This document shows, piece after piece, positions 1 to 64,000 of a stretch of 64,000 bases of DNA. Source of the stretch: Candidatus Magasanikiibacteriota bacterium (GTDB taxonomy: Bacteria; Patescibacteriota; Patescibacteriia; Magasanikbacterales; UBA922); the NCBI GenBank assembly GCA_018651085.1, contig JABIEQ010000002.1, positions 12,777-76,776 on the forward strand, in the 5' to 3' direction. Position numbers and translations under genes: made by a program. Under the pieces are notes generated by a model. The model did not search any database and was not told where the DNA came from. It saw only the letters and a program-made list of their open reading frames with translations. Positions within the stretch are counted from its first letter, which is position 1; each line of letters opens with the position of its first letter.

Positions 1-775
1 TGATACTTGGATTTTAGAAAGATTGCATGATGTTTTCTTATCTGTCACAAAAGATATTGAAGAATATCGGTTTTCTGCAGCAGGGGAAACATTGCGGGAC
101 TTTACATGGAATGATTTAGCTTCTTGGTATTTAGAGATTGCTAAAATTGAAGGAAATAAATCACAATTGTTAAATTTTGTATTAAATACTGTGTTAACAT
201 TGTGGCACCCGTATATGCCGTTTGTGACAGAAGTCATTTGGCAAAAAGTATATGGTAAAGATGAGATGCTTATGGTGTCAAAGTGGCCAGAGTTTTCTTT
301 TTCTCAAAAAGCTACAGGTTTTCCTCTTTTACAAGATGTGGTTTCTGGTATTCGATCACTTCGAGCGTCATATGGCATTTCTCCGTCAAAGGAGCTTCGA
401 GTTGTTTGTGTAAGTAGTGACCATAATGATCTATTTACTAATAATACTGAAATGGTTTCTACGCTTTCTCGTTTATCTTCATTTGATGTTGTGTCAGAAA
501 AGGGGAATGTAGAAGGTATGGCAAGTTTTGTCACTTCTGGTGCTGAAGTATTTGTAGATTTAGCTGCTGCTGTTGATGTTGATAAAGAAAAAACACGATT
601 AGAAAAAGAAATTAGTAGTGTTGCACCGTACATTACGTCACTTGAAAAGAAATTAAAAAATGAAGGGTTTTTAAAGAGTGCCCCTGATGCTGTCGTTTTA
701 CAAGAACAGCAAAAACTTACGGATGCAAAAGAAAAACATGATAAATTACAAACTCAACTCTCATCATTAATGTAA
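1..775 (+). CDS. valS: valyl-tRNA synthetase, C-terminal part (5' truncated by window edge)
   Basis: Frame reads in from position 2; anticodon-binding and C-terminal coiled-coil region typical of ValRS; stop at 773-775. Confidence 0.75.
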   Translation, partial: DTWILERLHDVFLSVTKDIEEYRFSAAGETLRDFTWNDLASWYLEIAKIEGNKSQLLNFVLNTVLTLWHPYMPFVTEVIWQKVYGKDEMLMVSKWPEFSFSQKATGFPLLQDVVSGIRSLRASYGISPSKELRVVCVSSDHNDLFTNNTEMVSTLSRLSSFDVVSEKGNVEGMASFVTSGAEVFVDLAAAVDVDKEKTRLEKEISSVAPYITSLEKKLKNEGFLKSAPDAVVLQEQQKLTDAKEKHDKLQTQLSSLM

Positions 776-780
776 TATCT

Positions 781-1974
781 ATGCCGGTATCTACTGATGC
801 ACAAAAAATTGATCAATTGTTAACCCGTGGTGTTGAACATGTGTACCCAACACAAGAGTTTTTAGAAAAACATCTTTTGTCAGGTGAACAGTTAACGCTC
901 TATACTGGGTATGATCCAACTGCTCCGACACTTCATATTGGGCATGGAATTACTATGATGAAGCTACGTCAGTTTCAAGACCTTGGTCACAAGATTATTT
1001 TTTTGATTGGGGATTTCACTGGGATGATTGGAGACCCTACTGACAAAACATCAGCAAGACAGAAATTAACATCTGCTCAAATTAAAGAAAATTTTTCTTT
1101 ATATAAAGAGCAAGCTGCTCAGATTCTTGATTTTGAAGGGGATAATCCCGTTGAAGTACGATATAACAGCGAGTGGCATGGAGCGCTTAGTTTTACTGAT
1201 GTTATTGAATTGTCGAGTAATTTTACAGTGCAGCGTATGCTCGAGCGAGACATGTTTCAAAATCGTATTAAAGATGAGAAGCCTATTTATTTGCATGAGT
1301 TTATGTATCCTTTGATGCAAGGGTATGATTCTGTTGCTATGGGAGTGGACGGGGAAGTAGGTGGTAATGATCAGACATTTAATATGCTTGCAGGGCGGAC
1401 ACTTTTAAAGCAATTAAAAGAAAGAGAAAAGTTTGTTGTATGTACGAAGCTTTTAGTAGATAGTTCTGGTAAAAAAATGAGTAAAACATCTGGAAACATG
1501 GTTGCTTTTTCTGACACACCAGAAGATATGTTTGGGAAAATAATGCGTTTTACTGATGAAATGATTATTTCTGGGTTTGAACTTTGTACGTATGTTTCAA
1601 TGGGAGAGATTGAAAAAATACAAGCAGCAATTACTGCAGGAGAAAATCCTCGAGATTTTAAATTGCGTCTTGCCTTTGAAATTACTAAAACCTTTTTAGG
1701 AGAAGATGCTGCAAATATTGGGAAAGATCATTTTTCTCAGGTGATTCAAAGTAGTGGGCGACCAGAAAGTATTCTTACTTTGACACCAAAAGAATATACG
1801 ATTGTGCCAGTGCTTGTAGAAGCTGGTTTTGCCACAAGCACCTCTGATGCAAGGCGAACAATTGAAGGTGGTGGAGTGAAGGTAAATGATGAAAAGGTGA
1901 ATGACATTACGCTCGTGGTTTCAGCCGGAGATGTGATTCAAAAAGGAAAAAGATTTTTTGTTGAAATTCAATAA
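781..1974 (+). CDS. tyrS: tyrosyl-tRNA synthetase
   Basis: Class I HIGH region (TGYDPTAPTLHIGHG), KMSKT motif, C-terminal S4-like domain; 397 aa. Confidence 0.85.
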   Translation: MPVSTDAQKIDQLLTRGVEHVYPTQEFLEKHLLSGEQLTLYTGYDPTAPTLHIGHGITMMKLRQFQDLGHKIIFLIGDFTGMIGDPTDKTSARQKLTSAQIKENFSLYKEQAAQILDFEGDNPVEVRYNSEWHGALSFTDVIELSSNFTVQRMLERDMFQNRIKDEKPIYLHEFMYPLMQGYDSVAMGVDGEVGGNDQTFNMLAGRTLLKQLKEREKFVVCTKLLVDSSGKKMSKTSGNMVAFSDTPEDMFGKIMRFTDEMIISGFELCTYVSMGEIEKIQAAITAGENPRDFKLRLAFEITKTFLGEDAANIGKDHFSQVIQSSGRPESILTLTPKEYTIVPVLVEAGFATSTSDARRTIEGGGVKVNDEKVNDITLVVSAGDVIQKGKRFFVEIQ

Positions 1975-1977
1975 TAT

Positions 1978-3681
1978 ATGATGCACGACATACGAAAAGC
2001 ACTTAAGGCTGCACTTACTGACATTGGTATTGATGGTGATATTTCTTTTTCACCAGTACCTAACCCTGAAATAGGGGATCTTGCTTTTCCTTGTTTTTCG
2101 CTTGCTAAAGTGCGTCAGTCATCTCCAGCGGATATTGCGTTGTCTTTAGCTACAGATTTATCACAAAAAGATATTCCGTTTGTACTAAATATACAGGCTG
2201 CTGGTCCGTATGTTAATTTTTTTCTTGACCCTCAAGCGATTGCTACACATCTTTTTTCCCATATAACGTCATCATATGGATCGCATAAAACCGGGAAAGG
2301 TGAGCGATTTGTTGTTGAATATGGATGTCCTAATCCGATGAAAGCCTTTCATTTGGGGCATTTAAAAAATCTTATTACAGGGGAATCTGTGTGTCGAGTA
2401 TTTTCTAACGTTGGTCGTGAGGTTATTCGAGTAAACTATCAAGGCGATGTTGGCATGCATATTGCAAAATCTTTATGGGGAATTTTTGATTGGATTGATG
2501 AATTTCATGCATATAAAGAAAAACCTCTTCAAGAACGAGTAGAATTTTTAGGTCGTGCGTACGCGCATGGAGCACAGCATTTTGAGAAGGGAGTAAAGGA
2601 AAAAGAAGACGTTGTTTTATATAATGAAAAAGTATATACCAAAGATGCTTCTATTCAAGAAGTCTATGATCTTGCTCGATCATGGAGTTTATCTTATTTT
2701 GATACTATTTATTCAAAACTTGGATCTTGCTTTGATCGATTATATTTCGAATCAGAAGTATTTGAACGAGGCGTTGCGCTTGTGTCTGAAGGGCTTGAAA
2801 AAGGTATTTTTACAAAAAGTGATGGGGCTGTCATTTATGAAGGGAGTAAACATGACCTTCATGACAGAGTATTTTTAAATAGTAAAGGTTTTCCAACATA
2901 TGAAGCAAAAGACTTAGCATTAGCAGAAATGCATTTTGCTGATTTTTCTCCTCATAAGGTTGTGCACGTTGTTGGAAAAGAACAGACAGAGTATTTTAAG
3001 GTTGTTTTTTCTGCACTTTCTCAACTTGTCCCTCAGACTACTGGGAAAGAGTATCATCTTCCTGGAGGATACTTACAACTTAAGGGAGATAAAAAGATGA
3101 GTTCTCGTCTTGGAAATATTATTACGGGAGACGCCTTGATTTTTGAAGTAGAAAAGAAGGTTCGTGAAATTATGAGCGGTGATCTTGATCGTGCTTATAG
3201 TGAGGATGTTCTTCAAAAGGTAAGTACTTCAGCATTGAAGTATGCCATGCTTAAATCTGATGTATCTCAAGATGTTGCTTTTGACATGGAAACATCAGTA
3301 AGTACATCTGGCGAAAGTGGACCATATTTATTGTATATTGTTGCAAGAATTAATAGTATTTTACGTAAAGCAGGGGATGTATCTTCTATAAGTGATAGTG
3401 TGGAAGAGATTACTGTTGAAGAAAAACAATTATTGCTTAAGCTTTCACGATATCCTGATGTGACATTAGCTGCGGCGGCTATTCCGTATGATCCTTCTAA
3501 GATTTCACGATATTTATTTGATCTTGCTCAAAGCTTTAATGCGTTTTATCATGTTTGTCCTGTGCTTCAGGCTAAAGATGCTGATGTTCGTTTATTTCGG
3601 TTAACTCTTATTAAAGCTATTTCTCATGTAATGACACATGGGTTAGCTCTTCTTGGTATTGAAACTGTTGAAGAAATGTAA
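1978..3681 (+). CDS. argS: arginyl-tRNA synthetase
   Basis: 567 aa; HIGH-like region (CPNPMKAFHLGHLKN), ArgRS-like N-terminal and DALR-type anticodon-binding C-terminus. Confidence 0.8.
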   Translation: MMHDIRKALKAALTDIGIDGDISFSPVPNPEIGDLAFPCFSLAKVRQSSPADIALSLATDLSQKDIPFVLNIQAAGPYVNFFLDPQAIATHLFSHITSSYGSHKTGKGERFVVEYGCPNPMKAFHLGHLKNLITGESVCRVFSNVGREVIRVNYQGDVGMHIAKSLWGIFDWIDEFHAYKEKPLQERVEFLGRAYAHGAQHFEKGVKEKEDVVLYNEKVYTKDASIQEVYDLARSWSLSYFDTIYSKLGSCFDRLYFESEVFERGVALVSEGLEKGIFTKSDGAVIYEGSKHDLHDRVFLNSKGFPTYEAKDLALAEMHFADFSPHKVVHVVGKEQTEYFKVVFSALSQLVPQTTGKEYHLPGGYLQLKGDKKMSSRLGNIITGDALIFEVEKKVREIMSGDLDRAYSEDVLQKVSTSALKYAMLKSDVSQDVAFDMETSVSTSGESGPYLLYIVARINSILRKAGDVSSISDSVEEITVEEKQLLLKLSRYPDVTLAAAAIPYDPSKISRYLFDLAQSFNAFYHVCPVLQAKDADVRLFRLTLIKAISHVMTHGLALLGIETVEEM

Positions 3682-3826
3682 TATTATTTTGTATATTTCA
3701 TATATACATATTTAATGTAACATATATTGTATTTTATCTATTTTTGTATAACGGGGGTGTACTCTTTTGTTGTTTTTTTGTTGACAATTTCTCTATTCCC
3801 TACTAAAGTGAGGAAATTGGTATTTT

Positions 3827-4861
3827 ATGACTAATCAAAGCAACAATTATCAGGCGTGGAATGATGCTCTTGCGGATTTCCCCCATAATGCACTGATTAC
3901 AGAACAGCTGTCTTTTTTGCTTCGTTACGCTGTCCTGGCCCCTTCAACATTAAATTCACAACCTTGGCATTTTATTGTGCATGAGCATACAGTATTGGTT
4001 CAACCTGATTTATCTCGTTGGGAAGAAGCCACTGATTTATCTCAAAGACAAATGTATATTAGTATTGGAGCAGCAATTGAAAATTTTATCATTGCTGCTT
4101 CTTATTTTGGTTTATCTGTTTCAACATCACTTTCTCCGTTTGATAATGGTTTATTTTCTGTGCTTCTTGTTTGTGAACAGTCCCATGGAAAAATGACTGC
4201 ATTGGCACCGCTATGTCATGCAATCTCTTCTCGATCTACTCATCGTGGTCTATATCGTTCAGAAGAAATTTCCCCATCATTATTACGGCGTATTTGTGAA
4301 ATATCTTATGATACCTCTATTCATATTATTAGGGATCGTCGACAACGATTAATTGTTGGAGATATTATGCTTGAGTCTGGCATGACTGCTTTTTCTTTTT
4401 CTTCTTTACGTCGAGGTATTTCTCGATATAAACGATCAAACCTAACTCGTGATCACATTGGTATCCCTGGAAATACTATGGGATTTTCTTTAATAAAATC
4501 TTTTGTTGCTCCTTTAGCTATTCGTTTATTTAATGTTGTTCGTTTAAATTATAAACAACAAAAAGATATGTTGCGTTCGCACACTCCATATTTTGTTGTA
4601 CTATCGGCGAAAACAGATACCTGTATAGATTGGATTAATACTGGTCGTACATATCAACGAATTTCGCTTGTTTCTGAATCTCTTGGTATACGTTCTTCTG
4701 TTTGGGCTTCTCCTATTGAAATGGATAATGGCCGACGTCGATTAGCTGACCTTTTGTCTGTTTCTAAGCCGCAACTTTGTATGAGACTTGGGTATGGAAC
4801 GGCATATCCACATCGAAGTCCGCGGTTTCCTGCCGATGCAGTTACTGATATTATTATTTGA
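3827..4861 (+). CDS. nitroreductase-family flavoprotein (SagB/McbC-like dehydrogenase size class)
   Basis: 344 aa; N-terminal nitroreductase signature (LLRYAVLAPSTLNSQPWHF); ATG preceded by GAGGAAA RBS; first gene of cassette. Confidence 0.6.
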   Translation: MTNQSNNYQAWNDALADFPHNALITEQLSFLLRYAVLAPSTLNSQPWHFIVHEHTVLVQPDLSRWEEATDLSQRQMYISIGAAIENFIIAASYFGLSVSTSLSPFDNGLFSVLLVCEQSHGKMTALAPLCHAISSRSTHRGLYRSEEISPSLLRRICEISYDTSIHIIRDRRQRLIVGDIMLESGMTAFSFSSLRRGISRYKRSNLTRDHIGIPGNTMGFSLIKSFVAPLAIRLFNVVRLNYKQQKDMLRSHTPYFVVLSAKTDTCIDWINTGRTYQRISLVSESLGIRSSVWASPIEMDNGRRRLADLLSVSKPQLCMRLGYGTAYPHRSPRFPADAVTDIII

Positions 4862-4869
4862 TAGGTATT

Positions 4870-5919
4870 ATGTCAATGGAACTCATTACACATAAAGTAA
4901 AAGAACATGCTGAATATGATGGGCATGCTTTTGTGTATCATCTTCATGATGATGATATTGGTTTTGATGCATATATTGCTATTCATCGTCAGGAAGAAAT
5001 GCAGCCAGCTTTGGGGGGTACTCGATTTTGGGATTATGATTCACCTGATGATGCCATTGAAGATGTATTACGATTATCTCGGCTTATGACTTTTAAGTCT
5101 TTGGCTGCTGGGTTACCATACACTGGTGCAAAAGGGGTCATCATGCTTCCTAAAAATAAGACCTTTAATAGGGAAAAGCTTTTTGCCCAATATGCCTCTT
5201 GGGTTGAAAAACTAACAGGAAAATTTGTGACAGGAACTGATGTAGGTGTAACTAATGATGATTTGACGTGCATGGAATCTCATACTTCTCATGTGATAGG
5301 TCATGGAGTAGATTCAGGATATTTCACTGCAATTGGTTTATTTTTTGCGATTCAAAAGTGTCTAGGCGAGCGCTATGGTTCTGAGGTTATTGCTGGTAGA
5401 TCTTTTAGCATACAAGGACTTGGAAAGACGGGATTTCCGTTAGTTTCTTTTTTATATAATGCAGGTGCACGTTTGTATGTGTCTGATATTGATGAGAAAA
5501 AGGTGTCTATTGTTCAGAGCTTGTATCGAGATGTAACGGTTGTCTCAGCTGCCGATATTCATAAAATTAGTGTGGATGTTTTTTGTCCATGTGCTCTTTC
5601 TGGTGTTATTAACTTTTCTTCTTTGGAAGAGTTTGATTGTCAGATTATTGTAGGAGCCGCAAATAATCAGTTAGCTGATAATATTTTATCTGAACAATTA
5701 CATGACCGTGGTATTTTGTATGCACCTGATTTTCTTGTAAATTCTGGTGGAATGATTAGTGTTGTAGACCAATTTTTACATGGTGTCGCTGACGAAAGGC
5801 GTATATTGACTCGGGTTGCACGTGTGCCATCTGTATTGTCTCAGGTATTTTCGTTGACGCGTACAAAGGATATTTCAGTTTCTTCCGCTTTGATGGAAGT
5901 ACTTTCTTCATTAGTATAA
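4870..5919 (+). CDS. Glu/Leu/Phe/Val dehydrogenase-family protein (short LeuDH/PheDH-like)
   Basis: Catalytic-Lys region PYTGAKGVI (cf. GGAKGG) and Rossmann GxGxxG (QGLGKTG); ORF-track start 4858 is TTG, first ATG at 4870. Confidence 0.65.
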   Translation: MSMELITHKVKEHAEYDGHAFVYHLHDDDIGFDAYIAIHRQEEMQPALGGTRFWDYDSPDDAIEDVLRLSRLMTFKSLAAGLPYTGAKGVIMLPKNKTFNREKLFAQYASWVEKLTGKFVTGTDVGVTNDDLTCMESHTSHVIGHGVDSGYFTAIGLFFAIQKCLGERYGSEVIAGRSFSIQGLGKTGFPLVSFLYNAGARLYVSDIDEKKVSIVQSLYRDVTVVSAADIHKISVDVFCPCALSGVINFSSLEEFDCQIIVGAANNQLADNILSEQLHDRGILYAPDFLVNSGGMISVVDQFLHGVADERRILTRVARVPSVLSQVFSLTRTKDISVSSALMEVLSSLV

Positions 5920-5925
5920 GGTTCT

Positions 5926-7440
5926 ATGAATAGATTACATTCTTTATCTTCTTCTCCTGTCCGTTTTTTAAACGATGTGAAACGCTATCCAGAATCATAT
6001 TGGTCTCATCGTGGTTTTGTGCAAGCACTGTCTTTATTTCATCAAGCAGCAAAACGTGTTCCTGCATATAAGGATTTTTTACATACACATGGTATTAATC
6101 CTGATCTTATACAAACCAAGGGAGATTTTCAGAAAGTTCCTTTGATTGATAAAGATAACTATATTCGTAAATATCCCCTTGAGAGTTTATGTTGGGATGG
6201 TTCTTTTTCTCAAACTCCTTGGGTTATTTCTTCTACCTCAGGTTCAACTGGAGAGCCGACGTATTTTCCTAGAACAACCAAACAAGATAAATTGTATGCA
6301 GCATTAGCTGAGATGTATCTTCGGGATAATTTTTCAATCCATAAAAGAACAACGCTATATGTAAATTGTTTTGCCATGGGGGTTTGGATTGGTGGTGTCT
6401 TTACTCATCAAGCGGTGAAAATGGTAGCAGATAGAGGAGAGTATTCATTAAGTATTATTTCTCCTGGGATTAATAAGTCTGAAGCTATTAAGGCTGTGCA
6501 ACGTTTGGGAGATAAATTTGATCAAGTTATTATTGCTGGGTATCCTCCGTTTGTGAAGGATCTGATTGATGATGGTATTCAAGAAGGACTTGATTGGTCT
6601 CAATATAATGTTGGATTTATTTTTTCTGCTGAATCTTTTTCTGAAGCGTTTCGTGATTATATTTTTCGAAAATCAGGTGTTAAAGATATTTATCGTGGAT
6701 CATTAAATCATTATGGAACTGTTGATCTTGGTACAATGTCTCATGAAACACCTGTGAGTGTGCTTATTCGTCGTCTTTCTTTACAACATCGTCCATTATT
6801 TACTCGTATTTTTCAACACATCACTAAGGTGCCGACATTTACCCAGTATATCCCTGAGATGTTTTTTTTCGAGGATCTTGAAGGATCACTTGTGTGCACT
6901 GGAGATGGTGGTTTCCCGCTTATTCGGTATGATTTAAAAGATAATGGGGGCGTGTTGTCTTTTTCTCAGATTGTTGATCATTGTCATGCTTCTGGTGTAG
7001 ATATTTTTCATGAAATGGAGCGTGTAGATATTTCTGATACGTTATGGCACCTTCCGTTTGTGTATGTGTATGAGCGTAGGGATTTATCAACTACATTATA
7101 TGGGCTTAATATTTATCCAGAAACAATCCGTAAAGCACTTCAACATGAGCGTTTTGAATCATTTGTTACGGGTAAGTTTACTATGCTTACGAAGTATAAC
7201 GATAGTCAGGATCAATACCTTGAAATTCATCTTGAGCTAAAACAAGCCCAAGAATATACTGATGAACATATTCGTATTATAACGGATCATATCGTTTCTA
7301 CCTTGAAGGCGAATAATTCAGAGTACCATAAGCTTCACACTGATCTTGGTGAGCGAGCTGTCCCTGTTATTTGTATGTGGCCGTATGAAGATTTAACGTA
7401 TTTTCGACCAGGGACTAAACAAAAATGGGTAAAAAAATAA
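5926..7440 (+). CDS. adenylate-forming enzyme, phenylacetate-CoA ligase (PaaK)/F390-synthetase-like
   Basis: 504 aa; P-loop-like SSTSGSTGEPTYFPR typical of PaaK/GH3/CapK-type acyl-adenylate enzymes. Confidence 0.6.
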   Translation: MNRLHSLSSSPVRFLNDVKRYPESYWSHRGFVQALSLFHQAAKRVPAYKDFLHTHGINPDLIQTKGDFQKVPLIDKDNYIRKYPLESLCWDGSFSQTPWVISSTSGSTGEPTYFPRTTKQDKLYAALAEMYLRDNFSIHKRTTLYVNCFAMGVWIGGVFTHQAVKMVADRGEYSLSIISPGINKSEAIKAVQRLGDKFDQVIIAGYPPFVKDLIDDGIQEGLDWSQYNVGFIFSAESFSEAFRDYIFRKSGVKDIYRGSLNHYGTVDLGTMSHETPVSVLIRRLSLQHRPLFTRIFQHITKVPTFTQYIPEMFFFEDLEGSLVCTGDGGFPLIRYDLKDNGGVLSFSQIVDHCHASGVDIFHEMERVDISDTLWHLPFVYVYERRDLSTTLYGLNIYPETIRKALQHERFESFVTGKFTMLTKYNDSQDQYLEIHLELKQAQEYTDEHIRIITDHIVSTLKANNSEYHKLHTDLGERAVPVICMWPYEDLTYFRPGTKQKWVKK

Positions 7441-7449
7441 TGCGTCTAT

Positions 7450-8526
7450 ATGTTTCGATCTCCTATAATATTTCGTGAAGGGTCCTATACGTATCAGGAT
7501 ATTATTTCTTTTTTTTCATCTCACCGTGTTTGGTCTACTCGTGATATTTATGATGATCAATTACAAGAATATTTTCTTATTACTCATCCACAGTATAAAC
7601 ATCATGATACCTTTTCTGCGTTATTTTCTACGTATAAAACACAAGTACTCAATGGTCGCATAGAAGCTATGTGTGGAAATTGGGTGTATTTTCCTTGGAG
7701 TGGTCGGATGGTACATATGGTCTCTGAAGGTATGCACCATGCTCTTCGAACAAATAGAAATCATTTATTAATTACTCAGGAAGAACAAAAAATGCTTTTG
7801 AATGTATCAATTGCTGTCGCTGGTCTTTCTATTGGTTCTTCTATTATTTCTACATTAGTTCATAATGGTATTGGTCGAAATCTTCGTTTGGCTGATCATG
7901 ATATATTTGAAACAACAAACATGAATAGGGTTCGATCTCGTATAGATCAAGTGGGTGTCTCTAAAGTATCTATTGTTACTGAACAGCTTTTTGAAATAAA
8001 TCCGTATTTAGTTATTGATCCTTTTTCTCAGGGAGTTGATGCTTCTAATTTAGTGGACTTTGTGCGTCCTTCTTCTACATATCCATTAATACTTTTTGAA
8101 GCGATTGATGATTTTAAGATGAAAGTTCGTTTACGGCTTCAGGCGAAAAAAAATGGGGTTCCTGTTGTTATGCTTACGAATCTTGGAGATGGTATACTTA
8201 TTGATATTGAAAGGTATGATATTGATCCTCAAACAAAGATGTTTAATGGACTTGTTGGAGATGTACCTGAACGTATTTTGTCGTCTTCTTGTACAGAAGA
8301 GGATATGAAGCAGTTTGCTGTGTCTCTTGTTGGAAAGGAACATGTGCCACAACGAGCCTTTTTGTCTCTTGAACAAATGGGAAAGACTCTTGTCGGGCGT
8401 CCTCAACTCATGGGAACCGTCACGGCTTCAAGTGGAATTGCTCCCTATATTGTTCGTCGTATGTTATTTGGTCCTTCACTTGCTAGTGGTCGATACTATA
8501 TTCACTTTGATACTGTTTTGTCTTAA
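7450..8526 (+). CDS. ThiF/MoeB/E1-like adenylyltransferase family protein
   Basis: 358 aa; Rossmann AGLSIGSS...DHDIFETTNMNRV matches ThiF VGAGGLGS...D.D.VE.SNLNRQ. Confidence 0.6.
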   Translation: MFRSPIIFREGSYTYQDIISFFSSHRVWSTRDIYDDQLQEYFLITHPQYKHHDTFSALFSTYKTQVLNGRIEAMCGNWVYFPWSGRMVHMVSEGMHHALRTNRNHLLITQEEQKMLLNVSIAVAGLSIGSSIISTLVHNGIGRNLRLADHDIFETTNMNRVRSRIDQVGVSKVSIVTEQLFEINPYLVIDPFSQGVDASNLVDFVRPSSTYPLILFEAIDDFKMKVRLRLQAKKNGVPVVMLTNLGDGILIDIERYDIDPQTKMFNGLVGDVPERILSSSCTEEDMKQFAVSLVGKEHVPQRAFLSLEQMGKTLVGRPQLMGTVTASSGIAPYIVRRMLFGPSLASGRYYIHFDTVLS

Positions 8527-8531
8527 ATTAT

Positions 8532-9413
8532 ATGAATAAAGAAGAGGCGACTCTTCAATCTCGTATACGCACAACACTTTCTTTTTCGTATATTACATCT
8601 GGTACTCGTCAGATTCGTGTTGTAAAGGGGGGAAAAGGGCCTCCTCTTCTTTTAATACACGGAGCAAATATTGGTTGGGGACAATGGTACAAAAATATTG
8701 ATGCGTTTTCATCTCGATTTACCGTATATGCTTTTGATTTTCCTAATGCTGGGGCTTCCTCTCGTTTGTCATATACTGCATTTGATAGTTCAAAAGATTT
8801 ATTAGATGTTTGTCGTGATGTTATAGATCATTTTCAGATTTATTCGTGTATTGCACTTGGTCATTCCATTGGTGGGTGGGTAGGATTACAGCTTGCACTT
8901 CAAGATCCAGAAATATTTTCGGCTTTAATCGTAACGAATTCGCTTGGTTTTACTCATAATGTTACGTTTTCTCAACGTCTTTTATCTTTTTTTCCTTTTG
9001 TGTCTTTTTTATCTCGATATGTTGTTCCTCCAGACAGAAAACATCTTAAGAAATTTCTGGGTGATGCGATGTGTGATCCGTCATTACTTGAAGACGAGTT
9101 TGTTGATTATTATGTTTCGGCTGTATTAAGATCTCCCGTTTCTCATCCGTTTATGTTTATGCATGCGTGCATGGATTTCTTTCGATTAAAGTCTCAGTTT
9201 GTATTGTCTTCACAATTAGAGTCATTACATGTCCCAACATTAGCGTTATTTGGTGCATCTGATCCTTTAATTTCTGTGTCTTCACAACTACAAGCTCTTT
9301 CTTCTCATGTACATATTACAACACATGTTTTTTCTGATGTTGGACATACTCCTTTTTTAGAAAAGCCTGATGTGTTTAATGATGCTGTTTTTTCTTGGCT
9401 TGATACGGTATAA
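8532..9413 (+). CDS. alpha/beta-fold hydrolase
   Basis: HGxxxxxxW oxyanion region (LLLIHGANIGWGQW) and nucleophile elbow GHSIGG. Confidence 0.7.
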   Translation: MNKEEATLQSRIRTTLSFSYITSGTRQIRVVKGGKGPPLLLIHGANIGWGQWYKNIDAFSSRFTVYAFDFPNAGASSRLSYTAFDSSKDLLDVCRDVIDHFQIYSCIALGHSIGGWVGLQLALQDPEIFSALIVTNSLGFTHNVTFSQRLLSFFPFVSFLSRYVVPPDRKHLKKFLGDAMCDPSLLEDEFVDYYVSAVLRSPVSHPFMFMHACMDFFRLKSQFVLSSQLESLHVPTLALFGASDPLISVSSQLQALSSHVHITTHVFSDVGHTPFLEKPDVFNDAVFSWLDTV

Positions 9414-9420
9414 TAGATGA

Positions 9421-11115
9421 ATGGAAAGCATTTTATCTATACAATTCACTTTTTTTGTTACTGCATTTGTTTCAAACATTCTTCTTGCTGTTGCTGTTTT
9501 TAAAAATCCTACACAAGGTGCAACACATCGTATTTTTGTGTGGCTTACTGTTGTTACATCGTTGTGGGTTTCAGTCATGTATATTTCAGTACAAGATTTT
9601 GCGTATCAATGGAGTCTTATTTTAATTCGTTTGTCTGTATTTTTGGCAGCTCCAATGAGTATGCTCTTTTTTTTATTTTCACATACGATACCTAATGTGA
9701 AAATTCAGTTATCTCGTTGGCGCTTACATTTGTGTTTTATTCTTACGGGAATTTCGATGTTGCTTGCGCTTTCTCCATTTACGTTTTCTGGGGTAGAGCA
9801 TATTGCCGGAGAACTTATCCCTATTCCTGGCCTTGGTTTACTTTTTTTTGTTGTGTTATCTACGGCCTTTAGTCTTAGTGCTACGCTTCTTCTTATTCGG
9901 AAGTTTCTTCATGAAAAAGGAAAGCCTCGGCGGCGTTTCCAACTTATTTTAACAGGTATTTTTTTAATGCTTGGTTTTGTCATTTGTACTATTTTAATTC
10001 CTGTTGTTTTTTTACAAAATAGTACTTTTGTTTCTTTTGCTCCGGTATATACATCATTTTTTCTGATTACGACAGGAATTGCAATTATTCGCTACCAGTT
10101 ATTTAACATTAAGGTTATTGCGACGGAGTCGTTAGTGATTGTCCTTGCTATTATTTTGTTTTTTGAAGGATTATTATCTGGTTCTTTTTTCCAATTGGCA
10201 TATAAATTTTTGTTCGCAGGACTCATTGTTCTTTTGGGTGCTTTTCTTATTAAAAGTGTTAAGCGTGAGATTCAAGAGCGAGAAGAAATTGCTCATTTAG
10301 CAAAATCATTAGAAAAAGCAAACATTCGTCTTCATGAACTTGATCGGCAAAAGACGGAATTTTTGTCTATTGCTTCTCATCAATTGCGTACACCGCTTTC
10401 TATTATTAAAGGGTATATTGAGCTTATTGAAGATGGAGTATATGGGAAAGTTACAAGAAAAATGAAAAAGGTACTTCATGATATGGATGACAGTAATGAA
10501 CGACTGGTTAAGCTTATTGATGAATTTCTTGATATTACACGTATTGAACAAGGACGGACGAAGTTTACTTTTGAAGATAAAGACATGAATGAGCTTATTA
10601 CAAGCGTTGTCCATGAATTAACACCAAAAGCAGATACAAAGAAGTTGAAACTTATTTGGAAACCAACAAAATCAGCATTAACGGTATGTATGGATGAAGA
10701 ACGAGTGCGTCATGTTGTTTTTAATTTTATTGATAATGCTATTAAGTATACAAATAAAGGAAAGGTCCGTGTTATGGTAGAAAAAGAGAAGGAAATAATC
10801 ATTGTGCGTGTACGAGATAGTGGTATTGGGTTTAACAAAGAAGATCAAGCAAGTTTTTTTCATAAGTTTTATCGAGGAGAAAATGTTAAAGGGACAAACA
10901 TTAATGGAACGGGGCTTGGTATTTATGTTGCTCGAAAATTTATTGAAAAGCATAAAGGGGAAGTTTGGGCTGTAAGTCCGGGACTTTCTAAAGGATCTGA
11001 ATTTGGTTTTTCTATACCAATTGCTAAAAAACAAGCAAAAAAGAAACAAGCGTTGGTTGACGACAGTGCTCAGTACGTTGTAAATCAATACGGTGGAAAA
11101 AAGAAAAAGAGGTAA
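9421..11115 (+). CDS. membrane-bound sensor histidine kinase (multi-TM N-terminal sensor, HisKA + HATPase_c)
   Basis: About 7 predicted TM helices, H-box ASHQLRTPLSIIKGY, N/G boxes (DNAIKYT, GTGLGIYVARK); no response regulator adjacent. Confidence 0.8.
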   Translation: MESILSIQFTFFVTAFVSNILLAVAVFKNPTQGATHRIFVWLTVVTSLWVSVMYISVQDFAYQWSLILIRLSVFLAAPMSMLFFLFSHTIPNVKIQLSRWRLHLCFILTGISMLLALSPFTFSGVEHIAGELIPIPGLGLLFFVVLSTAFSLSATLLLIRKFLHEKGKPRRRFQLILTGIFLMLGFVICTILIPVVFLQNSTFVSFAPVYTSFFLITTGIAIIRYQLFNIKVIATESLVIVLAIILFFEGLLSGSFFQLAYKFLFAGLIVLLGAFLIKSVKREIQEREEIAHLAKSLEKANIRLHELDRQKTEFLSIASHQLRTPLSIIKGYIELIEDGVYGKVTRKMKKVLHDMDDSNERLVKLIDEFLDITRIEQGRTKFTFEDKDMNELITSVVHELTPKADTKKLKLIWKPTKSALTVCMDEERVRHVVFNFIDNAIKYTNKGKVRVMVEKEKEIIIVRVRDSGIGFNKEDQASFFHKFYRGENVKGTNINGTGLGIYVARKFIEKHKGEVWAVSPGLSKGSEFGFSIPIAKKQAKKKQALVDDSAQYVVNQYGGKKKKR

Positions 11116-11179
11116 ATCTTGTTTTTCTTTTTTGATTCTTGTACACTAATACTACTATATTACTATTTATTCTTTTTTT

Positions 11180-11683
11180 ATGTTTCAAAAACCATCTTCA
11201 GACATAGCACTTTCACAACGATCTTCTGACGGGACTCCTGATGACGTTGAAACCGTTGTTGGTCCATCTGTTCATGTTCAAGGAGATTTTGCCTCAGAAG
11301 GGAATATTCTTGTGAAGGGGAGTGTATCTGGAAATGTGAAGACCAGTCGACTTTTGACGGTGGAGGAAGGAGCGAGTATCATGGCTAATGTGAAAGCTGG
11401 GGAAGCATTGGTATCAGGTCAGATTCATGGTAATGTGACTGCCTCTACGACTGTTGAACTTACTGCAAGTGCTCGTATCGTTGGAGACATTAAGTGTGCA
11501 AACCTTGTTGTTGAAGCTGGTGCACTTATTTATGGGAAAGTAGCTATGGTTGGTCTCAAGGATCTTGTAGGAGAAAAAAGTGAAAAAAAAAGGACTAGTA
11601 GACGAAAAAAAACACGCACAAGCTTGCCTTCTGAAGCTCATGATGATGTGTCTTCTGAAGAAGACAATATGGGGGATGTATAG
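11180..11683 (+). CDS. bactofilin-family cytoskeletal protein
   Basis: Repetitive beta-helical segments (ILVKGSVSGNV..., IHGNVTAS..., IVGDIKCANLVVEAGALIYGKV) and charged C-tail. Confidence 0.65.
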   Translation: MFQKPSSDIALSQRSSDGTPDDVETVVGPSVHVQGDFASEGNILVKGSVSGNVKTSRLLTVEEGASIMANVKAGEALVSGQIHGNVTASTTVELTASARIVGDIKCANLVVEAGALIYGKVAMVGLKDLVGEKSEKKRTSRRKKTRTSLPSEAHDDVSSEEDNMGDV

Positions 11684-11720
11684 TACTGTTTAGTCCTTAG
11701 TCTTGCGAGATATATCATAT

Positions 11721-12482
11721 ATGTACGTCTATCTCTACGATAGCTTTTTAAAGCACAAAAAATACGATTCCTTAATTAAATCAATGGAAACCAGATTGAC
11801 AGATTTTGGCATCGCTGGTAAGATAATTCGACTTCAACATTTTACGAACACTCAAGCAATCATTGAAGAAGAAATTGCTCGAGGAGCAACGGCCATTGTG
11901 ATTGTAGGAAATGATAAAACGTTTGGACATGTATTGTCTCGTGCAGCATCGTCTTCAATTCTATTTGGTTTTTTACCTGTTGGCCAAGACAATTCTATTG
12001 CTTCGGTTCTTGGTATTCCCGTTGGTGTTGAATCTTGTGATGTGTTATCTCGAAGACGAAAGGTTGATCTTGATGTTGGTTGGTTTAACAATCGTTACTT
12101 TGTTTCTCAACTGCATATTCCTTTGGCTGATATTACGATTCAGTATGATGAAAAGTTTTCAGTGTCATCTAAAAATGGAGGATTAGAACTCGTTGTGTGT
12201 AATTTGCAACCGTTTGTGTGGAAAGAACGTGGTGGTAAAGAATATGTTGTTCATCCGCAAGACGGAAAACTTGAAGCATTTTTACGTCCACTTCTTCATA
12301 AAAGGTTGTTTAGTCACAAGTTTGAAGAACCGAGTATCTTTCCATTTGAAGAGATGATTGTAACGGGAACAAAACCGTTTGTGGTTTCTGCTGATGGGAA
12401 AGAATCTAAAGAAACGAAAATTACTATTCGTCTTGCAAAAAACAGAATACGGATGGTGGTTGGAAAGACTCGACAATTTTAA
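11721..12482 (+). CDS. diacylglycerol/lipid kinase catalytic-domain family protein
   Basis: DAGK_cat-like core (IVIVGNDKTFGHV, cf. GGDGT); ORF-track start 11703 is TTG, first ATG 11721. Confidence 0.45.
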   Translation: MYVYLYDSFLKHKKYDSLIKSMETRLTDFGIAGKIIRLQHFTNTQAIIEEEIARGATAIVIVGNDKTFGHVLSRAASSSILFGFLPVGQDNSIASVLGIPVGVESCDVLSRRRKVDLDVGWFNNRYFVSQLHIPLADITIQYDEKFSVSSKNGGLELVVCNLQPFVWKERGGKEYVVHPQDGKLEAFLRPLLHKRLFSHKFEEPSIFPFEEMIVTGTKPFVVSADGKESKETKITIRLAKNRIRMVVGKTRQF

Positions 12483-12489
12483 AATATAT

Positions 12490-12574
12490 GCGCAGGTGGT
12501 GAAATTGGTAAACACGCTAGCTTGAGGGGCTAGTGCTCTTTTTGAGCTTGGAGGTTCAAGTCCTCTTCTGCGCA
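12490..12574 (+). tRNA. tRNA-Leu (anticodon GAG), long variable arm
   Basis: Cloverleaf folds: acceptor GCGCAGG/CTGCGC, anticodon stem CTAGC/GCTAG with loop TTGAGGG, T-loop GGTTCAAGTCC, class II variable arm. Confidence 0.85.
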
Positions 12575-12577
12575 CTT

Positions 12578-12609
12578 TGAAAGATCGACCGTTGGTCGAT
12601 CTTTTTGTT
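12578..12609 (+). terminator. rho-independent terminator after tRNA-Leu
   Basis: Hairpin aaagatcgaccgttggtcgatcttt followed by T-run. Confidence 0.6.
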
Positions 12610-12764
12610 TTGAGGATAGTTGCTTTGAAGAACGTTGTGGAGTATGATTTGGGGGAAGGTAAAGTGTGGATAGTAAAAGTAAAAATTCTTGATATTACTG
12701 GTTTTTGATCAGGGATTGCTCTTCTTATTTTGAATAAATTAAAAAGTTAAGTTAACAATAAATT

Positions 12765-13382
12765 ATGTTGCCCTTAGACATCAAAGAGGAGTTTGTAAAA
12801 ATTTGGGACATGGCATTGCCGTATCAAGATAAAAGAGATGACAAAGGACATGCTAGAATTGTGACCGAGTATGCTATAAAACTTTGTAGTATTGAAAATG
12901 CAGAGGATAAAATTGTTGTTCCCGCTGCTATTTTGCATGATATTGGTTGGAGTCAACTTTCAAAGAAAGATCGGTTTGTTATATTTAGGCCAGATAAGAC
13001 GCCTGAAATGGAATATGCGGTGCGTATAAAGCATCAGGATGAGGGAGTTAAGTTGGCTGAGAAAATATTAAATAAAGTAGGTTATCCTTCTATTTTTTTA
13101 AAATCAATTTTAGAAATTATTTCGCAACATGATACAAGGAAAAATTTTCTTTCAAACGAAGATGGCGCTATGCGTGATGCTGATAAATTATGGCGATATA
13201 CAAAAGTTGGTTTTGATGCAGATCTGAGGTCTCGAGAATGTTCATTTGAATTTTATTATAAAAGGTTGGAAGATTTTATTGGTAAAGAAAACTTTTTCTA
13301 TTTTGATTCAGCAAGAGATATTGCTATGAAGGAATTAATGGATAGAAAAGAAGATTGTTCTGATAGGATTGATATTATGTAA
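12765..13382 (+). CDS. HD-domain phosphohydrolase
   Basis: HD motif (AAILHDIGW) and downstream His/Asp residues; 205 aa. Confidence 0.6.
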   Translation: MLPLDIKEEFVKIWDMALPYQDKRDDKGHARIVTEYAIKLCSIENAEDKIVVPAAILHDIGWSQLSKKDRFVIFRPDKTPEMEYAVRIKHQDEGVKLAEKILNKVGYPSIFLKSILEIISQHDTRKNFLSNEDGAMRDADKLWRYTKVGFDADLRSRECSFEFYYKRLEDFIGKENFFYFDSARDIAMKELMDRKEDCSDRIDIM

Positions 13383-13742
13383 TACAATTTAACCTCTAAA
13401 TTTGCCCATTTATTTTATATATAGGGTATTTTTGTGTTATTTGTAATACATAGAAGTTTACACGATAGCACAATGTTATGGTGTTTTTTTATTGTATAGA
13501 GGGCCTCTTTGTACTTGACATATTGCTCATTTTTTGTTATGGTCTCCTGTTGTGATTTGATGAGTTTTTTCGATTTTATCAATCAGTTTTTGTATAAATG
13601 AAAATTGATTGGTGAAATCGAAAGTAAAAGCTATGGCCCGGCCTCACAATCGTGTGAGGTGTCGGCATCCTGAATGGACAGGATGGCTCTGATTGTATCA
13701 GAGTGGAGCCACACTGGCTTATAGAAAGAGAAAGAGGTACAT

Positions 13743-14285
13743 ATGTCTCAAGATGAAGAGATCATCTTGACGTGGACCCCAACGGATAAGAACGCTGTGA
13801 TCACGATCAACAGCTTTCCCTTCCCTGACGGAGAAGCTCTGGAGCTGCGGGGGGTGTCTCGAAGGGGGTATCACCTTTTCTTGCCGGAAAAATCTGGCGG
13901 CGAGCTCCCAAAGATCGAGAAGGCCTTCGGCCTCTGGGCAGGCCAGATCATGGCCAAGGTGGAGCGCCGAATCGTGGTTGCGTTTGAGAGAACGCGAATT
14001 GAAGAACACGATGGATTTTATTTCATCGTTCCTCTTCGCCATGATCTGGTGTCAGCAGACACCGACGGGGACACTCTTCACGAGTTCCCTTTCGACCACA
14101 CCGTCTTCACCGCTCGTTCACAGCTCGGGACGTACCATTTTCGGATGGACATTCCCGACGGGAACGTGGAAGATGTTCGGCAGTCATTGATTGCTTGGGC
14201 CGAAGGTCTCGAGTTCGTGTACCTTTATTGGGACGAACTCGTTGCAACCGATGACCCGAAGCACACCCTCCGCATCTCCCTTTGA
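13743..14285 (+). CDS. hypothetical protein encoded in a GC-rich island (about 55% GC versus about 38% background)
   Basis: 180-aa ORF with protein-like composition; long structured 5' leader; no recognisable motif. Confidence 0.5.
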   Translation: MSQDEEIILTWTPTDKNAVITINSFPFPDGEALELRGVSRRGYHLFLPEKSGGELPKIEKAFGLWAGQIMAKVERRIVVAFERTRIEEHDGFYFIVPLRHDLVSADTDGDTLHEFPFDHTVFTARSQLGTYHFRMDIPDGNVEDVRQSLIAWAEGLEFVYLYWDELVATDDPKHTLRISL

Positions 14286-14457
14286 GTCGTCTAGACTTCC
14301 TCGCGAGCTCTCGCGTATACCTGAGCCGGCGCTTCGTATGTCTGTTAGATACGATTGGCTTCTGTCGAGCTGCCATACTAAATGCTCGACACTTCCCTTA
14401 TCACATTCTTTAATCGAAGGATGTGATATAGAAGAATGCTATTCACTCTATTGAATT

Positions 14458-14490
14458 TAAAAATGATCTTCATATGAAGATCATTTTTTG
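14458..14490. terminator. bidirectional intrinsic terminator
   Basis: aaaaatgatcttcatatgaagatcatttttt perfect hairpin flanked by A/T runs, between convergent genes. Confidence 0.65.
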
Positions 14491-14510
14491 TTATTCTTTT
14501 TGTACGTGTA

Positions 14511-15236
14511 TTAAAAGAAGATTATGTTAATCAAAGAAACAGTAATAACTGTTTGAATAAAACTTTTCCAATGGTTTCCTTTTGGAAACATGAAAATGTG
14601 TTGCATACGTACTGGAAGATAGAATGCTCCTAGAAGGATGGTGGTCCCTATGAGGTTTGTAAGAATGTCTGACTCATTAATAGTATAAAATTGATTGGTT
14701 ACAATAGAAAAAAGAATTGCAGATTGTAATATAAGAACTATGGTAGCGATTATATTTTTATAGGAAACCATTGGTGTTTCTTTTTTTGTTTTTGACCGAA
14801 GTGCAATGGTATAAAATAATGGAATACAACTTATAGTAAAAGCAATAAGAATAAAAAATAGGATGCCTCCAAAAAAGGTGTGATAAAATATATCAATAAT
14901 GTTTGGAATATATAATGTTACGATATTTTGTATGACGTAATGGAAAAAAATGAATGCCATGATCATTGGTCCACCAAGATACATCGTGAACATCGTAAGA
15001 AGTGGGTACTCTTTGGTAATTTTTTGCACTCCTTTTTGGTAGTGTGGTGTAAAGGCTAATAGTATGATTGTAATAATAAAAAGGATGGTACTGATTCCTG
15101 GCCAAAAAGAAGTTGTTGGTAAAATAGCTTCTCGTATATAAGGGATTTGTATAATACCTGCAATTCCAATCGCTAAAAGATCAAATAAGTGGAAACGAAT
15201 CCAACTATCTTCGAATATGTCTGTTTCTCTACTCAT
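14511..15236 (-). CDS. polytopic integral membrane protein (6-7 TM), function unknown
   Basis: 241 aa, highly hydrophobic with multiple TM segments; weak CPBP-like FxxxH...N pattern only. Confidence 0.5.
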   Translation of the reverse strand: MSRETDIFEDSWIRFHLFDLLAIGIAGIIQIPYIREAILPTTSFWPGISTILFIITIILLAFTPHYQKGVQKITKEYPLLTMFTMYLGGPMIMAFIFFHYVIQNIVTLYIPNIIDIFYHTFFGGILFFILIAFTISCIPLFYTIALRSKTKKETPMVSYKNIIATIVLILQSAILFSIVTNQFYTINESDILTNLIGTTILLGAFYLPVRMQHIFMFPKGNHWKSFIQTVITVSLINIIFF

Positions 15237-15679
15237 ATTGAATGAAAAAAAGGTATATAAGCGTATATAAAGAGTATAGCATAGTATAATGTTGCAGATT
15301 TATCTTGCTTTCTATATGATAGGAGGACCTTGAATAGTTTTCTTTTCTATGATAAACACTCTATGGGAGTGCATAGAGGAGGGCGTATGTCAGTTTTTGG
15401 TTTGCTTACCGCTTTGGGCGGGTTACTCAAGAAAGGTGGGCTGTCGTGGTTCATCATTGATAGTTTCTTGTGGGCAATCAGATTGTCCCTTCAGACAGTG
15501 AAGTATTTGACGGGGAGTATTTCTCGACGTCTTTTTACCCTGGTCTGGAGGTCGACCGTTGCGTTTTCAGGAATGCCTTATCATTAGGTGTCTTCCTGAG
15601 TGACAAAAACCCCCGGAGAGATGTTGTGCACTCCACGCCTCTCCACTCGTATTTTAGTATATTAATTTTATTTATTTGT

Positions 15680-16840
15680 ATGTCTGTATTTCGTCGTCCG
15701 TTTTTTTGGTTTATCGTTGGAATCGTGGTTATTGTTGTTGGGGCAATTGGATACTCACAAATTGGTGGGGGAGCTGATCAATTAACACAGATTGTAAGTG
15801 AGGATTGGTCAAAAGGACCTCAAGATGCCCCTGTTACAATTGTAGAATATGGTGATTTTCAATGTCCGGCTTGTGCATCGTACTCTGCTTTAATGCAAAG
15901 TGTGCATGAAGAATTTCCAGATGAAGTACAAATTGTTTTTCGTCATTTTCCTCTTCAACAACATCAACATGCTCGTATTGCAGCGTTTGCTGCTGAAGCA
16001 GCTGGGCAACAAGAAAGATTTTTTGAAATGCATGATATGCTTTTTGAACGACAACGAAGTTGGTCAGGAGCAGTTGATCCACGAGAATTGTTTATTTCTT
16101 ATGGAGAGGAACTTGGTTTGAATCGTGATACGTTTATTAAAGATATGGATGCTCGTTCATCTCGACAAAAAGTAGATAAAGATTTTCAAGGGGGAACAGC
16201 GTTAGGTGTTAATTCTACTCCAACCTTCTTTTTAAATGGAGAAAAAATTAAGAACCCATCAGGCTCAGAAGAATTTTCTCTTTTAATTCGAGCTGCACTT
16301 ATTAATGTTGCTGTGTCTGTTGATTCTTCTGAAGGTGAAGAAGTACACGAACATGCTGATTTGAAAATGTATATTAATGGGAATAGTATTGATTTTACTC
16401 AAGAGAAGTATCAATCTAGTGAAGAAAATCCACGTCATGAATACACGCATCTTCATGACGGAAATGGAGATGTGCTTCATAAGCATTTTTCAGCTGTGAC
16501 GCTTGGAGACTTTTTTGAATCTATTGGTATGAGTCTTTCTTCAAGTTGTCTTACTGTTGATACTGGTGAAGAATACTGTACAAACGGACAAAGTAGTTTG
16601 AAGTTTTTTGTAAATGGAGAAGCACGTGGTTCATTACATACATATAGTATTCAAGACCTTGATCAGGTGCTTATTAGTTATGGATCTCCTCATGAAGATG
16701 TCACTGCTCAAATTGCATCAGTGAGTGATGATTCGTGTATTTATTCTGAAGTGTGTCCTGAACGAGGGACGCCCCCTGAAGAATCTTGTGTTGGTGGATT
16801 AGGTACTAGTTGTGGTACTGATCATCCGCATGATGAGTAA
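15680..16840 (+). CDS. DsbA-family thiol:disulfide oxidoreductase with N-terminal TM anchor and His/Cys-rich C-terminal extension
   Basis: TM (FFWFIVGIVVIVVGAIGY), thioredoxin fold with CPAC active site, about 200-aa C-terminal extension rich in His, Glu and Cys; start set at first ATG giving a TM anchor (ORF track extends to 15470). Confidence 0.7.
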   Translation: MSVFRRPFFWFIVGIVVIVVGAIGYSQIGGGADQLTQIVSEDWSKGPQDAPVTIVEYGDFQCPACASYSALMQSVHEEFPDEVQIVFRHFPLQQHQHARIAAFAAEAAGQQERFFEMHDMLFERQRSWSGAVDPRELFISYGEELGLNRDTFIKDMDARSSRQKVDKDFQGGTALGVNSTPTFFLNGEKIKNPSGSEEFSLLIRAALINVAVSVDSSEGEEVHEHADLKMYINGNSIDFTQEKYQSSEENPRHEYTHLHDGNGDVLHKHFSAVTLGDFFESIGMSLSSSCLTVDTGEEYCTNGQSSLKFFVNGEARGSLHTYSIQDLDQVLISYGSPHEDVTAQIASVSDDSCIYSEVCPERGTPPEESCVGGLGTSCGTDHPHDE

Positions 16841-16857
16841 TATTTATTTAACGAAAT

Positions 16858-16892
16858 AAAAAACACCGCATACTGTATGCGGTGTTTTTTTG
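16858..16892. terminator. bidirectional intrinsic terminator (DsbA-like gene / rnpB)
   Basis: aaaaacaccgcatactgtatgcggtgttttttt. Confidence 0.7.
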
Positions 16893-16893
16893 T

Positions 16894-17297
16894 CTTATCT
16901 ATATTGTAAGCCGAATTCTGTTTCCACTAAAAGTGGAGATGATCATTTCTCTAGATCCATTGTTACCAATGGTCTTAAACGAGCTACCTTTTCGAACGCA
17001 CATAATTGCGAACGCTGCTCTTTCTCCAGGTAGGGTTTACCACGTATTCCTGTTGCCAGGATACGAGCGTTGTAGCCTTTTATCTCGAGAGTAAAAAACA
17101 TCAACGCACTTTTCACCTTTTTTTATCCAAAGAATGGATAAGTAGTATTGTCTCTGTGGCACTTTCCCGCGCATAGTGTTGCCACTATACGGGTGGGTGT
17201 TACCCACTACCATGACATATCCCGAAGGATATGGGAGTTCGGACTTTCCTCACCACCCCTTAATGGGAGGGTGCGATCATCGCATGTAGATAAGACT
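16894..17297 (-). ncRNA. rnpB: RNase P RNA (bacterial type A-like)
   Basis: Minus strand has P4 GAGGAAAGUCCGAACUC, GGGUAACACCCACC...GCCACAGAGACAA, ACAGAAUUCGGCUUAC near the 3' end; P1 pairs gucuuaucua with uagauaagac; region about 50% GC. Confidence 0.85.
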
Positions 17298-17356
17298 GAC
17301 ATAATATAGCTTATTTTAGCTCTTTTGTCAAGTTGCTAAACTCCCTTTTTTGGGCT

Positions 17357-18805
17357 ATGATAGAGGTGTTTTTAATACTATACCTTATGAAGCGTTCAGA
17401 AATGCTTCTCATGATTGCGACTGTTCCTGTGGATTTCCTTATGCTCATGTTTGCGGCAGTTTGTTCGTATCAGCTTCGATTTACTGATTGGGCCTTATCT
17501 CTTCGGGCCGTGACATTCGAACTTTCTTTTTCTTCGTTTATACATCTTTCTATTTGGGTGGCGTTATTGTGGTTAGTTATTTTTGCTAGTTTGAAATTAT
17601 ATACACCAGACGCTAACCGTAAACTAGCGAATGATTTTGTGCGGGTTATCACTGGTTGTTTTATTGGTCTTGGTATTGTTGCTATTTACGTTATGTTTAC
17701 GCAACAATTATTTGATTCTCGTTTTCTTGTCATTACAAGTTTTATTTTCTCTGTAGTGTTTGTCCTTTTAGGACGGTTAGTTATGCGGGGGGTAAAATCA
17801 GTGTTATATCGTATGGGCGTTGGGCTTCGTCGGGTGGTTCTTATTGGTGAGGATGCTTCTATTAAAGATATATCTATTGAATTAAATACAAGAAGAGAGT
17901 TGGGATATCGTGTGATAGGAACATTTTCTTCGTTTAGTAAGGCTGTTGAAAAAAAGCTTCTTGATGTATCTACTGATGAAGTAATTTTTGTTCGTCCTAG
18001 ATTTGATGATGAGGCACTTATTTCAGCTATCTCTTTTTGTCACGAGCATCATATTACATTTAAGTATGCAGCAGATTTATTTTCGTCATATGCAAGCCAT
18101 GTGACAGTGCATCCGTTAGCTGGGGTTCCTATTGTTGAACTTAGACGAACACCGCTTGAAGGGTGGGGGCGTGTGGCAAAGCGATTATTTGATATCATTG
18201 TCAGTATTTGCGTATTAGTGTTGTTTTCTCCACTGTATGTATTACTGATTTTTTTGGTTTTTATTGATAGTGGTCGCCCTATTATTTATAAAAATGCTCG
18301 GGTTGGGGTTCGTGGAGCATTGTTTACTGCATATAAGTTCCGATCAATGTATCAAAAGGACTGTACAGGGCCTCAATTTGGAGTTTCAGGCAAAAAAGCA
18401 CTTAAAAAGGAAGAGGAACTCATTGAAAAACAAAATACCCGTGTAGGGCCCATTTATAAGGTTGGGAATGATCCTCGAGTGACTTCGTTTGGCAGGGTCC
18501 TTCGACGTATTAGTCTTGATGAGTTTCCACAGTTTGTGAATGTGCTAAAAGGAGATATGAGTATTGTTGGGCCCCGGCCTCATCAGCCTCGTGAGGTATC
18601 TGGATATATTGAAGAACATAAAAAAGTGTTTACGGTAAAGCCAGGTATCACAGGTCTTTCTCAAATTTCTGGACGAAGTGATTTACTTTATGACGATGAG
18701 GTTCGTCTAGATGTATTTTATATTGAACACTGGAGTTTATTGCTTGATCTTATTATTCTTGTTAAAACCCCATTTATTTTGTTTAGACGCCGACGGGCAT
18801 TGTAA
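17357..18805 (+). CDS. polyprenyl-phosphate glycosyl-1-phosphate transferase (WbaP/bacterial sugar transferase family)
   Basis: N-terminal TM helices and conserved C-terminal sugar-transferase domain ([36 protein letters not shown]); TTG at 17333, first ATG 17357. Confidence 0.8.
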
Positions 18806-18809
18806 GTAT

Positions 18810-19934
18810 ATGAAAGTTGCTTTGGTTCATGATTATCTTTCGCAAGATGGGGGAGCGGAACGTGTATTACAGGCTTTTCGAGATATATATCCCGAAGCGC
18901 CTATTTTTGTGTTGTTTCATGATAAGAAAAAACTTCCGCAGTTTGTTACTTCTGATATTCGACAATCATTTATTTCAAAGATGCCTTTTGGAAAAACAAA
19001 GTATCAATGGTATTTACCATGGATGCCTTTAGCAACTGAGCGTCATAATCTTCATGATTTTGATTTAGTGTTGTCGTCAACGAGTGCATTTGCTAAAGGG
19101 ATATTAACACGGCCTGAGACGCTTCATATTTCTTATTGTCATTCTCCAACACGATATTTGTGGACTGATACGCACGAATATATTCATGATTTAAAATATA
19201 ATCGATTTATTAAAGCTTTTTTACCACGGCTTATCCATAAACTTCGTTTATGGGATCGTGCAAGCGTTGATCGGGTTGATCATTTTATTGCAAATTCTGA
19301 CACGGTGCGTCATCGCATTCAAAAGTACTATAGACGAAAGAGTGATATCGTGTATCCGCCTGTTGATACGCATCTTTTTTCTCGTTCTACAAAAATACAG
19401 AATTATTTTATTTCTGGTGGACGATTTGTTCCGTATAAACGGTTTGATTTAGTGATTCAAGCATTCAATCGTTTGGGATGGCCATTGAAATTATTTGGAG
19501 ATGGTCCTGAGCTTGCGCGATTGAAAAAATTTGCTAAACCAAACATTCAATTTATTGGACGAGTGACTGATGAAAGAAAAATACAGCTTATTCGAGATGC
19601 AAAAGCGTTTATTCATCCACAAGTAGAAGATCTTGGTATTACACCAATAGAATCTATGGCAAGTGGTCGCCCGGTTATTGCTTACGGTGTTGGTGGTGTT
19701 ACTGAAACGGTCATTCCTGGTGTTACGGGGTTGTTTTTTGATCGCCAAGATTGGGAGTCACTTGTTGATGTGTTGCTTTCTTTTGATACACATACGTGGG
19801 ATAGCGCATTGATTCAGGCTCATGCAAGTAAGTTTAGTGCTAATAGATTTAAAGAACAAATAAGAACGTATATACAAAAGCGGTATAGTACTTTTCTCCA
19901 AGAGATGCAGCAGTGTCGTCTTGATGTGCGTTAA
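18810..19934 (+). CDS. glycosyltransferase family 1 (GT4-type)
   Basis: MKVALVHDYLSQDGGAERV N-terminus and C-terminal GT1 nucleotide-sugar binding region; start set at internal ATG. Confidence 0.75.
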   Translation: MKVALVHDYLSQDGGAERVLQAFRDIYPEAPIFVLFHDKKKLPQFVTSDIRQSFISKMPFGKTKYQWYLPWMPLATERHNLHDFDLVLSSTSAFAKGILTRPETLHISYCHSPTRYLWTDTHEYIHDLKYNRFIKAFLPRLIHKLRLWDRASVDRVDHFIANSDTVRHRIQKYYRRKSDIVYPPVDTHLFSRSTKIQNYFISGGRFVPYKRFDLVIQAFNRLGWPLKLFGDGPELARLKKFAKPNIQFIGRVTDERKIQLIRDAKAFIHPQVEDLGITPIESMASGRPVIAYGVGGVTETVIPGVTGLFFDRQDWESLVDVLLSFDTHTWDSALIQAHASKFSANRFKEQIRTYIQKRYSTFLQEMQQCRLDVR

Positions 19935-19941
19935 TTTTTAT

Positions 19942-21474
19942 ATGATTATTGGAATTGATTTACGTCCACTTATTCACCCACATCGTACAGGTGTCGGGGT
20001 GTATACGTTTGAGCTATTACAGGCTCTTTTTTCAATTGATAAAAAGAACACGTATATTCTTTTTTGTAATGCGTATCGTGATGTGTCTGTGCATATGCCT
20101 GCATTTGATCAAAAGAATGTACGGTTTGTGTATACTCGTTATCCAAATAAACTTTTTCATCTTGGTCAATTGTTGGGTATATTTTCACTTGATCAATTTA
20201 TATTGCGACGTGTTTCTGATATTGATCATTTTGATTACTTTTTTTCCTTAAATTTGCATTTTACACACATATCATCAAAAACAAAGACGCTCAAAACTAT
20301 TCATGATTTATCATTTTTATATTTTCCGGATTGTTATTCTTGGTGGCGGCGAGTGTGGCATCGGTTGATGCAACCAAAAAAACAAGTGGCTTCTTCTCGT
20401 ATAGTATTTGTTCCTTCAAATAATACTAAGCGTGATGTTCATCGATCTCTTGGTGTAAAAGAAACTTCGATTCAAGTATTATCTCCGGGAGTTTCTTCTA
20501 TATTTTTTTCAGATACGGCATTATCTTCTAAAGAGGTTCAAACAAAATATAATCTCCCGTCTGAATTTTTATTATTTTTAGGGACGCTTGAACCGCGTAA
20601 AAATATCTTAGCGATCATTGAGGCCTTTGTTTTAGCAAAGCCTCATCTTTCGTCTACGTGTGAGCTTATTATTGCTGGATCCTTGGGATGGAAACATGGG
20701 CCTATTTTACGAGCTATTGCGAGAACATCCGGTGTTCGTTATATTGGGTATGTAGATGAGATCGATAAACCCGCGTTGTATTGTTTGTCTACAATATTTG
20801 TTTTTCCGAGTTTGTATGAAGGGTTTGGTCTTCCTGTTCTTGAGGCAATGGCATCTAAAACAGCAGTGATTACGAGTGCACGGTCTTCTCTTGCTGAAGT
20901 TGTAGGTGATGCTGGGTATCTTGTGCATCCTTTGTATGTGTCTGAAATTGCTGACGCTATTATTACACTTTGTACAGACGATACACTTCGAGAATTGTAT
21001 CGTATAAAGGGGTATACACGATCTTGCGATTTTTCTTGGCAAAAAACTGCAAAGACATTTTTAACATATATAGAGCAATGTTTTATGAATACTGATCAAA
21101 CACTTACATTTGGGGCTTTAAAAGAACAATTGGCGGTATTTTATAAAGAACGAGATTGGGATCAGTTTCATGACCCTAAAAACGTAGCTGATGCTATAAG
21201 TATTGAGGTGGGGGAGCTTCTTGAACTTATGTTATGGAAAAATCCTGAAGAGGTTACTTCTCGTATGGAGACTGATCCTTCTTATAGAACAGCGATAGAA
21301 GAAGAACTTGTTGATGTGCTTTTGTATTGCTTTAATTTTGCTATTTCAACAAATATTGAACTTGCTCCTGTTATTTTGAGAAAAATGGCTAAAAATGCGC
21401 AAAAATATCCATCTAACGTTATGAAAGGTAATGCCCCTGATCGCTTTGTTATAGCTCAAAAAAAGGCACAGTAG
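19942..21474 (+). CDS. glycosyltransferase family 1 fused to C-terminal MazG-like nucleotide pyrophosphohydrolase domain
   Basis: GT1 core (EGFGLPVLEAMA) followed by MazG-type EXXE...EXXD motifs (ISIEVGELLELMLW ... EEELVDVLLYCFNFA). Confidence 0.65.
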   Translation: MIIGIDLRPLIHPHRTGVGVYTFELLQALFSIDKKNTYILFCNAYRDVSVHMPAFDQKNVRFVYTRYPNKLFHLGQLLGIFSLDQFILRRVSDIDHFDYFFSLNLHFTHISSKTKTLKTIHDLSFLYFPDCYSWWRRVWHRLMQPKKQVASSRIVFVPSNNTKRDVHRSLGVKETSIQVLSPGVSSIFFSDTALSSKEVQTKYNLPSEFLLFLGTLEPRKNILAIIEAFVLAKPHLSSTCELIIAGSLGWKHGPILRAIARTSGVRYIGYVDEIDKPALYCLSTIFVFPSLYEGFGLPVLEAMASKTAVITSARSSLAEVVGDAGYLVHPLYVSEIADAIITLCTDDTLRELYRIKGYTRSCDFSWQKTAKTFLTYIEQCFMNTDQTLTFGALKEQLAVFYKERDWDQFHDPKNVADAISIEVGELLELMLWKNPEEVTSRMETDPSYRTAIEEELVDVLLYCFNFAISTNIELAPVILRKMAKNAQKYPSNVMKGNAPDRFVIAQKKAQ

Positions 21475-21490
21475 GGCTATTTTTCCCTTG

Positions 21491-21519
21491 ACAAGCTCTT
21501 TATTTTCGGGTACACTCGC
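21491..21519 (+). promoter_or_regulatory. sigma70-like promoter upstream of rplS
   Basis: TTGACA - 17 nt - TACACT. Confidence 0.45.
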
Positions 21520-21576
21520 CTCACGTATATTATTTGATGATGTTGAAAGGGTTTTTCAACCTCTCGTAATTTTTAG

Positions 21577-21978
21577 ATGCATATGTCAGAAGACATTCGA
21601 TTTTCTCTCAAACCCGGCATGATTATTCGTGTCCACCAACGTATTAAAGACGTTAATAGTAAGGGAGAAGAAAAAGAGCGTACACAAATTTTTGAAGGGC
21701 AAGTATTAGCAGCAAAACATGGAAAAGAATCTGGTGCTACTGTTACAGTAAGAAAGATTTCTAAAGGTTTTGGTGTAGAAAAGATTTTTCCTCTTCATTC
21801 ACCACTTGTTGCAAAAATTGAACTTGTTCGTCATCTTATTGTGCGACAATCTCGTGCATATTACTTGCGAGATCATAAAAAGAAACTTAGAGCTGTTCGT
21901 CTACAAAAGAAAAAAGCTGCCCCTACGAAAAAAAAGAAAGTTGAAGCAGCACCTGTTGAAACTCCTGCAGCAGTATAA
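21577..21978 (+). CDS. rplS: 50S ribosomal protein L19 with Lys-rich C-terminal extension
   Basis: MIIRVHQRIKD...RTQIFEGQVLAAKHGKESGATVTVRKIS...EKIFPLHSP conserved L19 core. Confidence 0.85.
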   Translation: MHMSEDIRFSLKPGMIIRVHQRIKDVNSKGEEKERTQIFEGQVLAAKHGKESGATVTVRKISKGFGVEKIFPLHSPLVAKIELVRHLIVRQSRAYYLRDHKKKLRAVRLQKKKAAPTKKKKVEAAPVETPAAV

Positions 21979-21988
21979 TCGATATATT

Positions 21989-22021
21989 AAATACACCACC
22001 CATTATGGGTGGTGTATTTTT
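21989..22021. terminator. bidirectional intrinsic terminator between rplS and prmC
   Basis: aaatacaccacccattatgggtggtgtattttt. Confidence 0.6.
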
Positions 22022-22851
22022 ATTTGTACGATCCGATCTAATTGTGCAAGATCTTTATGAACGAGCACCTTCGCTTTAGGCCAGTGCATGTGAATGATGT
22101 CTTTTATTTCTTGTTTTTGATCTGGATCTATTTCTATATATATTGTGAGACAATGTAATGTATCTAATTTTTTTGTTTGTATTTGAGTGAACAATATTTT
22201 ATATAATGCAAGTCCGCGTTCCTTTGCAATTAGTGCGTGTGTTGGTTCCCATTTGATAGAAGGTTCTTTTTTGTATTGTTCTTTTTTTATGTATGGAAGG
22301 TTTGCTGTAATGATGAGATTTTTTGTATGAATCATTTCATGCGTGATGCTCTTTATCAGGTTTGTGTGTATATATTGTATGGGGGCATTGTGTCTGATGC
22401 TGTTTTTTGATGCTATGCGTAAGGCTTTTTTATATTTGTCAGTTCCTATACAAGTAAGTGCGTTGTTTACATTTTTTTGTATGGCAATAGGGATACATCC
22501 TGACCCTACACCAACATCAATGAGTGTATATGGACTTGTTTTTGTATCTAGTTCTTCTAGCACTTTTTCTATAAGAACTTCTGTGTCAGGTCGAGGGATG
22601 AGAGTATGTTTGTTTACAATAAAGTCTAGACCAAAGAATGCTTTTTCGTTTGTAAGATATGCAAAAGGTACTCCTTTTTTTCTTTTACGTACGAGATGTA
22701 AAAAGCGCATGTATGATCGTATGGAAATAGGGGCGTCTGTGTGTGCGAGTATCGTTGTGTACTTTTTATGTATAACATAAGATAAAAGCAGCGTTGCTTC
22801 TTTTATCTTCATATCTCTTTGTGCTCGCTTTAATGCTTGCCCTATGGTCAT
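22003..22851 (-). CDS. prmC: release factor glutamine N5-methyltransferase
   Basis: SAM-binding DVGVGSGCI and NLPY (NPPY-type) motif; immediately downstream of prfA on same strand. Confidence 0.75.
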   Translation of the reverse strand: MTIGQALKRAQRDMKIKEATLLLSYVIHKKYTTILAHTDAPISIRSYMRFLHLVRKRKKGVPFAYLTNEKAFFGLDFIVNKHTLIPRPDTEVLIEKVLEELDTKTSPYTLIDVGVGSGCIPIAIQKNVNNALTCIGTDKYKKALRIASKNSIRHNAPIQYIHTNLIKSITHEMIHTKNLIITANLPYIKKEQYKKEPSIKWEPTHALIAKERGLALYKILFTQIQTKKLDTLHCLTIYIEIDPDQKQEIKDIIHMHWPKAKVLVHKDLAQLDRIVQIKIHHP

Positions 22852-22853
22852 AC

Positions 22854-23915
22854 TTATTGGTCGTCTTTTTGTTTGTAATCTTCATCTTTAAGTATGTCGA
22901 TAATTGATTGTACCTCACCGTCAAGAATTGCTTGGATGTTATTCCAGCTATGTTTAATACGATGATCAGTAATACGATCTTGTGGGTAATTGTATGTTCG
23001 TATTTTTTCTGAACGATCACCTGATCCAATTTGGCTTTTTCTTTTGGCATCAAGCTCGGCTTGTTTTTTTGCTTGTTCTGCTTCGTAGATTCGTGCGCGA
23101 AGAACGCTCATGGCTTTTATTCTATTTTGTTGTTGAGATTTTTCGTCTTGGCATTGCACTGTTACGCCAGTTGGAATGTGCACAATTCGTACCGCACTGT
23201 ACGTTGTGTTTACACTTTGTCCACCGTTTCCACTCGCACAGTAGGTGTCAATTCTTAAGTCTTGTTGTCTGATATCAATTTCCTTTTCTTCTACCTCTGG
23301 TAATATGGCAACACTTGCTGTAGATGTATGAATTCTTCCAGATTTTTCTGTTTCTGGAATTCGTTGTACACGATGTACTCCCATTTCATATTTCATTGAT
23401 TCGTATACATTTTTTCCTGTCACATTAAAGATAACTTCTTTAAATCCACCGATACCAATACGGTTTTCACTGATGATCGCGGTCTTCCAATTGTTTTTTT
23501 CAGCGTAACGTATGTACATGCGCATAAGATTTCCTGCAAATAAAGCTGCTTCATCTCCACCTGCACCTGCACGTATTTCTACGATGACATTTTTTTTGTC
23601 CATGGGGTCCTTTGGTCTTGTCATGAGTTTTAATGTGTCTTCGAGACCTTGGACTTTTTGTTTTAATTGTTCGAGTTCTTCTTTTTCTAATTCTTTCATT
23701 TCTTCATCTGTTTCCTCTTGTAGGATGTGTTCTGTTTTTTCTACGTTTTTTTCAGTTTTTTCGAGTGTTACAATGTGCTCTACGAGATCTTTAAGATCAT
23801 TGTATTCTTGAGAGATATCTTTGATCTTTTTTGGGTCACTAAGTATGGCTTGATCTTGTAATAGTGCTTCAAGTTCTTTAAAACGGTTGTGTATGTCTAT
23901 ATATTTTTGTTTCAT
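22854..23915 (-). CDS. prfA: peptide chain release factor 1
   Basis: GGQ motif ([25 protein letters not shown]), 353 aa; prfA-prmC operon arrangement. Confidence 0.9.
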
Positions 23916-23973
23916 ATGATATTCAAAAAATAAAAAACCAGCCTGAAAGAGGCTGATTAAATATGTACGGGAG

Positions 23974-24318
23974 CTATTTTACGTCTTCTTTTGTTTCAGT
24001 ATTTGCTTCTTTTTCTTTTGTCGCTGCACGAGTTGCTCGCTTTGCTTTTTTCCCTTTTCTTCCTTTTGCTGTATCTTCTTGTTTTTGCATACGTGCTTGG
24101 AATTTTTCTACTCGTCTTGCTGTATCAATAAGCATCTCTTTTCCAGTATAAAATGGGTGTGATGCTGAAGAAATTTCGATATTGTGTACTTGATGTGTTA
24201 CACCATCTATATCTCTTGTATCCTCTCCATTCATTGTTGAGGTTGTCTTAAATTCTACCCCACATGAGGTATCTACAAAGATAGCTGGATGATTTGTTGG
24301 ATGTGTATTTTGTTTCAT
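23974..24318 (-). CDS. rpmE: 50S ribosomal protein L31
   Basis: MKQNTHP..SCG...HPFYTGK...RVEKF conserved L31 blocks plus Lys/Ala-rich tail; start moved to internal ATG; intrinsic terminator downstream on minus strand (cagcctgaaagaggctg + T-run). Confidence 0.7.
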
Positions 24319-24520
24319 ATTATTTAGTTTTAGCGCGCTTATCGTATCATGTGTCTTTTTTTTTGTCAATGGAGTTGTCTGTATCACTTTGTGTATATCT
24401 TTTTGTGAAAAATAGCTTATTTTAGCCTATTTTAGCCTATTTTTTGGCTTAACCCCCTTGCTTTTTTTCGGGTTTTTCTATATACTGCCTTTGTTCATGA
24501 ATTCTCGAAATATTTTGTAT

Positions 24521-24745
24521 ATGTTAAATACTGTTATTCTTTTCCTTGACGTTATTGTAGGACTTGTCCTTATTATTGCTATTTTATTGCAACAAAAAGG
24601 GGCTGGTCTTGGAGCTGGATTTGGTGGAAGCGGTGGTGGTGGTGTTGTGAGTACAAGACGTGGAGTTGATCTCTTTTTGTATAAAGTTACTATTGTTTCA
24701 TCTATTCTTTTCTTCGTACTAGCATTTCTTGCTCTTTTTGTGTAA
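24521..24745 (+). CDS. secG: preprotein translocase subunit SecG
   Basis: LLQQKGAGLGAGFGGSGGGG...TRRGVD...FLYKVT pattern typical of SecG; two TM helices. Confidence 0.7.
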   Translation: MLNTVILFLDVIVGLVLIIAILLQQKGAGLGAGFGGSGGGGVVSTRRGVDLFLYKVTIVSSILFFVLAFLALFV

Positions 24746-24830
24746 GAAATTCTTCTTTTTGAACATATATACATATTATATGTGTTCTTATTAATATTTT
24801 TTTGTGCAACTGCCTCCATATATAAAGGGG

Positions 24831-26894
24831 ATGTATTCCTCTTTGAAAAAATATATCTTTTCTTCTTCGAAGCGATTTTCTTCCCATAAGGATGTTTCTC
24901 TTGTACGTCGTGTGCATGGAAAACGATTTCCTTCATGGAAACAATTTCGTCATATTCATAAGATTCTTTCGTCAAGAGAAATGCTTTTTTTTCGGATGAG
25001 CGTATTTGTTTTTTTTGTGGCTATTGTTTGGGTGGGACTTGTGTCTGCTTCAACATATCGTGTGCGTGTTCCTGCTATTGGTGGAAAGTATATTGAAGCT
25101 GTTGTTGGATCCCCACAGCTTGTGAATCCTATTTTTGCTTCGGTAAATGATGTTGATCTTGATCTTACAAGGCTTGTCTATGCTGGGCTTATGCGTCATG
25201 ATGATGCACAAACGCTTCATACAGATTTAGCAAAGAGCTATACTATTAGTGAAGATCAGCTTACATATACCTTTGAACTTCGTGATGATATCTCTTGGCA
25301 TGATGGGGAATCATTAACGGCTCGTGATGTTGTCTTTACTATTGAAACCATTCAAAATCCTGAAGTGAACAGTCCTTTGATTGTTAGTTTCCAAGGTGTT
25401 CTTGTGGAAGCTATTGATGAGAAGACTGTACGGTTTACGCTTGAAGAACCGTTTACACCATTTCTTTCTTCTTTAGTGTTTGGGGTGTTGCCTGAACACG
25501 TGTGGGGATCTGTTTCAGCTGAACGTATGCGTCTTGCTGGAGCGAACTTGCGTCCTGTTGGGGCTGGTCCGTTTCAATTTGCTCGTTTTGTTAAAGATGA
25601 AACAGGTTTTATCTACAAGTATGAACTTGCTCGGTACGAAGGATATCACCATGCGCCTTCTTTTATAAAGGAACTAGTGTTTCGTTTTTACGAAGGAGAA
25701 GATGCCTATTTTCGTGCAATTCAAGATTTTCGAGAACAAAAAGTAGATGGTCTTCATTTTGTTCCGTTTGATATGCGAGATCGTGTTGAGCGTAAGCATA
25801 TTGTGCTTCATACCTTGCAACTTCCACAATATACGGCCTTATTTTTTAATGAAGATCATGCGCCGGTCCTTGAAGAAGTTGAAGTTCGAACAGCGCTTGC
25901 TCTTTCTATTGATAAGGAACGGATTTTGCGTGATGTGCTTCGTGACGAAGGGGAAGCCATCAATGGTCCTATTTTGCCAAATTATCCTGGATTTGATCCG
26001 AATCAAAAGAAGCTTGAGTATAGTGTGAGTAAAGCTAATGATTTGCTTGATACTACATGGACTCGAGTATCTGTTGAAGATTATCGTGAAAAAAATAAAG
26101 CAGCCCTTCTTCTTGAGTGGGAAGAAGAACAACAAGCTATTTTAGAAACTAAAGTACAGGCTGATGCTGCAATTCAAGAAGCTCTTGATGAGAATGCTGA
26201 AGATGAAGAAGCTGAAGCGGTTGATGATGCCGTTGATTCTTCTGAAGAGTCAGTTGAAGAGGGTTTGAGTATTGAAGCGTTACGTACACAAAAAGAAGAG
26301 GACATTGATCTACTTCTTGATCAAGAAATTGACGAAGGGCAAACGTTTTATCGTCAAGATGAAGATGAAAATCTTTTAACTATTGATCTTGTAACGGCTA
26401 GAACACCAGAATATGAACGTGCGATTGATCTTATTGTCGCGTCATGGCAAGAGATTGGTGTTCGTGTTCGAACAACATTTATTGATCCAAAAGATATTTC
26501 TCGTACAACACTTCGGGATAGAACATACGATGTATTATTGTACGGAGCAATTATTGGGAGTGATCCTGATCCATATCCATTTTGGCATTCTTCTCAGATT
26601 GATTTTCCTGGATTGAATCTTGCTCGATATGTGAATCGTACTGCTGATGGGTTTTTAGAAGACGCTCGCGAGGCAACTGACCCTGTTGAAATTGCTGATT
26701 TTTATCGACAATTTCAAGATCTTTTATTTGAAGATCGACCTGCTACATTTTTGTACACTCCAACGTATACATATGCGACAAGTGATATCGTACGTGGCAT
26801 TACTGTCTCACGAATTTTTGTTCCAGCTGATCGGTTTGCTGGTATTACCGGGTGGTATATTAAAACTGATGGAAAATGGAAGTTTCGAAAATAA
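24831..26894 (+). CDS. ABC transporter substrate-binding protein, family 5 (peptide/nickel/oligosaccharide type), membrane-anchored, with acidic insert
   Basis: SBP_bac_5-like layout; N-terminal TM anchor; long Glu/Asp-rich insertion; start ambiguous (GTG 24804, ATG 24831, ATG 24981). Confidence 0.55.
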   Translation: MYSSLKKYIFSSSKRFSSHKDVSLVRRVHGKRFPSWKQFRHIHKILSSREMLFFRMSVFVFFVAIVWVGLVSASTYRVRVPAIGGKYIEAVVGSPQLVNPIFASVNDVDLDLTRLVYAGLMRHDDAQTLHTDLAKSYTISEDQLTYTFELRDDISWHDGESLTARDVVFTIETIQNPEVNSPLIVSFQGVLVEAIDEKTVRFTLEEPFTPFLSSLVFGVLPEHVWGSVSAERMRLAGANLRPVGAGPFQFARFVKDETGFIYKYELARYEGYHHAPSFIKELVFRFYEGEDAYFRAIQDFREQKVDGLHFVPFDMRDRVERKHIVLHTLQLPQYTALFFNEDHAPVLEEVEVRTALALSIDKERILRDVLRDEGEAINGPILPNYPGFDPNQKKLEYSVSKANDLLDTTWTRVSVEDYREKNKAALLLEWEEEQQAILETKVQADAAIQEALDENAEDEEAEAVDDAVDSSEESVEEGLSIEALRTQKEEDIDLLLDQEIDEGQTFYRQDEDENLLTIDLVTARTPEYERAIDLIVASWQEIGVRVRTTFIDPKDISRTTLRDRTYDVLLYGAIIGSDPDPYPFWHSSQIDFPGLNLARYVNRTADGFLEDAREATDPVEIADFYRQFQDLLFEDRPATFLYTPTYTYATSDIVRGITVSRIFVPADRFAGITGWYIKTDGKWKFRK

Positions 26895-26961
26895 CATTTA
26901 TTATCTACCTTCATCTGTTCGTCTATATTAAGCGAACAGCGAATTAATTAATCTCTATATT

Positions 26962-28833
26962 ATGATGAGAAAAACGACAACAACGGGCCCTGGTGCTGTT
27001 AGAAGAAACAGTGGCAAGCCCTCAACCCCTCGAGTAGGAGGTCATGCACGTGGTGCACGACATTCTTCTTCTCGATCAACACAACGACCACGTACGCACG
27101 CCTCTCGACCATCTACACATACTCGCTCAGCCGGTAAAAGTTCTCGGTATCACATTCCAGGGAGTGATGAAAATCTTCGTATTATCCCTGTTGGAGGATG
27201 TGAAGAAGTTGGACGAAACATGACTATTTTTGAATATGGTCGTGATATTGTTATTCTTGACATGGGAGTACAGTTCCCAGAAGAAGACATGCCCGGAATT
27301 GACCTTATTATTCCTAACATTAGTTATTTAAAAGGACGAGAAAAAGATATCCGTGGTATTATTTTTAGCCATGGTCATCTTGATCACATTGGTGCTGCTC
27401 CTTTTCTTTTAGACAAGTTAGGCTATCCTGTGATTGCTGGAAAAGATCTTACGCTTGCACTTATTAAGCATAAACTTGAAGATCGACAAAAAGGTTCAAC
27501 AAAAAATCTTAAGACTATTCGTATCAATGGATTTGATGATGTGCTTAAACTTGGTAAATTTACGATTAAATTCTTCCAAGTAGAACACTCTATCATGGAT
27601 GCCGTTGGTGTTATTGTTGAAACTCCTGCTGGAATAGCTATTCATCCTGGAGATTGGACCATGGAACGAGACAAAAAAGGTAAAGCGCGTGTTGACTATA
27701 AGCATCTTGCGAAGCTTAAAGGAAAACCAAGTGTACTTTTACTTGAAAGTCTTGGAGCAATTCATGATAAGTCTCATGGAACATACGAAGAGATGTATAA
27801 AAACATTAAAGATATCATTGGTAATGCAAAAGGACGTGTCATTATCGGTACATTTTCTTCACAAATTGAGCGAATTAAATGGATTATTGCAGCTGCTACG
27901 AATCTTGGAAAGAAAGTTGCGCTTGATGGGTATAGCATGAAACTTAATGTTGAAATTGCAAAAAACCTTGGATACATTAAGTTTCCAAAAGGAACATTAA
28001 TTGATGTACGGAATGCATCTAAGTATAAAGACAATGAAATCATTGTTATTTGTACTGGTGCGCAAGGAGAATCAAATGCTGTATTATCTCGTATTGTGAA
28101 TGGGCATCATCGTTCTATTAAATTGCAAAAAAGTGATACTGTTGTATTTTCTTCTTCTGTTATTCCTGGAAATGAACGGACGATTCAACGGTTAAAAGAT
28201 AACATGTATCGTCAGTGTGATAACGTGCTTCATAGAGACATTCTTGAAGTTCACGTGAGTGGTCATGCAACTCGAACAGACATTAAAGACATGGTAAAGC
28301 AAGTACAACCGGATTATTTTGTGCCGGTATATGCTAATCATTTGTTTTTAAAAGAAGCTGCTTGGCTTGTTCGAGATGACGGATTTGATGAAAAAAATAT
28401 CACTGTTCCAGACAATGGAACAATTATGGAACTTGGGAAAGATGGTATGCGTGTGTTAGAAGCAAAAATTCCAACCAATTACGTATATGTTGATGGGCTT
28501 GGTGTTAGTGATGCACAACATGTTGTGCTTCGAGATAGACAAGTGTTAGCAGAAGACGGTATGGTTGTTGTTATTGCAACAATTGATTCAAAAACTGGAA
28601 AGCTTGTACAAAATCCAGATATTATTTCTCGTGGTTTTGTATTTTTAAAAGAAAATAAAGATTTGATTGAAGACTTGCGTGGAAAAGTGAAACGCATGGT
28701 GTTGAAATCTGATCCAAAAACTTGGGCAGACACTAATGAAATCAAAAATATCATCCGTGATAAGGTTGGACAGTTCCTCTTTACAAAAACACAAAAACGT
28801 CCAATGATTTTGCCTGTTGTGATTGAAGTGTAA
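26962..28833 (+). CDS. rnj: ribonuclease J (beta-CASP metallo-beta-lactamase RNase) with Arg/Ser-rich N-terminal extension
   Basis: HGHLDHIGA zinc-binding motif, beta-CASP region, RNase J C-terminal domain; 623 aa. Confidence 0.8.
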   Translation: MMRKTTTTGPGAVRRNSGKPSTPRVGGHARGARHSSSRSTQRPRTHASRPSTHTRSAGKSSRYHIPGSDENLRIIPVGGCEEVGRNMTIFEYGRDIVILDMGVQFPEEDMPGIDLIIPNISYLKGREKDIRGIIFSHGHLDHIGAAPFLLDKLGYPVIAGKDLTLALIKHKLEDRQKGSTKNLKTIRINGFDDVLKLGKFTIKFFQVEHSIMDAVGVIVETPAGIAIHPGDWTMERDKKGKARVDYKHLAKLKGKPSVLLLESLGAIHDKSHGTYEEMYKNIKDIIGNAKGRVIIGTFSSQIERIKWIIAAATNLGKKVALDGYSMKLNVEIAKNLGYIKFPKGTLIDVRNASKYKDNEIIVICTGAQGESNAVLSRIVNGHHRSIKLQKSDTVVFSSSVIPGNERTIQRLKDNMYRQCDNVLHRDILEVHVSGHATRTDIKDMVKQVQPDYFVPVYANHLFLKEAAWLVRDDGFDEKNITVPDNGTIMELGKDGMRVLEAKIPTNYVYVDGLGVSDAQHVVLRDRQVLAEDGMVVVIATIDSKTGKLVQNPDIISRGFVFLKENKDLIEDLRGKVKRMVLKSDPKTWADTNEIKNIIRDKVGQFLFTKTQKRPMILPVVIEV

Positions 28834-28866
28834 TATATTTTTGTTGACACAAGAATATTCACTTGG

Positions 28867-28892
28867 TAGTGTACTTATATATAAGTACACTA
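28867..28892. promoter_or_regulatory. 26-bp perfect palindrome (tagtgtacttata|tataagtacacta), candidate TrpR-type operator
   Basis: Perfect inverted repeat with GTAC half-sites just upstream of the TrpR-like gene and overlapping a TTGACA-spaced promoter. Confidence 0.55.
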
Positions 28893-28899
28893 TTTTTTT

Positions 28900-29187
28900 A
28901 TGTCTGGTATTCGAAAATATAAACAGGATCTTATTTCTTTTCTGTCTGCTATTACTGATGCTAAAATGATGCAGGATTTTTTGCGTGATTTATTGACGCC
29001 GACAGAGTTTGAAGAAATTGCAAAGCGATTGCAAATTGTGCAACGACTTGATAATGGAGAAAGTCAGCGTCGGATTGCAAAGGACCTTGGCACAGGGATC
29101 GCCACTGTTACAAGAGGGTCTAAGACACTGAAAAAGCCTCGGAGTAAATTTAGAACTATTTTGCGATCACTTCGTGAAGATGTTTAA
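28900..29187 (+). CDS. TrpR-like / YerC-YecD family DNA-binding protein
   Basis: 95 aa; LTPTEFEEIAKRLQIVQRL...GESQRRIAKDLGTGIATVTRGS helix-turn-helix typical of TrpR/YerC. Confidence 0.65.
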   Translation: MSGIRKYKQDLISFLSAITDAKMMQDFLRDLLTPTEFEEIAKRLQIVQRLDNGESQRRIAKDLGTGIATVTRGSKTLKKPRSKFRTILRSLREDV

Positions 29188-29264
29188 GCATAAGAGGGCC
29201 GTATAGGTTCCCTTGTTTTTTTTCTATCTATACGTTACTGTATAGATAATTAATTTTATTTAGC

Positions 29265-30260
29265 GTGTGTCTTATGGCGAAGCCTATTGTTTTTTCTGGC
29301 ATTCAACCGACAGGAAATCTTCATATTGGGAATTATCTTGGGGCAATTAAACCTCTTGTAGAGCTTCAAAATAGTGGAGAATACGATGTATATTACTTTA
29401 TTGCTGATTTGCATTCTCTTACTGGAAATATGGATGCAACAGAGCGTAAAGAAAAGATTTTACATATTGCAGCTGAACTTATTGCTTGTGGTATTGATCC
29501 GAAAAAGACGACTCTTTTTGTGCAATCTCATGTAGAAGGGCATGCTGAACTTGCGTGGATATTTAATACTGTTACACCTGTAGCAGAGCTTGAGCGAATG
29601 ACTCAGTTTAAAGATAAATCAAGTGATCAACAAAAGAAAAATGTGAATGTTGGTCTTTTTACGTATCCAGTACTTCAGGCTGCTGATATTCTTTTGTATC
29701 ATGGAACACGTATTCCTGTAGGGGAAGATCAAAAACAGCATGTTGAGTTAACAAGAAATATTGCACGTTGGTTTAATAATCGGTATGGAGAATATTTTTC
29801 TGAGCCAGAAGTATTGTTGACTGAAACCCCTCGTATTAAAAGTTTACTTGAACCTACAAAAAAGATGAGTAAAAGTAAAGGAGCGAATCATGTGATTGAA
29901 CTTGCTGATGCTCCAGCTGTTCTTGAAAAGAAAATAAAAAAGGCTGTTACAGCGAGTGAAGGTGGAGGTTCGTCTGTTGGTGTTGAAAACTTATTATTGT
30001 TACTTTCATATTTTGGTTCGGTTGATGATCACAAGAGATTCGTAGAGGAAGAGAAAAGTGGTTCTATTAAATATGGAGAGTTAAAAGAAACGTTAAGTGT
30101 GTCAATTGGATCCTATTTTGCTTCGTTTCGTGAAAAGCGTGATGAGTTGATGCAAGATCATAATGCCTTGGCAGCTATTCTCGTTGATGGGGCAAAAAAA
30201 GCACAAGCTGCTGCAAGTGACACTATTGAAGAAGTACGTCGTTTAGTTGGTATTCGTTAA
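29265..30260 (+). CDS. trpS: tryptophanyl-tRNA synthetase
   Basis: GIQPTGNLHIGNYLGAI (HIGH), KMSKS, 331 aa; alternative ATG at 29274. Confidence 0.9.
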   Translation: MCLMAKPIVFSGIQPTGNLHIGNYLGAIKPLVELQNSGEYDVYYFIADLHSLTGNMDATERKEKILHIAAELIACGIDPKKTTLFVQSHVEGHAELAWIFNTVTPVAELERMTQFKDKSSDQQKKNVNVGLFTYPVLQAADILLYHGTRIPVGEDQKQHVELTRNIARWFNNRYGEYFSEPEVLLTETPRIKSLLEPTKKMSKSKGANHVIELADAPAVLEKKIKKAVTASEGGGSSVGVENLLLLLSYFGSVDDHKRFVEEEKSGSIKYGELKETLSVSIGSYFASFREKRDELMQDHNALAAILVDGAKKAQAAASDTIEEVRRLVGIR

Positions 30261-30292
30261 ATAATCTATTTATTTTTTAATATATTTTCTTT

Positions 30293-30805
30293 ATGGAAAG
30301 AAAGGAAAAAGGAAGTGGTAATGGATGGAGTTTTATCCTCTCTATGGTTTTTGGGCTTCTTGTTGCAATAGGCATTTATTATCTTCTTCCTGGAAGTATT
30401 CATGACCTTCGGGATATTCATGTATTTGAATTTATTATCTTAGCACTTGCGGTATTTCGACTTACTCGTTTACTTGTTTACGATAAGGTTGCTCAATATA
30501 TTAGAGATCTCTTTTTAAACACTGAAGAAGAGCATTTTAAAGGGTCTGGTATGATGTATGTCGTTCGGACAAAGCCTGCAACAGGATTTCGTCGTTTGAT
30601 GTCAGATTTATTTAGCTGTCCATGGTGTATTGGTGTTTGGTCATCATTATTTACCGTGTTTATTTATTTTAAATGGCCTGAGACATGGTTTATTTGGTTG
30701 CTTCTTGCTGTTGCTGGAGTATCTTCATTTGTACAACTTACCATCAACCTTATTGGTTGGCATGCAGAGCATAGAAAGCTCATGGTAAAGAATATGGATA
30801 AGTAA
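30293..30805 (+). CDS. DUF1360-like membrane protein
   Basis: TM helices and CPWCIGVW motif; 170 aa. Confidence 0.45.
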   Translation: MERKEKGSGNGWSFILSMVFGLLVAIGIYYLLPGSIHDLRDIHVFEFIILALAVFRLTRLLVYDKVAQYIRDLFLNTEEEHFKGSGMMYVVRTKPATGFRRLMSDLFSCPWCIGVWSSLFTVFIYFKWPETWFIWLLLAVAGVSSFVQLTINLIGWHAEHRKLMVKNMDK

Positions 30806-30821
30806 TTTATTGTATTAAAAA

Positions 30822-30847
30822 AGGCCTCCATTATGGAGGCCTTTTTT
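30822..30847. terminator. bidirectional intrinsic terminator
   Basis: aaaaaaggcctccattatggaggcctttttt. Confidence 0.7.
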
Positions 30848-30853
30848 GTTGTG

Positions 30854-30927
30854 TGCACCCGGCAGGACTCGAACCTACAACCTTCTGGTCCGAAGCCAGA
30901 CGCTCTATCCAGTTGAACTACGGGTGC
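30854..30927 (-). tRNA. tRNA-Arg (anticodon TCG)
   Basis: Reverse complement GCACCCGTAGTTCAACTGGATAGAGCGTCTGGCTTCGGACCAGAAGGTTGTAGGTTCGAGTCCTGCCGGGTGCA; anticodon loop CUUCGGA. Confidence 0.85.
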
Positions 30928-30931
30928 ATTG

Positions 30932-31004
30932 TGCGCCGTGGGGGATTCGAACCCTCGACCGTTTGGTTAAGAGCCAACTGCTCTACCAACTGAGCTAACG
31001 GCGC
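30932..31004 (-). tRNA. tRNA-Lys (anticodon CTT)
   Basis: Reverse complement GCGCCGTTAGCTCAGTTGGTAGAGCAGTTGGCTCTTAACCAAACGGTCGAGGGTTCGAATCCCCCACGGCGCA; anticodon loop CUCUUAA. Confidence 0.85.
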
Positions 31005-31014
31005 GTGTGTGGTG

Positions 31015-31776
31015 TTACCCAATTGGGTCACCAATTTTTCTTTCTACCATTTCTATTTTTGGTCCTTTCCACTTTTTAATATTGAGGGCAACTTCTGCGG
31101 CATCAATTTGTGCTTCTTGTTTACTTCCACCATTTCCTTCTGCAATTTTTTCTTTATCTAGGTAAACGCCTACAACAAATTGTTTTTCGTGATCTGGCCC
31201 TTCTTCTTTTAGCACTCTATATGTTGGAGTAACACCAACAATTTCTTGAGAGGCTTCTTGAAAACGAGATTTTGGATCCATCCATAATCCATGTTCTAGA
31301 ATATGTGGAAGTTTACTAATGACCCATCGATTGATAAATTGTTTTGAGATATCCCAACCTTGATCAAGGTAAATTGCCCCGATGACTGCTTCTACTGCAT
31401 TTGCAAGGATGTAGTCACGTGCTTTTTGGCTGGTATCTTTTGATTCACCACGAGAGAGGAATAGATATGGTTCAAGTCCCATTTCTTTTGCGACTTCAGC
31501 ACAGTTTTTTCCGTTTACCATGGCAGCTCGCCAGTTGGTAAGTTCTCCTTCGGGGTTAAGATATGTTTCAAAAAGAAATTCTGTGACAACGAGTTCGAGC
31601 ACAGCATCTCCTAAAAATTCAAGGCGTTCATTATGTCCAAGAGCAAAGTCTCTGTTTTCATTAAGAAATGATCGGTGTACTAATGCTTGGACAATATAAT
31701 TTTTATTGTCGAATGTGACGCCTATAGCGTCTTCAAGAGTTGAAAATTTTCTTTCTTCGTATGCGTCAATTTGCAT
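31015..31776 (-). CDS. rnc: ribonuclease III
   Basis: RNase III signature ERLEFLGDAVLELVVTEF and C-terminal dsRBD; ORF track extends to 31908 from a GTG start and would overlap nusB; an internal ATG is preferred. Confidence 0.8.
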   Translation of the reverse strand: MQIDAYEERKFSTLEDAIGVTFDNKNYIVQALVHRSFLNENRDFALGHNERLEFLGDAVLELVVTEFLFETYLNPEGELTNWRAAMVNGKNCAEVAKEMGLEPYLFLSRGESKDTSQKARDYILANAVEAVIGAIYLDQGWDISKQFINRWVISKLPHILEHGLWMDPKSRFQEASQEIVGVTPTYRVLKEEGPDHEKQFVVGVYLDKEKIAEGNGGSKQEAQIDAAEVALNIKKWKGPKIEMVERKIGDPIG

Positions 31777-31852
31777 AGGTTTACAATATTGTGTCACCTG
31801 CACAGGTGAGCGACCTGTCATATCCCTGTCGCTCACGTCGTAAGATGACGAA

Positions 31853-32299
31853 TTATTCCTTTGTTTGTTTGGTGTCTTTTTTATCTTTGATTTCTTTGTA
31901 AATTGCACCTAAGATACCATTTACAAATTTTCCTGATGATGGACCACCGAATGTTTTTGCTATTTCTATACTTTCATTAATGGCAACCTTTGCTGGGATG
32001 TCTGCATTAATAATAAGTTCGTAAATACCAATACGAAGGGTGTTTCTATCTATAACAGTGATTTGGTCAATTGGCCAATTCGTTGCGTACGCCGAAATTG
32101 TTTGATCAATTTTTTCAAGATGATCAATAATATTGTGTACGGTCTCTCGTACGTATGTTTTGTTGTCTTTCAAACCGACTCCAAATTCCTCGATCATTTG
32201 ATCGATAATTGCATCAATTGCACCAGTTGGTCTTTTTTTAAAATCCCACTGGTATAGTGTTTGCATGACAATGGTTCTGGCCAGGTGTCGGTTTGACAT
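31853..32299 (-). CDS. nusB: transcription antitermination factor NusB
   Basis: [20 protein letters not shown]... typical NusB N-terminus; 148 aa; upstream of rnc. Confidence 0.8.
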
Positions 32300-32316
32300 A
32301 GACGAGAGTATATCTG

Positions 32317-32529
32317 TTATGAGATAGCTTTAAGTTTTTTCACACGTCGTACGGTTCTTTTCGCAACGTCTTTCGCTTGTTTCCCACGGTATTTTCCAGT
32401 TAGTGGAGTTGCGTGGTGGGGAAGATGTGCGTTTCCCTCTTCATCCTTGTGGATAGTAAGAGGTTTTAACCCGTGATGTGATCGTCTGGTTCCAGTTCTA
32501 CTTCTGCTGGTTCCTTTTGTAGGTTTCAT
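32317..32529 (-). CDS. rpmF: 50S ribosomal protein L32
   Basis: [22 protein letters not shown]...[17 protein letters not shown] matches L32 consensus (...SRRxxRRSHxAL...HHxT..G.YRGK). Confidence 0.65.
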
Positions 32530-32699
32530 ACAACGAGGGTTCTAATTAGCAATAAACTGGGCTTAGTATAGCCTATAAGGTTATAAAAATCAAGCCCTGT
32601 TGTGTGTGGTTGCGTATTTGGCCGATTTTGGGTATTATGAGAGCAGTATTTTCGACTATTTTTCATAAAAAGTCTTTTATTTAAGCTATTTCTTCACGC

Positions 32700-33275
32700 A
32701 TGAAACATTCATGGAGTCATCGATTGTTTTTGGCTATTAATGCCTATGTTGGCCGTTATCCTGCTTTTGACAAGGCTATGATTTTTGGTGCAAGATGGGG
32801 AATTGCTGTTCTTTTGCTATTTGTGATCATTTTTGGGTTTGTATTTGTCTCTATTGGTGAGGTATATCTAGGTGTAGCCTTCTTATTGCAACTGAGTTTC
32901 ATTTCGTTTTTTGGTCTTGTGATTAGCTGGGCAATAGGATCATTATCTCCACACAGGCGACCAATTATTGAAATGCCCTCTATTCGCCAACTTATTACCC
33001 CTTTTGGCACTTGGAAATCATTTCCGTCAGATCATACGATGCTTTCCTTTATTTTTGTCTTGGTATTTATTTTCACCTTTTCTGTTCAATGGTACATTGT
33101 ACTCGCTCTTTTTATGTGGGCTATATTTGTGTCTTTTTCTCGAGTATTTGTTGGTGTACACTATCCACGAGACCTTGTTGGTGGATTTATACTTGCATTA
33201 GTGTGTTCGTTATTTTTTCATTCATTATTTTTTGGAACACTCCATACGTTATTTATTTCGTTTTTGATTCGATAG
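32700..33275 (+). CDS. PAP2-family membrane phosphatase (undecaprenyl-diphosphate/lipid phosphatase-like)
   Basis: PAP2 motifs PSDHT and SRVFVGVHYPRD; 5-6 TM. Confidence 0.7.
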   Translation: MKHSWSHRLFLAINAYVGRYPAFDKAMIFGARWGIAVLLLFVIIFGFVFVSIGEVYLGVAFLLQLSFISFFGLVISWAIGSLSPHRRPIIEMPSIRQLITPFGTWKSFPSDHTMLSFIFVLVFIFTFSVQWYIVLALFMWAIFVSFSRVFVGVHYPRDLVGGFILALVCSLFFHSLFFGTLHTLFISFLIR

Positions 33276-33278
33276 TAT

Positions 33279-34331
33279 ATGCATGTTGTTATTTTTGCAG
33301 GAGGAGCTGGTACCCGCTTGTGGCCACTGTCACGAAGAAATTCTCCGAAACAATTTTCTATATTTAAAGATGGAAAATCAACACTTCAAATGGCGATTGA
33401 TCGTGTTCGTTCTTTTGGGTTTGATCACATGTATCTTTCAACAAATGAGGCGTATATTGATTTAGTACGTACACAAGTTCCCGAATTACCCGTTGATCAC
33501 ATTTTTTCTGAACCAGCGAAACGAGATTTAGGTGCTGCCGTTGGGCTTACGCTTTCTCGTATGCGTGCGCGTGGAGTAAAGGGACCAATTGCAATGCTTT
33601 GGGCAGATCATTTTATGGATTATCCTGATCGTTTTGTTGATGCACTTACTCGTGCAAAGAGTCTTATTGAAGAAAAATCTGATCGATTTATTTTTCTTGG
33701 TGAAACTCCTCGATTTGCTAACCATAACTTGGGTTGGATTCATGTAGGAGATGAGATTGATGCAGGTTTACACGCATTTTCTTCTTGGAAATATCGACCA
33801 GAGCTTGGTGAGTGTAAAGATATGTTTGCGTCAAAAGAATGGTTATGGAATCCTGGGTATTTTGTATTTGATATTGATTTTGTGCTTGGGCTATATGAAT
33901 TGCATATGCTTGAGATGTATACGGCGCTTCAAAATATGGTGGCGGACGACGCATTACTTCAAAAAGAATATGCACAATTGCCTGCCATGTCTTTTGATAA
34001 TGCTATAGTTGAAAAAATTCGTGAAGACCAAGCCGTTGTGTTAAAAGTTGATTTAGGGTGGAGTGATCCTGGAACATTGTATGCACTAAAGGAAGCATTA
34101 TCTTCAAGTGTTGAAAGTAATGTTACCCGTGGAGAGGTTATTACTCTTGATACTTCTGATTCACTTATTTATAACGAAGAAGAAGGTATTATTGTTACGA
34201 CTATTGGTGTTCAAGGACTTGTGGTGGTGAATACGAAGGATGCTGTTCTTGTGTGTCCAAAAGATCGTGTTCCTGAAATTAAAACATTACTTAAAGAGAT
34301 TGAGCGTGAAGGAAAAAAACAGTATTTATAA
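33279..34331 (+). CDS. mannose-1-phosphate guanylyltransferase-like sugar nucleotidyltransferase
   Basis: N-terminal VIFAGGAGTRLWPLSR nucleotidyltransferase motif; 350 aa. Confidence 0.7.
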   Translation: MHVVIFAGGAGTRLWPLSRRNSPKQFSIFKDGKSTLQMAIDRVRSFGFDHMYLSTNEAYIDLVRTQVPELPVDHIFSEPAKRDLGAAVGLTLSRMRARGVKGPIAMLWADHFMDYPDRFVDALTRAKSLIEEKSDRFIFLGETPRFANHNLGWIHVGDEIDAGLHAFSSWKYRPELGECKDMFASKEWLWNPGYFVFDIDFVLGLYELHMLEMYTALQNMVADDALLQKEYAQLPAMSFDNAIVEKIREDQAVVLKVDLGWSDPGTLYALKEALSSSVESNVTRGEVITLDTSDSLIYNEEEGIIVTTIGVQGLVVVNTKDAVLVCPKDRVPEIKTLLKEIEREGKKQYL

Positions 34332-34333
34332 AT

Positions 34334-35380
34334 ATGGCAGATCGCTTTCATAAATTTATCGGGCTTTGTGTTGTCGTGTTGTGTATTTTTGTATGCGTAT
34401 ACATGTTATTTGCGTTGTTTTTTCAATCATCAAAAAAGGATGGAATAAGTTTTGATGTGTTTGAAGGAGAAAGTGTCGCCGCACTTTCTACGCGGCTTTT
34501 TGAAGAAGGCGTTATCTTACATCCACAATTTTTTCGTCGGTATGTTGCGTTTAAAGATATAGATCGAAAAATCCATACTGGGACATTTTTTGTTGAAGGA
34601 AAAGTGACTATTCAAGGTGTTGCTAATGCACTTGCAACGGTTGCAACACGAGAAGAACGATCAATTACGATTATTCCAGGATGGAATGTACGAGATGTTG
34701 CAGCGTATATTGAAAAAGAAGATATCGGTACGAAAAAACAAGTGTATGCATTGTTGGGTGAACCTCTTTCTAGAAATGTCTTCGCCGCAGGGACTCCATC
34801 ATTAGGAAATACGTTAACACTTATTTCTCATAAACCAGGAGACCTTGGATTTGAAGGGTATCTTGCTCCAGATACGTATCGCGTTTTTTCTGATGCAACG
34901 CTTGAAGATATATTTGAAAAATTATTAATTCATCGTGATGCGCAGTTTACAGATACGATGTATGCAGACATTAAACAAAGTGGTCGTACCGTCCATGAAG
35001 TTATGGTCCTTGCAAGTATTTTAGAACGGGAAGTACGAACAGACGTGGATCGTGCGATTGTTGCTGATTTATTTTGGCGTCGGTATGATCTTGGGTGGGC
35101 GCTTCAAGCTGATTCAACAGTGCACTATGTTGTTGGAACGAATGGAAGTGTATTTACAACTCCAAAAGATCGTGATACTGACTCACTTTGGAATACGTAT
35201 GAATACCCAGGATTGCCTCCTGGTCCAATTTCTTTTCCAAGCCTTTCCTCTATTCAAGCTGCAATTTATCCTCAATCAAATGAGTATTGGTACTTTTTAA
35301 CAACGCTTGATACGGGGGATGTAAAGTATGCAAAGACCCTTGAAGGACATAATCGTAATGTTGCAACCTATTTGCGCTAA
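34334..35380 (+). CDS. mltG: endolytic murein transglycosylase MltG (YceG-like)
   Basis: N-terminal TM, YceG-like domain (GLPPGPISFPS near C-terminus). Confidence 0.65.
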   Translation: MADRFHKFIGLCVVVLCIFVCVYMLFALFFQSSKKDGISFDVFEGESVAALSTRLFEEGVILHPQFFRRYVAFKDIDRKIHTGTFFVEGKVTIQGVANALATVATREERSITIIPGWNVRDVAAYIEKEDIGTKKQVYALLGEPLSRNVFAAGTPSLGNTLTLISHKPGDLGFEGYLAPDTYRVFSDATLEDIFEKLLIHRDAQFTDTMYADIKQSGRTVHEVMVLASILEREVRTDVDRAIVADLFWRRYDLGWALQADSTVHYVVGTNGSVFTTPKDRDTDSLWNTYEYPGLPPGPISFPSLSSIQAAIYPQSNEYWYFLTTLDTGDVKYAKTLEGHNRNVATYLR

Positions 35381-35408
35381 TAGATAAGGAAAGATATAGT
35401 AGTATTGT

Positions 35409-35945
35409 ATGTTACCAATACAGCTTCCAGAACATGTACGGAGTCTTTTTGAAGGGCAGTTTCCTGTCCCTGTGGTTGATATTGCGACAGCACTTGATAT
35501 AAAGATGTATACGACTGATGATTTATCACCGAGTCAGTCGGGGGTTATTGTAAAAGAACAAGAAGATTATACTATTGTGGTAAATGAAACCCATTCTCCT
35601 GAGCGTATTCGTTTTACTGTGGCACATGAAATTGGCCATTTTTTAATGCATAAAGATATCCTTGATGAACAGCGTTCTTTTATTAGTGATATTAAGCAGC
35701 CAGCATTCTTACATGACGCAGAGGGGGCTATGCACAGAGCTCATGATCACCGGTTACCTTCGAAAGATCGCACGCTTGAGTTAGAAGCTAATAAATTTGC
35801 CGCTGACTTACTCATGCCGAAAGAACAGTTTACTAAAGTATGGGATGTATCGAATACTATTGATGAGGTTGCTGCTTTTTTTAATGTATCTATTAGTGCT
35901 GCAACGGTTCGTGGTGAGCAAGTGCTTAATTCATTTATGGTGTAA
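35409..35945 (+). CDS. ImmA/IrrE-family (DUF955) zinc metallopeptidase
   Basis: HEIGH motif (VAHEIGHFLMH) in a DUF955-like context; 178 aa. Confidence 0.65.
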   Translation: MLPIQLPEHVRSLFEGQFPVPVVDIATALDIKMYTTDDLSPSQSGVIVKEQEDYTIVVNETHSPERIRFTVAHEIGHFLMHKDILDEQRSFISDIKQPAFLHDAEGAMHRAHDHRLPSKDRTLELEANKFAADLLMPKEQFTKVWDVSNTIDEVAAFFNVSISAATVRGEQVLNSFMV

Positions 35946-35952
35946 GGGGGAT

Positions 35953-36264
35953 ATGGTAGACAAACAGAACATTTCTCCTCGGTTAAAAAAAGGGTTTGAA
36001 ACTGAGGGAGAACTTGTTGAAAAACAACGTATTAATAATTTTCATCGTAACCAAAGTGTTCATAATGCTATGAATCGGGTGCTTATTTTAGGGGTGTATG
36101 TTATTCCTACTGTCGGTGTTTGTTTATTTTTGTATGTGCTTGTGCAGTGGGTTGCTGCAGGGGAGCTTGATAAGGTAGAAACCATGATGTGGGCAGTATT
36201 TGGCTTTTTAGGGGGAATGCTTGCTGATTATCTTGTTGTTCGTGGGCTACGAAAAGATCGATAG
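35953..36264 (+). CDS. small two-TM membrane protein (partner of ImmA-like gene)
   Basis: 103 aa, charged N-terminal half then two hydrophobic helices; ORF track merges it with an upstream out-of-frame overlap. Confidence 0.4.
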   Translation: MVDKQNISPRLKKGFETEGELVEKQRINNFHRNQSVHNAMNRVLILGVYVIPTVGVCLFLYVLVQWVAAGELDKVETMMWAVFGFLGGMLADYLVVRGLRKDR

Positions 36265-36346
36265 AAGGAATATATTGAGCTATCTTTACACCTTTTACTT
36301 TTACTGGTATTCTGTAGAGAATACTTTTTATTTTTAGATACATTTT

Positions 36347-37483
36347 ATGGATCCGATTGCATATCATAAGAAATTAGGGGGAAAGATTGAGGTGATTTCT
36401 CGCGCAAAAGTAGAGCGTCCTGAAGATTTGAGTGTAGCGTATACCCCTGGTGTTGCTGAACCTTGCTTGGCAATTCAAAAAGATCCATCATTAGTGTACG
36501 AATATACGAGAAAACATAATATGGTTGCTGTTGTGACTGATGGAAGTGCGGTGTTAGGACTTGGAAATATTGGACCAGAAGCGAGTCTTCCTGTTATGGA
36601 AGGAAAGGCCTTACTTTTTAAAGAGTTTGCTGATGTTGATGCATTTCCTATTGCTCTTACGACGCAAGACACTGATGAAATCATTGAAACTATTGTACGT
36701 ATTTCTCCTATGTTTGGTGGAATAAATTTAGAAGACATTTCAGCTCCACGATGTTTCGAAATTGAAAGACGGTTACAAGAACGATTGAATATTCCAGTGT
36801 TTCATGATGATCAACATGGAACGGCAATTGTAGTGTTAGCTGGTCTTTATAATGCACTTAAAGTAGTATCAAAAAATATTGAAGACATTGTTGTTGTTAT
36901 GAGTGGTGTCGGTGCTGCGGGAGTTGCTACAGCAAAGCTGCTTTTGGCTGCTGGAGTTAGTGATATTCGTCTTATTGATTCAAAAGGGCTTGTCTGTGAT
37001 GCGCGTACTGATCTTAATCCAGTGAAACAAGAATTACTTTCTCAAACAAATAAATCAAATATTTGTGGGGTAGCAGCCGATGCATTTAAAGGGGCTGATG
37101 TATTTATTGGTGTGAGTCGACCGGGTGTTGTTTCTTCTGACATGGTTCGGTCTATGGCAAAGGATCCTATTATTTTTGCCATGGCTAATCCAACACCAGA
37201 AATTATGCCAGACGAGGCGAAAGCTGCTGGTGCTGCTGTTGTTGCCACTGGACGAAGTGATTTTCCAAATCAAGTAAATAATGTTCTTGCATTTCCTGGG
37301 ATATTTCGAGGATTGTTTGATGCTAGAATTCCTCAAGTTACAAATGAAATGAAACTTGCTGTATCACGTGCGTTAGCGGAGTATGTTACAGATGTGTCAG
37401 CTGATTGCATTATGCCAAATCCGCTTGATAAGAATGTGTCACGCGTTGTTGCTGATGCAGTAAAGGCAATGAAAAACGTATAA
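36347..37483 (+). CDS. NAD(P)-dependent malic enzyme (short form)
   Basis: Malic enzyme N-terminal and NAD-binding domains (VTDGSAVLGLGNIGPEA..., GVGAAGVA). Confidence 0.8.
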   Translation: MDPIAYHKKLGGKIEVISRAKVERPEDLSVAYTPGVAEPCLAIQKDPSLVYEYTRKHNMVAVVTDGSAVLGLGNIGPEASLPVMEGKALLFKEFADVDAFPIALTTQDTDEIIETIVRISPMFGGINLEDISAPRCFEIERRLQERLNIPVFHDDQHGTAIVVLAGLYNALKVVSKNIEDIVVVMSGVGAAGVATAKLLLAAGVSDIRLIDSKGLVCDARTDLNPVKQELLSQTNKSNICGVAADAFKGADVFIGVSRPGVVSSDMVRSMAKDPIIFAMANPTPEIMPDEAKAAGAAVVATGRSDFPNQVNNVLAFPGIFRGLFDARIPQVTNEMKLAVSRALAEYVTDVSADCIMPNPLDKNVSRVVADAVKAMKNV

Positions 37484-37487
37484 TGTT

Positions 37488-38549
37488 ATGAAAACTGTTG
37501 ATTTTAATTATCACCTTCCGCAAGAACTTATTGCGCAATGCCCTATGGAGCCGCGAGATCATTCTCGGCTTATGATTGTTGATAAAGAACAACAGTCTCT
37601 TACGCATCGTCACTTTTATGACGTTGTTTCATTATTTCAAAAAGGGGATGTGCTTGTTTGGAATAATTCAAAAGTATTTAAAGCTCGATTGTCTGGTCAA
37701 TTAGTATCAAAAGACAATGAGCCACTTCGTGATCACGATAAGCCAGTTGAAATTTTCTTGGTTCGGCCAATGGAGAACGAAGGTGTGTGGAAAGTGCTTG
37801 CAAAGCCTGGAAAACATGTGAGACATGGAACAAGAGTAATTTTTGCTGATGATTTTTCGTGTGATGTGTTAGTGAAGGAACCAAATGGTACGTTACTTGT
37901 ACAGTTTCCTTATGATGAAAAAGAAGTTCGTCTTAAAGCGAATACATATGGACAAGTACCACTCCCTCCGTACGTAAAGGATGAAAAACATGCGCTTGAG
38001 TCATATCAGACAATGTATGCAAGTGATGATCATGAAGGATCTGTTGCTGCTCCTACTGCAGGGTTTCATTTTACTGATGACATTATTGATGCATTACAAA
38101 AAAAAGGTGTTATTTTTACTGATGTAACGCTTCATGTAGGTCTTGGTACGTTTCTTCCTGTGAAGACTGAAAAGCTTGATGATCATGTGATGCATGAAGA
38201 GTGGGTAGAATTATCTCAAGATACTGTTGATATTATTACAACAGCGAAAAAAGAAGGACGACGTGTTGTTGCTGTTGGTACAACGAGTGTTCGCGTATTA
38301 GAAGGAGTGCATGCCCTTTTAGGAAACCTTGTTCCATACGAGGGAGATATTGATGTATTTATTCGTCCAGGTTTTTCGTTTGATGTTGTTGATGCCTTAA
38401 TTACCAATTTTCATCTTCCAAAATCCACCCTTTTAATGCTTGTATCTAGTTTTGTTGGTAATATTGATTTTACATTGTCTTTTTACGAAGAAGCTGTTCG
38501 TGAGAAGTATCGATTTTTTAGTTTTGGGGACGCGATGTTTATTTCGTAG
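37488..38549 (+). CDS. queA: S-adenosylmethionine:tRNA ribosyltransferase-isomerase
   Basis: 353 aa QueA-like; adjacent convergent tgt. Confidence 0.75.
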   Translation: MKTVDFNYHLPQELIAQCPMEPRDHSRLMIVDKEQQSLTHRHFYDVVSLFQKGDVLVWNNSKVFKARLSGQLVSKDNEPLRDHDKPVEIFLVRPMENEGVWKVLAKPGKHVRHGTRVIFADDFSCDVLVKEPNGTLLVQFPYDEKEVRLKANTYGQVPLPPYVKDEKHALESYQTMYASDDHEGSVAAPTAGFHFTDDIIDALQKKGVIFTDVTLHVGLGTFLPVKTEKLDDHVMHEEWVELSQDTVDIITTAKKEGRRVVAVGTTSVRVLEGVHALLGNLVPYEGDIDVFIRPGFSFDVVDALITNFHLPKSTLLMLVSSFVGNIDFTLSFYEEAVREKYRFFSFGDAMFIS

Positions 38550-38572
38550 ATTGATATTTTTGACTATATAAA

Positions 38573-38598
38573 AAACAGCCCAACTGGGCTGTTTTTAG
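38573..38598. terminator. bidirectional intrinsic terminator between queA and tgt
   Basis: aaaaacagcccaactgggctgttttt. Confidence 0.7.
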
Positions 38599-39758
38599 AT
38601 CCATTCATTTTTGAGTTCTTGGAATCTATTTTCTTTTATTGCTTCTCGAATTTGTTTTGATAAATTAAGAAGGAAATATAGGTTGTGCATGCTTGCAATA
38701 CTATACGCAAGCAGTTCACTCGTATTAAATAGATGGTGCAGGTATGCACGAGAGTAATGACCAACAGGGGAGTTTTCTAATAATGGATCAATTGTTATTT
38801 TGTCTCGTTTATGAACAGCATTTGTAATATTTATTCTGTAGGTATTGCTTATTTTTTTATGCACGAATAATGTTCCATTTCTTGCCATTCTCGTAGGAGA
38901 CACACAATCAAATATATCAATGCCTTTTTCTACCACATCAAATAAATCTTTTGGGGAATGCCCAAGGCCCATGGTGTAGTGGGGTTTGTCTTCTGGAATG
39001 ATAGGGTTTACCCAATCAAGAATATTTTTTGTGGCTTCCATATTATATCCAACACTTTCTCCTCCAATGGCAATACCATCAAAGTCCATACTAGAAATAA
39101 TTTTGGCGCTTTCTTCTCTAAGATTTTTATGATTTGCTCCTTGAATAATACCGAATAAGAATTGGTTGTATCCGTGATGCTTGGTATTTTTTTTATGTGT
39201 ATCTAAACATTCTTTTGCCCAACGATGCGTTCGCTCCATGGCTTTTTTTGTGTACGTGCTATCTGCTTCGTCTGGGGTGCATTCGTCAAAGGCCATGATA
39301 ATATCAGCTCCTAATTTGTGTTGTGTTTCAATGGCGCTTTTTGGAGTGAATCGATGTTCTGATCCATCGATGTGTGAACGAAAGGTAACACCCTCGTCAT
39401 CAATTTTCACAAGAGGGTATGCATTTGTTCCTTCTTTTTTTTCTTTTTGTTTTCCTAAACTGAATACTTGAAAACCACCACTGTCAGTTAGTATTGGTTT
39501 ATCCCATTTCATGAAGTTATGAAGTCCACCAAATTCGTTAATGGTGTCTTCGCCCGGACGTAGATGTAGGTGATATGTATTGGCAAGAATAATCTGTGCA
39601 CCAATACTGTTTAAATTATTTGTATTAAGACCTTTTACTGTCGCTTGTGTGCCAACCGGCATAAATATAGGTGTCTCAATATCTCCATGATCTGTATGGA
39701 TGATGCCTGTTCTTGCAAGGCTCGTATTGTCTTTGTGAGTGATTTCAAAAAATGACAT
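38595..39758 (-). CDS. tgt: queuine tRNA-ribosyltransferase
   Basis: 387 aa; Tgt conserved blocks (FMPVGTQATVKG, zinc-site Cys/His near C-terminus). Confidence 0.8.
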   Translation of the reverse strand: MSFFEITHKDNTSLARTGIIHTDHGDIETPIFMPVGTQATVKGLNTNNLNSIGAQIILANTYHLHLRPGEDTINEFGGLHNFMKWDKPILTDSGGFQVFSLGKQKEKKEGTNAYPLVKIDDEGVTFRSHIDGSEHRFTPKSAIETQHKLGADIIMAFDECTPDEADSTYTKKAMERTHRWAKECLDTHKKNTKHHGYNQFLFGIIQGANHKNLREESAKIISSMDFDGIAIGGESVGYNMEATKNILDWVNPIIPEDKPHYTMGLGHSPKDLFDVVEKGIDIFDCVSPTRMARNGTLFVHKKISNTYRINITNAVHKRDKITIDPLLENSPVGHYSRAYLHHLFNTSELLAYSIASMHNLYFLLNLSKQIREAIKENRFQELKNEWI

Positions 39759-40176
39759 AGTGTTATGTGTTTGATCCTATCAGAGTTTTGTGTGTTTTTC
39801 AATATATGTTATTTTTTGTATGTTTGCTGTTGACAGTTTTTTTCTGATATGGCAATGTGGATATATACCTATATGAATCAAGCAATTTATACAATGTGTC
39901 ATGACCTCAAGATGTGGAGTATTACGCTCCGCTCTGTTGTGTTTGGTGTGTTTACACCTTTCCGGAGGCATGTTGTATCGAAGTAATTATTTTCTACTTT
40001 TATAAAACAAGCCGCCGGATAAATCTGGCGGCTTTTTTCTTTGTTGTCTAAGAGTGTACATCTTACCTAGTTGTATACCCTTAGGCCCCAACGTATACCC
40101 TTTACACGTGACACGATGATATGGGATTTGGCCTGATCCCACATATATTGTCGTTGTTCTTTTCTGGAGAAGGACT

Positions 40177-40431
40177 ATGGTTCCCTTGCCTCCTGGTGCG
40201 AGTGCTCATTTTTACACCGTCTATGGACGGCGGTTCGATTCTGACGGTAACCCTCTCGACGGAACGTCGACTCCTATGCCTCACCGGCCTGGTGGGTCAC
40301 ACATGGATTTCGGGCCTGACCCCGAGCGACCGAGCCCTCCGGGGGTTCTGCTCGAGTTCACGCTTAAGAAGGATGATGATGGCGAGGCTCCCGCCTCGCG
40401 TCCCGCTGCCCCTGCGGCGGTTGCTCGATGA
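40177..40431 (+). CDS. hypothetical Pro/Gly/Asp-rich small ORF within GC-rich island B (may be non-coding)
   Basis: 84-aa ORF in a 62% GC segment, GGAGAAGG RBS-like upstream; long ORFs arise by chance in GC-rich DNA. Confidence 0.2.
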   Translation: MVPLPPGASAHFYTVYGRRFDSDGNPLDGTSTPMPHRPGGSHMDFGPDPERPSPPGVLLEFTLKKDDDGEAPASRPAAPAAVAR

Positions 40432-40590
40432 TCGAGCGCCCTTCTGACGGTCCATCCGTATCCTCCTCCAACACAGACGGACACTTCATTTGCAAGTGTC
40501 CGTCTGCCCGCCTCATATGTCATAAACATTGTTTGTGGCATATGAAGCGGGTTTGCCTTTCTTTTTTTGTCTGATACAATTATAAACACT

Positions 40591-40935
40591 ATGTTATATC
40601 ATAAGAGTGATGCAAAATCATTTACTATTCCTGGTGGTACTGAAGGTGTATTGTATCCACCTAGCTTAAAAGGGGATCAGAGTGTTGCTGTTATTTCGAT
40701 GGATGGTCATTATCCTAAAGAAGGGTACTCACGAAATGATGTATGTACGGAAACGTTGTATCTTCTTGAGGGGGCATTTGAAATTGAATATGATGGAGCA
40801 TGGCATACACTTATTCCAGGTGACATATTTATGATATTACCTGATCATAAATATAGAACAAAAGGAAAAGGAAAAGCATGTGTATTTATTACTCCATCGT
40901 GGGATAGTGCGCAAAATCATATTACGTTAACTTAA
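40591..40935 (+). CDS. cupin-domain protein
   Basis: Small beta-barrel protein with cupin-like motifs; TTG at 40567, first ATG 40591. Confidence 0.45.
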   Translation: MLYHKSDAKSFTIPGGTEGVLYPPSLKGDQSVAVISMDGHYPKEGYSRNDVCTETLYLLEGAFEIEYDGAWHTLIPGDIFMILPDHKYRTKGKGKACVFITPSWDSAQNHITLT

Positions 40936-40943
40936 ATTTTCTT

Positions 40944-42068
40944 ATGCAACCTAAAGTTATTTATTCTGTTGGATCATATAGTGACATGTTTTATCGGATA
41001 GGGATTAATATTCCTGATCCATTTTTTTACTTTGATTTTGGGGACAAACAATATGTTTTTTTAGACCACCGAGAATATGGCGTGTTTGAAGAACATAATA
41101 CAAATGATGCTATTACTTTGGTTCTTTTAAATCCACTTCTTGAAAAAGCAATGGCCATGGATGAAAAATCATCTCTTACTTGTCGGCTTGCGTTTTTACT
41201 TTTTCAAGAGTATGACTTGAGTTCTAAAGAGATTCAGGTTCCAACAAATTTTCCACTTGATCTTGCTGATTATCTTCGTGCTAAAGGGATGACATTAATT
41301 CCTACAGCTCCTCTTTACCCTCAACGATTATATAAAACAAAAGAAGAAGCCGGATACATTCGTGAAGCCCTTGGGTTAACCTATAGTGGATATGAATGTG
41401 TGGAAGATGTGTTACGTGCGTCTACTATTTCGGGAGATACTCTTTTATATGAAGGGAATGTTCTTACAAGTGAATTTTTAAGCGCAAAAGTTGAGCAAAC
41501 GTTACTTTCACGAGATTTAGCATCAGAGTGCGGTATGATTGTGTCATGTGGTTCTCATGCGGCGATTCCACATCATCGTGGAGCTGGTCCGATTCGCCCA
41601 CACCAAACTATTATTTGTGACTTATTTCCACGGCATAGAAAAACTGGATATTTTAGTGACATTACAAGAACGTTTGTAAAAGGTACTGTGTCTGACGAGA
41701 TTAAAAAAATGTATGATGCTGTGTATGAAGCGCAGACTACTGCTGTGAAGATGATTAAGCCGGGTGTAGAAAGAAGTGATGTGCATCAAGCATGTATTGA
41801 TATCTTTTTAGCTCGTGGGTATCACGCAGGGGATAAGGGGTTTACTCATGGAACTGGTCATGGACTTGGTATTGATTTACATGAAGCACCGTATGTTCGT
41901 GGGGCGTCTGAAGTTTCTGGCGTGTTTGAACCAGGACATGTTGTGACAGTTGAACCAGGATTGTATTATCCAGAGATTGGTGGTATTCGGATTGAAGACG
42001 TGGTATGGGTAACAGAAGACGGGAATGATAACCTTACAACGTATCATAAGGATTATCATATTGCGTAG
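40944..42068 (+). CDS. M24-family Xaa-Pro aminopeptidase/prolidase-like
   Basis: Creatinase/prolidase N-domain plus pita-bread metal ligands (HGTGHGLGIDLHEAP, VEPGLY...IRIED). Confidence 0.75.
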   Translation: MQPKVIYSVGSYSDMFYRIGINIPDPFFYFDFGDKQYVFLDHREYGVFEEHNTNDAITLVLLNPLLEKAMAMDEKSSLTCRLAFLLFQEYDLSSKEIQVPTNFPLDLADYLRAKGMTLIPTAPLYPQRLYKTKEEAGYIREALGLTYSGYECVEDVLRASTISGDTLLYEGNVLTSEFLSAKVEQTLLSRDLASECGMIVSCGSHAAIPHHRGAGPIRPHQTIICDLFPRHRKTGYFSDITRTFVKGTVSDEIKKMYDAVYEAQTTAVKMIKPGVERSDVHQACIDIFLARGYHAGDKGFTHGTGHGLGIDLHEAPYVRGASEVSGVFEPGHVVTVEPGLYYPEIGGIRIEDVVWVTEDGNDNLTTYHKDYHIA

Positions 42069-42763
42069 AGGGTGTGTATAGTTTTTTTGTACATTCCTTG
42101 CAGAATGGTTTTTCCTTTGGTATAGTGAAAAAAGTGAAATATATAATAATGTATGAGATTACTTGGTAAGACAACTCTGTTTATTTCTTTCCCCTGGCAT
42201 GTGGTAGCTTTTTCTTTTCGCCACATTCTGTTTATTGTGGGAGGGAACGGGGTATATGCTTATCAACACGAATGTATGTAGTGGTTGAGTAATAAGATTG
42301 TATACCCCACAGATGTGGGGTATTTTATTTGAGTATGGATAGAAGAAATGATTATCATTTCTTCTATGCGTACGCAAGTACGCAGGCCCCCGCAATACTG
42401 GGAAATATAGCGGTGGGAAGAAAAACACAACACTCTGGGAGTGAGGCTTTCTATCTAACATATATAGGTAAAAGGTCTCATTCCTTCGCTCTTTACCATT
42501 TTACACTGCAAGAGTCACCATTTGGTGGCTTTTTGCTTTGTTGACACCAATTTATTTTTATAGTACGGTATATCGTCGTATCTAAACATAAAGAAAAGCA
42601 TATCTTTATTTGGTATATTTTTCTTTCTTTTTAGTGATTCGTTGCTCGAAAGGAACTGGTCGTGCACTGCGCCAGGCGTATCTGCGAAGCAGTATCTGTC
42701 ATTCTTAGATCCAGCCATAGCGCTGGTGCGGGAGAAAAAGAAATGCCGAACTCGTTGAAATAA

Positions 42764-43249
42764 TTGAAACCGGGGGTTTACCGGCTTCATGATCCTAGTA
42801 GGCCAGGAGGTCGCTGGGAGTGGGTCCGCCTTGATGAGGTATCTCGAATTTTGGGGGTGAGCCCCTCGGACGTGCTAGAGCGGTACAAGCCGCTTTTCTG
42901 GCAACCCGGCGAGGATCTGCTTCAGATGGAGATGTCTCTCATGACCTCTTCTGGTGTGTTCTTGACCCATGTTCCGGGAGATCTTCGTTGGCTCTACGTA
43001 CCGAAGGGGTTCTCTGATGATGTCCTCACGGTCGCTAAACTGGGGATTGATTCTTTCCAAAAAGAGATGATGCCCCACTACATGACTACGGTTCCGCACG
43101 CGACGGTGCGAGCCTTTCGTCCTGTCCGGGGGCAGTGTCTTCTCATCGTGGGATACGTCGGCGAGGAACGCTACGATTCCACAGACGGGCGTAATCTGGC
43201 TCAACCACTCCTCAGGAGCCCCTGGCGCCCCTGTGGTCCTCCCATTTGA
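42764..43249 (+). CDS. hypothetical protein with N-terminal excisionase/AlpA-like HTH motif, in GC-rich island C
   Basis: 161-aa ORF at about 58% GC; VRLDEVSRILGVSPSDVLERY resembles HTH_17 (L..E.A..LGVS..T.YR); overlapping antisense ORF judged spurious. Confidence 0.35.
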   Translation: MKPGVYRLHDPSRPGGRWEWVRLDEVSRILGVSPSDVLERYKPLFWQPGEDLLQMEMSLMTSSGVFLTHVPGDLRWLYVPKGFSDDVLTVAKLGIDSFQKEMMPHYMTTVPHATVRAFRPVRGQCLLIVGYVGEERYDSTDGRNLAQPLLRSPWRPCGPPI

Positions 43250-43942
43250 ACTACAATAAGTCATCACGCATTGCATGGCGTTTGATGCCAGAGGCTTGTC
43301 CTCTGTTGGTTAGCTCATACCTATTTGAGCCGCGTCCTGCGTTACGGATCCTTTCCTTTAATGTCTTAGCGTTGATGCAACAGCTTCTAGGACCCTTCCC
43401 TTTGTTATCTTTTATGTAAAGATGGTAGGGGAAAGTGGGTATAAAGACACTTCACATTTGTGGGGTGTTTTTTGTTGTGGATAACTTATGGATATTTTTC
43501 TTGACCACTGTATATTCATGATGTACAGTACTTATGTTGTGGGGCGACAAGTGTTGTCTCCCCCGTTTTTCTTCCCCGTTACCTGGAGCCCGTTATGAAC
43601 GGCATCCCCAACATCCCTCTCTTCCCGATGGCTTTCCCGGCACACCCCGCGCGCCCGCTGCGTCCGGCCCACCCTGGCATCCCGCACACCCCGTGCTGGC
43701 CCTAGTCTGACGCCGATCGGCGAGAGAGAGATGGACCTTTCCCCTGCGGGGGAAGGATGAAGGCTTTCGGGTCGACCAACGCTGCTTGCAGCCTGGTCGA
43801 CCCGAGGGTTCGATCATATTTCACGCATTGCGTGTTTTTTTTATTGCATTAATTTTTTTATATTGTTGGTAAGGTAATTAAAAACGCCTCAAAGGGCGTT
43901 TTTAATTATGTTCTTTTATGATTGGATTGTTGTTGTTTGTAT

Positions 43943-44713
43943 TTAAAATTTACTTTTTAATACAACGTGATCAACAAAGTTTTTAATAATTTTATGTGTA
44001 TCAGGTGTTTTCATAATTCTGTCAGTAATGCCTTGTAAATCTTTTTTAAGATTTGGGTATTTATCTTTATACCAAGCTAGTCGTTCAACAATGTCTTCGT
44101 AATCAATTTCTGGGTGAAATTGAAAAGCATAAAATGGTTTATTTTTTATTTTAAAAATATGAATGGGGCATTTTTCTGCGTGTGCAAGAAGAATAGCGTC
44201 TGGTGGAAGTTTGTCTGCGAGCTTTGAGTGGAAGGTGACTGCAGAAAAAGGATTAGGTATGTCTTTAAATACGGGATCAACTTGACCTTCACTTGTTAGA
44301 TGGATGTATGCTGATCCATCTTCCATGTTTTCGTTATCAACAACCATCCGTCCATCAAATAAGTCAATTGCTACTTGAAATCCAAAACACGAAATGAGTG
44401 TTGGGATTCCTTGTTCTTTTGCATAGCTTAAGATGTCTTGCATTGATTCAATGTATGGATACCGTTCTTTATCGTATTTCACAATAACACCAGTAGCTTC
44501 TTTTGGATCATCACTTGTTCCACCCATAAAAAGCATGTCATATTGGTCAAGGATTGTTTTATCAAAAATTGGTGTGTTAAACACATCAATACTTGTACAT
44601 TGTTCTTTTTCAATTCCTGCAAACCGTACAAATTGATCATGTTCACGAGTACGTGTTTGTTCATCTTTTCGAAATTGGATGAGGAGTGCTTTTATATTGG
44701 TTCTGTCTTTCAT
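43943..44713 (-). CDS. class I glutamine amidotransferase-like protein
   Basis: GATase1-like fold with Cys nucleophile region (ISCFGFQ) and His/Glu pair near C-terminus. Confidence 0.55.
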   Translation of the reverse strand: MKDRTNIKALLIQFRKDEQTRTREHDQFVRFAGIEKEQCTSIDVFNTPIFDKTILDQYDMLFMGGTSDDPKEATGVIVKYDKERYPYIESMQDILSYAKEQGIPTLISCFGFQVAIDLFDGRMVVDNENMEDGSAYIHLTSEGQVDPVFKDIPNPFSAVTFHSKLADKLPPDAILLAHAEKCPIHIFKIKNKPFYAFQFHPEIDYEDIVERLAWYKDKYPNLKKDLQGITDRIMKTPDTHKIIKNFVDHVVLKSKF

Positions 44714-44822
44714 ATCATGATTAATAATTATCTTAATCTAGCAATATTTATGGGTGTTGTCAATTGTAGGTGAATTTTCTTTTTGTGTTACTTATGCCAT
44801 ACTAGGCTCGTATTTCTATAGT

Positions 44823-46868
44823 ATGATTGATTTTGATTCTGAATTAAACAAAGAACAATTAGATGTTGTGCGCCATGGAGATGGCGCTTGTTTAGTGTTA
44901 GCTGGTGCGGGAAGTGGTAAAACACGGACGATTATTTATAGAGTGGCATATCTTTTAGAACAAGGAGTTAATCCAGAAGAAATTCTTCTTGTGACGTTTA
45001 CGAATAAAGCCGCAAAAGAAATGGTTCAACGTCTTGAGCGTATTGTAGAAGGGCAGATGAAGCTTCCTTGGTCGGGGACATTCCACAGGGTGACGTATAA
45101 AATACTTCGAAAATATGCATCCCTTTTAGGATATAGTAATAATTTTACAATTTTAGATTCAGGGGATAGTCTTGATTTATTGAAGTTGTGTATTAAACAA
45201 GAAGGGGTTGATAGGAAAAAGCGACGGTTTCCTTCAGCAAAAGTATTACGATCGCTGATTAGTTATGCGAGGAATGCTCAGATGCCTATTGAAGATGTGC
45301 TTAAGGAAAAACATCCACAGTGGATGGATATTGCTGACGTGATTTCACGTATTGGTGACGATTATGCAAAACGAAAAAAAGAAGCTCAAGCAATGGATTT
45401 TGATGATCTTTTAGTAAATGCGTATTTATTGTTTTTGAAAAATGAAAAATTACGACGATTGTTTAGTACACAGTTTAAATATGTATTGGTTGACGAGTAC
45501 CAAGACACGAATAGAATTCAAGCTTCTTTAATCCATTTATTATCGTCGCATCATAAAAATCTTTTAGTGGTGGGGGATGATGCACAAAGTATTTATTCAT
45601 TTCGGGCTGCTGACATTAAAAATATTTTAGACTTTGAAGCGCGGTTTCGTGGTGCAAAAGTTTTTCGACTTGAAACAAATTATCGTTCAACTCCTGAGAT
45701 ATTGTTTGTTGCAAATGATGTTATTTCCCACAATGCTTCGCAATATCAAAAAACCCTTCGAGCAACACGGGATGTGTTTTGTCGTCCAGAAGTGCATCCT
45801 TTTTCTGATATCCAAGAAGAAGCTGCCTTTATTGCTGACCGTGTGTTAGAACTACGTGACGAAGGAGTTGCACTTCCTAAAATTGCGGTTCTTTTTCGTG
45901 CAGCATATCAATCTCAAGCACTTGAGGTAGAACTGGTTAAGCGAGATATTCCTTATGAATATCGTGGTGGTGTTCGTTTTTTTGATCGATCTCATATTAA
46001 AGATGTTTTAGGGTATTTACGTGTGTTTCATAATCCTGTTGATGTTGTTGCGTGGAGCCGAGTTCTTACCATGCAAGCAGGCATCGGGCCTGCGAGTGCA
46101 CAAAAAATCATTCAAGCTCTTAAGGGGAGTGATGACGATGTTGATCTCGAAGCGCTTGGGCAATCCATATTGTCTGTTCGTGCTCGTGTTGGTTGGGCTG
46201 ATTTTTTGTCTGTTTGGGAAGGTTTGCATGCATGTGAAAATCCGCATCCGCATGAACTCATTAAAAGTGTGCTTGATTCTAATTATGTTACGTATATTGA
46301 AAACGAGCATGATAATTATCGTGAACGATTGCAAGACATTGAACAATTAGCGTTGTATGCTGAAAGACAACCTGACATTGCACAGTTTTTGGCAGATGTG
46401 ACGCTTCAAGAAGGATTTACCGCAGCACAAGCACGTGGTGTGTCTGATGACGATGAGCATATGGTGCTTTCTACTATTCATCAGGCTAAAGGACTTGAAT
46501 GGGACACCGTATTTGTTATGGGCGTGTCAAATGGACAGTTTCCAAGTGAAAGATCATTGAAAGAACCTAAAGGATTGGAAGAAGAAAGGCGATTATTTTA
46601 TGTTGCTGTTACCCGTGCAGAGCGATTACTTTATTTTAGTTATAGTTTAACCGGAGGATTTAGATCAGCCCTTGCTGGTCCGAGTGTCTTTATTGATGAA
46701 ATTGCACGAGACCTTGTCGATCATCATAATTTTAGAGATTTGCCACTTATTGCCTTTACTGATCCGAGCGATAGTGTTGATAATGTGTCTTATGTCGCAG
46801 AAGACGATGCGTGGAATGATTGGGGAGAGAAACGAACGAGTTTTTTAAAGAGCATTGATGAATATTAG
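44823..46868 (+). CDS. UvrD/PcrA/Rep-family ATP-dependent DNA helicase
   Basis: Walker A AGAGSGKTRT, DEYQDTN, helicase motifs III-VI (TNYRST, VAVTRA); start moved to ATG 44823. Confidence 0.85.
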   Translation: MIDFDSELNKEQLDVVRHGDGACLVLAGAGSGKTRTIIYRVAYLLEQGVNPEEILLVTFTNKAAKEMVQRLERIVEGQMKLPWSGTFHRVTYKILRKYASLLGYSNNFTILDSGDSLDLLKLCIKQEGVDRKKRRFPSAKVLRSLISYARNAQMPIEDVLKEKHPQWMDIADVISRIGDDYAKRKKEAQAMDFDDLLVNAYLLFLKNEKLRRLFSTQFKYVLVDEYQDTNRIQASLIHLLSSHHKNLLVVGDDAQSIYSFRAADIKNILDFEARFRGAKVFRLETNYRSTPEILFVANDVISHNASQYQKTLRATRDVFCRPEVHPFSDIQEEAAFIADRVLELRDEGVALPKIAVLFRAAYQSQALEVELVKRDIPYEYRGGVRFFDRSHIKDVLGYLRVFHNPVDVVAWSRVLTMQAGIGPASAQKIIQALKGSDDDVDLEALGQSILSVRARVGWADFLSVWEGLHACENPHPHELIKSVLDSNYVTYIENEHDNYRERLQDIEQLALYAERQPDIAQFLADVTLQEGFTAAQARGVSDDDEHMVLSTIHQAKGLEWDTVFVMGVSNGQFPSERSLKEPKGLEEERRLFYVAVTRAERLLYFSYSLTGGFRSALAGPSVFIDEIARDLVDHHNFRDLPLIAFTDPSDSVDNVSYVAEDDAWNDWGEKRTSFLKSIDEY

Positions 46869-46954
46869 TTTTTTTGTCTGTCCCTTGACAGAGTTGTTTT
46901 TTTTGCCTATACTCACCCAAAAACCCTTGTTTATTCATGTAAACTATTAGAGAT

Positions 46955-47434
46955 ATGAAATTTGATGGTATTTTTGAAAAAACTATTGTTATTGTGAAGC
47001 CGGATGGTGTTCAGCGTGGGCTAGTTGGAGAGATTGTTCGTCGTCTTGAAATGAAAGGATTAAAGATCGTTGGACTTAAAATGATGTATCTTAGTGAAGC
47101 TGCACTTCGTGAGCATTATGCGCATCATGTTGAAAAGCCATTTTATCCTGGGCTTGAATCATTCATGCAGTCCTCTCCTGTTGCTGTCATTTGTGCAGAA
47201 GGGAAGAATGCTGTAGGAGCGGTTCGTCTTATTGCCGGGATTACGAATGCTGGTGAAGCTGATGCTGGAACTATGCGAGGAGACCTTGCTATGGGACTTT
47301 GTAATGTTGTTCATTGTTCTGACTCAGTTGATAATGCTAAAGCAGAAGTTACACGATTTTTCGATGAGAATGAAATTTTTGATTACGATAAGACTGAATG
47401 GACTCACGTATACATGGATGATGAGCGTGCATAA
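46955..47434 (+). CDS. ndk: nucleoside diphosphate kinase
   Basis: TIVIVKPDGVQRGLVGEIVRRLE.KGLKIVGLKMM and active-site His region; followed by hairpin terminator. Confidence 0.85.
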   Translation: MKFDGIFEKTIVIVKPDGVQRGLVGEIVRRLEMKGLKIVGLKMMYLSEAALREHYAHHVEKPFYPGLESFMQSSPVAVICAEGKNAVGAVRLIAGITNAGEADAGTMRGDLAMGLCNVVHCSDSVDNAKAEVTRFFDENEIFDYDKTEWTHVYMDDERA

Positions 47435-47512
47435 TGTAGACGGTCTTGTTATTATTTGATACGGTAAAACTCACGACTTGTTCGTGGGTTTTCTATTTAA
47501 TAAAGTGGTCCT

Positions 47513-48598
47513 ATGCATATTATAACTATTGGATCAGATAAAACACTTCTTGATGTGCGTTCTGCTGCAGCAAAACGTGCTATTGAATATGGATCATTGG
47601 TAAAGAAATATACCGTTGTCATTCCTGGAAATGCACATAAACATGTGGTACTAAGTGATACTGTTGATGTATATATGGTGCGTGGAAAATATCGGGTGAT
47701 ACAGTTTTTTTCTCTTCTTCTTTTTCTTTTTCGTCTTTCTAAGCAACATCAGTATACGGTTATTTCTTCGCAAGACCCGTATTTTTTTGGATTGATTGGA
47801 TATGTTTTTTCTCGAGTGCGAGGTCTTGGTTTAGAAGTACAAATCCATGGATGGGGAAGACAAACGTATATACATCGATATATTTCTTCTTTTGTTGTTT
47901 CTCGAGCAAAGTCTTTACGAGTGGTGAGTCATCGTTTGAAACGTGATCTTCTTCATCTTGGTGTATCTTCTAAGTGTATACATATTGTATCCATTTATAC
48001 AGATCTTAGTATGTTCTTTTCTTTACCACGTACTCTTTCCTCTTTATTTACTTTTTTAACGGTTTCTCGATTGGTTCCTATTAAACGTGTGTCTTTGCAA
48101 CTTAAAGCATTTGCAGACGTTGTTTCTCGTCATAGCCACGCACGTTTATCTATAGTAGGGGATGGGTCTGATCGCTCTACACTTGAAGCTCTTGCTGTTT
48201 CTCTTGGTATTACTGATAAGGTTACGTTCCATGGGGCAATTTCTCATGATGAGTTACCATCATATTATAAAAAAGCAGATTGTTTTTTATGTACATCTTG
48301 TTCTGAAGGGTGGGGATTGGTTGTTATAGAAGCTGCTGCATCGTCATTACCTATTATTATGAGTGATGTTGGTTGTGCAGGAGAAGTAATCATTGATAAA
48401 AAGAGTGGTCTTATCTTGTCTACTTCACGCGTTGAAGATCTTATTAGTTTGATGGAAGAAATGATTACGAAAGAGAAAATGCGTTCTTCGCTTGGAATGT
48501 CTGCTCATAAAGTTGTATCGATGCTTCCTACAAAGGAACAAACACTTGATGCGTATTATGCATCTTGGAAACAGGCATCAAAGAAGCCTATAGTGTAG
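47513..48598 (+). CDS. glycosyltransferase family 1
   Basis: C-terminal GT1 motif (EGWGLVVIEAAASSLPII), 361 aa. Confidence 0.7.
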   Translation: MHIITIGSDKTLLDVRSAAAKRAIEYGSLVKKYTVVIPGNAHKHVVLSDTVDVYMVRGKYRVIQFFSLLLFLFRLSKQHQYTVISSQDPYFFGLIGYVFSRVRGLGLEVQIHGWGRQTYIHRYISSFVVSRAKSLRVVSHRLKRDLLHLGVSSKCIHIVSIYTDLSMFFSLPRTLSSLFTFLTVSRLVPIKRVSLQLKAFADVVSRHSHARLSIVGDGSDRSTLEALAVSLGITDKVTFHGAISHDELPSYYKKADCFLCTSCSEGWGLVVIEAAASSLPIIMSDVGCAGEVIIDKKSGLILSTSRVEDLISLMEEMITKEKMRSSLGMSAHKVVSMLPTKEQTLDAYYASWKQASKKPIV

Positions 48599-48796
48599 GT
48601 GCTGTGTGGATATTAGGTCTGTATTTGACAGATGCATAGGTTTCTCTTTATACTTTATATAGATCCTATCTTTTTGGTACAATCATATTCGATATTAGCC
48701 TATTGGGACACCTACATTGCGTCTGTCTGCGGACTAACGTTGCGGAGACCCACCTGATTTCAGGAATATGGGCTGTCCAAAAGTAGGATCGGTAAA

Positions 48797-48826
48797 AAAT
48801 AACCTCATATGAGGTTATTTTTTATT
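48797..48826 (+). terminator. intrinsic terminator/attenuator hairpin in leader of the thioredoxin-DsbD gene
   Basis: aaaaaataacctcatatgaggttatttttt immediately 5' of the coding start. Confidence 0.55.
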
Positions 48827-48911
48827 TTTATAAATCATACTATTTTTGTCTGTTGTTTTTTTGTCTTTTTTTGGTATGCTAGTGGTGAGTATTATTTATA
48901 TTTTTATCTTT

Positions 48912-50153
48912 ATGAAACGGTATTTTTATCTTTTATTCTGTGCATTTGGTTTTTTGGGTCTTTTTTTCGTACCTCCTTTTGTGTTTGCCGAAGAAGCTGT
49001 TGAAGTTCCTCAAGATAATGAAGTATTGATTTCTGTTTTTGTTCGAGACGATTGTGCTCATTGTATTGATGAAAAAGCGTTTTTAGCTGAATTTGTAAAA
49101 GATCATCCTGAAGTTGTTCTTGATTATCGTAATTTAGATGATGAAACTCAGCAGCAATTATTTTCTGACGTCGCTCAAAAACATTCTCTTATTAAGGGAA
49201 CTCCTATTACGATGGTGCAAAATACTTTGATTCAAGGGTTTGGTACAGCAGAAACAACGGGGGAGCTTATTCGTTCATTAGTTGAACGGGCTGATGGTGT
49301 GAATTTGCGTTTTGAAGAAGCACTTACTTCAGACAACGTTGAAGTGTCTTCAGGGTTTGTGCTTGATGGTTTATGTACGGAAGAATCTTGTGAGGTTGAA
49401 TCGTCTAGTTATTTGATCACCCTTCCTATTATAAGGAAGACCGTTGACGTTGGTTCGTTATCTTTAGCAACATTATCTTTAGTGCTTGGGTTGGTTGACG
49501 GATTTAACCCGTGTGCACTTTGGGTACTTATTATGTTTTTACTGATATTGTCTCAGTTAAAATCACGTAAGCGCATGCTTCAGTATGCTGGGTTATTTAT
49601 TTTGGCTGAAGCCGTCATGTATTATTTGATTTTAAATGTATGGTTTACGGCGTGGGATTTTATATCACTTAACAATATTGTCACACCACTTGTTGGGTTA
49701 TTGGCGTTAGGAAGTGGAATTTATTTTTTCTATAAATTTTTAACGTACACACCAACGTGTAGTGTTGCGAGTCTTGATCAACAACAAAAAATGACTGATA
49801 AGGTAAAATCTCTTGCATCAAAACCGATGACCATTGGTGTGGTGCTTGGTATTTTAGGTCTTGCCTTTTCTGTGAATATTTTTGAATTTGCGTGTTCTAT
49901 TGGTATTCCACAAACATTTACAAAGATTTTGGAACTTAATGGATTTACATGGCTTACTCGTCAATGGTACATGTTTTTATACATTTTAATGTATATGGTT
50001 GATGATGTTATTGTCTTTGGAATTGCATTGTATAGTATTAATAAGATTGGTGTTGTTCATAAGTATAGTAAATGGTCAACGCTTCTTGGAGCAATCTTGA
50101 TGCTTCTTCTTGGAGCAATTATGCTTTTCCGACCTGAACTTTTGATTTTGTAA
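48912..50153 (+). CDS. fusion of thioredoxin-like domain and CcdA/DsbD-type transmembrane electron transporter
   Basis: Signal peptide MKRYFYLLFCAFGFLGLFFVPPFVFA, CAHC thioredoxin motif, TM domain with conserved Cys pair (GFNPCALW ... FACSIG); start set at ATG giving a signal peptide (ORF track 48846 is TTG). Confidence 0.7.
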   Translation: MKRYFYLLFCAFGFLGLFFVPPFVFAEEAVEVPQDNEVLISVFVRDDCAHCIDEKAFLAEFVKDHPEVVLDYRNLDDETQQQLFSDVAQKHSLIKGTPITMVQNTLIQGFGTAETTGELIRSLVERADGVNLRFEEALTSDNVEVSSGFVLDGLCTEESCEVESSSYLITLPIIRKTVDVGSLSLATLSLVLGLVDGFNPCALWVLIMFLLILSQLKSRKRMLQYAGLFILAEAVMYYLILNVWFTAWDFISLNNIVTPLVGLLALGSGIYFFYKFLTYTPTCSVASLDQQQKMTDKVKSLASKPMTIGVVLGILGLAFSVNIFEFACSIGIPQTFTKILELNGFTWLTRQWYMFLYILMYMVDDVIVFGIALYSINKIGVVHKYSKWSTLLGAILMLLLGAIMLFRPELLIL

Positions 50154-50170
50154 AAAAAGATTTTAATAAA

Positions 50171-50199
50171 AAAATAATCCCGGTAAGGGATTATTTTTG
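50171..50199. terminator. bidirectional intrinsic terminator
   Basis: aaaaataatcccggtaagggattattttt. Confidence 0.65.
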
Positions 50200-50376
50200 T
50201 TATGCTGTTTGTTTCGCCATTGTTCTCATGCACCGTGTACAAACCTTTTCTTTTTTTCCATCAATCATCATTTTTTGAAGATTAGGCTTTTGTCGGCGAA
50301 GTGTTTTGTTCATTGCTTTTGATCGGTGAGCCGCTCGTATTGGCACCTTTCCGCAAGTGACGCATTGTCTAGACAT
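50200..50376 (-). CDS. rpmB: 50S ribosomal protein L28 (58 aa; below the ORF-track length cutoff)
   Basis: Minus-strand translation MSRQCVTCGKVPIRAAHRSKAMNKTLRRQKPNLQKMMIDGKKEKVCTRCMRTMAKQTA matches bL28 (MSRVCQVTGKRP..GNNRSHA.N.TKRRF.PNLQ); terminator at 3' end. Confidence 0.75.
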   Translation of the reverse strand: MSRQCVTCGKVPIRAAHRSKAMNKTLRRQKPNLQKMMIDGKKEKVCTRCMRTMAKQTA

Positions 50377-50467
50377 ATGTAGCTTGTTAGTTTTTTTGTT
50401 GTACGGTATACTTTTTTACGCGTGAGGCCACTATAGCTAACATTTCTTTTTTTGTCAAGATATATAT

Positions 50468-51088
50468 ATGTTTATAGATAAGATCTTTTTTGTCTTTGTT
50501 ATCATCTTTTCTGCGGTGATTCATGAATATGCCCATGGATGGATGGCATATCAGCTAGGGGACCCGACAGCAAAACGTGCTGGGAGGCTTACTATTAACC
50601 CAATTCCACATCTCGATATGTTTGGGTCGATCATTTTACCCCTTATTATGGTTATTTTACCTGGGGGATTCTTATTTGCTTATGCAAAGCCTGTCCCATA
50701 TAACCCCTATAATCTTAAGGATCAACGATGGGGTCCTGTGTGGGTAGCCATTGCTGGACCTATTTCTAATATCATTTTAGCACTTGTTTTTGGGGTTATT
50801 GCTCAAATTCTTACCGTTGCTTCTCCAATATATCCATTTTTACAGCTTATTGTCTTTGCAAACGTGATTTTGGCGGTCTTTAATATGGTCCCAATTCCAC
50901 CGCTTGATGGATCGAAGCTTCTTTTTGCGCTTTTACCAGATAGAGCACATCAATTAAAGGCGGCATTGCAGCAATATGGGCTTATGTTGCTGTTGCTTTT
51001 CATTTTTGTGGGGTATGCGCTTATTTTTCCTATTATTCAAGGGCTTACAATACTCTTTTTGGCTTGGTTAAGCCCTTTTATTTCATAA
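50468..51088 (+). CDS. site-2 protease-family (M50) membrane metalloprotease
   Basis: HEYAHG (HExxH) in first TM region, multiple TM helices; 206 aa. Confidence 0.65.
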   Translation: MFIDKIFFVFVIIFSAVIHEYAHGWMAYQLGDPTAKRAGRLTINPIPHLDMFGSIILPLIMVILPGGFLFAYAKPVPYNPYNLKDQRWGPVWVAIAGPISNIILALVFGVIAQILTVASPIYPFLQLIVFANVILAVFNMVPIPPLDGSKLLFALLPDRAHQLKAALQQYGLMLLLLFIFVGYALIFPIIQGLTILFLAWLSPFIS

Positions 51089-51230
51089 TCTTTTCCACAT
51101 TTTGCTTTGGTCATTGTCTTGACATTTATAAGGCGGTCCTATATACTCAGAGCACCTTAAATGAATCTTCATTTTTAGGAAAGAACGATATTTATTTCGT
51201 GGCTGAAATAATAAGAACGCACATACAGTT

Positions 51231-51650
51231 ATGCCTACAATGAATCAGGTTCTTCGTAAAGGAAGAACAAAGAAAACTAAAAAATCTTCTTCTCCTGCAT
51301 TGCAGTTTACTTATGATAGTTTGCATCGAAAGAAGAATACCCTAAGACGAGGGAGTCCCTTTAAACGTGGTGTATGTACAAAAGTATATACCGCAACTCC
51401 TCGTAAACCGAACTCTGCGCTTCGTAAAGTAGCAAAGGTTCGTCTTTCTAATGGATCAGAAGTGATTGCGTATATTCCAGGTGAAGGACATAACTTACAA
51501 GAGCATTCAATTGTTCTTATTCGTGGTGGACGTGTGAAAGATCTGTCTGGTGTTCGATATACTATTGTTCGTGGTGTATATGATACACAAGGTGTTGAAG
51601 GACGAAAACAGGGTCGCTCTAAGTACGGGACAAAACGCCCTAAGAATTAA
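51231..51650 (+). CDS. rpsL: 30S ribosomal protein S12
   Basis: Highly conserved S12 (PALQ...[26 protein letters not shown]). Confidence 0.95.
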
Positions 51651-51653
51651 TAT

Positions 51654-52133
51654 ATGTCACGAGGAAAACAAGCCCCAAAACGTGCTATTGCACCGGATCC
51701 AATTTATAACAGTCAACTTCTTGCTAAGTTTATCAATTTTTTGATGCTTGATGGAAAAAAGAGTACTGCGCAACGGATCGTGTATAATGCACTTACTATT
51801 GTTAAAGAAAAAACTGGTGAAGAAGCACTTGCAACCTTTGAAAAAGCAATTGATATTGTTCGTCCACAAGTTGAGGTTCGATCTCGACGTGTTGGGGGAG
51901 CAAACTATCAAGTTCCTATGCCCGTGCAATCACGACGTCAACTTGCATTAACTTTTCGATGGTTAATTGCTGCGTCAAAAACACGAAAAGGAAAAAGTAT
52001 GGCACAAAAATTATCTGATGAGATTATCGATATCTTAGAAGGTGTTGGTGCAACGCTTAAAAAGAAGGAAGATGTGCAACGCATGGCTGAAGCGAATAAA
52101 GCGTTTGCTCACTTTGCTCGGTTTAGACGTTAA
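51654..52133 (+). CDS. rpsG: 30S ribosomal protein S7
   Basis: Conserved S7 blocks (ALTIVKEKTGEEAL..FEKAIDIVRPQVEVRSRRVGGANYQVP). Confidence 0.95.
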   Translation: MSRGKQAPKRAIAPDPIYNSQLLAKFINFLMLDGKKSTAQRIVYNALTIVKEKTGEEALATFEKAIDIVRPQVEVRSRRVGGANYQVPMPVQSRRQLALTFRWLIAASKTRKGKSMAQKLSDEIIDILEGVGATLKKKEDVQRMAEANKAFAHFARFRR

Positions 52134-52236
52134 TGCATATGGATACTGACGGTGTCACCTTATTTTGTTTATAGTTTTAAACCGCGCTAGGCATGGATAT
52201 GCTTTGTGCGGTTTGTTTTTTTCTTAACCTTTTATT

Positions 52237-54321
52237 ATGCCTAGACAATATTCTCTTGCAAAGACAAGAAACATCGGTATCATGGCGCACATTGATGCTG
52301 GAAAAACCACTGCTACTGAACGAATCTTATTTTATACTGGAAGTACCCATAAAATTGGTGAAACACATGATGGTGAATCACAAATGGATTGGATGGATCA
52401 AGAAAAGGAACGTGGTATTACTATTACAAGTGCTGCGACAACCTGTTTTTGGTTAGATAACCGAATTAATATTATTGACACACCTGGTCACGTTGACTTT
52501 ACTGTTGAAGTTGAACGATCACTTCGTGTGCTTGATGGTGCTGTTGCTGTGTTTGATGGATCACAAGGAGTTGAACCTCAATCTGAAACAGTATGGCGTC
52601 AAGCTGATAAATATGAGGTGCCTCGTGTTTGTTTTGTAAACAAAATGGATAAAACTGGGGCTGATTTTTATATGAGTCTAGACTCAATTCGAAATCGTTT
52701 GAGTAAAAAAGCATTTGCTATTCAACTTCCAATTGGACAAGAAGGAGATCATATTGGGATTGTTGATTTAGTTGCAAAAAAAGCCTATTCATTTACTGGA
52801 GAGATGGGGATTGAAGTGAATGAAATTGAGATTCCTGAAGATATGAAAGAAAGTGTTGATAAATATCGAGGAGAACTTCTTGATAAAGTTGCAGAGGCTG
52901 ACGATACTATCATGGAAAAATATCTTGCCGGAGAAGAATTAACTGTTGAAGAAATCAGATCAGCGTTACGTGTGTTAGTACTTGCTGGAGACATTTATCC
53001 TGTGATGTGTGGATCAGCGTTAGCAAATATTGGTGTACAAAAGGTGCTTGATGCTGTTATTGATTATCTTCCCTCACCTCTTGATGTTGGTGCTATTGAA
53101 GCCACTGATGCTGATGACCTTGAAAAGAAAGTGAAAATTAGTGCAAAGGATGATGCGCCATTTGTTGGAATTGCGTTTAAGATTGCGACTGATCCGTATG
53201 TTGGAAAACTTGTTTTTTTCCGTGTGTATCAAGGAATGTTGAGTTCTGGAAGTTATATTCTTAATACGCGTACTGGGAAACGAGAACGTATTGGGCGAAT
53301 TGTTCGATTACATGCTAATACGCGTGAAGAAGTACAAGACGTGTATGCGGGAGAAATTGCTGCTGCTATTGGACTTAAAGCAACGGTTACTGGAGATACT
53401 ATTTGTGACGAAAAGTTTCCTGTTGTATTAGAAAATATTACATTTCCAGAACCTGTTATTCACATTGCTATTGAGCCGAAGACCAAGCAAGATCAAGAAA
53501 AGATGGGAATGGCGCTTCAGAAACTTGCTGAAGAAGATCCAACATTTAGAATTAAGACAGATGAAGAAACGCTTCAAACTATTATTTCTGGAATGGGAGA
53601 ACTTCATCTTGATATTCTTGTTGATCGGATGAAACGTGAATTTGGAGTAGAAGCTAATATTGGTGCGCCACAAGTAGCATATAAAGAAACGATTAGACAA
53701 ACTGCTGAAGCGGAAGGAAAGTATGTAAAGCAATCTGGTGGGCGTGGACAATATGGTCATTGTTGGATTCGACTTGAACCTATTGATGCCGAAAATGATG
53801 AACTTGAATTTGTTGAAGAAATTAAAGGTGGAACTATTCCAAAAGAATATCTTCCAGCGATTAAAAAAGGTATTCGCGAAGCAATGGATAAAGGTGTTGT
53901 TGCTGGATATCAAATGGTTGGTGTTAAAGCAACGTGTTATGATGGGTCATACCATGATGTTGATTCATCTGAAATTGCGTTTAAAATGGCTGGAAGTATG
54001 GCGTTTGTGGCCGCTGTTAAGCAAGCACGTCCTGTTGTTCTTGAACCGATTATGAAAGTTGAAGTGACGACTCCAGAAGATCACATGGGAGACGTTATTG
54101 GTGATTTAAGCTCTAAGCGTGGACAAGTATCAGAAATGACAGAGCGTTCAGGTGTAAAAGTCATTAACGCCACTGTTCCATTGTCTTCAATGTTTGGATA
54201 TGTGAATAATCTTCGATCAATGACCCAGGGGCGTGCGAGTTATTCTATGGAATTCTCTCATTATGCTGAGTGTCCAAAGAATGTTGAGCAAGAAATTGTT
54301 GAAGGAAGAAAGAAGGCATAA
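52237..54321 (+). CDS. fusA: translation elongation factor G
   Basis: G-domain motifs [21 protein letters not shown]; 694 aa; str operon order rpsL-rpsG-fusA. Confidence 0.95.
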
Positions 54322-54339
54322 ATTTCTTTTTAACTGTGG

Positions 54340-54372
54340 ATAAAATACAGGCTATCATGCCTGTATTTTTTT
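54340..54372 (+). terminator. intrinsic terminator after fusA
   Basis: aaaatacaggctatcatgcctgtatttttttt. Confidence 0.7.
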
Positions 54373-54382
54373 TGGTATACTT

Positions 54383-57300
54383 ATGGGGTTATTTAATATT
54401 ACTACTATGTTTCGTAGGCATTCTTTTTCGTCGATAGAAAAGGTGGGAATTTATACGTTAGCCTTTTTATTTATTGGAATGGAACTTTGGGGAGCTTTTT
54501 TCTTACCATCTTCATTTCAGTCAGAAAATGTGTCTTCTCCTTTGTTTTATCCAGTTGTACAAGCCGCTACTGTAACCATTGATGTTACTACTTCGACTGA
54601 TGCGTATGACACTGGTGCTGGTGCTAATGGATCTTGTTCACTTCGAGAAGCTATCGGTAAAGCAAATGGTGATAATCTTCCTGATTGCCCTTATTCTGCT
54701 GAACCGGTGTCAGGGGACACTATACAAATTAATTTATCATCAGGTACGACATACAATCTTACTCGTGATGGAGCAGGGCTTGGGGATGATAATAATGATA
54801 GAGGAGATTTAGACATTGCTACGTCTACAGCTGTAACTATAGCTATCGCACCAACCGGAACAGCATATGCAACTATTGATGCGAGTGGTCTTGGTACACT
54901 TGAGCGTGTAATGCATATAGTGACAGACGGGCCATCTATATCTTTAGATAAAATGGTGATTACTTCAGGAGATACCAACGGAGCCTTTAGTGTTGGTGAA
55001 GGACGTGGTGCTGGTATTTATATTGCTAACGGAGACGTTACTATTAATAATAGTGTGGTGAAGTCAAATGACTCTGCATTTGATGGTGGGGGAATTTATG
55101 TAGAAAGCACAGGAACGTTAACACTTACGAGTACAACTCTTCATTCAAACACTGTAAGTGGTGCTGCTGGTGGGGATGCCTTTGGTGGAGGAATTTATAA
55201 CGATGGGACGGATCTTACTATTACAAGTAGTACTTTTACATCAAATGTTACGTCAAATACCACAGTTAATGATGGTCATGGTGGAGGATTATATACTTCT
55301 GGTGGAACGGTAACAATTACAAGTAGTACCTTTTCTTTAAATCAAGCTGCTAGAGAAAGTGAATCAGCTGATGGGGGAGCAGTATATCAAGGAGGAGGGA
55401 CTGTGACTATTACCGATAGTACTCTTTCTACAAATTCTTCGGGAGATGATGGAGGTGGATTGTATGTTGGTAGTGCAACAACAACTATCACGAATTCTAC
55501 GTTTACATTAAACACAGCCTCTACTACTCGTAGTGCCGCCGCCGGTGGTGGACTATATGGAACTGCGGGAATTGTGACTATTACTAGTAGTACGTTTAGT
55601 TATAATTACGCAGGGTCTAGTGGTGGTGGAACGAGGGTGGATAGTAGCTCTACAATTACGATTACAAGTAGTACATTTAAAGGAAATTCTGCACAAGCAA
55701 ATGGTGGAGGAGTGTATGTTGATACTGGAACAGCGACAATTACTGGTGGTCTTTATACACTGAACATGGCGACATCAAGTTCTCGTTCTGGTGGTGCGAT
55801 ATATAACGATACGAGTGCGATGACGATTACGAGTGCAACTATTCGAGGAAATGAAGCCGGAGCAAGTGGTGGAGGAATTCTTTCTTCAGGGACAACACTT
55901 ACACTTAGTGATTCAATAATTTCGTTTAATACTTCAACGGATGGTGGTGGAATTTATTCAGGAGGTACCACCTTTATTATGAGTGATAGTAGTATCACTT
56001 CTAATCTTGCTTCTTCTACAAATGCACAAGGGGGAGGATTATATTTAAATTCTGGTACGGTAACAATTACGAGTAGTACAATTAATACAAATCTTGCTGA
56101 CGATAATGGTGGAGGAATTTATATGGGGACTGCTTCTACTACTATTTCTGATACGACCATTACTTCTAATACTGCTTCTTCGACTCGTACGAATGCTTTT
56201 GGTGGGGGAATTGATAATTTTAATGGACTTCTTTTGATGACAAGTAGTACGATTAGTTCTAACACTGCTGGTGGAGATGGTGGAGGAATTTATAATAGTG
56301 CTACAACAACTTTAGCGAATGTCACTATTAGTTCAAATACTGCGAATGATGATGGTGGTGGGGTATTTAATAATGCTGATACGACAAGTTTCAGTCATGT
56401 TACTGTTGTATTAAATAGTGCTGCTAGTGATGCTGCTGGCCTGTGGGTTCAATCTGATAATGTTACTCTTGTTAATACGTTATTTGCTACAAATACGTTG
56501 TCTAATGGAAATTTAGAAAACTGTCAGGTGAATGGTGGAAGTTTGACGTCTAGTGGAAATAATTTAGAGGCGTCTACGAGTACTTTGTATAGTTGTAATT
56601 TAACGGAAACATCTGATGTTACTACTACTGTGGCAATTGCTACTATTTTAAACACGACCCTTGCTTTGAATGGTGGAAAGACGATGAATCATGCACTTGT
56701 GACGAGTAGTCCTGCTATTGATGTTGGTGGGTTTCCATCATTTGGTTCTGATCAACGAGGAACATTGCGACCACAAGGAGCAATGCCTGATATTGGATCA
56801 TATGAATTTGTGCCTTTAGATCAAGGGGTGACAGTTTCTCAATCAGCTATTAGTGTGAGTGAAGGAAGTGGTGCTAGTACATATACTCTTGTCTTAGATG
56901 TTGTTCCTCGTGCTGACGTTGATGTGACGGTTGCTGGTTCCTCGGGCGATATTTCTATTAGTCCGTCCTCTCTTACTTTTTCTACTTCAACATGGAATGT
57001 TCCGCAGACAGTGAGTGTGACTGCTGTTGATGATTCGACTGTGGAGAGTACTGAAAGTGCAACAGTTACTCATACGGCATCTACTACGGATAGTGCGTAT
57101 GCTACAGCTGGTATTTCATCTGTTACTGTTACTATTACTGATAATGATACTAATTCAAGCGGTGGTGGAAGCGTTATTGTGCATAAAATCCCATCTTTTT
57201 CTTCTGATACGCCAATTCAAATTAATGGTGGTGCTCTTACTGTAGATGATACTGCTGTTATTCTTTCTTTTGATGTGGCTACTTCTCCTGATGTTATTCA

Positions 57301-58144
57301 AATGGCTGTTGAAAATGGCCAAGGAATATCTTCATCTGACTTTGTACCCTACACTAAAACGATGGCGTGGGAATTAAGTCCTGGAAATGGAAAGAAACAA
57401 GTGTGTGCTCGTTTTAGAACAGCACAAGGAGCTGTTCGTGATGCGTGTACGTCTATTGAATTAGTTGGTCAGGAATTTAATGCTCCTTCTGAAATAACAT
57501 GTGCGGTTTCTTCTGGTAATGCATATAAACATCCTGATGCATTACGTAAAGATGTGTGGTATGTCTTTCCTGGTGTGAATGGTGAACAATGTACGAAGCG
57601 GGCTTTTTCTGGGGCATATATTTTCTTTACGTACTTCTCTGATTGGAGTCAGGTTGTGTTAGATAAAGAAATTGATGTGGTAAAAGAAGATACTCTTATG
57701 TTTATGCCATATGGTCCATTGTTACCTCGGCAGTATGGAGCGCTTGTAAAGACCACAGATAACGCCGATGTGTATTTATTAGTTGGTGATCAATCATATA
57801 CGTTTGATTCTCTTTCTACTCTTCGTACACTTGGATACAATACGTCTTACATCATTGATGTTGATGGACGGGTCCTTGATCAATATACGTATCTTGGAGA
57901 CATTGATTATATTGATCATCATCCGACATATGCTTTGATTAAGTATCAAGGTGCTTCTACCGTGTATTATGTTGATGAAAAGGATAATGTACAGGTTCGT
58001 CGTGAAGTTGATAGTTTAGAGACCCTTCGCGCACTTGGTCTTCGTACTGATCTTGATATTATACGAAATGTTGCGTTGTTTTCTCCAACAGATGCGTACG
58101 TGATCTATCCTGATGGAGATGCATTTACCTTGAATGACATATAG
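54383..58144 (+). CDS. giant surface protein with polymorphic-membrane-protein (Pmp)-type beta-helix repeats and C-terminal Ig/Calx-beta-like domains
   Basis: 1253 aa; N-terminal TM/signal; more than 15 tandem repeats carrying GG[GA][IVL]Y and F[TS]xN motifs; Thr/Ser-rich; C-terminal VTAVDDSTVE-type beta-sandwich segments. Confidence 0.7.
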   Translation: MGLFNITTMFRRHSFSSIEKVGIYTLAFLFIGMELWGAFFLPSSFQSENVSSPLFYPVVQAATVTIDVTTSTDAYDTGAGANGSCSLREAIGKANGDNLPDCPYSAEPVSGDTIQINLSSGTTYNLTRDGAGLGDDNNDRGDLDIATSTAVTIAIAPTGTAYATIDASGLGTLERVMHIVTDGPSISLDKMVITSGDTNGAFSVGEGRGAGIYIANGDVTINNSVVKSNDSAFDGGGIYVESTGTLTLTSTTLHSNTVSGAAGGDAFGGGIYNDGTDLTITSSTFTSNVTSNTTVNDGHGGGLYTSGGTVTITSSTFSLNQAARESESADGGAVYQGGGTVTITDSTLSTNSSGDDGGGLYVGSATTTITNSTFTLNTASTTRSAAAGGGLYGTAGIVTITSSTFSYNYAGSSGGGTRVDSSSTITITSSTFKGNSAQANGGGVYVDTGTATITGGLYTLNMATSSSRSGGAIYNDTSAMTITSATIRGNEAGASGGGILSSGTTLTLSDSIISFNTSTDGGGIYSGGTTFIMSDSSITSNLASSTNAQGGGLYLNSGTVTITSSTINTNLADDNGGGIYMGTASTTISDTTITSNTASSTRTNAFGGGIDNFNGLLLMTSSTISSNTAGGDGGGIYNSATTTLANVTISSNTANDDGGGVFNNADTTSFSHVTVVLNSAASDAAGLWVQSDNVTLVNTLFATNTLSNGNLENCQVNGGSLTSSGNNLEASTSTLYSCNLTETSDVTTTVAIATILNTTLALNGGKTMNHALVTSSPAIDVGGFPSFGSDQRGTLRPQGAMPDIGSYEFVPLDQGVTVSQSAISVSEGSGASTYTLVLDVVPRADVDVTVAGSSGDISISPSSLTFSTSTWNVPQTVSVTAVDDSTVESTESATVTHTASTTDSAYATAGISSVTVTITDNDTNSSGGGSVIVHKIPSFSSDTPIQINGGALTVDDTAVILSFDVATSPDVIQMAVENGQGISSSDFVPYTKTMAWELSPGNGKKQVCARFRTAQGAVRDACTSIELVGQEFNAPSEITCAVSSGNAYKHPDALRKDVWYVFPGVNGEQCTKRAFSGAYIFFTYFSDWSQVVLDKEIDVVKEDTLMFMPYGPLLPRQYGALVKTTDNADVYLLVGDQSYTFDSLSTLRTLGYNTSYIIDVDGRVLDQYTYLGDIDYIDHHPTYALIKYQGASTVYYVDEKDNVQVRREVDSLETLRALGLRTDLDIIRNVALFSPTDAYVIYPDGDAFTLNDI

Positions 58145-58245
58145 TCTGTTGTATTGACAATATCTCTTTTTTTTGGTAAAGTAATCATATCAAAAGTAGC
58201 GTTATTATAACGCTGCTTTTTTATTACTTAATTTTGTATTTTTAT

Positions 58246-59580
58246 ATGTCAGACGTTGCAAAGGCAATTCAGCACATTTGTGATGAAAAAGGACTCGAAT
58301 ATGATGTCGTGCTTGAGGCTATCCAAACTGCTCTAGGAGCAGCATATCGTAAAGATTTTGGAAGTCGCCAAGGAAATTATAAGGTGAAGTTTAGTGTAGA
58401 AACAGGGGATATTCAAGTGTGGGATGTGAAGGAAGTTGTTGACGATGTTGATGAAGAACAATTAGAAAAAGATCAAGAAGAACTTACTCGTCGTCGTGAA
58501 GCAGCACAAACAGAAGGACGTGATCTAACTGATGAAGAAGTTGAAGATTTGGTTCGCTTTAATCCGAAAATGCAAATCATGATGAGTGAAGTAAAAGCAA
58601 TTAAAAAAGATGCTGTGATTGGTGAAATTCTTGAAATTGAACAAGAGGTACCAGGAGAATTTGGTCGCATGGCTGCGCAAACAGCAAAACAAGTTGTAAT
58701 TCAAAAACTTCGTGAAGCAGAAAGAAATAGTGTTTACGATGATTTCAAACATCAAGAAGGACAAATTGTGTCTGGTATTGTTCAACGACGAGATCGATCG
58801 GGATCTATTATTGTTGATCTTGGAAAAATTACAGGAATTGTTGGACAAGATGATCAAGTAAAAGGAGAACGATATAGACCAGGTGAACGAATGCAGTTTT
58901 TTGTTATTTCTGTTGAGATGGGAAGCCGTGGACCTCAAATCATGCTTTCTCGTACTCGTAAAGATATGGTTCGTGTTGTTTTTGAACAAGAAATTCCTGA
59001 AATTGGTTCAGGTGAAGTGGTGATTAAAGATATTTCTCGAGAACCAGGGCAACGGTCAAAAGTCGCTGTGTGGACTGATGATGGTTCTATTGATCCAATT
59101 GGATCGTGTATTGGTCAACGAGGAAGTCGTATTACTACTATTATTGAAGAACTTGGTGGAGAAAAAATTGATATTATTCAATATAGTGATAATGCTGAAG
59201 AATTTATCAAACATGCATTGTCACCTGCTAAAATTATACGGGTGGAATTGAATGAAGAGACTAAAGATGCAATTGCTTTTGTTGCTGAAGATCAATTTTC
59301 ACTTGCAATTGGACGGAATGGACAAAATGTTCGTTTAGCTGCTGAACTTACTGGATGGAAAATTAAAGTTCAACAAGATGGTACTGATACTGTTGTTTCA
59401 AGTGAAGACGAAGCCGAAAATGCCGAGGCTTCTGTTTCTACAGAATCTTCAACAGAAGAAGAATCTGAAAAGGAAGAAGTAACAGAAGAACCAAAAGCAA
59501 AAAAAGAAGAACTAAAAGAAGAAGACACTGTTATTGAACCTTCTACTGACGAAAAAACTGATACAAAGGATGCATCATAA
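58246..59580 (+). CDS. nusA: transcription termination/antitermination factor NusA with acidic C-terminal tail
   Basis: N-terminal domain, S1 and two KH domains (GSCIGQRGSRI, AIGRNGQNVRLA); ORF-track 58234 is TTG, ATG at 58246. Confidence 0.85.
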   Translation: MSDVAKAIQHICDEKGLEYDVVLEAIQTALGAAYRKDFGSRQGNYKVKFSVETGDIQVWDVKEVVDDVDEEQLEKDQEELTRRREAAQTEGRDLTDEEVEDLVRFNPKMQIMMSEVKAIKKDAVIGEILEIEQEVPGEFGRMAAQTAKQVVIQKLREAERNSVYDDFKHQEGQIVSGIVQRRDRSGSIIVDLGKITGIVGQDDQVKGERYRPGERMQFFVISVEMGSRGPQIMLSRTRKDMVRVVFEQEIPEIGSGEVVIKDISREPGQRSKVAVWTDDGSIDPIGSCIGQRGSRITTIIEELGGEKIDIIQYSDNAEEFIKHALSPAKIIRVELNEETKDAIAFVAEDQFSLAIGRNGQNVRLAAELTGWKIKVQQDGTDTVVSSEDEAENAEASVSTESSTEEESEKEEVTEEPKAKKEELKEEDTVIEPSTDEKTDTKDAS

Positions 59581-59661
59581 GATATAAAGGAATTATTTTT
59601 TCTTTAGGATTGAGTGTTCTTTTTTCCCGTGCTATACTTTTTACGTTTACTATTATTTTTT

Positions 59662-60429
59662 ATGGAATTTATTCGTTCTATCTTTGAAGCAATTCTCTTT
59701 CAACCATTGTTTAATGGTTTTGTAGGATTGTACAACATTATCCCAGACGTTGGTGTTGTTATTGTTATTATTACGGTTCTTTTGAAACTCGTTCTTCATC
59801 CGCTTACCTCTAAATCTATTAAGGCACAAAAATCTCTTCAAGATTTACAGCCAAGGATAAAGGAGGTTAAAGAAAAGTTTAAAGGTGATCAACAACGTCT
59901 TGCACAAGAAACCATGAAGCTTTATAAGGAACATAAGGTAAATCCTTTGGGATCATGTCTTCCTATTTTGGTGCAGTTACCTGTATTTTTGGCATTATAT
60001 TGGGTTCTTAGAGATGGGTTAACGAATGCAAACTTTGATTTACTCTATTCATTTGTTTCAAATCCAGAATCGATTAATGTGATTAGTCTTGGTTTTTTTG
60101 ATCTTGGAAAATCCAATATTGTGCTTGCCCTTCTTGCTGGTGCTGCACAATTCTTCCAAGCTAAAATGATGTTTGCCAAGCGCGCTCCTAAAGCTGCTGG
60201 TAGTGGCGCAAAGGACGAAAATATGATGGCGATGATGAATAAGCAAATGTTGTATTTCATGCCAATTATTACTGTGGTTATTGCTATGCAGTTGCCAGCT
60301 GGACTTTCTCTTTATTGGTTTTTGTCTACGCTTATTACCGCGATTCATCAATTTTTCTTATTTCGTAAGAAAAAGGATGTTGGATCCACTGCTGTTATTG
60401 AAGGGAAACTTGTTGACGACGAAAAATAG
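59662..60429 (+). CDS. yidC: membrane protein insertase YidC/Oxa1 family (short form)
   Basis: LYKEHKVNPLGSCLPILVQLPVFLALY core of the 60 kDa inner-membrane insertase domain; 5 TM. Confidence 0.75.
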   Translation: MEFIRSIFEAILFQPLFNGFVGLYNIIPDVGVVIVIITVLLKLVLHPLTSKSIKAQKSLQDLQPRIKEVKEKFKGDQQRLAQETMKLYKEHKVNPLGSCLPILVQLPVFLALYWVLRDGLTNANFDLLYSFVSNPESINVISLGFFDLGKSNIVLALLAGAAQFFQAKMMFAKRAPKAAGSGAKDENMMAMMNKQMLYFMPIITVVIAMQLPAGLSLYWFLSTLITAIHQFFLFRKKKDVGSTAVIEGKLVDDEK

Positions 60430-60434
60430 TATAT

Positions 60435-60722
60435 ATGAATGTATCTTTTCAACAACTTAAAGGTTGTCGTGTTGAGACGGTATCTGGTATGTTTTTAGGT
60501 AAGGTTTCTACTATTTTTTTTGAAACGGATGGGCAGCTTATTACTCATTATGTTGTGAAAAAAGGTTTTTTTTCTGAAAGTAAGCATATTAGTCGTGAGC
60601 AGATTGTACGATTTTCTGAAAATATACTTCTTGTTGACGATACACTTTCTTCTGTTTCTTCGTTAGAAGAGCAAATGCTTTCTGGTATACAGTCTGAAGC
60701 ACTTGTTATGGATGAGGTATAA
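60435..60722 (+). CDS. PRC-barrel-like small protein
   Basis: 95 aa; pattern LKGCRVETVSGMFLGKVSTIFFETDGQLITHYVV reminiscent of PRC/RimM-type barrel. Confidence 0.35.
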   Translation: MNVSFQQLKGCRVETVSGMFLGKVSTIFFETDGQLITHYVVKKGFFSESKHISREQIVRFSENILLVDDTLSSVSSLEEQMLSGIQSEALVMDEV

Positions 60723-60805
60723 TAATTTTGTAATATATATTTTAAACTACCCCTTAGGGGGTAGTTTTTGTTTTTTATGGGAATTAGGTACACTATGAGT
60801 GTATT

Positions 60806-61750
60806 ATGTTAGATATTCATAAACAATCTATTTTACAGACATTAGCTTATTTTGATTTGTTTGATCATCCTCTTACGGTTTTTGAATTGTATCGGTGGCG
60901 ATGGGGTAATATTCCTATTCCTTTTTTAGATTTTCTGATATGTATTGATGAACTTGTAACACAAGGTCAGATTTTTTCTCTTTCTGGTTATTATGGTTTG
61001 TCTGATAGAGAAGGACTTATCGTATCTATTCGTGAAACACGTGTTGAACTTATTCATAGAAAAATGGCCGTTGCTGTTCGGGGTATTAAGCTTCTTCGTT
61101 TTGTGCCTTTTATTCGTGCGGTGTTTGTGTGTAATACTGTTGCTGCTGGAGTTGCTAATGAAAAAAGTGATATTGATTTATTTATAGTTTCGAAAGAACA
61201 TCGCTTATGGCTTGTTCGTTTTTTTTCTACATTGCTGTTACGTTTTTTTCGATTACGTACTATGGGAAGGAAGACTTCAAATCGTTTATGCTTGAGTTTT
61301 TTTGTGAGCGATAAGTCACTTTCTTTTTCTTCTTTTTCCCTTAAAGATGATATATATCTTCATTATTGGCTTTTACAATTATTGCCCGTGTATGATCCAT
61401 ATAATGTATTATCTTCTTTATTTTTAGAACATAATATTTCATCATCTCTTTCGATCTCTGCTTTTTCTTCTCTAACCTCTCGTTGGGGTATTATTGATAT
61501 TTTTTTCACACGTGTGTGGAGATCTTTTTTTGAGCGTATATGGGGTGGTGGATATGGGTCTTTTTTAGAGAAACAAGCAAAATCTTTTCAACTATTTCAA
61601 CCGTATCTTCGTAAGGTTACAGAACAGTCAGATATGGGGCATATTTTGCTTTCTGATGATATAATAAAGTTGCATGATCCTGATAGACGAGCAGAGTATA
61701 AAAAAAAATGGCAAGAACGATACATTTCTTTACAAACAAAAACACACTAG
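60806..61750 (+). CDS. nucleotidyltransferase-fold (Pol-beta-like) domain protein, function unknown
   Basis: G[SA]..G(x9-13)D[LI]D motif region CNTVAAGVANEKSDIDLFIVS; remainder hydrophobic/unknown; followed by hairpin terminator. Confidence 0.4.
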   Translation: MLDIHKQSILQTLAYFDLFDHPLTVFELYRWRWGNIPIPFLDFLICIDELVTQGQIFSLSGYYGLSDREGLIVSIRETRVELIHRKMAVAVRGIKLLRFVPFIRAVFVCNTVAAGVANEKSDIDLFIVSKEHRLWLVRFFSTLLLRFFRLRTMGRKTSNRLCLSFFVSDKSLSFSSFSLKDDIYLHYWLLQLLPVYDPYNVLSSLFLEHNISSSLSISAFSSLTSRWGIIDIFFTRVWRSFFERIWGGGYGSFLEKQAKSFQLFQPYLRKVTEQSDMGHILLSDDIIKLHDPDRRAEYKKKWQERYISLQTKTH

Positions 61751-61967
61751 AAATGTAGTGTGTTTTTGTAGGGACCCCTGGCGTGCGTTCGCCAGAGATC
61801 GATGAAGAGGAGACGCGTATTATCGCAGCGCCATGTACAAAATACAGAATAGACCCACCCGGAACATATGGGTGAAGGTGTACAACCACAATGCATTAGC
61901 AATCTTGTCCATGATTGCGTTCTCTCGCTGACTTCCTTGTCTGGCGCTCATAGGGTCTCCCTGGTTT

Positions 61968-63440
61968 GTGTTTCCTCTTCTATCCTTGTTTGTTCCAATT
62001 TCGGTCCACCATCTTTGGTGTGTAACCGCTTTTGAAAACAGTAGACCATATCATAGCTTTACTTTTATGTCAAGTATACCGGCTTTCTTTCATCCCATAA
62101 GTAAATCCTTATTTTCCTTTTTTTTAGGGCTTTTTTTGTTCTTTTTTCCTTGGCAGACGGCCTGGGTTTATCATGAACGTTTTTTGGGAGGAGTAACGTG
62201 GCAGTATGCGATAGAACAGTTTTATCTTGTAGAAATATTTTTGTGGGGTGCTGTATGTTGTCTTTTTATATATTATGTTCGTCGATTGTTTTTTTTACGC
62301 TCATCTATAGCCTTGCGACTTACCCGGGATAGAATATTTTTTTTGTCTCTTTTGGGTTTTTGCATTTTTGTATTTTCTTCTCTTGTTTGGGCAACAGACT
62401 CTCGTATAGCATATAATCATGCATTTCACCTTCTTGAAGGGGGACTTGTTTTTCTTTGTTTATTTGTAGGGCCCATATCATTTTCTCGTGTGTGTGCATT
62501 ATTTTCTTTTGGGGCTGTGGTTCCTAGCATACTTGGTATATGGCAATTTTTTTCTCAATCTACTTTTTCATTTTCCTTGTTAGGATTAAGCAAACATCCA
62601 GTTATTGAAGCTGGAACATCAGTCATTGTGTCTAGTGGAGGAGAACGTTTATTACGAGCATATGGATCATTTCCTCATCCAAATATATTTGGGGGGTATC
62701 TGGTACTCGTACTTATGTGTATGATGTGTTTGTATTTTTTTTCTCGGGTTAGATATCAGCGTTATGGCATACTGTTGGGTATTTGTTTTTTTACAGCGAC
62801 GTTGTTTTTGACATTTAGTCGTTCAGCTATGCTTTCTTTTTTGTGTAGTATTTTTTTGTTATGTGTTTTAATCTTTGTATTTTTTCGTCGCAATAAAAAA
62901 GTGTTCCTACGGTTATGTACTCTTATCGTTTGTGTGGGTATTGTGTTGGTAGGCTTTGTTGCGTTATATCCTTCTTTTGTCTATAACCGTATTCATGGAG
63001 TGGGGGCAACAGAAGTGCGATCTTTAGATGAACGACTTTCTTCTTTTTCTGATGCAAAATATTTGTTTTCTACGGCACCTATTATTGGTGTTGGGGTAGG
63101 GAATTATACGGCTGCTCTTACGTTTGTATATCCTAATTTGCCGGCTTGGGCGTATCAGCCAGTACATAATGTATTTTTTCTTATATTGGTGGAACTTGGT
63201 ATTGTCGGATTTGTAGGTATTGCATGTATGAGTGTGCTATATATTTTATTTTTATCGTTTTGTGGAGCAAAAATTCATAGAGTATTTCTGTTCATATTAT
63301 TTTTGTTTCCAATACTCCCACTACTTCTTTTTGATCATTATTTATGGTCACTTTTTCCTGGAGTAATGCTTTTAGCTGTGTACGTAGCATTATTTGGTCG
63401 CTTGTCCACACATCGTACACCTGTTATACACATTGTATAG
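61968..63440 (+). CDS. Wzy/O-antigen-ligase-like polytopic membrane protein
   Basis: About 10-12 TM helices with a large periplasmic-type loop; start uncertain (GTG 61968, ATG 62067). Confidence 0.5.
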   Translation: MFPLLSLFVPISVHHLWCVTAFENSRPYHSFTFMSSIPAFFHPISKSLFSFFLGLFLFFFPWQTAWVYHERFLGGVTWQYAIEQFYLVEIFLWGAVCCLFIYYVRRLFFLRSSIALRLTRDRIFFLSLLGFCIFVFSSLVWATDSRIAYNHAFHLLEGGLVFLCLFVGPISFSRVCALFSFGAVVPSILGIWQFFSQSTFSFSLLGLSKHPVIEAGTSVIVSSGGERLLRAYGSFPHPNIFGGYLVLVLMCMMCLYFFSRVRYQRYGILLGICFFTATLFLTFSRSAMLSFLCSIFLLCVLIFVFFRRNKKVFLRLCTLIVCVGIVLVGFVALYPSFVYNRIHGVGATEVRSLDERLSSFSDAKYLFSTAPIIGVGVGNYTAALTFVYPNLPAWAYQPVHNVFFLILVELGIVGFVGIACMSVLYILFLSFCGAKIHRVFLFILFLFPILPLLLFDHYLWSLFPGVMLLAVYVALFGRLSTHRTPVIHIV

Positions 63441-63681
63441 TTTTTATCTTTTGTATAGCTATAATTGACACTACCTTCTATTCATGACACACTATACGTG
63501 TCGTGGATAAAGAGCTTATTGGCGGCTATAGGCGCGATGTGTTCGCCATTTGATTTCGTGTGACGACAGGCATCACGGAATCGATAATGGACGGCATGTC
63601 GAGCTTATTGCCACCTATAGGCTTTTTTTAATTGTAGGATTCTTGACAGCCCTATTTTTTTTATATAAGATAGGGCTGTTA

Positions 63682-63708
63682 TTATCACTCAAACAAGTGG
63701 AGTGATAA
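63682..63708. promoter_or_regulatory. CIRCE-like inverted repeat (HrcA operator variant) upstream of groES
   Basis: TTATCACTC-N9-GAGTGATAA versus consensus TTAGCACTC-N9-GAGTGCTAA; TTGACA-N17-TAAGAT promoter just upstream. Confidence 0.6.
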
Positions 63709-63741
63709 TCTTTCCTTTTAATATATACTTATATTTATATG

Positions 63742-64000
63742 ATGATTAAACCACTTGGGGATCGAGTTGTTGTAGAACAATTAAAACAAGAAGAAATGAC
63801 TAAATCAGGTATTTTTCTTCCTGGTAATAGTGATAAAGAAAAAAAAGCTGAAGCTGTTGTCATGGCTGTCGGCTCTGGACGAGTATTAGAAAATGGTACA
63901 CTTGCCCCTATGCCTGTTTCTGTTGGACAAACTATTTTAATGAAAACGTGGGGAGGAGATGATGTGAAAATTGAAGGAAAAGAGTATAAAATTGTTTCTG
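63742..64000 (+). CDS. groES: co-chaperonin GroES (3' truncated by window edge)
   Basis: MIKPLGDRVVVEQ...KSGIFLPG...VVMAVGSGR typical Cpn10. Confidence 0.9.
   Translation, partial: MIKPLGDRVVVEQLKQEEMTKSGIFLPGNSDKEKKAEAVVMAVGSGRVLENGTLAPMPVSVGQTILMKTWGGDDVKIEGKEYKIVS

Follow-up and report, generated by a model that had tools for sequence, protein, structure and literature searches.

A candidate variant of the oxazolone pathway with an adjoining 7TM sensor kinase in a Patescibacterium

Unsaturated oxazolones, reactive rings made from acylated amino acids by a recently discovered pathway, are the products of an oxazolone synthase that consists of an ATP-dependent ThiF-like cyclase and an Acg-type flavin desaturase (PMC10404671, PMC12856293). 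That N-acyl amino acids are cyclized and desaturated has been demonstrated biochemically for TrzS, TyzB/TyzC and OxzB (PMC12856293, PMC10404671, PMC12596934). In Mycobacterium tuberculosis and M. smegmatis, TrzAS (Rv1356c/Rv1355c) carries out N-acyl tryptazolone synthesis (PMC12856293); N-acyl tyrazolones are made by TyzACB (Rv2336–Rv2338c) and by OxzAB of Pseudoalteromonas rubra, and N-acyl dehydrotyrosines by NasY/ThiF/nitroreductase clusters (PMC10404671, PMC12479983, bioRxiv 10.1101/2020.06.11.147165). A cassette of five enzyme genes in a 64 kb stretch of Patescibacterial DNA (the window) was compared with these systems. On balance, and with somewhat better than even confidence, it is read here as a variant form, in a Patescibacterium, of the oxazolone (azlactone) pathway OxzAB/TyzACB/TrzAS, with a 7TM sensor kinase as its cognate partner.

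Layout of the locus

An ORF check of the window placed the five tightly packed enzyme genes on the forward strand exactly where a first-pass annotation had (Table 1), and the five family assignments made there held at superfamily level in profile and structure-relative searches. The ELFV-family dehydrogenase gene has a TTG start, with a 4-nt overlap with the nitroreductase gene stop; with the alternative in-frame ATG at 4870 as start, the two genes would be 8 nt apart. The other intergenic gaps are 6 nt (ELFV/PaaK), 9 nt (PaaK/ThiF) and 5 nt (ThiF/hydrolase). The promoter-like site and the GAGGAAA ribosome-binding site reported ahead of the nitroreductase gene are both present; the promoter is plausible rather than proven, since promoter-like sites are no commoner in the region than in shuffles (32 observed against 31.3). 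The sensor kinase gene had been taken as a flank of the cassette, but it follows the hydrolase gene after 7 nt, no terminator was found between the two, and the kinase belongs to the conserved unit. The bactofilin and DAGK-like kinase genes further downstream were kept only in eight Magasanikbacteria-like loci and are probably lineage-specific neighbours outside the system. As noted earlier, no YcaO, radical-SAM enzyme or transporter was found within or adjoining the cluster, and a search there for conserved small ORFs as a precursor likewise gave none.

Table 1. Features of the cassette and its surroundings, in positions of the window
Feature	Position	Strand	Length or matches
argS, upstream of cassette	1978–3681
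Promoter-like site TTGACA-17-TAAAGT	3781–3809	+	Consensus match only; region 3781–3817 includes the ribosome-binding site
First enzyme gene, nitroreductase superfamily, Acg/FDO type	3827–4861	+	344 aa
ELFV-family amino-acid dehydrogenase (LeuDH/PheDH/TrpDH branch)	4858–5919	+	353 aa; PF02812, PF00208
Divergent PaaK-family (ANL) adenylating enzyme	5926–7440	+	504 aa; predicted fold, without Pfam match
ThiF/E1-like putative ATP-dependent cyclase, TrzS/TyzB/OxzB type	7450–8526	+	358 aa; NF005901
Alpha/beta-fold hydrolase or acyltransferase	8532–9413	+	293 aa; PF00561, PF12697
Sensor histidine kinase, N-terminal 7TM region	9421–11115	+	PF16927 (HisKA_7TM), PF00512 (HisKA), PF02518 (HATPase_c)
Bactofilin	11180–11683	+	PF04519
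DAGK-like kinase	11703–12482	+	PF00781

The ThiF-like and nitroreductase proteins

In profile searches the ThiF-like protein matched the Rv1355c family model NF005901 with 244 bits (E = 2e-72), the second-best family reaching 79 bits. The match spans residues 5–357 and model positions 13–339, the N-terminal half of the model, and takes in the N-terminal extension of about 100 aa that is typical of the Rv1355c family. Over 22 homologs the adenylation motifs were unvaried, with an invariant GLSxG loop, D151, N157/N159/R160, K172 and D220; the last of these lies at the motif position of the TrzS residue whose D217A mutant abolished cyclization (PMC12856293). The nitroreductase scored 183 bits against the Acg-family model NF047509, just under the cutoff of 199, and weakly (63 bits) matched positions 369–583 of the Rv1355c model, i.e. 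its C-terminal half. Its closest solved structure is Acg (2YMV), which is also the best solved relative of the TrzS FDO domain (PMC12856293). The APSxxNxQPW motif is kept, and alignment with fused ThiF–FDO proteins is collinear over their FDO half; the concatenated window pair is collinear with the fused proteins, among them the Patescibacterial fusions L015 and L021 and also L072, whose 739 bits exceed the Rv1355c-family cutoff of 476. Judged by these sequence matches, the ThiF-like protein and the nitroreductase are a split form of the characterized oxazolone synthase (TrzS/Rv1355c, TyzB/TyzC, OxzB).

The likeness to TrzAS extends from the full-length family match and the N-terminal extension of the cyclase to an Acg-like FMN oxidase partner and to adjoining signalling genes (c-di-GMP genes in M. 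tuberculosis, the kinase in the window). In the window, however, the cyclase and oxidase are separate, with two genes between them (some Patescibacterial relatives have the two as a fusion), the TrzA acyltransferase gives way to a PaaK-family ligase, an ELFV dehydrogenase and an alpha/beta hydrolase are added and the host is a Patescibacterium. With TyzACB and OxzAB the cassette shares cyclization by an ATP-dependent ThiF homolog followed by flavin-dependent desaturation, and in Tyz, as in the window, the two activities reside on stand-alone proteins. Counting against the oxazolone reading, the characterized desaturases require O2 and many Patescibacteria are thought to be anaerobic.

The nitroreductase had been described as SagB-like and the pair linked to TOMM/LAP RiPP machinery or MccB-type peptide adenylation, a link that is not supported. 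The TOMM/LAP azole synthetases (SagBCD, McbBCD) and MccB/PaaA peptide adenylation resemble the window at superfamily level only, in that an E1-like protein stands beside a nitroreductase-fold flavoprotein; neither YcaO nor a precursor peptide was found in or beside the cluster, the nitroreductase is of the Acg/FDO rather than the SagB type and the ThiF-like protein retains the catalytic adenylation motifs and falls in the small-molecule TrzS clade. The suggestion of a new amino-acid-derived small-molecule route, with oxidative deamination, acyl-adenylation, an E1-like step, a flavin redox step and a hydrolase, stands in outline, but the ThiF/nitroreductase pair has already been characterized as an oxazolone synthase (PMC10404671, PMC12856293).

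The PaaK-family enzyme and the accessory enzymes

The PaaK-like protein gave no match in a Pfam search and scored 47 bits against TIGR02155 (cutoff 646). Its AF2 model (pLDDT 89.4) was used in a Foldseek search, in which PaaK1/2 and BT_0428 came on top and the NatL2-type ligase 6SIW and ClxA 9S3L next; the TSGSTGEP P-loop and an invariant K498 are kept. ClxA and the NatL2-type ligase use no CoA in forming amide or ester bonds (PMC7204872, PMC12519233), and NatL2/ClxA of benzoxazole biosynthesis are a precedent for CoA-free acyl-adenylate transfer by a PaaK-type enzyme to O or N of a second small molecule (PMC7204872, PMC9400959, PMC12519233). The predicted model has the same PaaK/ANL fold of two domains (Foldseek E 1e-15 to 1e-17), but identity is only 16–17%, pathway and substrates differ and amide formation in the window is putative.

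The PaaK-like protein was present in 63 of 80 related loci; set against the acyltransferase c11, the counts were 62 loci and nine, and the two were never found together. An acyltransferase homolog was found neither in the 64 kb window nor in any PaaK-type locus; Bacteroidota loci without PaaK have c11. The best structural matches of the c11 model (pLDDT 90.7) were BjaI, RpaI, FeeM and LasI, and FeeM and BjaI are the structural neighbours reported for TyzA (PMC10404671). What defines the TyzACB, OxzAB and NasY systems is an N-acyl-amino-acid synthase of AHL-synthase/FeeM fold that draws on fatty acyl-CoA or acyl-ACP, whereas the window is without one and its donor is probably an ATP-activated free amino-acid-derived acid. 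Three points appear to be new: this hallmark synthase is missing and a divergent PaaK-family enzyme is predicted in its place, fusions in relatives link all five enzyme types, and the sensor kinase is a member of the conserved unit. We propose that the PaaK-like protein would be an ATP-dependent N-acyl-amino-acid-forming ligase that replaces the acyl-CoA-dependent synthase; it could also be an ordinary CoA ligase feeding an acyltransferase encoded outside the 64 kb.

The ELFV dehydrogenase matched LeuDH (3VPX, 219 bits) and TrpDH (5B37, 206 bits), scored 261 bits against the ScyB model, far under its cutoff of 600, and has Gly at the LeuDH Ala113 position, like TrpDH. It was present in at least 23 of the 80 loci and is a putative accessory enzyme for the interconversion of amino acid and 2-oxo acid. 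The hydrolase retains an intact GHSIGG nucleophile motif; no equivalog model reached its cutoff and the HsaD/BphD matches were weak. Its gene, found in at least 17 of the loci, always lies directly after the ThiF gene, and the enzyme is possibly an accessory one that opens or transfers the activated oxazolone ring.

Conservation, the sensor kinase and the proposed pathway

The 80 loci come from genomes of Magasanik-, Saccharimonadia-, Woese-, Roizman-, Kaiser-, Nomura- and Margulis-type, although several of the MAG taxonomic labels cannot be relied on; the order of the genes varies among the loci, and their flanks have no genes in common. Clustering recovered ThiF in 66 plus fused forms and the nitroreductase in 56, and in most loci both occur together with PaaK, so that the lack of co-conservation that had been named as refuting a joint route was not seen. 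Verified fusions were ELFV–PaaK–ThiF (L011), ELFV–nitroreductase (L012, which also has a ThiF–hydrolase fusion), PaaK–ThiF (P0203), ThiF–nitroreductase and ThiF–hydrolase (also L009). All five enzyme types are thus joined by fusions, which points to one pathway. Some loci are without the nitroreductase (e.g. L084) and others without ELFV and hydrolase, so that the end product may differ among lineages.

A sensor kinase adjoins the cluster in 53 of the 80 loci and lies no more than two genes away in 63; most of the others stop at a contig edge, and the arrangement was recovered again when sampling was started from PaaK homologs. Downstream of the Bacteroidota oxazolone clusters come, in every genome sampled, a 7TMR-DISM histidine kinase, a response regulator–histidine kinase hybrid and a response regulator, and canonical clusters with such downstream 7TM kinases and regulators include that of cultured Dyadobacter. 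In D. fanqingshengii (CP098806.1, 2265169–2281861; L082) a TrzS-type ThiF–FDO fusion, with a ThiF of the same family that was retrieved with the window protein, adjoins a 7TM sensor kinase; unlike the window, this locus keeps the canonical c11 and is without PaaK, ELFV and hydrolase, and its kinase has 7TMR-DISM sensor domains and is accompanied by the hybrid and two receiver proteins. No response regulator was found anywhere in the 64 kb window. The HisKA_7TM kinase is a member of the conserved unit and not a cluster boundary, and its adjacency shows that enzymes and kinase are functionally linked, with sensing of the product as one form that this may take.

An oxazolone-type product might also be made without the kinase being its sensor, the two-component system regulating the operon in answer to an external stress or having the enzymes among its regulated outputs. 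This is unlikely, although it deserves weight: antibiotics induce oxazolone production in Proteobacteria and the M. tuberculosis tyz locus is tied to oxidative stress (PMC12856293; bioRxiv 10.1101/2020.06.11.147165), many kinases adjoin genes under their control and the sensor type varies by phylum (HisKA_7TM or 7TMR-DISM). Against it, the kinase gene comes after the enzyme genes within one transcription unit, with no divergent regulator-like arrangement, the association holds across two phyla although the acylating enzyme is swapped, and the sensor domains of either kinase type are polytopic membrane domains suited to lipophilic ligands. A catabolic module had been offered as an alternative. 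Such a module, or one for salvage, would act on aromatic or branched amino acids, with ELFV deamination, PaaK-type CoA activation of the acid and hydrolysis by the alpha/beta hydrolase in succession and ThiF and the nitroreductase as unrelated or auxiliary redox proteins; this is decidedly improbable in view of the PaaK/ThiF/nitroreductase co-occurrence and the fusions. PaaK relatives are phenylacetate-CoA ligases, and ELFV enzymes and meta-cleavage-type hydrolases are known from degradation pathways, but other paa or ring-cleavage genes were not found nearby, the PaaK-like score is far from that of PaaK proper, the invariant partners are ThiF and the nitroreductase rather than ELFV or the hydrolase, PaaK is directly fused to ThiF in relatives, and PaaK and the N-acyl-amino-acid synthase exclude each other in the same genomic slot. 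More remote still is activation by the ThiF-like protein of a peptide or protein C-terminus or a nucleoside (as in TOMM, microcin C, pantocin or TcdA-like RNA modification) with oxidation of a heterocycle by the nitroreductase: all other characterized ThiF-like enzymes use proteins, peptides or tRNA (PMC12596934), TOMM systems have the same pairing and the ThiF-like protein carries its N-terminal extension, but that extension is common to TrzS, a small-molecule enzyme (PMC12856293), neither YcaO nor a conserved small ORF was found in or beside the cluster, no SagB-type match for the nitroreductase or MccB/PaaA-type match for the ThiF-like protein was found, the latter scored 35 bits against TcdA (cutoff 304) and the window holds no Gly-Gly-ended ORF that could encode a carrier protein.

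For the preferred oxazolone pathway, we infer the ligase chemistry, product and signalling role as follows. The ELFV dehydrogenase would take a bulky hydrophobic or aromatic amino acid to the corresponding 2-oxo acid or back, yielding a carboxylic-acid or amino-acid building block; the acid-supplying neighbours vary by lineage, and this slot would elsewhere be filled by an aminotransferase, a HutH-type (histidine ammonia-) lyase or an FkbO/Hyg5-like chorismatase. The PaaK-family enzyme would then adenylate a carboxylic acid and couple it to an amino acid at the alpha-amine. By homology to the characterized enzymes, the ThiF-like protein would adenylate the carboxylate of the resulting N-acyl amino acid, attack by the amide oxygen would close the 5(4H)-oxazolone ring and the Acg-type flavoprotein would desaturate the C-alpha/C-beta bond to give a conjugated oxazolone. 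The hydrolase may open the ring or transfer the activated acyl ring, for example to give an N-acyl dehydroamino acid. Co-conservation suggests for the HisKA_7TM kinase a part in sensing the product or in controlling the operon; either way, enzymes and kinase would form a small-molecule signalling or stress module.

In LuxM/LuxN-type systems, acyl-homoserine lactones are sensed by polytopic membrane kinases. An analogy is possible in the acylated, amino-acid-derived, hydrolytically labile ring and in synthesis genes that adjoin a multi-pass membrane histidine kinase; neither the window enzymes nor the sensor domain of the kinase is related to its LuxM/LuxN counterpart, and product release and sensing are hypothetical for the window. 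The presence of a kinase beside an oxazolone-type pathway in many related genomes suggests that the poorly understood oxazolones act as signals.

Layout of the cassette and its surroundings

The best account of the cassette is a new form of the oxazolone pathway already known, associated in the genome with a 7TM sensor kinase. The five packed plus-strand enzyme ORFs of the first-pass annotation, which encode a nitroreductase (NTR), an ELFV-family dehydrogenase, a PaaK-like adenylating enzyme, ThiF and an alpha/beta hydrolase, were all recovered (see table). The source genome is from Candidatus Magasanikbacteria (Patescibacteria), and ThiF shows 100% identity to a protein assigned to this taxon. 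The gaps of 5–10 nt given there were measured as 5–9 nt, with one junction being a 4 nt overlap. The cassette is flanked by argS upstream and by a histidine kinase gene that starts 7 nt downstream. The promoter and ribosome-binding site proposed ahead of the first gene correspond to a TTGACA-17-TAAAGT site followed by GAGGAAA; because promoter-like sites are not enriched over shuffled sequences in the cassette region, a promoter at this position is plausible rather than shown. No terminator-like site was found between the hydrolase and kinase genes, and the first strong terminator downstream of the cassette lies at ∼12580, after tRNA-Leu.

The RNA genes listed in the table are ordinary housekeeping RNAs. 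A GC-rich island (GC 0.477, against 0.33–0.39 on either side) might be of foreign origin or represent a non-coding element; neither its 180-aa product nor the neighbouring 241-aa ORF has a Pfam match. Further downstream, a run of sugar-transferase and glycosyltransferase genes includes a 517-aa ORF with a GT4 glycosyltransferase and a C-terminal MazG-like domain, which matches 'GT4 in conflict systems' weakly.

Features of the window and of related loci (L-numbers) or homologous proteins (P-numbers)
Feature	Location	Strand	Remarks
NTR gene	window 3827-4861	+	nitroreductase superfamily, Acg-type
ELFV dehydrogenase gene	window 4858-5919	+	LeuDH/PheDH/TrpDH branch
PaaK-like gene	window 5926-7440	+	PaaK/ANL fold by structure model
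ThiF gene	window 7450-8526	+	Rv1355c family match
Alpha/beta hydrolase gene	window 8532-9413	+	GHSIGG motif
Histidine kinase gene	window 9421-11115	+	HisKA_7TM + HisKA + HATPase_c
tRNA-Leu(GAG)	window 12490-12575	+	
GC-rich island	window 13500-14500		
ORF in island	window 13743-14285		180 aa
ORF antisense to it	window 13719-14042		
Neighbouring ORF	window 14511-15236	-	241 aa
RNase P RNA class A	window 16891-17293	-	181 bits
Sugar-transferase/glycosyltransferase run	window 17333-21474		
GT4/MazG-like ORF	window 19921-21474		517 aa
tRNA-Arg(TCG), tRNA-Lys(CTT)	window 30853-31004	-	
ELFV-PaaK-ThiF fusion	L011 7310-11068		1252 aa
ELFV-NTR fusion	L012 6323-8437		704 aa
ThiF-hydrolase fusion	L012 9959-11968		~660 aa
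ThiF-hydrolase fusion	L009 9983-11947		about 660 aa
PaaK-ThiF fusion	P0203		863 aa
ThiF-NTR fusions	L015, L021		
Six-gene module	L082, CP098806.1 2265169-2281861		Dyadobacter fanqingshengii
Six-gene module	L086, CP197396.1		Chitinophagaceae
Six-gene module	L087		

ThiF and the nitroreductase as a putative split oxazolone synthase

ThiF matched NF005901, the family of Rv1355c (TrzS, a fused ThiF–FDO oxazolone synthase; FDO, flavin-dependent oxidase), with 244 bits (E 2e-72, residues 5–357), against 79 bits for the runner-up family. Its whole length, including a ~100-residue N-terminal extension, corresponds to the N-terminal half of the family model and NTR complements it by matching the C-terminal half. 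When joined end to end, the two window proteins aligned collinearly with fused proteins of related loci. A fused ThiF–FDO protein from Bacteroidia (L072) reached 739 bits against the family cutoff of 476, and both ThiF–NTR fusions came from Saccharimonadales. An FDO-type flavoprotein (of sub-cluster A or B) in the same operon as ThiF, a trait of oxazolone pathways, is present. The adenylation site of the window ThiF (nucleotide loop, Arg finger, Mg/alpha-phosphate Asp) is intact: GLSxG, D151, N157/N159/R160, K172 and D220, the last equated with TrzS D217 by motif and not by structure, are invariant in 22 homologs and likewise in the fused proteins.

TrzS acts on N-acyl tryptophan, which it first cyclises with ATP and then desaturates with O2 to give N-acyl tryptazolone (PMC12856293). 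Cyclisation is lost in its D217A variant and desaturation in R540A. The same chemistry is performed by separate proteins in M. tuberculosis (TyzB/TyzC; PMC10404671) and by a fused protein in Pseudoalteromonas (OxzB; PMC12596934; bioRxiv 10.1101/2020.06.11.147165), and a review names the oxazolone-synthase ThiF as the sole ThiF-like enzyme known with a small-molecule substrate (PMC12596934). Given this strong homology, the ThiF/NTR pair is probably an oxazolone-type cyclase/desaturase, with the caveat that the known oxazolone desaturases depend on O2. Oxazolone pathways are expected to yield N-acyl oxazolones with a 4-alkylidene or 4-arylidene group; such products are labile and do not survive acid or methanol (PMC12856293).

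The cassette had earlier been read as possible TOMM- or microcin-like peptide tailoring. Since ThiF and NTR are collinear with fused proteins of the oxazolone-synthase type and the adenylation motifs of ThiF are invariant, that reading is unsupported. The nitroreductase, taken at first as SagB-like, belongs instead with the Acg/Rv3131 family of FMN oxidoreductases (NF047509, 183 bits, below the cutoff of 199; closest solved structure Acg 2YMV) and gave no match to a SagB-type model at E ≤ 0.01. As the annotation had noted, neither YcaO nor a visible precursor accompanies the genes: no YcaO was found in or next to the cluster, and the three ORFs of at least 20 aa in 3640–3860 are short, hydrophobic or of low complexity and were rejected as precursors, every tblastn match among the 80 related loci having E > 0.4 at scattered positions. 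A precursor peptide is not needed for the ThiF/NTR chemistry.

Membership of the SagB, YcaO, MccB and TcdA families was likewise rejected, with no matches or scores far under cutoff. ThiF fell short both as MoeB (44 bits, cutoff 266) and as a sulfur-carrier ThiF equivalog (69 bits, cutoff 159), and no ORF of at least 50 aa ending in Gly-Gly, as in a ThiS/MoaD-like carrier, was found in the 64-kb window.

Conservation of the gene set and the predicted acylation step

For the co-conservation check called for by the annotation, 80 loci from species-representative genomes were retrieved by alignment of ThiF homologs and their ORFs were clustered without bias. ThiF was found in 66 loci, with fused forms in addition, the PaaK-like protein in 63, NTR in 56, the ELFV dehydrogenase in 23 and the hydrolase in 17; a histidine kinase was present in 68 and a single-domain response regulator in 28. 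The same clusters were recovered when sampling started from three PaaK-like homologs in place of ThiF. The loci represent many Patescibacterial lineages together with Margulisbacteria-type genomes. Because the flanking genes vary by lineage (argS/tyrS, dnaK/dnaJ, murD/folD, or an RNase II/R-like gene with smc), the order within the set is permuted and NTR sometimes lies on the opposite strand, it is the gene set itself that is conserved and not an inherited synteny. Several cluster-bearing MAGs, among them L001, L002, L004, L005, L007 and L008, are titled 'uncultured Gammaproteobacteria'; they carry HisKA_7TM kinases and argS/tyrS genes 33–50% identical to those of Magasanikbacteria, and their labels are probably wrong.

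Verified fusions without internal stops link every enzyme type to the others (see table). Given the ELFV–NTR fusion, the NAD(P)-dependent dehydrogenase and the flavoprotein might be linked in their redox chemistry. At L084 (JGI 3300072658, Ga0613702_000005), where a minus-strand aminotransferase gene lies beside PaaK–ThiF–HK(GAF)–RR (HK, histidine kinase; RR, response regulator), no nitroreductase was found within the 15.5-kb locus, which extends 7 kb to either side of the PaaK gene. In some lineages the pathway may thus end with the saturated oxazolone or rely on an oxidase encoded far away.

All oxazolone and N-acyl dehydrotyrosine pathways described so far have an N-acyl-amino-acid synthase as their hallmark (PMC12479983, PMC10404671). 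By tblastn and HMM searches no such protein (AHL-synthase/FeeM fold) was detected in the 64-kb window or in any of the 62 PaaK-type loci; among the loci examined the type is confined to nine from Bacteroidota. The loci without PaaK are all from Bacteroidota, and in these a 231-aa protein, c11, is encoded directly after the ThiF–FDO gene. c11 gave nothing significant against Pfam, NCBIfam or PDB profiles and was identified only by structure prediction and Foldseek, its model (pLDDT 90.7) matching BjaI, RpaI, FeeM and LasI best; FeeM and BjaI are also the reported structural neighbours of TyzA, an N-acyl-amino-acid synthase (PMC10404671). The c11 family has 1826 matches, nearly all annotated 'hypothetical'.

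The PaaK-like protein had no Pfam match and was rejected as phenylacetate-CoA ligase PaaK (TIGR02155, 47 bits, cutoff 646). Its model (pLDDT 89.4) has a complete two-domain PaaK/ANL fold. Among its structural relatives are ClxA and a NatL2-type ligase, members of the PaaK family whose acyl-adenylate goes to a second small molecule in a CoA-independent step (PMC7204872, PMC12519233). PaaK and c11 are mutually exclusive (PaaK alone in 62 loci, c11 alone in nine, both in none). Most simply, the N-acyl amino acid would be supplied by the PaaK-like enzyme as an amide ligase, a role to which we give an even chance, the alternative being a CoA ligase.

The ELFV protein has both domains (PF02812, PF00208) and the GGTR, K, D and GLGKTG motifs, and scored 219 bits as LeuDH and 206 bits as TrpDH; a ScyB equivalog assignment was rejected (261 bits, cutoff 600). 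A Gly at the LeuDH Ala113 position, as in tryptophan dehydrogenase, is a weak hint from the pocket residues that the substrate may be bulky or aromatic. Which one enzyme accompanies the core depends on the lineage: an ELFV dehydrogenase, an aminotransferase of class I/II (in seven loci, none of which has ELFV), a histidine ammonia-lyase (in three, scoring above the HutH cutoff) or a chorismatase resembling FkbO/Hyg5 (in two, under the cutoff). Each of these turns amino acids or chorismate into carboxylic acids that lack an alpha-amino group, which on moderate evidence fits a role in providing the ligase with acyl donors.

The hydrolase has an intact GHSIGG motif and reached the cutoff of no equivalog model; in related loci its gene always follows ThiF and is at times fused to it. 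We infer that it opens or transfers the activated oxazolone ring; natural N-acyl dehydrotyrosines resemble ring-opened oxazolones (PMC12479983). The ligase, dehydrogenase and hydrolase are assigned to the proposed pathway on the grounds of co-conservation, fusions and complementary distribution.

Coupling to 7TM sensor kinases

The window kinase comprises a 7TM N-terminal region (PF16927, 43 bits, cutoff 28.6), HisKA (PF00512) and HATPase_c (PF02518). A HisKA_7TM-family kinase adjoins the cluster in 53 of the 80 loci and lies at most two genes away in 63; most of the 13 loci without one stop at a contig edge. When 13 receiver domains of related loci were used as tblastn queries, no response regulator was found in the 64-kb window, and the window kinase appears to be an orphan. 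In its close relatives L004, L007, L017 and L083 the kinase is followed by a bactofilin and a DAGK-like gene, with no regulator there.

The Bacteroidota genomes sampled, among them cultured Dyadobacter fanqingshengii and an isolate of Chitinophagaceae, all encode a 7TMR-DISM kinase, an RR–HK hybrid and a receiver downstream of the canonical cluster, and a second receiver upstream on the opposite strand. Cultured Bacteroidota carry this as a stable six-gene module in the order receiver (minus strand), ThiF–FDO (~760 aa), c11, 7TMR-DISM kinase, RR–HK hybrid, receiver, some start and stop codons overlapping. The oxazolone papers speculate on signalling and report c-di-GMP genes adjoining trzAS, with kinases unmentioned (PMC12856293; bioRxiv 10.1101/2020.06.11.147165), and searches of the open-access literature turned up no earlier paper that connects oxazolone genes with kinases, with PaaK-type ligases or with Patescibacteria.

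That the kinase senses the pathway product is a tentative reading, with odds somewhat against it; the alternative is that it only regulates the operon. More speculative still, and on balance unlikely, is a wider scheme in which oxazolones or ring-opened N-acyl dehydroamino acids would be autoinducer-like signals shared by Patescibacteria and Bacteroidota, with the adjoining 7TM kinases as receptors and the Patescibacterial signal built by the PaaK-type amide ligase from free amino-acid-derived acids. Patescibacteria have little lipid or CoA metabolism.

If a PaaK-type ATP-dependent ligase does replace the N-acyl-amino-acid synthase, oxazolone chemistry would have a second point of entry, and the enzyme could be useful as an amide-forming biocatalyst. 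The physiological role of bacterial oxazolones is a major open question according to their discoverers, who only speculated on signalling (PMC12856293; bioRxiv 10.1101/2020.06.11.147165). The coupling of synthase and 7TM kinase in two distant phyla provides a concrete receptor candidate and cultivable organisms (Dyadobacter, Chitinophagaceae) are at hand, so that this question becomes directly testable. Patescibacteria have reduced genomes with very little specialised metabolism or signalling. For them the cluster would be among few widespread small-molecule pathways and could bear on how episymbionts sense their hosts or one another; the autoinducer-type reading, if true, would constitute a previously unrecognised chemical signalling system.

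Follow-up and report, generated by a model that had tools for sequence, protein, structure and literature searches.

Island A, the unit described here, is a G+C-rich segment of a marine Candidatus Magasanikbacteria (Patescibacteria) genome. It occupies the intergenic region on which an HD-phosphohydrolase gene and a membrane-protein gene converge, within a 64-kb window (the whole stretch of DNA that was analyzed). Its neighbors (a DAGK-like kinase, tRNA-Leu(GAG), the HD phosphohydrolase, a DsbA-like protein, and RNase P RNA) are all ordinary, and the tRNA gene lies about 1 kb from the unit. The unit consists of a promoter-like site, a leader, an open reading frame (ORF) for a protein of 180 amino acids, a 3' untranslated region (UTR), and a palindromic terminator, and it is bracketed by two copies of a short direct repeat (Table 1). 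The initial annotation had placed a TTGACA-N17-TATGGT promoter near 13516, a leader of about 200 nt, and a strong bidirectional terminator after the ORF, and all three were recovered, the first as a promoter-like site. This site is the best in the region; promoter-like sites are not enriched there (3 found versus 2.8 ± 1.3 in shuffles). The terminator is common to the island unit and the convergent membrane-protein gene.

Table 1. Features of island A and of the other G+C-rich units in the window. Folding z-scores compare the minimum free energy (MFE) with that of dinucleotide shuffles.
Feature	Coordinates	Strand	Details
σ70-like promoter candidate, TTGACA-N17-TATGGT	13515..13543	+	10/12 positions match; TG before the -10 element
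Direct repeat, left copy TCATTTTTTGTTAT	13527..13540	+	exact 14 nt; possible target-site or att duplication
Leader	~13550-13742	+	~190 nt; z = -6.8
AT-rich hairpin at 5' end of leader	13567..13624	+	27 uninterrupted bp; 21 Watson-Crick and 6 G-U pairs
GC-rich core	13634..14400	+	767 nt; 53.6% GC in a 37.7% GC window; z = -6.8
Short GC-rich leader hairpins	13641..13721	+	13641-13660, 13666-13685, 13686-13704; alternative 13707-13719
Purine-rich, largely unpaired stretch	13722..13742	+	unpaired probability 0.86-0.99 for 13722-13733
Start-codon hairpin	13742..13774	+	-10.8 kcal/mol; 9-bp perfect stem at 13748-13770
CDS of 180-aa orphan protein	13743..14285	+	ORF call, codon-position signal; z = -6.2
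Same interval, opposite strand	13743..14285	minus	z = -5.7
3' UTR	14286..14458	+	z = -6.0; hairpins 14302-14315, 14334-14354, 14363-14391, 14399-14428
Palindromic intrinsic terminator, A5-stem-T6	14459..14488	both	perfect 13-bp palindrome; ~-14 kcal/mol on either strand
Direct repeat, right copy TCATTTTTTGTTAT	14481..14494	+	overlaps terminator T-tract
Convergent membrane-protein gene	14511-15236	minus	gene end at 14511
GC-rich unit B	40061-40602		in the same 64-kb window
GC-rich unit C	42617-43419		in the same 64-kb window
GC-rich unit D	43452-43901		in the same 64-kb window

Sliding-window analysis reproduced the abrupt rise in GC that had been reported over roughly 13600 to 14450. GC climbs from 0.27-0.30 in the immediate intergenic DNA on the flanks to 0.53-0.60; in 200-nt windows, it stays continuously above 0.48 across 13624-14450, with a maximum of 0.595, against a mean of 0.377 for the whole window (standard deviation among 200-nt windows, 0.05). 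Three further G+C-rich units, B, C, and D, lie in the same window. No sequence similarity was detected among the four islands, and the window holds no repeated hairpin family of the REP or MITE type. Units B, C, and D each carry an ORF behind a Shine-Dalgarno (SD)-like motif, and the 161-aa ORF of unit C is likewise a strict orphan.

The coding sequence and its orphan product

The ORF of island A is a genuine coding sequence. Its base-by-codon-position chi-square is 41.4, compared with 7.4 ± 4.0 (maximum, 24.2) for a set of 400 shuffled ORFs that each had 140 codons or more. Length is weak evidence by itself, as an ORF this long arises in 1.4% of 5,000 dinucleotide shuffles of the GC core, and shuffles of the same composition typically contain ORFs of 100 codons. 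Codon periodicity is symmetric under reverse complementation, but the antisense frame is broken into pieces of 107 and 89 aa, and the plus strand is therefore taken as the coding strand. An SD-like AGAGGT (13733-13738) ends 4 nt before the ATG. GC at the three codon positions is 0.61/0.38/0.64, the usual pattern for a gene from a genome of about 55% GC (the Muto and Osawa relation).

The predicted protein is soluble, acidic (31 Asp plus Glu versus 18 Lys plus Arg), and free of cysteine, with neither a signal peptide nor a transmembrane segment detected. It contains a weak 2-fold internal repeat: the two halves align at a BLASTP E value of 0.086 (Smith-Waterman permutation P = 0.0185), and this alignment agrees with a strand-strand-helix-strand pattern repeated in a single-sequence AF2 model. 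The model itself is poor and unusable as a structure (pLDDT of 41), and its best Foldseek match in the PDB (E = 0.54, TM ≤ 0.28) is meaningless.

The initial annotation had found no recognizable motif in this protein, and wider searching bears it out. Family and structure-sequence searches (Pfam, PHROGs, PADLOC, NCBIfam, and PDB) returned no match, and blastn against phages and plasmids together with protein and DNA scans of IMG/VR found nothing. Both a word-indexed search of 5.8 billion protein clusters and an exhaustive HMMER search of 1.84 billion representative proteins recovered self-matches only. Among about 15 billion proteins there was neither a donor nor a homolog, and the 180-aa gene is a strict orphan.

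Local structure throughout the transcript

The plus-strand transcript holds far more local structure than its composition or protein sequence requires. In 200-nt windows, z-scores run from -1.6 to -6 throughout the island, compared with values around 0 in native coding sequence and -2 to -2.8 in RNase P RNA, and the leader, coding sequence, and 3' UTR are each strongly structured (Table 1). When synonymous codons were permuted so that protein and codon usage were kept, the island A coding sequence scored z = -5.16; the corresponding values were +0.5 for the HD gene, -2.3 for the ORF of island C, and -0.4 for the ORF of island B. The interiors of islands B, C, and D are not unusually structured, so the hairpin excess is particular to island A.

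This excess is local. With pairs restricted to a span of 120 nt or less, the GC core still reaches z = -6.1. Long-range pairing does not exceed that of shuffles: the gain from it is z = -0.9, and 44 pairs have a span above 300 nt, compared with 42 ± 19 in shuffles. A 5'-3' panhandle in the full-length MFE fold is therefore not significant. Within 13540-14500 there are 12 perfect hairpins with stems of 6 bp or more, including two of 9 bp inside the coding sequence (13748-13770 and 14210-14241). Both GC-rich leader hairpins quoted in the initial annotation are present, with stems CCTCACA/TGTGAGG (13642-13659) and CTCTGAT/ATCAGAG (13687-13703). The 27-bp hairpin that opens the leader folds far better on the plus strand (-28.4 kcal/mol) than on the minus strand (-12.8 kcal/mol), which marks it as an RNA-level feature of the plus strand. 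Around the start codon, the region from -30 to +33 folds at -12.2 kcal/mol, compared with -6.4 ± 2.6 (minimum, -11.2) for native genes, and is more structured than all 43 of the 43 native genes compared.

The motif AGATCAT has 5 of its 22 window copies in the unit, but this enrichment is largely accounted for by two helices containing the motif and its complement.

Foreign or native origin

We propose that island A is probably a foreign one-gene unit, captured horizontally, whose mRNA is heavily structured and throttled in translation. Horizontal acquisition had been suggested from the compositional break, and this part of the suggestion is supported by composition, codon usage, the SD-led start, and the direct repeat; a donor or homolog was found in no search. 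GC3 of the ORF is 0.64, compared with 0.22-0.28 in native genes, and codon choice is inverted: ATC/ATT stands at 9/3 versus 29/134 in native genes, TTC/TTT at 8/4 versus 22/117, and TTA, with 58 native occurrences, is not used at all. Amino acid composition is shifted as well: the protein uses 12 Arg and 6 Lys, whereas native proteins of AT-rich genomes in general favor Lys over Arg. Of 46 native ORFs with a length of 150 aa or more, 37 have no 4-nt SD core near any early start, whereas GAGGT precedes the ORF of island A and the ORFs of islands B and D are also SD led.

The 954-bp unit is bracketed by the exact 14-nt direct repeat TCATTTTTTGTTAT, which has just these two exact copies in 64 kb; matches with at most one mismatch are expected 0.17 times in the whole window. 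The repeat is T rich and was identified post hoc, and about four other, unrelated 14-nt repeat pairs with a spacing of 300 to 2,000 nt exist in the window, for which reasons we take it as a candidate insertion scar only. A rough estimate, also made post hoc, puts the chance of one such pair bracketing the island at about 0.002. If the unit was inserted with a 14-nt duplication, the original empty site would read ...TTGACATATTGC-TCATTTTTTGTTAT-TCTTTTTG..., and the promoter candidate would be a hybrid of host and insert, because its -10 hexamer straddles the end of the left repeat copy. A search through the flanking genes yielded no empty site, since even the nearest relatives share no more than 66 to 72% identity in the HD protein and are not syntenic with the window. 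None of them has an island after the HD gene, though synteny is lost at that point. The HD-gene neighborhood is variable: one relative has an integrase and a restriction/defense cluster on either side of this gene.

Some observations count against capture. The dinucleotide signature is only modestly atypical (δ* of 164; for the host, the 95th percentile is 150 and the maximum is 205), and there is no integrase, transposase, or other mobility gene within ±10 kb of the island. The lack of homologs is also odd if the transfer was recent and came from an ordinary bacterium. As for a route of entry, members of the Patescibacteria (Saccharibacteria) have been shown to be naturally competent (PMC10633639), and competence may have let DNA enter in this lineage too. 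Foreign DNA from a host, a virus, or a mobile element could have been taken up in this way and inserted at the 14-nt site.

Among known systems, island A resembles horizontally acquired orphan genes (the small genomic islets recognized in compositional detection of gene transfer) in its abrupt break in G+C and codon usage, its single small ORF without homologs, its intergenic insertion, the short flanking direct repeat, and the tRNA gene about 1 kb away. It differs in having no donor, integrase, transposase, or relatives, and its transcript is far more structured than expected for ordinary transferred genes. Integron gene cassettes are likewise about 0.5 to 1 kb long, carry one ORF that is often an orphan, and combine atypical G+C with imperfect 3' palindromes; in contrast, island A has no array and no IntI nearby and possesses its own promoter-like site and terminator. 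By inspection, its boundaries show neither attC architecture nor a GTTRRRY core, so that an integron cassette is not supported. The sole GTTRRRY in the 3' UTR occupies an internal position (14343-14349), and simple hairpins of 21 to 30 nt make up the 3' palindromes.

An alternative hypothesis, which we consider unlikely, is that the gene is native and lineage specific and that selection for mRNA structure or stability raised its G+C-rich synonymous codons. The structure signal does sit at synonymous sites, the AT-rich leader hairpin, in which 6 pairs are G-U, has a native and long-evolved appearance, and both the missing donor and the marginal dinucleotide signature would be accounted for. However, the shift is not confined to GC3, as GC1 and amino acid composition have moved too, and the three codon positions fit the pattern usual for a genome of about 55% GC. 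The noncoding 5' and 3' parts of the core are just as G+C rich as the gene, its SD-led start is unusual for this genome, and a direct repeat brackets the unit. Three other unrelated G+C-rich units, one of them also an orphan, lie in the same 64 kb.

Returning to a captured foreign gene, we suggest that transcription starts at the promoter-like site (13515-13543) or enters the unit from the HD gene by read-through; between 13382 and 13743, no terminator was predicted. A duplex of 27 bp has the length needed for RNase III-type processing. The 27-bp hairpin and the tandem GC hairpins at the two ends may jointly act as a processing and stabilizing element against 5' and 3' exonucleolytic decay, and the hairpin enclosing the AUG could throttle translation initiation. 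The mRNA would then be long lived but weakly translated, and its product would be a small acidic cytoplasmic α/β protein. In kind, island A is plausibly a foreign orphan gene, one that already has an annotation as a hypothetical protein, with a hairpin-saturated mRNA as its one notable property.

If capture is correct, the locus offers a clean, population-fixed case of foreign DNA captured by a genome-reduced patescibacterium, complete with a candidate insertion scar. Its start signal and codon usage would not match those of the new host, which bears on how episymbionts acquire and express novelty. The selection-like excess of hairpins within the coding sequence is the unusual part; mRNA-stability engineering, RNase III processing, or a dual-function RNA might lie behind it. 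In other respects, this would be just another hypothetical orphan gene. It is conceivable, but doubtful, that the unit, perhaps with B, C, and D, represents an undescribed type of small mobile cassette, captured by an ultrasmall marine patescibacterium, with a 14-nt target and a hybrid host/insert promoter, in which selection acts on the hairpinned RNA as much as on the protein and which might be a dual-function RNA or the relic of a structured RNA or single-stranded DNA replicon.

RNA-based readings and recurrence of the locus

The hairpin excess also raises the question of whether island A is mainly a large structured noncoding or dual-function RNA, with the 180-codon ORF fortuitous or secondary. 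We hold this to be improbable. Such an RNA would explain the G+C richness, as a stable fold encoded by an AT-rich genome depends on G+C. It would also fit z-scores near -6 over leader, coding sequence, and 3' UTR as well as structure beyond the demands of the protein sequence. The want of a protein homolog, the poor AF2 model, and the ease with which 100-codon ORFs arise in shuffles of this composition point the same way. Against it, the codon-position signal lies far outside that of shuffled long ORFs (41.4 versus at most 24.2), the SD motif and ATG are placed in a mostly unpaired, purine-rich stretch, and the protein has a natural amino acid composition with a weak internal duplication that matches its predicted secondary structure. 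Rfam holds no matching family, and the excess comes from simple local hairpins rather than an ornate multidomain fold.

The large structured noncoding RNAs OLE, GOLLD, ROOL, and raiA were found as G+C-rich intergenic regions in AT-rich genomes (the GC-IGR approach of the Breaker laboratory). Island A shares with them a 0.8-kb G+C-rich stretch in an AT-rich genome, a strongly negative folding z-score, and a terminator of its own. It differs in its lack of an Rfam match, in the strong coding signature and SD-led ORF that take up 70% of it, and in a structure made of simple local hairpins, with no family in which covariation could be assessed. Obelisks and deltavirus-like agents offer another comparison: they too are about 1 kb long, exceed their host in GC, and pair one orphan ORF of about 180 to 200 aa with highly paired RNA. 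Island A, in contrast, is chromosomal DNA between host genes, with insignificant long-range pairing and no ribozyme motif. A rod-like fold of this kind was rejected, as long-range pairing equals that of shuffles (z = -0.9) and no ribozyme family was matched.

The initial annotation further considered that the leader could be a riboswitch or an attenuator controlling the ORF, and this did not hold up; we regard it as very unlikely. In its favor, the leader extends over about 190 nt and folds significantly better than its shuffles (z = -6.8), and its first GC hairpin pairs CCUC with GAGG and so could in principle compete with the real SD. However, the Rfam scan that had been called for gave no family for the leader: Rfam 15 matched nothing in the island at gathering thresholds, and relaxing the cutoff to E ≤ 10 over 13350-14550 added chance miRNA-like matches only. 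No T-run follows the leader hairpins, the terminator scan is empty for 13544-13742, and the leader contains no alternative terminator/antiterminator pair. The hairpins are independent and mostly perfect, forming a string rather than a multihelix aptamer, and there is no conserved relative from which an aptamer could be defined; beyond the copies of this locus, all 99.98 to 100% identical, no homologous leader was found. Nor is there a helix that sequesters the SD, as 13722-13733, directly upstream of the SD core, is mostly unpaired and the AUG lies in a constitutive hairpin. The coding sequence and 3' UTR carry the same hairpin excess, which makes it a property of the whole transcript and not of a leader sensor.

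That the island is an assembly chimera or a contaminating fragment, as a sudden change in composition restricted to about 0.8 kb might imply, is excluded for practical purposes, since MEGAHIT, SPAdes, JGI, and Logan assemblies from different samples and projects carry both junctions identically and at 99.98 to 100% identity, on contigs of up to 165 kb among the loci examined and 863 kb among the NCBI records that include MBT3418824.1. At least 23 contigs have the same locus in the same gene order and match the window at this identity over 3 to 20 kb; the 23 compared include Saanich Inlet at 150 m (2011) and several ENA projects. One contig from Saanich Inlet 2010 also extends into the 180-aa ORF. 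The island was present in every exact-match contig sampled, and none of those examined represented a strain without it. An identical 180-aa protein appears in 33 blocks of a public collection, and NCBI annotates it as a hypothetical protein in Candidatus Magasanikbacteria MAGs. Variation across the copies comes to one single-nucleotide polymorphism in the ORF (S39A), in one assembly.

Hairpins and repeated motifs of island A

Within the CDS of island A, the GC-rich unit that carries an orphan 180-aa reading frame and a hairpin-rich transcript, the hairpin at 13883-13901 (GCCGGAAAAATCTGGCGGC) is identical at 18 of 19 nt to a hairpin at 40014-40032 (GCCGGATAAATCTGGCGGC), an intrinsic terminator situated directly upstream of island B (BLAST-short E = 0.027 for the pair). 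This likeness could reflect either chance or common origin. The 7-mer AGATCAT/ATGATCT occurs five times in 730 nt of island A (13759-14484), out of a total of 22 in the entire 64 kb, and these five copies lie mostly within complementary helix arms, including those of the terminator.

Further GC-rich islands and a structured intergenic stretch

Three other GC-rich units, islands B, C and D, showed no sequence relation to island A or to one another, and each contains an ORF preceded by a motif resembling a Shine-Dalgarno (SD) sequence (see table). The ORF of island C is a strict orphan, like that of island A, and includes a weak HTH-like stretch. In contrast to island A, the interiors of islands B, C and D are not unusually structured. 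Very strong structure was predicted on both strands (200-nt z of -6 to -8) for a moderately AT-rich intergenic stretch at 42200-42540, which had no match in Rfam; three mutually similar terminator-like units, each a hairpin with a T-tract, lie in or around it.

GC-rich islands, their ORFs and terminator-like units
Feature	Position	Length	Description
Island B	40061-40602		GC-rich unit, maximum GC 0.66
Island B ORF	40177-40431	84 aa	SD-like motif upstream
Terminator-like unit	42199-42217		Hairpin/T-tract
Terminator-like unit	42520-42538		Hairpin/T-tract
Terminator-like unit	42608-42626		Hairpin/T-tract
Island C	42617-43419		GC-rich unit, maximum GC 0.595
Island C ORF	42764-43249	161 aa	SD-like motif upstream
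Island D	43452-43901		GC-rich unit, maximum GC 0.68
Island D ORF	from ~43596	short	Pro-rich; SD-like motif upstream

Population clonality and the neighborhood of the HD gene

The Magasanikbacteria population is remarkably clonal. Positions 3743-24285 of the window share 99.98-100% identity over up to 20 kb with the same locus on contigs that differ in year, site and project of origin (L001, L003 and L009-L020). Of two independent contigs, one breaks off at 14394 and the other at 14407, both right at the 3' composition boundary of island A. In a relative (L006, 5029-11949), the protein encoded by the HD-phosphohydrolase gene, which in the window flanks island A, is 72% identical. The relative's gene has a tyrosine integrase on one side and, on the opposite side, a cluster comprising a RadC/DNA-methylase, an HpaII-like restriction enzyme, Vsr and an OLD-family ATPase; the HD neighborhood is therefore a variable, island-prone region within this lineage.

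Translation initiation and a repeat-rich ORF

SD motifs are nearly absent from the window's native genes: among the 46 ORFs in the whole window that are 150 aa or longer, 37 show no 4-nt core close to any of their early start codons, and translation in this organism apparently initiates mostly without SD pairing. Numerous internal direct DNA repeats (e.g., TGGTGGAGGAATTTATA, whose copies are spaced ~411-1095 nt apart) occur in a 1253-aa ORF at 54383-58144, indicating that its predicted product is a repeat-domain protein.

What the first reader, a model, noticed from the sequence alone, without database searches (positions are those of the whole stretch)
40060..40545. GC-rich island B (about 62% GC) between tgt and a cupin gene: structured RNA or acquired small gene
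A segment of about 480 nt is strongly GC-enriched against a 28-38% GC background. It contains several perfect GC hairpins, including tcgacggaacgtcga, gctcgatgatcgagc and the 13-bp stem cagacggacactt/aagtgtccgtctg. Its only ORFs are short and Pro/Gly/Arg-rich, which is what random GC-rich DNA produces. Length and composition are what one expects of a structured ncRNA in an AT-rich genome, as with the RNase P RNA region here. I could not match it to tmRNA, SRP RNA or 6S RNA by eye.
Basis: seen in the sequence. Interest (0 to 1): 0.55.

Follow-up and report, generated by a model that had tools for sequence, protein, structure and literature searches.

The report
Small acquired GC-rich orphan gene cassette
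The GC-rich patch between tgt and the cupin gene is most likely not a structured RNA but a small, foreign-looking gene cassette (ribosome-binding site, 84-codon orphan reading frame, double terminator), one of several such cassettes in this AT-rich candidate-phylum bacterium and its relatives.

Summary
The GC island is real. The core 40177-40431 is 62% GC against a window mean of 37.8% (sd 4.2). The whole flagged span is only 55% GC.

The structured-RNA reading is not supported:
- No Rfam family matches.
- The ORF segment folds no better than shuffles (z about 0). Only the 3' tandem hairpins are exceptional (z -8.4), and they look like a terminator.
- RNase P RNA in this genome is only 44% GC.
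- Relatives do not conserve the sequence.

The island reads as a self-contained + strand unit: GGAG/AAGGA ribosome-binding site, ATG, an 84-codon ORF with significant three-base periodicity (p 4.5e-4), then a 13-bp hairpin and a 22-bp hairpin followed by a T-run.

The genome is a Candidatus Magasanikbacteria (CPR) bacterium whose native genes almost never carry a Shine-Dalgarno motif. Every GC-rich island ORF in it and in relatives does (12/13 against 18/133, p 8e-9). Some island genes have Pfam domains.

In related species the same slot upstream of tgt is empty or holds a different, unrelated SD-led ORF behind a partly shared leader.

The 84-aa product is an orphan and is predicted to be mostly disordered. 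Its function and expression are untested. This is a fairly ordinary horizontally acquired orphan gene, with a neat pattern across the clade.

The parts
40005..40038 (.). GC-stemmed hairpin with an A-run before it and a T-run after it. It is a terminator-like element that marks the left limit of the cassette and the end of the AT-rich tgt-proximal spacer.
   Evidence: inverted repeat I3: 16-nt arms, 88% complementary; 11-pair stem followed by TTTTTTCTTTGT.
40073..40102 (+). Two exact 10-nt direct repeats, GTATACCCTT, with starts 20 nt apart, where GC begins to rise. Role unknown; possibly an operator or a junction relic.
   Evidence: family D6. The chance of such a close pair is roughly 0.02 by my own estimate.
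40121..40149 (+). Weak promoter-like site, ATGGGA-17 nt-TATATT (8 of 12 matches). It overlaps a 7-pair hairpin at 40122-40141.
   Evidence: Read from the sequence. It falls below the scan threshold of 9/12 used. The hairpin is listed. This part is inference only.
40156..40174 (+). Leader GTTCTTTTCTG followed by the Shine-Dalgarno site GGAG (40166-40169) and AAGGA (40170-40174). GGAG ends 7 nt before the ATG.
   Evidence: for the SD. The 11-mer is unique in the window (expected 0.06). It recurs at the same place before the SD of an unrelated ORF in L110/L117/L122.
40177..40431 (+). 84-codon ORF (B84): MVPLPPGASAHFYTVYGRRFDSDGNPLDGTSTPMPHRPGGSHMDFGPDPERPSPPGVLLEFTLKKDDDGEAPASRPAAPAAVAR.
   Evidence: Gene callers call it on 23 contigs. 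It is an orphan. AF2 gives pLDDT 61 with one beta-hairpin.
40219..40263 (+). Codons 15-29, VYGRRFDSDGNPLDG. This is the only stretch that resembles known proteins: it matches the core of a roughly 50-aa tandem repeat, consensus GIYARRFDADGNPLGG...
   Evidence: 22.3 bits against my repeat HMM; 0 of 200,000 shuffles exceeded 11.3 bits. No other part of the repeat appears in any frame.
40474..40506 (+). Perfect 13-bp stem with a 7-nt loop and no T-run.
   Evidence: (I4).
40507..40568 (+). Imperfect hairpin with 22-nt arms, followed by TTTGCCTTTCTTTTTTTG. It is the intrinsic-terminator-like end of the cassette. The tail overlaps the -35 hexamer of the cupin promoter (TTGCCT-16-TACAAT, 40553-40580).
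   Evidence: I1; z -8.4 for 40432-40572; promoter.

Best explanation
Island B is a compact, horizontally acquired single-gene cassette on the + strand of a Candidatus Magasanikbacteria chromosome.

Shown:
- Its layout is a short leader with a canonical Shine-Dalgarno site, an ATG, an 84-codon GC-rich reading frame with codon periodicity, and then two adjacent hairpins, the second followed by a T-run.
- It sits in a variable slot upstream of tgt. In related species this slot is empty or holds other, unrelated SD-led ORFs.
- It belongs to a class of GC-rich, SD-led, mostly orphan genes scattered among AT-rich housekeeping genes that lack SD sites.

Inferred:
- It is transcribed from a weak promoter near 40121-40149 and terminated at 40507-40568.
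- It is translated into a small, mildly acidic, proline-rich, largely disordered cytoplasmic protein with one beta-hairpin.
- It was imported together with the donor's translation signals from a higher-GC, SD-using source, such as another bacterium or a mobile element. Stem-loop and leader sequences at the cassette borders may help cassettes to be swapped.

The protein's role is unknown. My best guess is an accessory, fast-turnover function of the kind carried by phage morons and small genomic islets.
For: Organism and stability. The A180 protein is annotated as Candidatus Magasanikbacteria, and the longest contig is 863 kb. The locus is identical on more than 15 independent contigs.

Composition. 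The core is 62% GC against 37.8% for the window.

Coding signals:
- GGAG/AAGGA lies 7 nt before the first ATG of the frame.
- The nucleotide-by-phase chi-square gives p 4.5e-4 and the Fourier period-3 test gives p 0.003. Position 1 is G-rich and position 3 is A-poor.
- Prodigal-type gene callers annotate the ORF.

Terminator. Tandem hairpins plus a T-run give z -8.4.

Class evidence:
- Only 1-2 of 36 native ORFs in the window have an SD.
- Across clade loci, 12/13 ORFs with GC3 >= 0.5 have GGAG/GAGG before an early start, against 18/133 ORFs with GC3 < 0.4 (Fisher p 8e-9).
- The background rate of GGAG/GAGG before any ATG inside the islands is 8.6%.
- Other island genes are clearly coding. A180 and the two L012 ORFs score best in frame. 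The L096 gene is PP2C-like and the L102 gene is PRPP-synthetase-like.
- Of 38 other AT-rich tgt loci from other phyla, none has such an island.

Variable slot. The slot is empty in L098, L099, L108, L124 and L012. It holds different SD-led ORFs in L103 (80 aa), L110/L117/L122 (183 aa) and L119 (97 aa). The ORF bodies are unrelated, but the leaders share short homology.

Against an RNA. There is no Rfam match, and the ORF segment has a fold z near 0.
Against: - There is no homologue of the 84-aa protein other than itself and one R84P variant among 5.8 billion proteins. Selection on the protein therefore cannot be measured, and all population copies are 99.7-100% identical.
- My Markov coding model, trained on ordinary GC-rich genes, scores the B84 frame at -18.9. 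That is below the 1st percentile of real 255-nt coding chunks, and the model slightly prefers the 108-aa frame at -4.9.
- GC3 (0.55) is lower than GC1 and GC2, which is unusual for a gene from a GC-rich donor.
- NCBI's pipeline calls no gene here (L094).
- AF2 predicts mostly disorder.
- An 84-codon ORF is not surprising at 62% GC; three ORFs overlap here.
- No promoter reaches the scan threshold upstream.
- The phmmer E-values for the repeat motif are inflated by summing over repeats. A single 15-aa match is not significant in a library of that size (my own estimate).
- No donor was identified.
Confidence: 0.6

Rival explanations
1. The island is imported DNA that is now inert. It would be a fragment or decaying relic of a foreign gene, for example a piece of a repeat-protein gene or a mobile-element gene. 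Its ORF, SD and periodicity would be leftovers from the donor, and it would make no functional product in this SD-independent host.
For: - Orphan status.
- Poor score in the coding model.
- Disorder prediction.
- Only one 15-aa stretch resembles a known repeat, and the rest of that repeat is missing in all frames.
- Native genes do not use SD sites, so the signal may be useless here.
- Island C is also ambiguous: its frame and strand are unclear and there is no SD at the TTG start.
- PGAP calls nothing here.
Against: - The frame is intact from the first ATG after an SD through to a stop, and a terminator follows directly.
- The cassette is fixed and identical in every sampled population.
- Small streamlined CPR genomes are expected to delete useless DNA quickly (general knowledge).
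- Relatives keep intact SD-led ORFs in the same slot.
Confidence: 0.22
2. The island encodes a structured non-coding RNA, either an sRNA or a larger ncRNA. Its GC richness would reflect base-paired stems in an AT-rich genome.
For: - The GC excess is strong.
- Folding 40100-40520 as a whole gives z -4.1 (+) and -5.8 (-).
- There are several perfect short hairpins.
- The 5' region 40040-40200 has z -2.4.
Against: - No Rfam match among 4227 families, even at E up to 10.
- The central 255 nt fold like shuffles. The excess structure is confined to terminator-like 3' hairpins.
- Three-base periodicity is present.
- An SD and ATG sit at the start of the ORF.
- The GC excess lies mainly in codon positions 1 and 2, so it tracks amino-acid composition.
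- A known structured RNA in this genome, RNase P RNA, is only 44% GC.
- Sister islands are demonstrably protein genes.
- The sequence is not conserved in relatives.
Confidence: 0.08
3. A different reading frame is the real gene. The candidates are the 108-aa ORF 40121-40447 (+), with a hydrophobic N-terminus, and the 102-aa ORF 40281-40589 (-).
For: The 108-aa frame scores best of the six in my coding model (-4.9). It also has the highest GC at its third position (0.66).
Against: - The 108-aa ORF has no SD and its ATG context is poor.
- Its product is rich in Arg, Leu, Ser and Cys, as out-of-frame translation of GC-rich genes usually is.
- The minus-strand ORF starts inside the cupin promoter and reads through both terminator hairpins.
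- All frame scores are negative.
Confidence: 0.05

Closest known systems
Phage 'morons' and small genomic islets (autonomous promoter-gene-terminator units of atypical composition inserted between resident genes; recalled from Hendrix and colleagues, about 2000, not read here)
   Same: It is a single small ORF with its own translation signal and terminator. Its base composition is very different from its neighbours. It sits between two unrelated resident genes, is present in one lineage and absent in relatives, and has an orphan product.
   Different: It lies in a bacterial core chromosome region among housekeeping genes, not in a prophage. No phage, integrase or transposase genes are nearby. 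The promoter is only weakly supported.
Horizontally acquired genes and genomic islands in Patescibacteria (PMC12455944)
   Same: The paper reports HGT as common in CPR genomes, covering up to 13% of genome length, with donors that are mostly other Patescibacteria. Island B has the classical compositional signature of a transfer.
   Different: The units here are tiny (0.4-1.3 kb, one gene), not multi-gene islands. Nearly all are orphans. They are marked by SD sites in an SD-poor host, a feature I did not find described.
Modular shuffling of small orphan ORFs through promoter/stem-loop cassettes (PeSLs) in the hyperplastic regions of T4-type phages (recalled from Arbiol et al. 2010, not read here)
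   Same: Unrelated small ORFs occupy the same slot in related genomes. They are bordered by stem-loops and by a short shared regulatory leader.
   Different: No repeated border motif common to all cassettes was found. The host is a cellular genome. Recombination at the borders is only a conjecture.
GC-rich structured ncRNAs found by composition screens in AT-rich genomes (recalled from Klein, Misulovin and Eddy 2002, not read here)
   Same: A local GC peak in an AT-rich genome.
   Different: There is no family match, no excess folding in the body and no conservation, and codon periodicity is present.
The roughly 50-aa tandem repeat family with consensus GIYARRFDADGNPLGGEFQVNTYTTGDQRDPSVAALADGGFVVVWESD, found in large secreted proteins (P0005-P0023)
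   Same: B84 residues 15-29, VYGRRFDSDGNPLDG, match the repeat core at 22 bits. AF2 puts a beta-hairpin there.
   Different: Only 15 of 48 repeat positions match, there is a single copy, and the rest is absent in all frames. The library E-values are inflated by repeat summation.

Membership tests
Any Rfam family (tmRNA, SRP, 6S, GOLLD, ROOL, HEARO, group I/II introns and others) | Covariance-model score at or above the family's gathering threshold | tested here: not met
   The whole window at gathering thresholds gives only RNase P and three tRNAs. For 39800-40800 at E up to 10, the best hit is 24 bits against thresholds of 55-97, and all such hits sit on the 40005-40038 terminator.
Structured ncRNA in general | Folding energy clearly better than shuffled sequence across the body of the element | tested here: not met
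   The ORF body has z -0.05/-0.27. Only the 3' hairpins stand out (z -4.2 and -8.4).
Structured ncRNA in general | Conservation with compensatory base changes in related genomes | tested here: not met
   No related copy exists apart from near-identical population copies. Relatives with tgt 57-80% identical carry other sequences or nothing at that position.
Protein-coding gene | Open frame beginning at a start codon preceded by a ribosome-binding site | tested here: met
   GGAG at -11 and AAGGA at -7 lie before the first ATG of the frame. GGAG/GAGG precedes only 8.6% of ATGs in the islands.
Protein-coding gene | Three-base periodicity or codon-like composition | tested here: inconclusive
   Periodicity is significant (p 4.5e-4 and 0.003). 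However, a Markov model trained on ordinary GC-rich genes scores the frame at -18.9.
Protein-coding gene | Conserved protein homologues or purifying selection | tested here: not met
   Only the protein itself and an R84P variant turn up among 5.8 billion proteins, and only a 15-aa motif match among 1.84 billion representatives. There are no Pfam, PHROG, PADLOC, NCBIfam or PDB hits.
Horizontally acquired gene or islet | Composition and expression signals unlike the host's, with patchy presence among relatives | tested here: met
   GC is about 5 sd above the window mean. GC3 is 0.55 against 0.19-0.28 in the neighbours. An SD is present whereas native genes lack one. The slot is empty or differently filled in relatives.
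Horizontally acquired gene or islet | Identifiable donor or mobility genes | tested here: not met
   There is no match in viral contigs or phage records. The plasmid collection was searched only with the PP2C-like protein of the L096 island, which gave hits of at most 31% identity. No integrase or transposase was seen among the neighbours that were scanned.
Phage moron | Own promoter and terminator flanking one gene, inside a prophage or phage genome | tested here: not met
   A terminator is present. The promoter matches only 8/12, below the scan threshold. The context is housekeeping genes, not a phage.
Integron gene cassette | 3' attC site with R''/R' core sites (RYYYAAC...GTTRRRY), cassette arrays and an IntI integrase | tested here: not met
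   The 3' hairpins have no such terminal core sites (read). The cassettes are isolated, and no integrase was seen among the neighbours scanned.
RFDxxGNPL roughly 50-aa repeat proteins | Tandem copies of the full repeat of about 48 positions | tested here: not met
   There is one partial match to positions 2-16 only and nothing else in the six frames.

The most novel reading that the evidence does not exclude
The position upstream of tgt would be a dedicated cassette-exchange site in this Magasanikbacteria clade. Unrelated GC-rich, SD-led orphan ORFs are swapped in behind a partly conserved stem-loop/leader/SD platform: GTTCTTTTCTG plus the SD is shared by the window and L117, and about 30 nt is shared by L117 and L103. 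This would imply an unrecognised gene-capture or shuffling mechanism in CPR bacteria that works without a known integrase or attC site. Alternatively, it would imply a class of genes built with foreign-type expression signals for a special purpose.
Probability: 0.1. Interest if true: 0.7.

Novelty: new member of a known kind. Interest (0 to 1): 0.38.

Why it matters
For the scan, the result shows that in this lineage a sharp GC peak marks an imported protein-coding cassette, not a structured RNA. Composition alone is therefore a poor ncRNA detector here.

Biologically, the contrast between SD-less native genes and SD-led GC-rich orphans in several Magasanikbacteria gives a simple two-feature signature for recent gene acquisition in streamlined CPR genomes. 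It also raises the question of how, or whether, such genes are translated in a host that does not normally use SD sites.

The different cargo found at the same tgt-adjacent slot in sister species points to a small hot spot of gene turnover. That hot spot could be studied once more genomes of the clade are available.

Tried and rejected
Family and similarity searches that found nothing for the island ORFs:
- Rfam at gathering and lenient thresholds on island B and on islands A and C.
- Pfam, PHROGs, PADLOC, NCBIfam and PDB sequence searches.
- Word-indexed searches of 5.8 billion proteins with B84, A180 and C161, which returned only the proteins themselves.
- Scans of viral contigs, phage records and plasmids.

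Full HMMER search with B84. It returned only a repeat-motif match. I rejected its E-values as proof of homology because they sum many copies of one short match. My own HMM and shuffle test gives 22 bits, which I treat as suggestive.

Population comparison for dN/dS. There were only 5 SNPs in 10 kb across 15 contigs, three of them near low-coverage contig ends, so the comparison is uninformative.

Scans for relatives:
- The genome-contig scan with tgt found a nearest species at 64% identity.
- The metagenome scan with the M24 peptidase found nothing.
- A hand-made tgt-motif DNA probe finally gave clade relatives.

Island-against-island DNA and translated comparisons found no shared family and no flanking target duplications.

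AF2 single-sequence models. B84 had pLDDT 61 and A180 had pLDDT 41. Both are too poor for fold search, so none was run.

Ideas considered and dropped:
- A retron or DGR: no reverse transcriptase was seen among the neighbours scanned, and no template repeat was found.
- An attenuator for the cupin gene: no alternative pairing is evident.
- An invertible segment: only weak flanking inverted repeats.
- An HNH-endonuclease reading of the L117 183-aa ORF: no Pfam support.
- Multiple alignment of the spacers, which was too poor to define homology limits.

Full report
**What is there.** The flagged span lies between tgt (38595-39758, minus strand, PF01702) and a weak Cupin_2 gene (40591-40935) that is followed by an M24 peptidase gene. 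GC rises from about 37% to 62% in 40177-40431, and one 60-nt window starting at 40380 reaches 75%. The full flagged span is 54.9% GC. The window mean for 360-nt windows is 37.8% with sd 4.2. The observation therefore holds, with a smaller core than stated.

**Whose genome.** The exact 84-aa product is on record on 23 contigs from many samples, the longest 863 kb. The 180-aa product of a second GC-rich island in the window is annotated in NCBI as Candidatus Magasanikbacteria. All copies of the locus are 99.7-100% identical over up to 10 kb. Chimeric assembly is therefore excluded, but population data carry no evolutionary signal. The surrounding genes are core housekeeping genes: queA, tgt, aminoacyl-tRNA synthetases, rplS, rpmE, ndk, bactofilin and others. 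No integrase or transposase was found among those scanned.

**The RNA hypothesis.**
- No Rfam family reaches its threshold anywhere in the three islands. Lenient hits near island B all sit on a terminator hairpin at 40005-40038.
- Folding 40100-40520 as a whole gives z -4.1 and -5.8. Segment by segment, the 255-nt ORF body folds like its shuffles (z -0.05 and -0.27). The signal is confined to the 3' end, with z -4.2 for 40425-40520 and z -8.4 for 40432-40572.
- The 3' end consists of the perfect 13-bp hairpin followed directly by a second hairpin with 22-nt arms and TTTGCCTTTCTTTTTTTG. That is a terminator-like arrangement abutting the cupin promoter.
- The analogy with RNase P RNA fails, because that RNA is 43.7% GC here.

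**The coding hypothesis, evidence for.**
- The 84-codon frame starts at the first ATG after an in-frame stop. GGAG and AAGGA precede it at ideal spacing.
- Nucleotide use differs by codon phase (chi-square p 4.5e-4, Fourier period-3 p 0.003). Position 1 is G-rich and position 3 is T-rich and A-poor.
- The GC excess sits in positions 1 and 2, so it reflects Pro, Gly, Ala, Arg and Asp content.

**The coding hypothesis, evidence against.**
That is below the 1st percentile of real coding chunks. The model does recover the frames of A180 and of two GC-rich ORFs in a relative.
- The protein has no family, phage, defence or PDB match.
- It has no homologue in 5.8 billion proteins.
- AF2 predicts disorder apart from a beta-hairpin at residues 12-21.

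**The repeat motif.** The exhaustive HMMER search found 19 proteins that all match residues 12-30 to a roughly 50-aa tandem repeat. Those E-values add up many copies of one short match, and I do not accept them as proof of homology. Against an HMM of 196 repeat copies, B84 scores 22.3 bits over 15 positions, while none of 200,000 shuffles exceeded 11.3 bits. No other part of the repeat is present in any frame. I treat this as a suggestive motif.

**Context that decides the matter.** The window holds two more GC-rich islands, A (about 13630-14400) and C (about 42640-43830). An extension of the same genome holds a fourth (L096 1-1230), and the nearest species representative (L012, tgt 64% identical) holds two. 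None of 38 other AT-rich tgt loci from other bacteria has one.

Several of these islands are clearly protein genes:
- A180 and both L012 ORFs score best in frame.
- The L096 gene is PP2C-like and an L102 gene is PRPP-synthetase-like.

Native genes of this genome almost never have a Shine-Dalgarno motif: 1-2 of 36 do, and ribosomal protein genes are among those without one. Every island ORF has one. In a systematic count over the window and 15 related sequences, 12 of 13 ORFs with GC3 of at least 0.5 have GGAG/GAGG before an early start, against 18 of 133 ORFs with GC3 below 0.4 (Fisher p 8e-9). Three of the related loci (L110, L117, L122) share two ORFs, so the 13 include repeats and about 9 are distinct. 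The background rate before any ATG inside the islands is 8.6%. GC-rich islands in this clade are therefore imported protein-coding units that kept foreign-type translation signals.

**The slot.** A back-translated tgt motif retrieved 30 metagenome loci of the clade.
- In five species (L098, L099, L108, L124, L012), tgt directly abuts a C39-like peptidase gene.
- In L103 (tgt 80% identical), an 80-aa Cys-rich, 56% GC ORF is inserted there. It has AGGAGG before it and a hairpin plus a hairpin-with-T-run after it.
- In L110/L117/L122 (tgt 76-79%), the slot holds a 183-aa, 53% GC ORF behind AGGAGG.
- In L119, it holds a 97-aa SD-led ORF.
- In the window, it holds B84.

The ORF bodies are unrelated, but the leaders share short homology. 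GTTCTTTTCTG lies just before the SD both in the window (40156-40166) and in L117. This 11-mer occurs once in the window (0.06 expected) and gave only two chance hits among all the other loci held. L117 and L103 share about 30 nt. Multiple alignments of the spacers are too poor to set limits.

**Verdict.** Island B is best read as a small acquired cassette encoding an orphan 84-aa protein (confidence 0.6). The rivals are:
- an inert imported relic (0.22);
- a structured RNA (0.08);
- another reading frame (0.05).

It works like a phage moron or genomic islet, but it is not in a phage and shows no mobility gene. HGT islands are known in Patescibacteria (PMC12455944). I found no description of the SD contrast. 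Expression, function and donor remain untested.

Noticed in passing
window 13515-14488: GC-rich island A. It has a promoter-like site TTGACA-17-TATGGT (13515-13543) and a 5' leader with three consecutive perfect 7-bp hairpins (about 13640-13700; z -5.4 for 13620-13760). An SD (GAGG) precedes a 180-aa orphan ORF (13743-14285, GC3 0.64, best in frame in the coding model), and a terminator lies at 14459-14488. The structured leader might be regulatory.
   Followed up: partly
window 42640-43260: GC-rich island C1. A 161-aa ORF (42764-43249, + strand) has a TTG start and no SD, and it overlaps a 133-aa minus-strand ORF that gene callers prefer. Frame and strand are ambiguous (coding scores -4.8 against -11.7). 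It is an orphan. This may be a decaying gene.
   Followed up: partly
window 43500-43835: GC-rich island C2. It has a promoter-like site TTGACC-17-TACAGT and a leader hairpin with a T-run (43541-43560). CTGGAG precedes a 36-aa proline-rich ORF (43595-43705), followed by long GC hairpins and a terminator (43822-43834). It folds strongly (z -3.9 on the + strand) and shows no three-base periodicity (p 0.6). Of all the islands it is the most RNA-like. There is no Rfam match.
   Followed up: partly
window-wide; L012; L096; L102; L117: Native AT-rich genes of this Magasanikbacteria clade, including ribosomal protein genes, essentially lack Shine-Dalgarno motifs. GC-rich ORFs almost always have one (12/13 against 18/133).
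   Followed up: yes
window 40392-40499 and 43157-43722: Contigs from independent assemblies repeatedly start or end inside the GC-rich islands: at 40392, 40434, 40474, 40484 and 40498, and at 43157, 43292 and 43722. This fits coverage dips from GC bias at low depth, or strain heterogeneity at the islands. The two could not be told apart.
   Followed up: partly
window 39759-40040: The AT-rich 280-nt spacer between tgt and island B ends in a terminator usable in either direction (40005-40038). Gene callers place a 63-aa minus-strand ORF there (39780-39971). There is no family match and only chance-level Rfam hits. It could hold a small RNA or a small protein.
   Followed up: no
L103 730-1230; L117 7770-8480; L119: In sister species the same tgt-upstream slot carries other small SD-led ORFs: 80 aa and Cys-rich (zinc-ribbon-like), 183 aa, and 97 aa. 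L103 compared with L098 looks like a clean insertion immediately before the start codon of the C39-like peptidase gene.
   Followed up: partly
L112 2000-3000: A roughly 50% GC island in a relative (tgt 62% identical) has no convincing ORF. It does have odd short repeats (cacgtaacac / atcacata motifs) and a GGGGGAG-led 93-aa Arg-rich frame. It may be a decayed cassette or something else.
   Followed up: no
P0005-P0023 (library proteins): A widespread tandem repeat of about 50 aa (GIYARRFDADGNPLGGEFQVNTYTT..DP.VA...DG.FVVVW.S..QDG) occurs in large, apparently secreted proteins. Pfam assigns it no proper family and gives only fragmentary, unrelated hits. It appears to be an uncurated repeat family.
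   Followed up: partly
window 39830-39858 and 40553-40580: The cupin promoter region and a site 727 nt upstream share GTTTGC...TTTTTTT...CTGATA...CAAT on either side of the spacer plus island. This could be a duplicated promoter or a common promoter type.
   Followed up: no

Follow-up and report, generated by a model that had tools for sequence, protein, structure and literature searches.

Island C, a GC-rich segment at 42640-43860 of the 64,000-nt stretch of DNA analysed here (the window), is probably a small, horizontally acquired ORFan islet lying downstream of an M24 aminopeptidase gene. A patch of foreign DNA would sit in a variable intergenic slot of a low-GC marine Patescibacterium and would carry as cargo one genuine gene, belonging to a two-member family and predicted to encode a beta-beta-HTH module joined to an uncharacterised domain of about 110 residues. 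Codon 7, a TAA, appears to sever the SD sequence and ATG (42743) from the gene body, which would be made solely by termination-reinitiation at TTG 42764, or not at all. Because the start is cut off in this way, the gene looks like decaying or down-tuned cargo rather than a working recombination directionality factor.

Two units would follow the gene. One is a hairpin-rich 3' region that contains a terminator-like hairpin; the other spans about 300 nt at 64% GC and has its own promoter-like site and terminator. The second is most simply read as what remains of donor DNA, a gene end and its GC-rich hairpins, and less likely as a small RNA or micro-ORF. The proposed route of entry is uptake of DNA followed by illegitimate recombination into an intergenic slot rich in terminators.

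The host and the integrity of the assembly

The host, a clonal marine member of the Patescibacteria/CPR from Saanich Inlet, has a GC content of 37.7%, and CPR/Patescibacteria groups were the source of the closest homologues of its M24 protein. The window is cellular chromosome, with genes for ribosomal proteins, RNase P and aminoacyl-tRNA synthetases. Same-species contigs from Saanich Inlet and related metagenomes were 99.9-100% identical to it, including independently made MEGAHIT, SPAdes, Logan, JGI and NCBI contigs. Rare differences among the 20 same-species contigs compared were scattered and looked like low-coverage errors; a search of these contigs for SNPs informative for covariation returned only such error-like differences.

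Misjoining of GC-rich reads into a low-GC contig would also produce a compositional jump, and many contigs do end within the island (at 42815, 43157, 43289, 43558, 43702, 43722, 43740 in two contigs, 43771, 43801 and 43900). These ends fall in the hairpin-rich, GC-rich part and not at the junctions, which fits a drop-out of coverage (2-5x depth) rather than a junction artefact. Nine contigs from different assemblers and samples (L005-L008, L013, L014 and L016-L018) span the whole of island C, match exactly across both junctions and are 100% identical within the island. We give a chimera or contamination practically no credence.

Base composition and layout of the island

GC content in 300-nt windows was 0.377 ± 0.044 across the stretch and exceeded 0.50 in 32 of 1274 windows, all in three islands, A (13.65-14.1 kb), B (40.05-40.3 kb) and C (42.65-43.6 kb). 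The three islands showed no similarity to each other by blastn and tblastx, and the ORF of island A is unrelated to that of island C. Islands B and C have in common a 24-nt terminator tail on their left, and a 14-nt repeat lies around island A. The parts of island C and its surroundings are as follows.

42302-42330, + strand: terminator of the M24 aminopeptidase gene, ATACCCCACAGATGTGGGGTAT then a T-run; left edge of the variable interval
42330-42545, + strand: chain of near-perfect hairpins, about 41% GC, ending in a terminator at 42510-42543
42640-43860: whole of island C, GC 0.53
42640-43249, + strand: first GC-rich block, GC 0.51-0.56, holding the protein-coding gene
42640-42763: upstream part of this block, GC 0.51
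42743-43249: ORF, GC 0.56
43250-43480, + strand: hairpin-rich 3' region with five stem-loops, GC 0.44, RNAfold z = -4.6
43481-43534: spacer, GC 0.28
43535-43815, + strand: second GC-rich block, GC 0.64, C-rich on the + strand
43874-43909: bidirectional terminator with a 16-bp stem, shared with the convergent glutamine amidotransferase gene; right-hand limit of island C
43943-44713, - strand: convergent class-I glutamine amidotransferase gene

The two GC-rich blocks are separated by AT-rich spacers that look like promoter and terminator sequence. The GC jump to about 58% given in the preliminary description fits the ORF approximately, but the 600-nt tail varies in composition along its length and is not GC-rich throughout.

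The ORF has a GC3 of 0.60, compared to 0.238 ± 0.035 in host genes (host maximum 0.34). It ends in TGA, as do the ORFs of islands A and B, while 50 host genes use TAA 37 times, TAG 12 times and TGA once. Together with a close relative that lacks the island (L021, below), the GC3 and the TGA stop point to horizontal acquisition: base composition, codon usage and stop usage are all deviant, and close relatives lack the island at the orthologous position. No donor lineage was identified, the single homologue of the ORF lying on a 786-nt contig. Collections of phages, plasmids, IMG/VR, GTDB genomes and JGI contigs yielded no match to the island C ORF. In three of them (GTDB genomes, JGI metagenome contigs and IMG/VR), scans also gave no match to the M24 protein, to a two-sequence profile or to a DNA pattern spanning the TAA codon, and both the species and the ORF family are apparently absent from these three.

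The same interval in relatives

In the nearest relative, L021, the cupin, M24 and UvrD genes are contiguous (their products share 62%, 64% and 57% identity with those of the window), and only 24 nt separate M24 from UvrD, so that the whole 2.7-kb interval is an indel. The island is thus an insertion relative to its closest relative, as had been proposed, with its absence documented at this one close relative locus. Other genes follow M24 in L022, L024 and L026, and neither tblastx nor HMM searches found homology to the island in the slots of these three or of L021.

The interval also includes the hairpin chain at 42330-42545, which lies outside the coordinates first flagged and is missing from L021 with the rest. 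Its RNAfold MFE was -81.6, compared to -49.2 ± 4.0 in shuffles (z = -8.1), and Rfam gave it one match, to rnk_pseudo, at 24 bits (gathering score 55). The chain may represent an independent small RNA or the debris of an old element.

Unrelated GC-rich genes without Pfam matches occupy the same slots in several relatives, whose core genes have about 35-52% GC. The slot gene of L021 has 64.6% GC (core genes 35-41%), L024 has two paralogous GC-rich genes, and L026 has several ORFs at 63-71% GC. Such genes hint at a recurrent process and not a one-off accident. Tblastn and HMM searches gave no signal that islands B and C are decayed copies of the relatives' GC-rich 382-414-aa family. Island C, like island B of the window, could be one case of recurrent capture of short ORFan cassettes into terminator-rich slots flanking the cupin-M24 pair. 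Each GC-rich cassette would bring a promoter-like site and a hairpin or terminator of its own, and the 64% GC tail unit would be a new structured RNA travelling with the cassette; we consider this full scheme improbable. If true, it would mean an undescribed integrase-free capture mechanism, or uptake of GC-rich host DNA by an episymbiont. A tiny ORFan islet is ordinary on its own and the lineage-wide pattern is mildly interesting; should that pattern reflect a specific capture mechanism, or DNA passing from a GC-rich host, it would be relevant to the way in which ultra-small episymbionts gain genes.

The same slot genes can be turned the other way, to argue that the gene is native and vertically inherited, that its GC reflects a gene-specific constraint and that the flanking hairpins are the usual regulatory or terminator elements of a normal operon. 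Relatives do keep GC-rich genes without Pfam matches there, L021 among them, and the only homologue of the ORF likewise has AT-rich flanks. Against this, the orthologous slots of L021, L022, L024 and L026 lack the gene, the family has two members among 1.84e9 representative proteins, the gene has a TGA stop and a GC3 more than 10 SD away from host genes, and its start is disrupted. We regard native inheritance as very improbable.

Coding status and apparently disrupted start of the ORF

The 161-codon ORF is present as first described, and three features overlap in this part of the island.

42730-42763, + strand: ancestral start region, with SD sequence GGGAG at 42730-42734, ATG at 42743-42745, the peptide MPNSLK and TAA at 42761-42763
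42764-43249, + strand: ORF of 161 codons, TTG start directly after the TAA, TGA stop
42875-43276, - strand: antisense 'shadow' ORF of 133 codons, annotated by several gene callers

Among 1.84 billion representative proteins, the ORF had a sole colinear homologue, the 181-aa P0124, which is colinear over about 94% of the ORF (pairwise BLASTP 6e-15; phmmer 2.3e-4 against the 1.84e9 proteins). The family has two members only among about 15 billion predicted proteins. Identity between the two at codon positions 1, 2 and 3 was 0.48, 0.50 and 0.25, a pattern indicating that the + strand ORF is truly protein-coding. The antisense ORF was rejected as a coding frame: it gave 29.6 bits across species, compared to 58.5 bits in sense, and shares codon position 2 with the + frame. 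Several gene callers nevertheless gave this shadow ORF or a shortened 102-aa version of the gene.

Other candidate relatives were discarded. Three giant repeat proteins (P0122, P0123 and P0125) reached phmmer E-values of up to 6e-41 over 17 stretches, but these are summed weak tandem-repeat matches and not colinear. HitA, from a sequence-profile search of the PDB, is a chance match (E = 1.2). The likeness between the C-terminus of the ORF (...CGPPI) and that of a 92-aa ORF of L026 (...GGPPI) is also chance, since BLASTP finds nothing. Searches of Pfam, PHROGs, NCBIfam and PADLOC gave nothing significant for the ORF, P0124, the island A and B ORFs or the stop-to-stop frames of the tail. The pairing of a likely HTH N-terminus with an unknown domain in a two-member family is of modest wider interest.

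The frame extends upstream of the TTG. GGGAG lies 8 nt upstream of ATG 42743, and codon 7 is an in-frame TAA followed at once by TTG, whereas P0124 has Lys (AAA) there. The N-termini read MPNSLK*LKP in the window and MESILRKVKP in P0124, and BLASTP of the read-through frame aligned residue 1 to residue 1. ATG 42743 is therefore taken as the ancestral start, because P0124 shows it. The sequence L023 has AAAGGAG-N7-ATG; its 5' and 3' flanks were not significantly conserved with those in the window (score 22, compared to 16.9 ± 2.4 in shuffles, of which 14 of 300 reached it). The TAA was the same in every contig covering the codon. It follows that the gene is either a fresh pseudogene or made by re-initiation. 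Judged by its one homologue it is a nonsense-disrupted pseudogene, although re-initiation at TTG 42764 may still yield a product, and the gene is probably on its way out.

The N-terminal module and the question of a mobile element

The preliminary description read island C as the remnant of an integrative element, with the ORF as an excisionase/AlpA-type recombination directionality factor and the tail as an att-like region. The motif on which this was based, VRLDEVSRILGVSPSDVLERY, is present at residues 21-41, and residues 5-40 are predicted to form a beta-beta-helix-turn-helix (AF2 pLDDT over residues 1-61 was 78 overall and about 90 over residues 21-40). The N-terminus thus probably forms a small beta-beta-helix-turn-helix module, and this predicted module is probably nucleic-acid binding, so that the ORF product may bind DNA. 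Pfam returned three HTH families only for residues 17-42, all sub-threshold (HTH_AsnC-type, E = 0.029; HTH_26, E = 0.099; HTH_17, E = 0.17).

The general claim of an HTH is therefore probable from the AF2 model, but the assignment to excisionases is not borne out. The N-terminal 49 aa gave 12.6 bits against HTH_17, compared to a cut-off of 27 bits; the full ORF had no match to HTH_17 at E ≤ 1, and P0124 had none to any HTH family in Pfam at E ≤ 10. Foldseek searches of PDB and BFVD returned nothing at E < 0.3 and no excisionase among the matches. Small excisionases are shorter than the 161-168 aa of this protein and are not known to have such a conserved C-terminal part, which itself has no match.

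Mobility functions were also missing. Among the scanned or annotated ORFs of at least 120 aa in the 64-kb window, we found no integrase, recombinase, transposase or phage protein; the precomputed Pfam annotation covers 30.9-54.7 kb, and a 1253-aa repeat protein has no Pfam match recorded. No tRNA gene adjoins island C, the closest being about 11.6 kb off. As for att sites, no direct or inverted repeat of at least 12 nt brackets 42640-43860. The sole 14-nt repeat pair, TCACGCATTGCATG at 43264-43277 and TCACGCATTGCGTG in the 43822-43842 terminator (13/14 identical), brackets the whole tail but not the island.

An integrative element thus has in its favour the resemblance of the N-terminal motif to HTH_17 (a weak match at residues 20-38, E = 0.17), the beta-alpha-alpha core predicted by AF2, the foreign and inserted nature of the segment and the 14-nt direct repeat (43264 and 43821) enclosing the tail. 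By our estimate, chance alone would yield about 0.2 such 14-mer pairs, and one copy is part of a terminator hairpin. With the HTH_17 score far under its cut-off, no excisionase among the Foldseek matches, a protein longer than expected, no partner gene or adjoining tRNA and no repeats flanking the whole island, we judge such a remnant very unlikely. The outcome is a correction of annotation: the antisense shadow ORF and the 102-aa version are miscalls, and the excisionase/att reading does not hold.

Structure of the tail

The features downstream of the ORF, in addition to the blocks given above, are as follows.

~43445-43472, + strand: terminator-like hairpin, the last stem-loop of the 3' region, then TTTTTTGTTG (T6); seen in the RNAfold structure only
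43501-43529, + strand: promoter-like TTGACC-17 nt-TACAGT, 9/12 matches, in the 28% GC spacer
43595-43705, + strand: proline-rich ORF of 36 codons, MNGIPNIPLFPMAFPAHPARPLRPAHPGIPHTPCWP, with GGAG 6 nt upstream
43767-43778 and 43794-43805, + strand: perfect 12-bp inverted repeat TCGGGTCGACCA/TGGTCGACCCGA with a 15-nt loop
43822-43842, + strand: intrinsic terminator CACGCATTGCGTG then T8

As first described, the tail ends in a T-run, here the CACGCATTGCGTG hairpin plus T8, before the convergent glutamine amidotransferase gene. Of the two long perfect stems reported, TCGGGTCGACCA/TGGTCGACCCGA is indeed a perfect 12 bp, which RNAfold lengthens to about 17-20 bp, but CCTTTCCCC...GGGGGAAGG (43736-43756) pairs with one bulge and so is not perfect. 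Terminator-like sites are frequent in 39700-44100 (13, compared to 4.2 ± 2.0 in shuffles), and GC-rich stem-loops followed by a T-run, as in intrinsic terminators, were found at 42302-42323, 42510-42533, 43822-43834 and 43874-43909. The hairpin at ~43445-43472 was not listed by the consensus terminator scan. The terminal hairpin is not an integron attC: inspection revealed no R''/R' core sites, and both intI and a cassette array are lacking.

The tail falls into two units, one of about 230 nt and one of about 300 nt, each bounded by terminators. The suggestion of a single large, ornate ncRNA did not survive this division, nor did it find support in Rfam 15, where no match reached half the gathering score. 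The Infernal/Rfam check, which took in ROOL, GOLLD, group II domains, twister, hammerhead, pistol and HDV-like ribozymes, gave no island match at gathering thresholds; the best sub-threshold matches were terminator-like (STnc350, 22.6/60 bits; CrcZ, 16.7/95 bits).

One or two novel structured small RNAs of regulatory or structural function might still be encoded on the + strand at 43250-43480 and/or 43535-43842, the second transcribed from its own promoter. Folding is consistent with this, as the z values of -4.6 (43250-43480) and -3.9 (43530-43845) on the + strand exceeded all shuffles (0 of 100-200 matched the real sequence in either stretch). So are the promoter-like site, the terminator, the terminator-like hairpin, the 64% GC of the second block, which tops even the tRNAs of the genome (58-59%), and a tail free of any convincing long ORF. 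The minus strand of 43530-43845, however, folds nearly equally (z = -3.4), as simple inverted repeats in GC-rich DNA would be expected to. The region has no more promoter-like sites than shuffles do (12, compared to 9.6 ± 3.1), Rfam families give no match, phage and plasmid collections hold no homologous sequence, and all copies are clonal. GC3 > GC1 > GC2 periodicity across 43540-43720 also resembles coding or formerly coding sequence. Small RNAs are thus an unlikely explanation of the tail as a whole; taken alone, the block at 43535-43815, which contains C-rich direct repeats of the form CCSGCACACCCCGYGC, may represent a small structured RNA, or else part of a GC-rich donor gene together with its hairpins.

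Within this block, the 36-codon proline-rich ORF might be a real small-protein gene, making the island a two-gene cassette. GGAG lies 6 nt before its ATG, GC1/GC2/GC3 in frame are about 0.67/0.59/0.85, promoter-like and terminator sites stand on either side, and the gene caller of one assembly (L003) reported it. At 36 codons this periodicity is marginal, the composition is of low complexity (P, H, A) and overlaps the C-rich direct repeats, and family searches gave no match. A second gene is accordingly improbable.

Relation to known systems

An acquired islet, which we favour, has to accommodate several observations. P0124, whose contig has AT-rich flanks, is itself only about 47% GC, so the family could be native to AT-rich lineages and GC-enriched otherwise. 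Neither a donor nor a GC-rich relative of the gene was found, and the folding of the tail, the promoter-like site and the two terminators look more organised than debris.

Genomic islands and horizontal gene transfer are documented in Patescibacteria, at up to 13% of genome length (PMC12455944). Like these islands and islets (PMC12455944), island C is deviant DNA between core genes, carries a gene without known relatives and is missing from the nearest relative. Unlike them, it is about 1.2 kb long with one gene, an early in-frame stop in that gene, and no mobility gene, tRNA target or donor found.

ROOL, GOLLD, OLE, HEARO and self-cleaving ribozymes share with the tail an intergenic, GC-rich and strongly folding character in an AT-rich genome. 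No covariance model for these RNAs matched the tail even at E up to 1-5, and in place of one RNA of 500-800 nt there are two units of ~230-300 nt split by a terminator-like hairpin and a promoter-like site.

Free-standing homing endonuclease genes occupy intergenic slots, as the island C ORF does, and the best BFVD matches of the AF2 N-terminus were repeatedly HNH, GIY-YIG, 'intron-associated' and NUMOD1-like proteins, all non-significant; NUMOD1-type modules are DNA-binding parts of such endonucleases. Unlike homing endonucleases, the ORF gave BFVD E-values of at least 0.35 and has no nuclease domain in Pfam, NCBIfam or PHROGs.

Both family members share with excisionase/AlpA/MerR HTH proteins (HTH_17, PF12728) a beta-strand and the HTH pattern [hydrophobic]xLxE[VL]xxxLG[VW]xPxxVxExY. 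They differ from HTH_17 excisionases in a length of 161-181 aa, an extra conserved domain and the lack of a partner integrase and att sites.

Phage 'morons' are self-contained units of promoter, gene and terminator that have a deviant GC content and lie between conserved genes as insertions. Island C differs from them in lying in a cellular chromosome and not a prophage, with no PHROG match, but resembles them in its promoter-like site, single ORF, terminator, atypical composition and intergenic position.

Composition and setting of island C

The window is part of a low-GC bacterial chromosome (mean GC 37.7%) with housekeeping genes (aminoacyl-tRNA synthetases, RF1/PrmC, ribosomal proteins, NusA, YidC, EF-G and RNase J), one class-A RNase P RNA and three tRNAs. 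The best named homologues of the M24 aminopeptidase, encoded left of island C (42640-43860), are from CPR/Patescibacteria (Uhrbacteria, Kerfeldbacteria, Doudnabacteria and Magasanikbacteria). Exact-protein matches to the window came from Saanich Inlet and related marine metagenomes and from the NCBI MAGs GCA_018672955.1 and GCA_018647845.1. Each of the 20 contigs retrieved was 99.9-100% identical to the window; the population of this species is effectively clonal, and within-species comparison is therefore uninformative on constraint. Elsewhere in the window, a 78-nt (26-aa) repeat (GGG.Y...ITSSTF..N) occurs in seven or more diverged copies within a 1253-aa ORF (54383-58144), which has no Pfam match on record and resembles a large, repetitive surface protein.

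Three regions of the 64 kb, and no others, exceeded 50% GC in 300-nt windows. The GC-rich island of the preliminary description is one of them, though its composition is a mosaic, ranging from 0.28 to 0.64 by segment:

About 13.65-14.4 kb: island A, from the GC scan
About 40.05-40.55 kb: island B, from the GC scan
42640-42763: island C, first segment, GC 0.51
42743-43249: island C, ORF segment, GC 0.56
43250-43480: island C, segment following the ORF, GC 0.44
43481-43534: island C, spacer, GC 0.28
43535-43815: island C, last segment, GC 0.64

Past 43815 the GC content falls to about 0.27. Nine contigs from different assemblers cross both junctions of island C with zero mismatches inside it, which rules out an assembly artefact. 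Many other contigs end within 42.8-43.9 kb, as would fit coverage drop-out in GC-rich, hairpin-rich DNA at 2-5x depth.

Foreign origin

The GC3 of ORF161, the 161-codon plus-strand ORF at 42764-43249, is 0.60, compared to 0.238 ± 0.035 (maximum 0.34) for 50 host genes. Those host genes end in TAA (37), TAG (12) or TGA (1), while TGA ends the ORFs of islands A, B and C alike. The single host TGA sits in a TTGA start/stop overlap (4858-4861). A release factor gene (22854-23915) adjoins prmC and is therefore probably RF1.

In the closest relative locus found (contig L021; cupin 62%, M24 64% and UvrD 57% identical to the window proteins), just 24 nt lie between M24 and UvrD, and thus the 2.7-kb interval of the window is an indel relative to L021. 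This interval holds an AT-rich hairpin unit, island C and an AT-rich class-I glutamine amidotransferase (GATase) gene convergent with the island. Three other relatives (L022, L024 and L026) carry other genes downstream of M24. Searches of phage, plasmid, IMG/VR, GTDB-genome and JGI-contig collections returned nothing similar and pointed to no donor. The GC3, TGA stop and indel bear out the suggestion that the segment is foreign; genomic islands have already been reported in Patescibacteria (PMC12455944).

ORF161 is a gene with an in-frame stop

The ORF first noted in island C and the peptide motif quoted for it are both in the sequence. ORF161 belongs to no curated family in Pfam, PHROGs, NCBIfam or PADLOC, and a word-indexed search of 5.8 billion clusters returned a truncated self-match only. 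Exhaustive phmmer against 1.84 billion representatives gave a single credible relative, P0124 (181 aa, on contig L023), colinear with about 94% of ORF161 (pairwise BLASTP 6e-15). Three giant repeat proteins were rejected as homologues, their scores being summed repeat matches. A profile of the two sequences found no further members.

Both loci also carry long antisense ORFs (window 42875-43276, minus strand, 133 aa; L023 127-654, minus strand), in a register that shares codon position 2 with the sense frame, and several gene callers chose the antisense ORF. Identity between the two genes at plus-frame codon positions 1, 2 and 3 is 0.48, 0.50 and 0.25, and aligning the sense translations gives 58.5 bits, the antisense ones 29.6. 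These values make the antisense ORF a shadow and place the plus frame under purifying selection; by sequence comparison, ORF161 is a real plus-strand gene. Public gene calls for this species list either the 133-aa antisense ORF or a truncated 102-aa sense ORF, and both annotations are probably wrong. A putative 57-codon hydrophobic ORF without a family match (43246-43419, plus strand) begins at a TTG that overlaps the TGA of ORF161 as TTGA, the same type of overlap as in the host's sole TGA-terminated gene pair.

P0124 begins MESILRKVKPALYKL, and 7 nt separate an upstream AAAGGAG from its ATG. The window has GGGAG at 42730-42734, an 8-nt gap, then ATG at 42743 and the frame MPNSLK-TAA-LKPGVYRL. 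Opposite the TAA (42761-42763), P0124 has Lys7 (AAA), and the alignment of the read-through frame begins at residue 1. ORF161 starts at a TTG immediately after the TAA, and this TTG lacks its own Shine-Dalgarno motif. Read against this one homologue, the simplest explanation, and a fairly probable one, is that one A-to-T nonsense mutation arose and became fixed in the population. It would either have killed the gene or left it expressed via termination-reinitiation at the adjacent TTG.

The N-terminal module

Full-length ORF161 matched only HTH_AsnC-type in Pfam (E=0.19). Its first 49 residues matched three HTH families only, each on residues 17-42 and far below cut-off (HTH_AsnC-type, E=0.029; HTH_26, E=0.099; HTH_17, E=0.17); none of the three matched P0124. 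AlphaFold2 with the two-sequence alignment performed poorly (pLDDT 44), and residues 1-61 alone gave pLDDT 78 (about 90 over 21-40), with two strands followed by a helix-turn-helix. Given the sub-threshold families and this prediction, a small HTH-like module at the N-terminus is likely. Foldseek against PDB and BFVD found no significant match and no excisionase; the weak BFVD matches were repeatedly homing endonuclease DNA-binding modules (every E at least 0.35). Hence the proposed excisionase/AlpA-like HTH holds as far as an HTH-like module; membership in the excisionase/RDF family is not demonstrated, and the excisionase/AlpA family has nothing comparable to the conserved C-terminal part (about 110 residues).

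The tail and the absence of mobility functions

The tail of island C is two plus-strand units split by the 28% GC spacer:

43250-43480, plus strand: unit 1, 44% GC, five hairpins (z = -4.6), the last followed by TTTTTTGTTG
Spacer between the units, plus strand: promoter-like TTGACC-17-TACAGT
43535-43815, plus strand: unit 2, 64% GC, C-rich, fold z = -3.9

The T-run and the convergent GATase gene described at the end of the tail are both present. Of the two stems described, the 12-bp inverted repeat is perfect (43767-43778/43794-43805) and the second is slightly bulged. A large ncRNA is not supported: the tail divides in two, no Rfam 15 family scored more than half its gathering score, including when the filters were relaxed for a short stretch, and island C has no demonstrated membership in any Rfam family. 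Unit 2 may be a small RNA, as it folds and terminates in CACGCATTGCGTG then T8; its minus strand folds nearly as well (z = -3.4). It may instead be a micro-ORF: its GC3>GC1>GC2 periodicity matches the frame of a proline-rich ORF of 36 codons that has GGAG 6 nt upstream. No reading frame of the tail matches any protein family. We favor debris of a GC-rich donor gene with its hairpins.

The idea of an integrative element with its directionality factor and att-like region fares no better. No integrase, recombinase, transposase or phage protein was found among the window's non-shadow ORFs of at least 120 aa, covered by Pfam scan or precomputed Pfam annotation; no tRNA gene adjoins island C, and no direct or inverted repeat brackets 42640-43860. 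A 14-nt repeat, TCACGCATTGC[A/G]TG, at 43264 and 43821 brackets the tail only; we estimate about 0.2 such pairs by chance, and the terminator hairpin itself makes up the right copy. Membership of island C in integrative elements is not demonstrated.

Other GC-rich islets

Relatives carry unrelated GC-rich genes without Pfam matches (60-71% GC) in the same intergenic slots around cupin-M24; they are listed here, followed by the ORFs of the window's own islands A and B:

L021, 158-1306: 382-aa gene, 64.6% GC compared to 35-41% for core genes
L024, 1400-2644 and 4629-5828: two paralogues, 65% and 60% GC, flanking the cupin-M24 pair
L026, 3561-3900, 6121-6740, 8861-9600 and 11141-11460: several ORFs, 63-71% GC
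Window, 13743-14285: island A ORF, 180 aa, no family match, TGA stop
Window, 40177-40431: island B ORF, 84 codons, proline-rich, good SD (GGAGAAGGA), TGA stop

The relatives' slot genes, which include a conserved 382-414-aa family, are 15-25 points GC-richer than their hosts and unrelated to the window's islands. The Logan contig L026 terminates in Illumina adapter sequence (AGATCGGAAGAGCACACGTCTG; 11456-11477), so that end is an artefact.

Island B (40050-40550; about 60% GC, with a 13-bp perfect hairpin at about 40478-40510) resembles neither island A nor island C and has no family match. Just two copies of a 24-nt terminator tail, AT[C/T]TGG[C/T]GGCTTTTT[T/G]CTTTGTTG, occur in the 64 kb (40023-40046 and 42520-42543; 21/24 identical), one immediately left of island B and the other immediately left of island C. 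The match may mark a junction or target common to both islands, or may reflect a chance resemblance in the shape of the terminators. A perfect 14-nt direct repeat, TCATTTTTTGTTAT (13527-13540 and 14481-14494; about 0.17 matches expected in the whole window), flanks island A, which lies 1 kb downstream of tRNA-Leu, with the left copy of the repeat overlapping a promoter-like TTGACA-17-TATGGT and the right copy being a terminator tail. The relatives' slot genes, the 24-nt tail and this repeat hint at a recurrent process of GC-rich capture, which we nevertheless consider improbable.

Just left of island C, an AT-rich chain of near-perfect hairpins (42330-42545, plus strand) ends in its own terminator (42510-42543) and has an RNAfold MFE of -81.6 (shuffles -49.2 ± 4.0; z = -8.1). 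It matches no Rfam family, is absent from L021 and may represent a small RNA or the debris of a palindromic element.

A proposed history

Island C is a foreign insertion-like patch that holds one selected protein-coding gene, from a family of two, with a stop in frame at codon 7; it has terminator-like hairpins and no mobility genes. The initial observation is confirmed and its interpretation partly supported, the segment being foreign and an HTH likely. The DNA would have entered by uptake or transfer and become fixed in an intergenic slot rich in terminators, where an insertion does no harm. Its product would have bound nucleic acid through the N-terminal HTH, and the gene would now be silenced or weakly expressed by re-initiation, with the downstream GC-rich unit as a passenger. 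We hold this reading as a whole with moderate confidence. Island C works in the same way as a horizontally acquired ORFan islet or a phage 'moron', in which promoter, gene and terminator form an autonomous unit of deviant GC.
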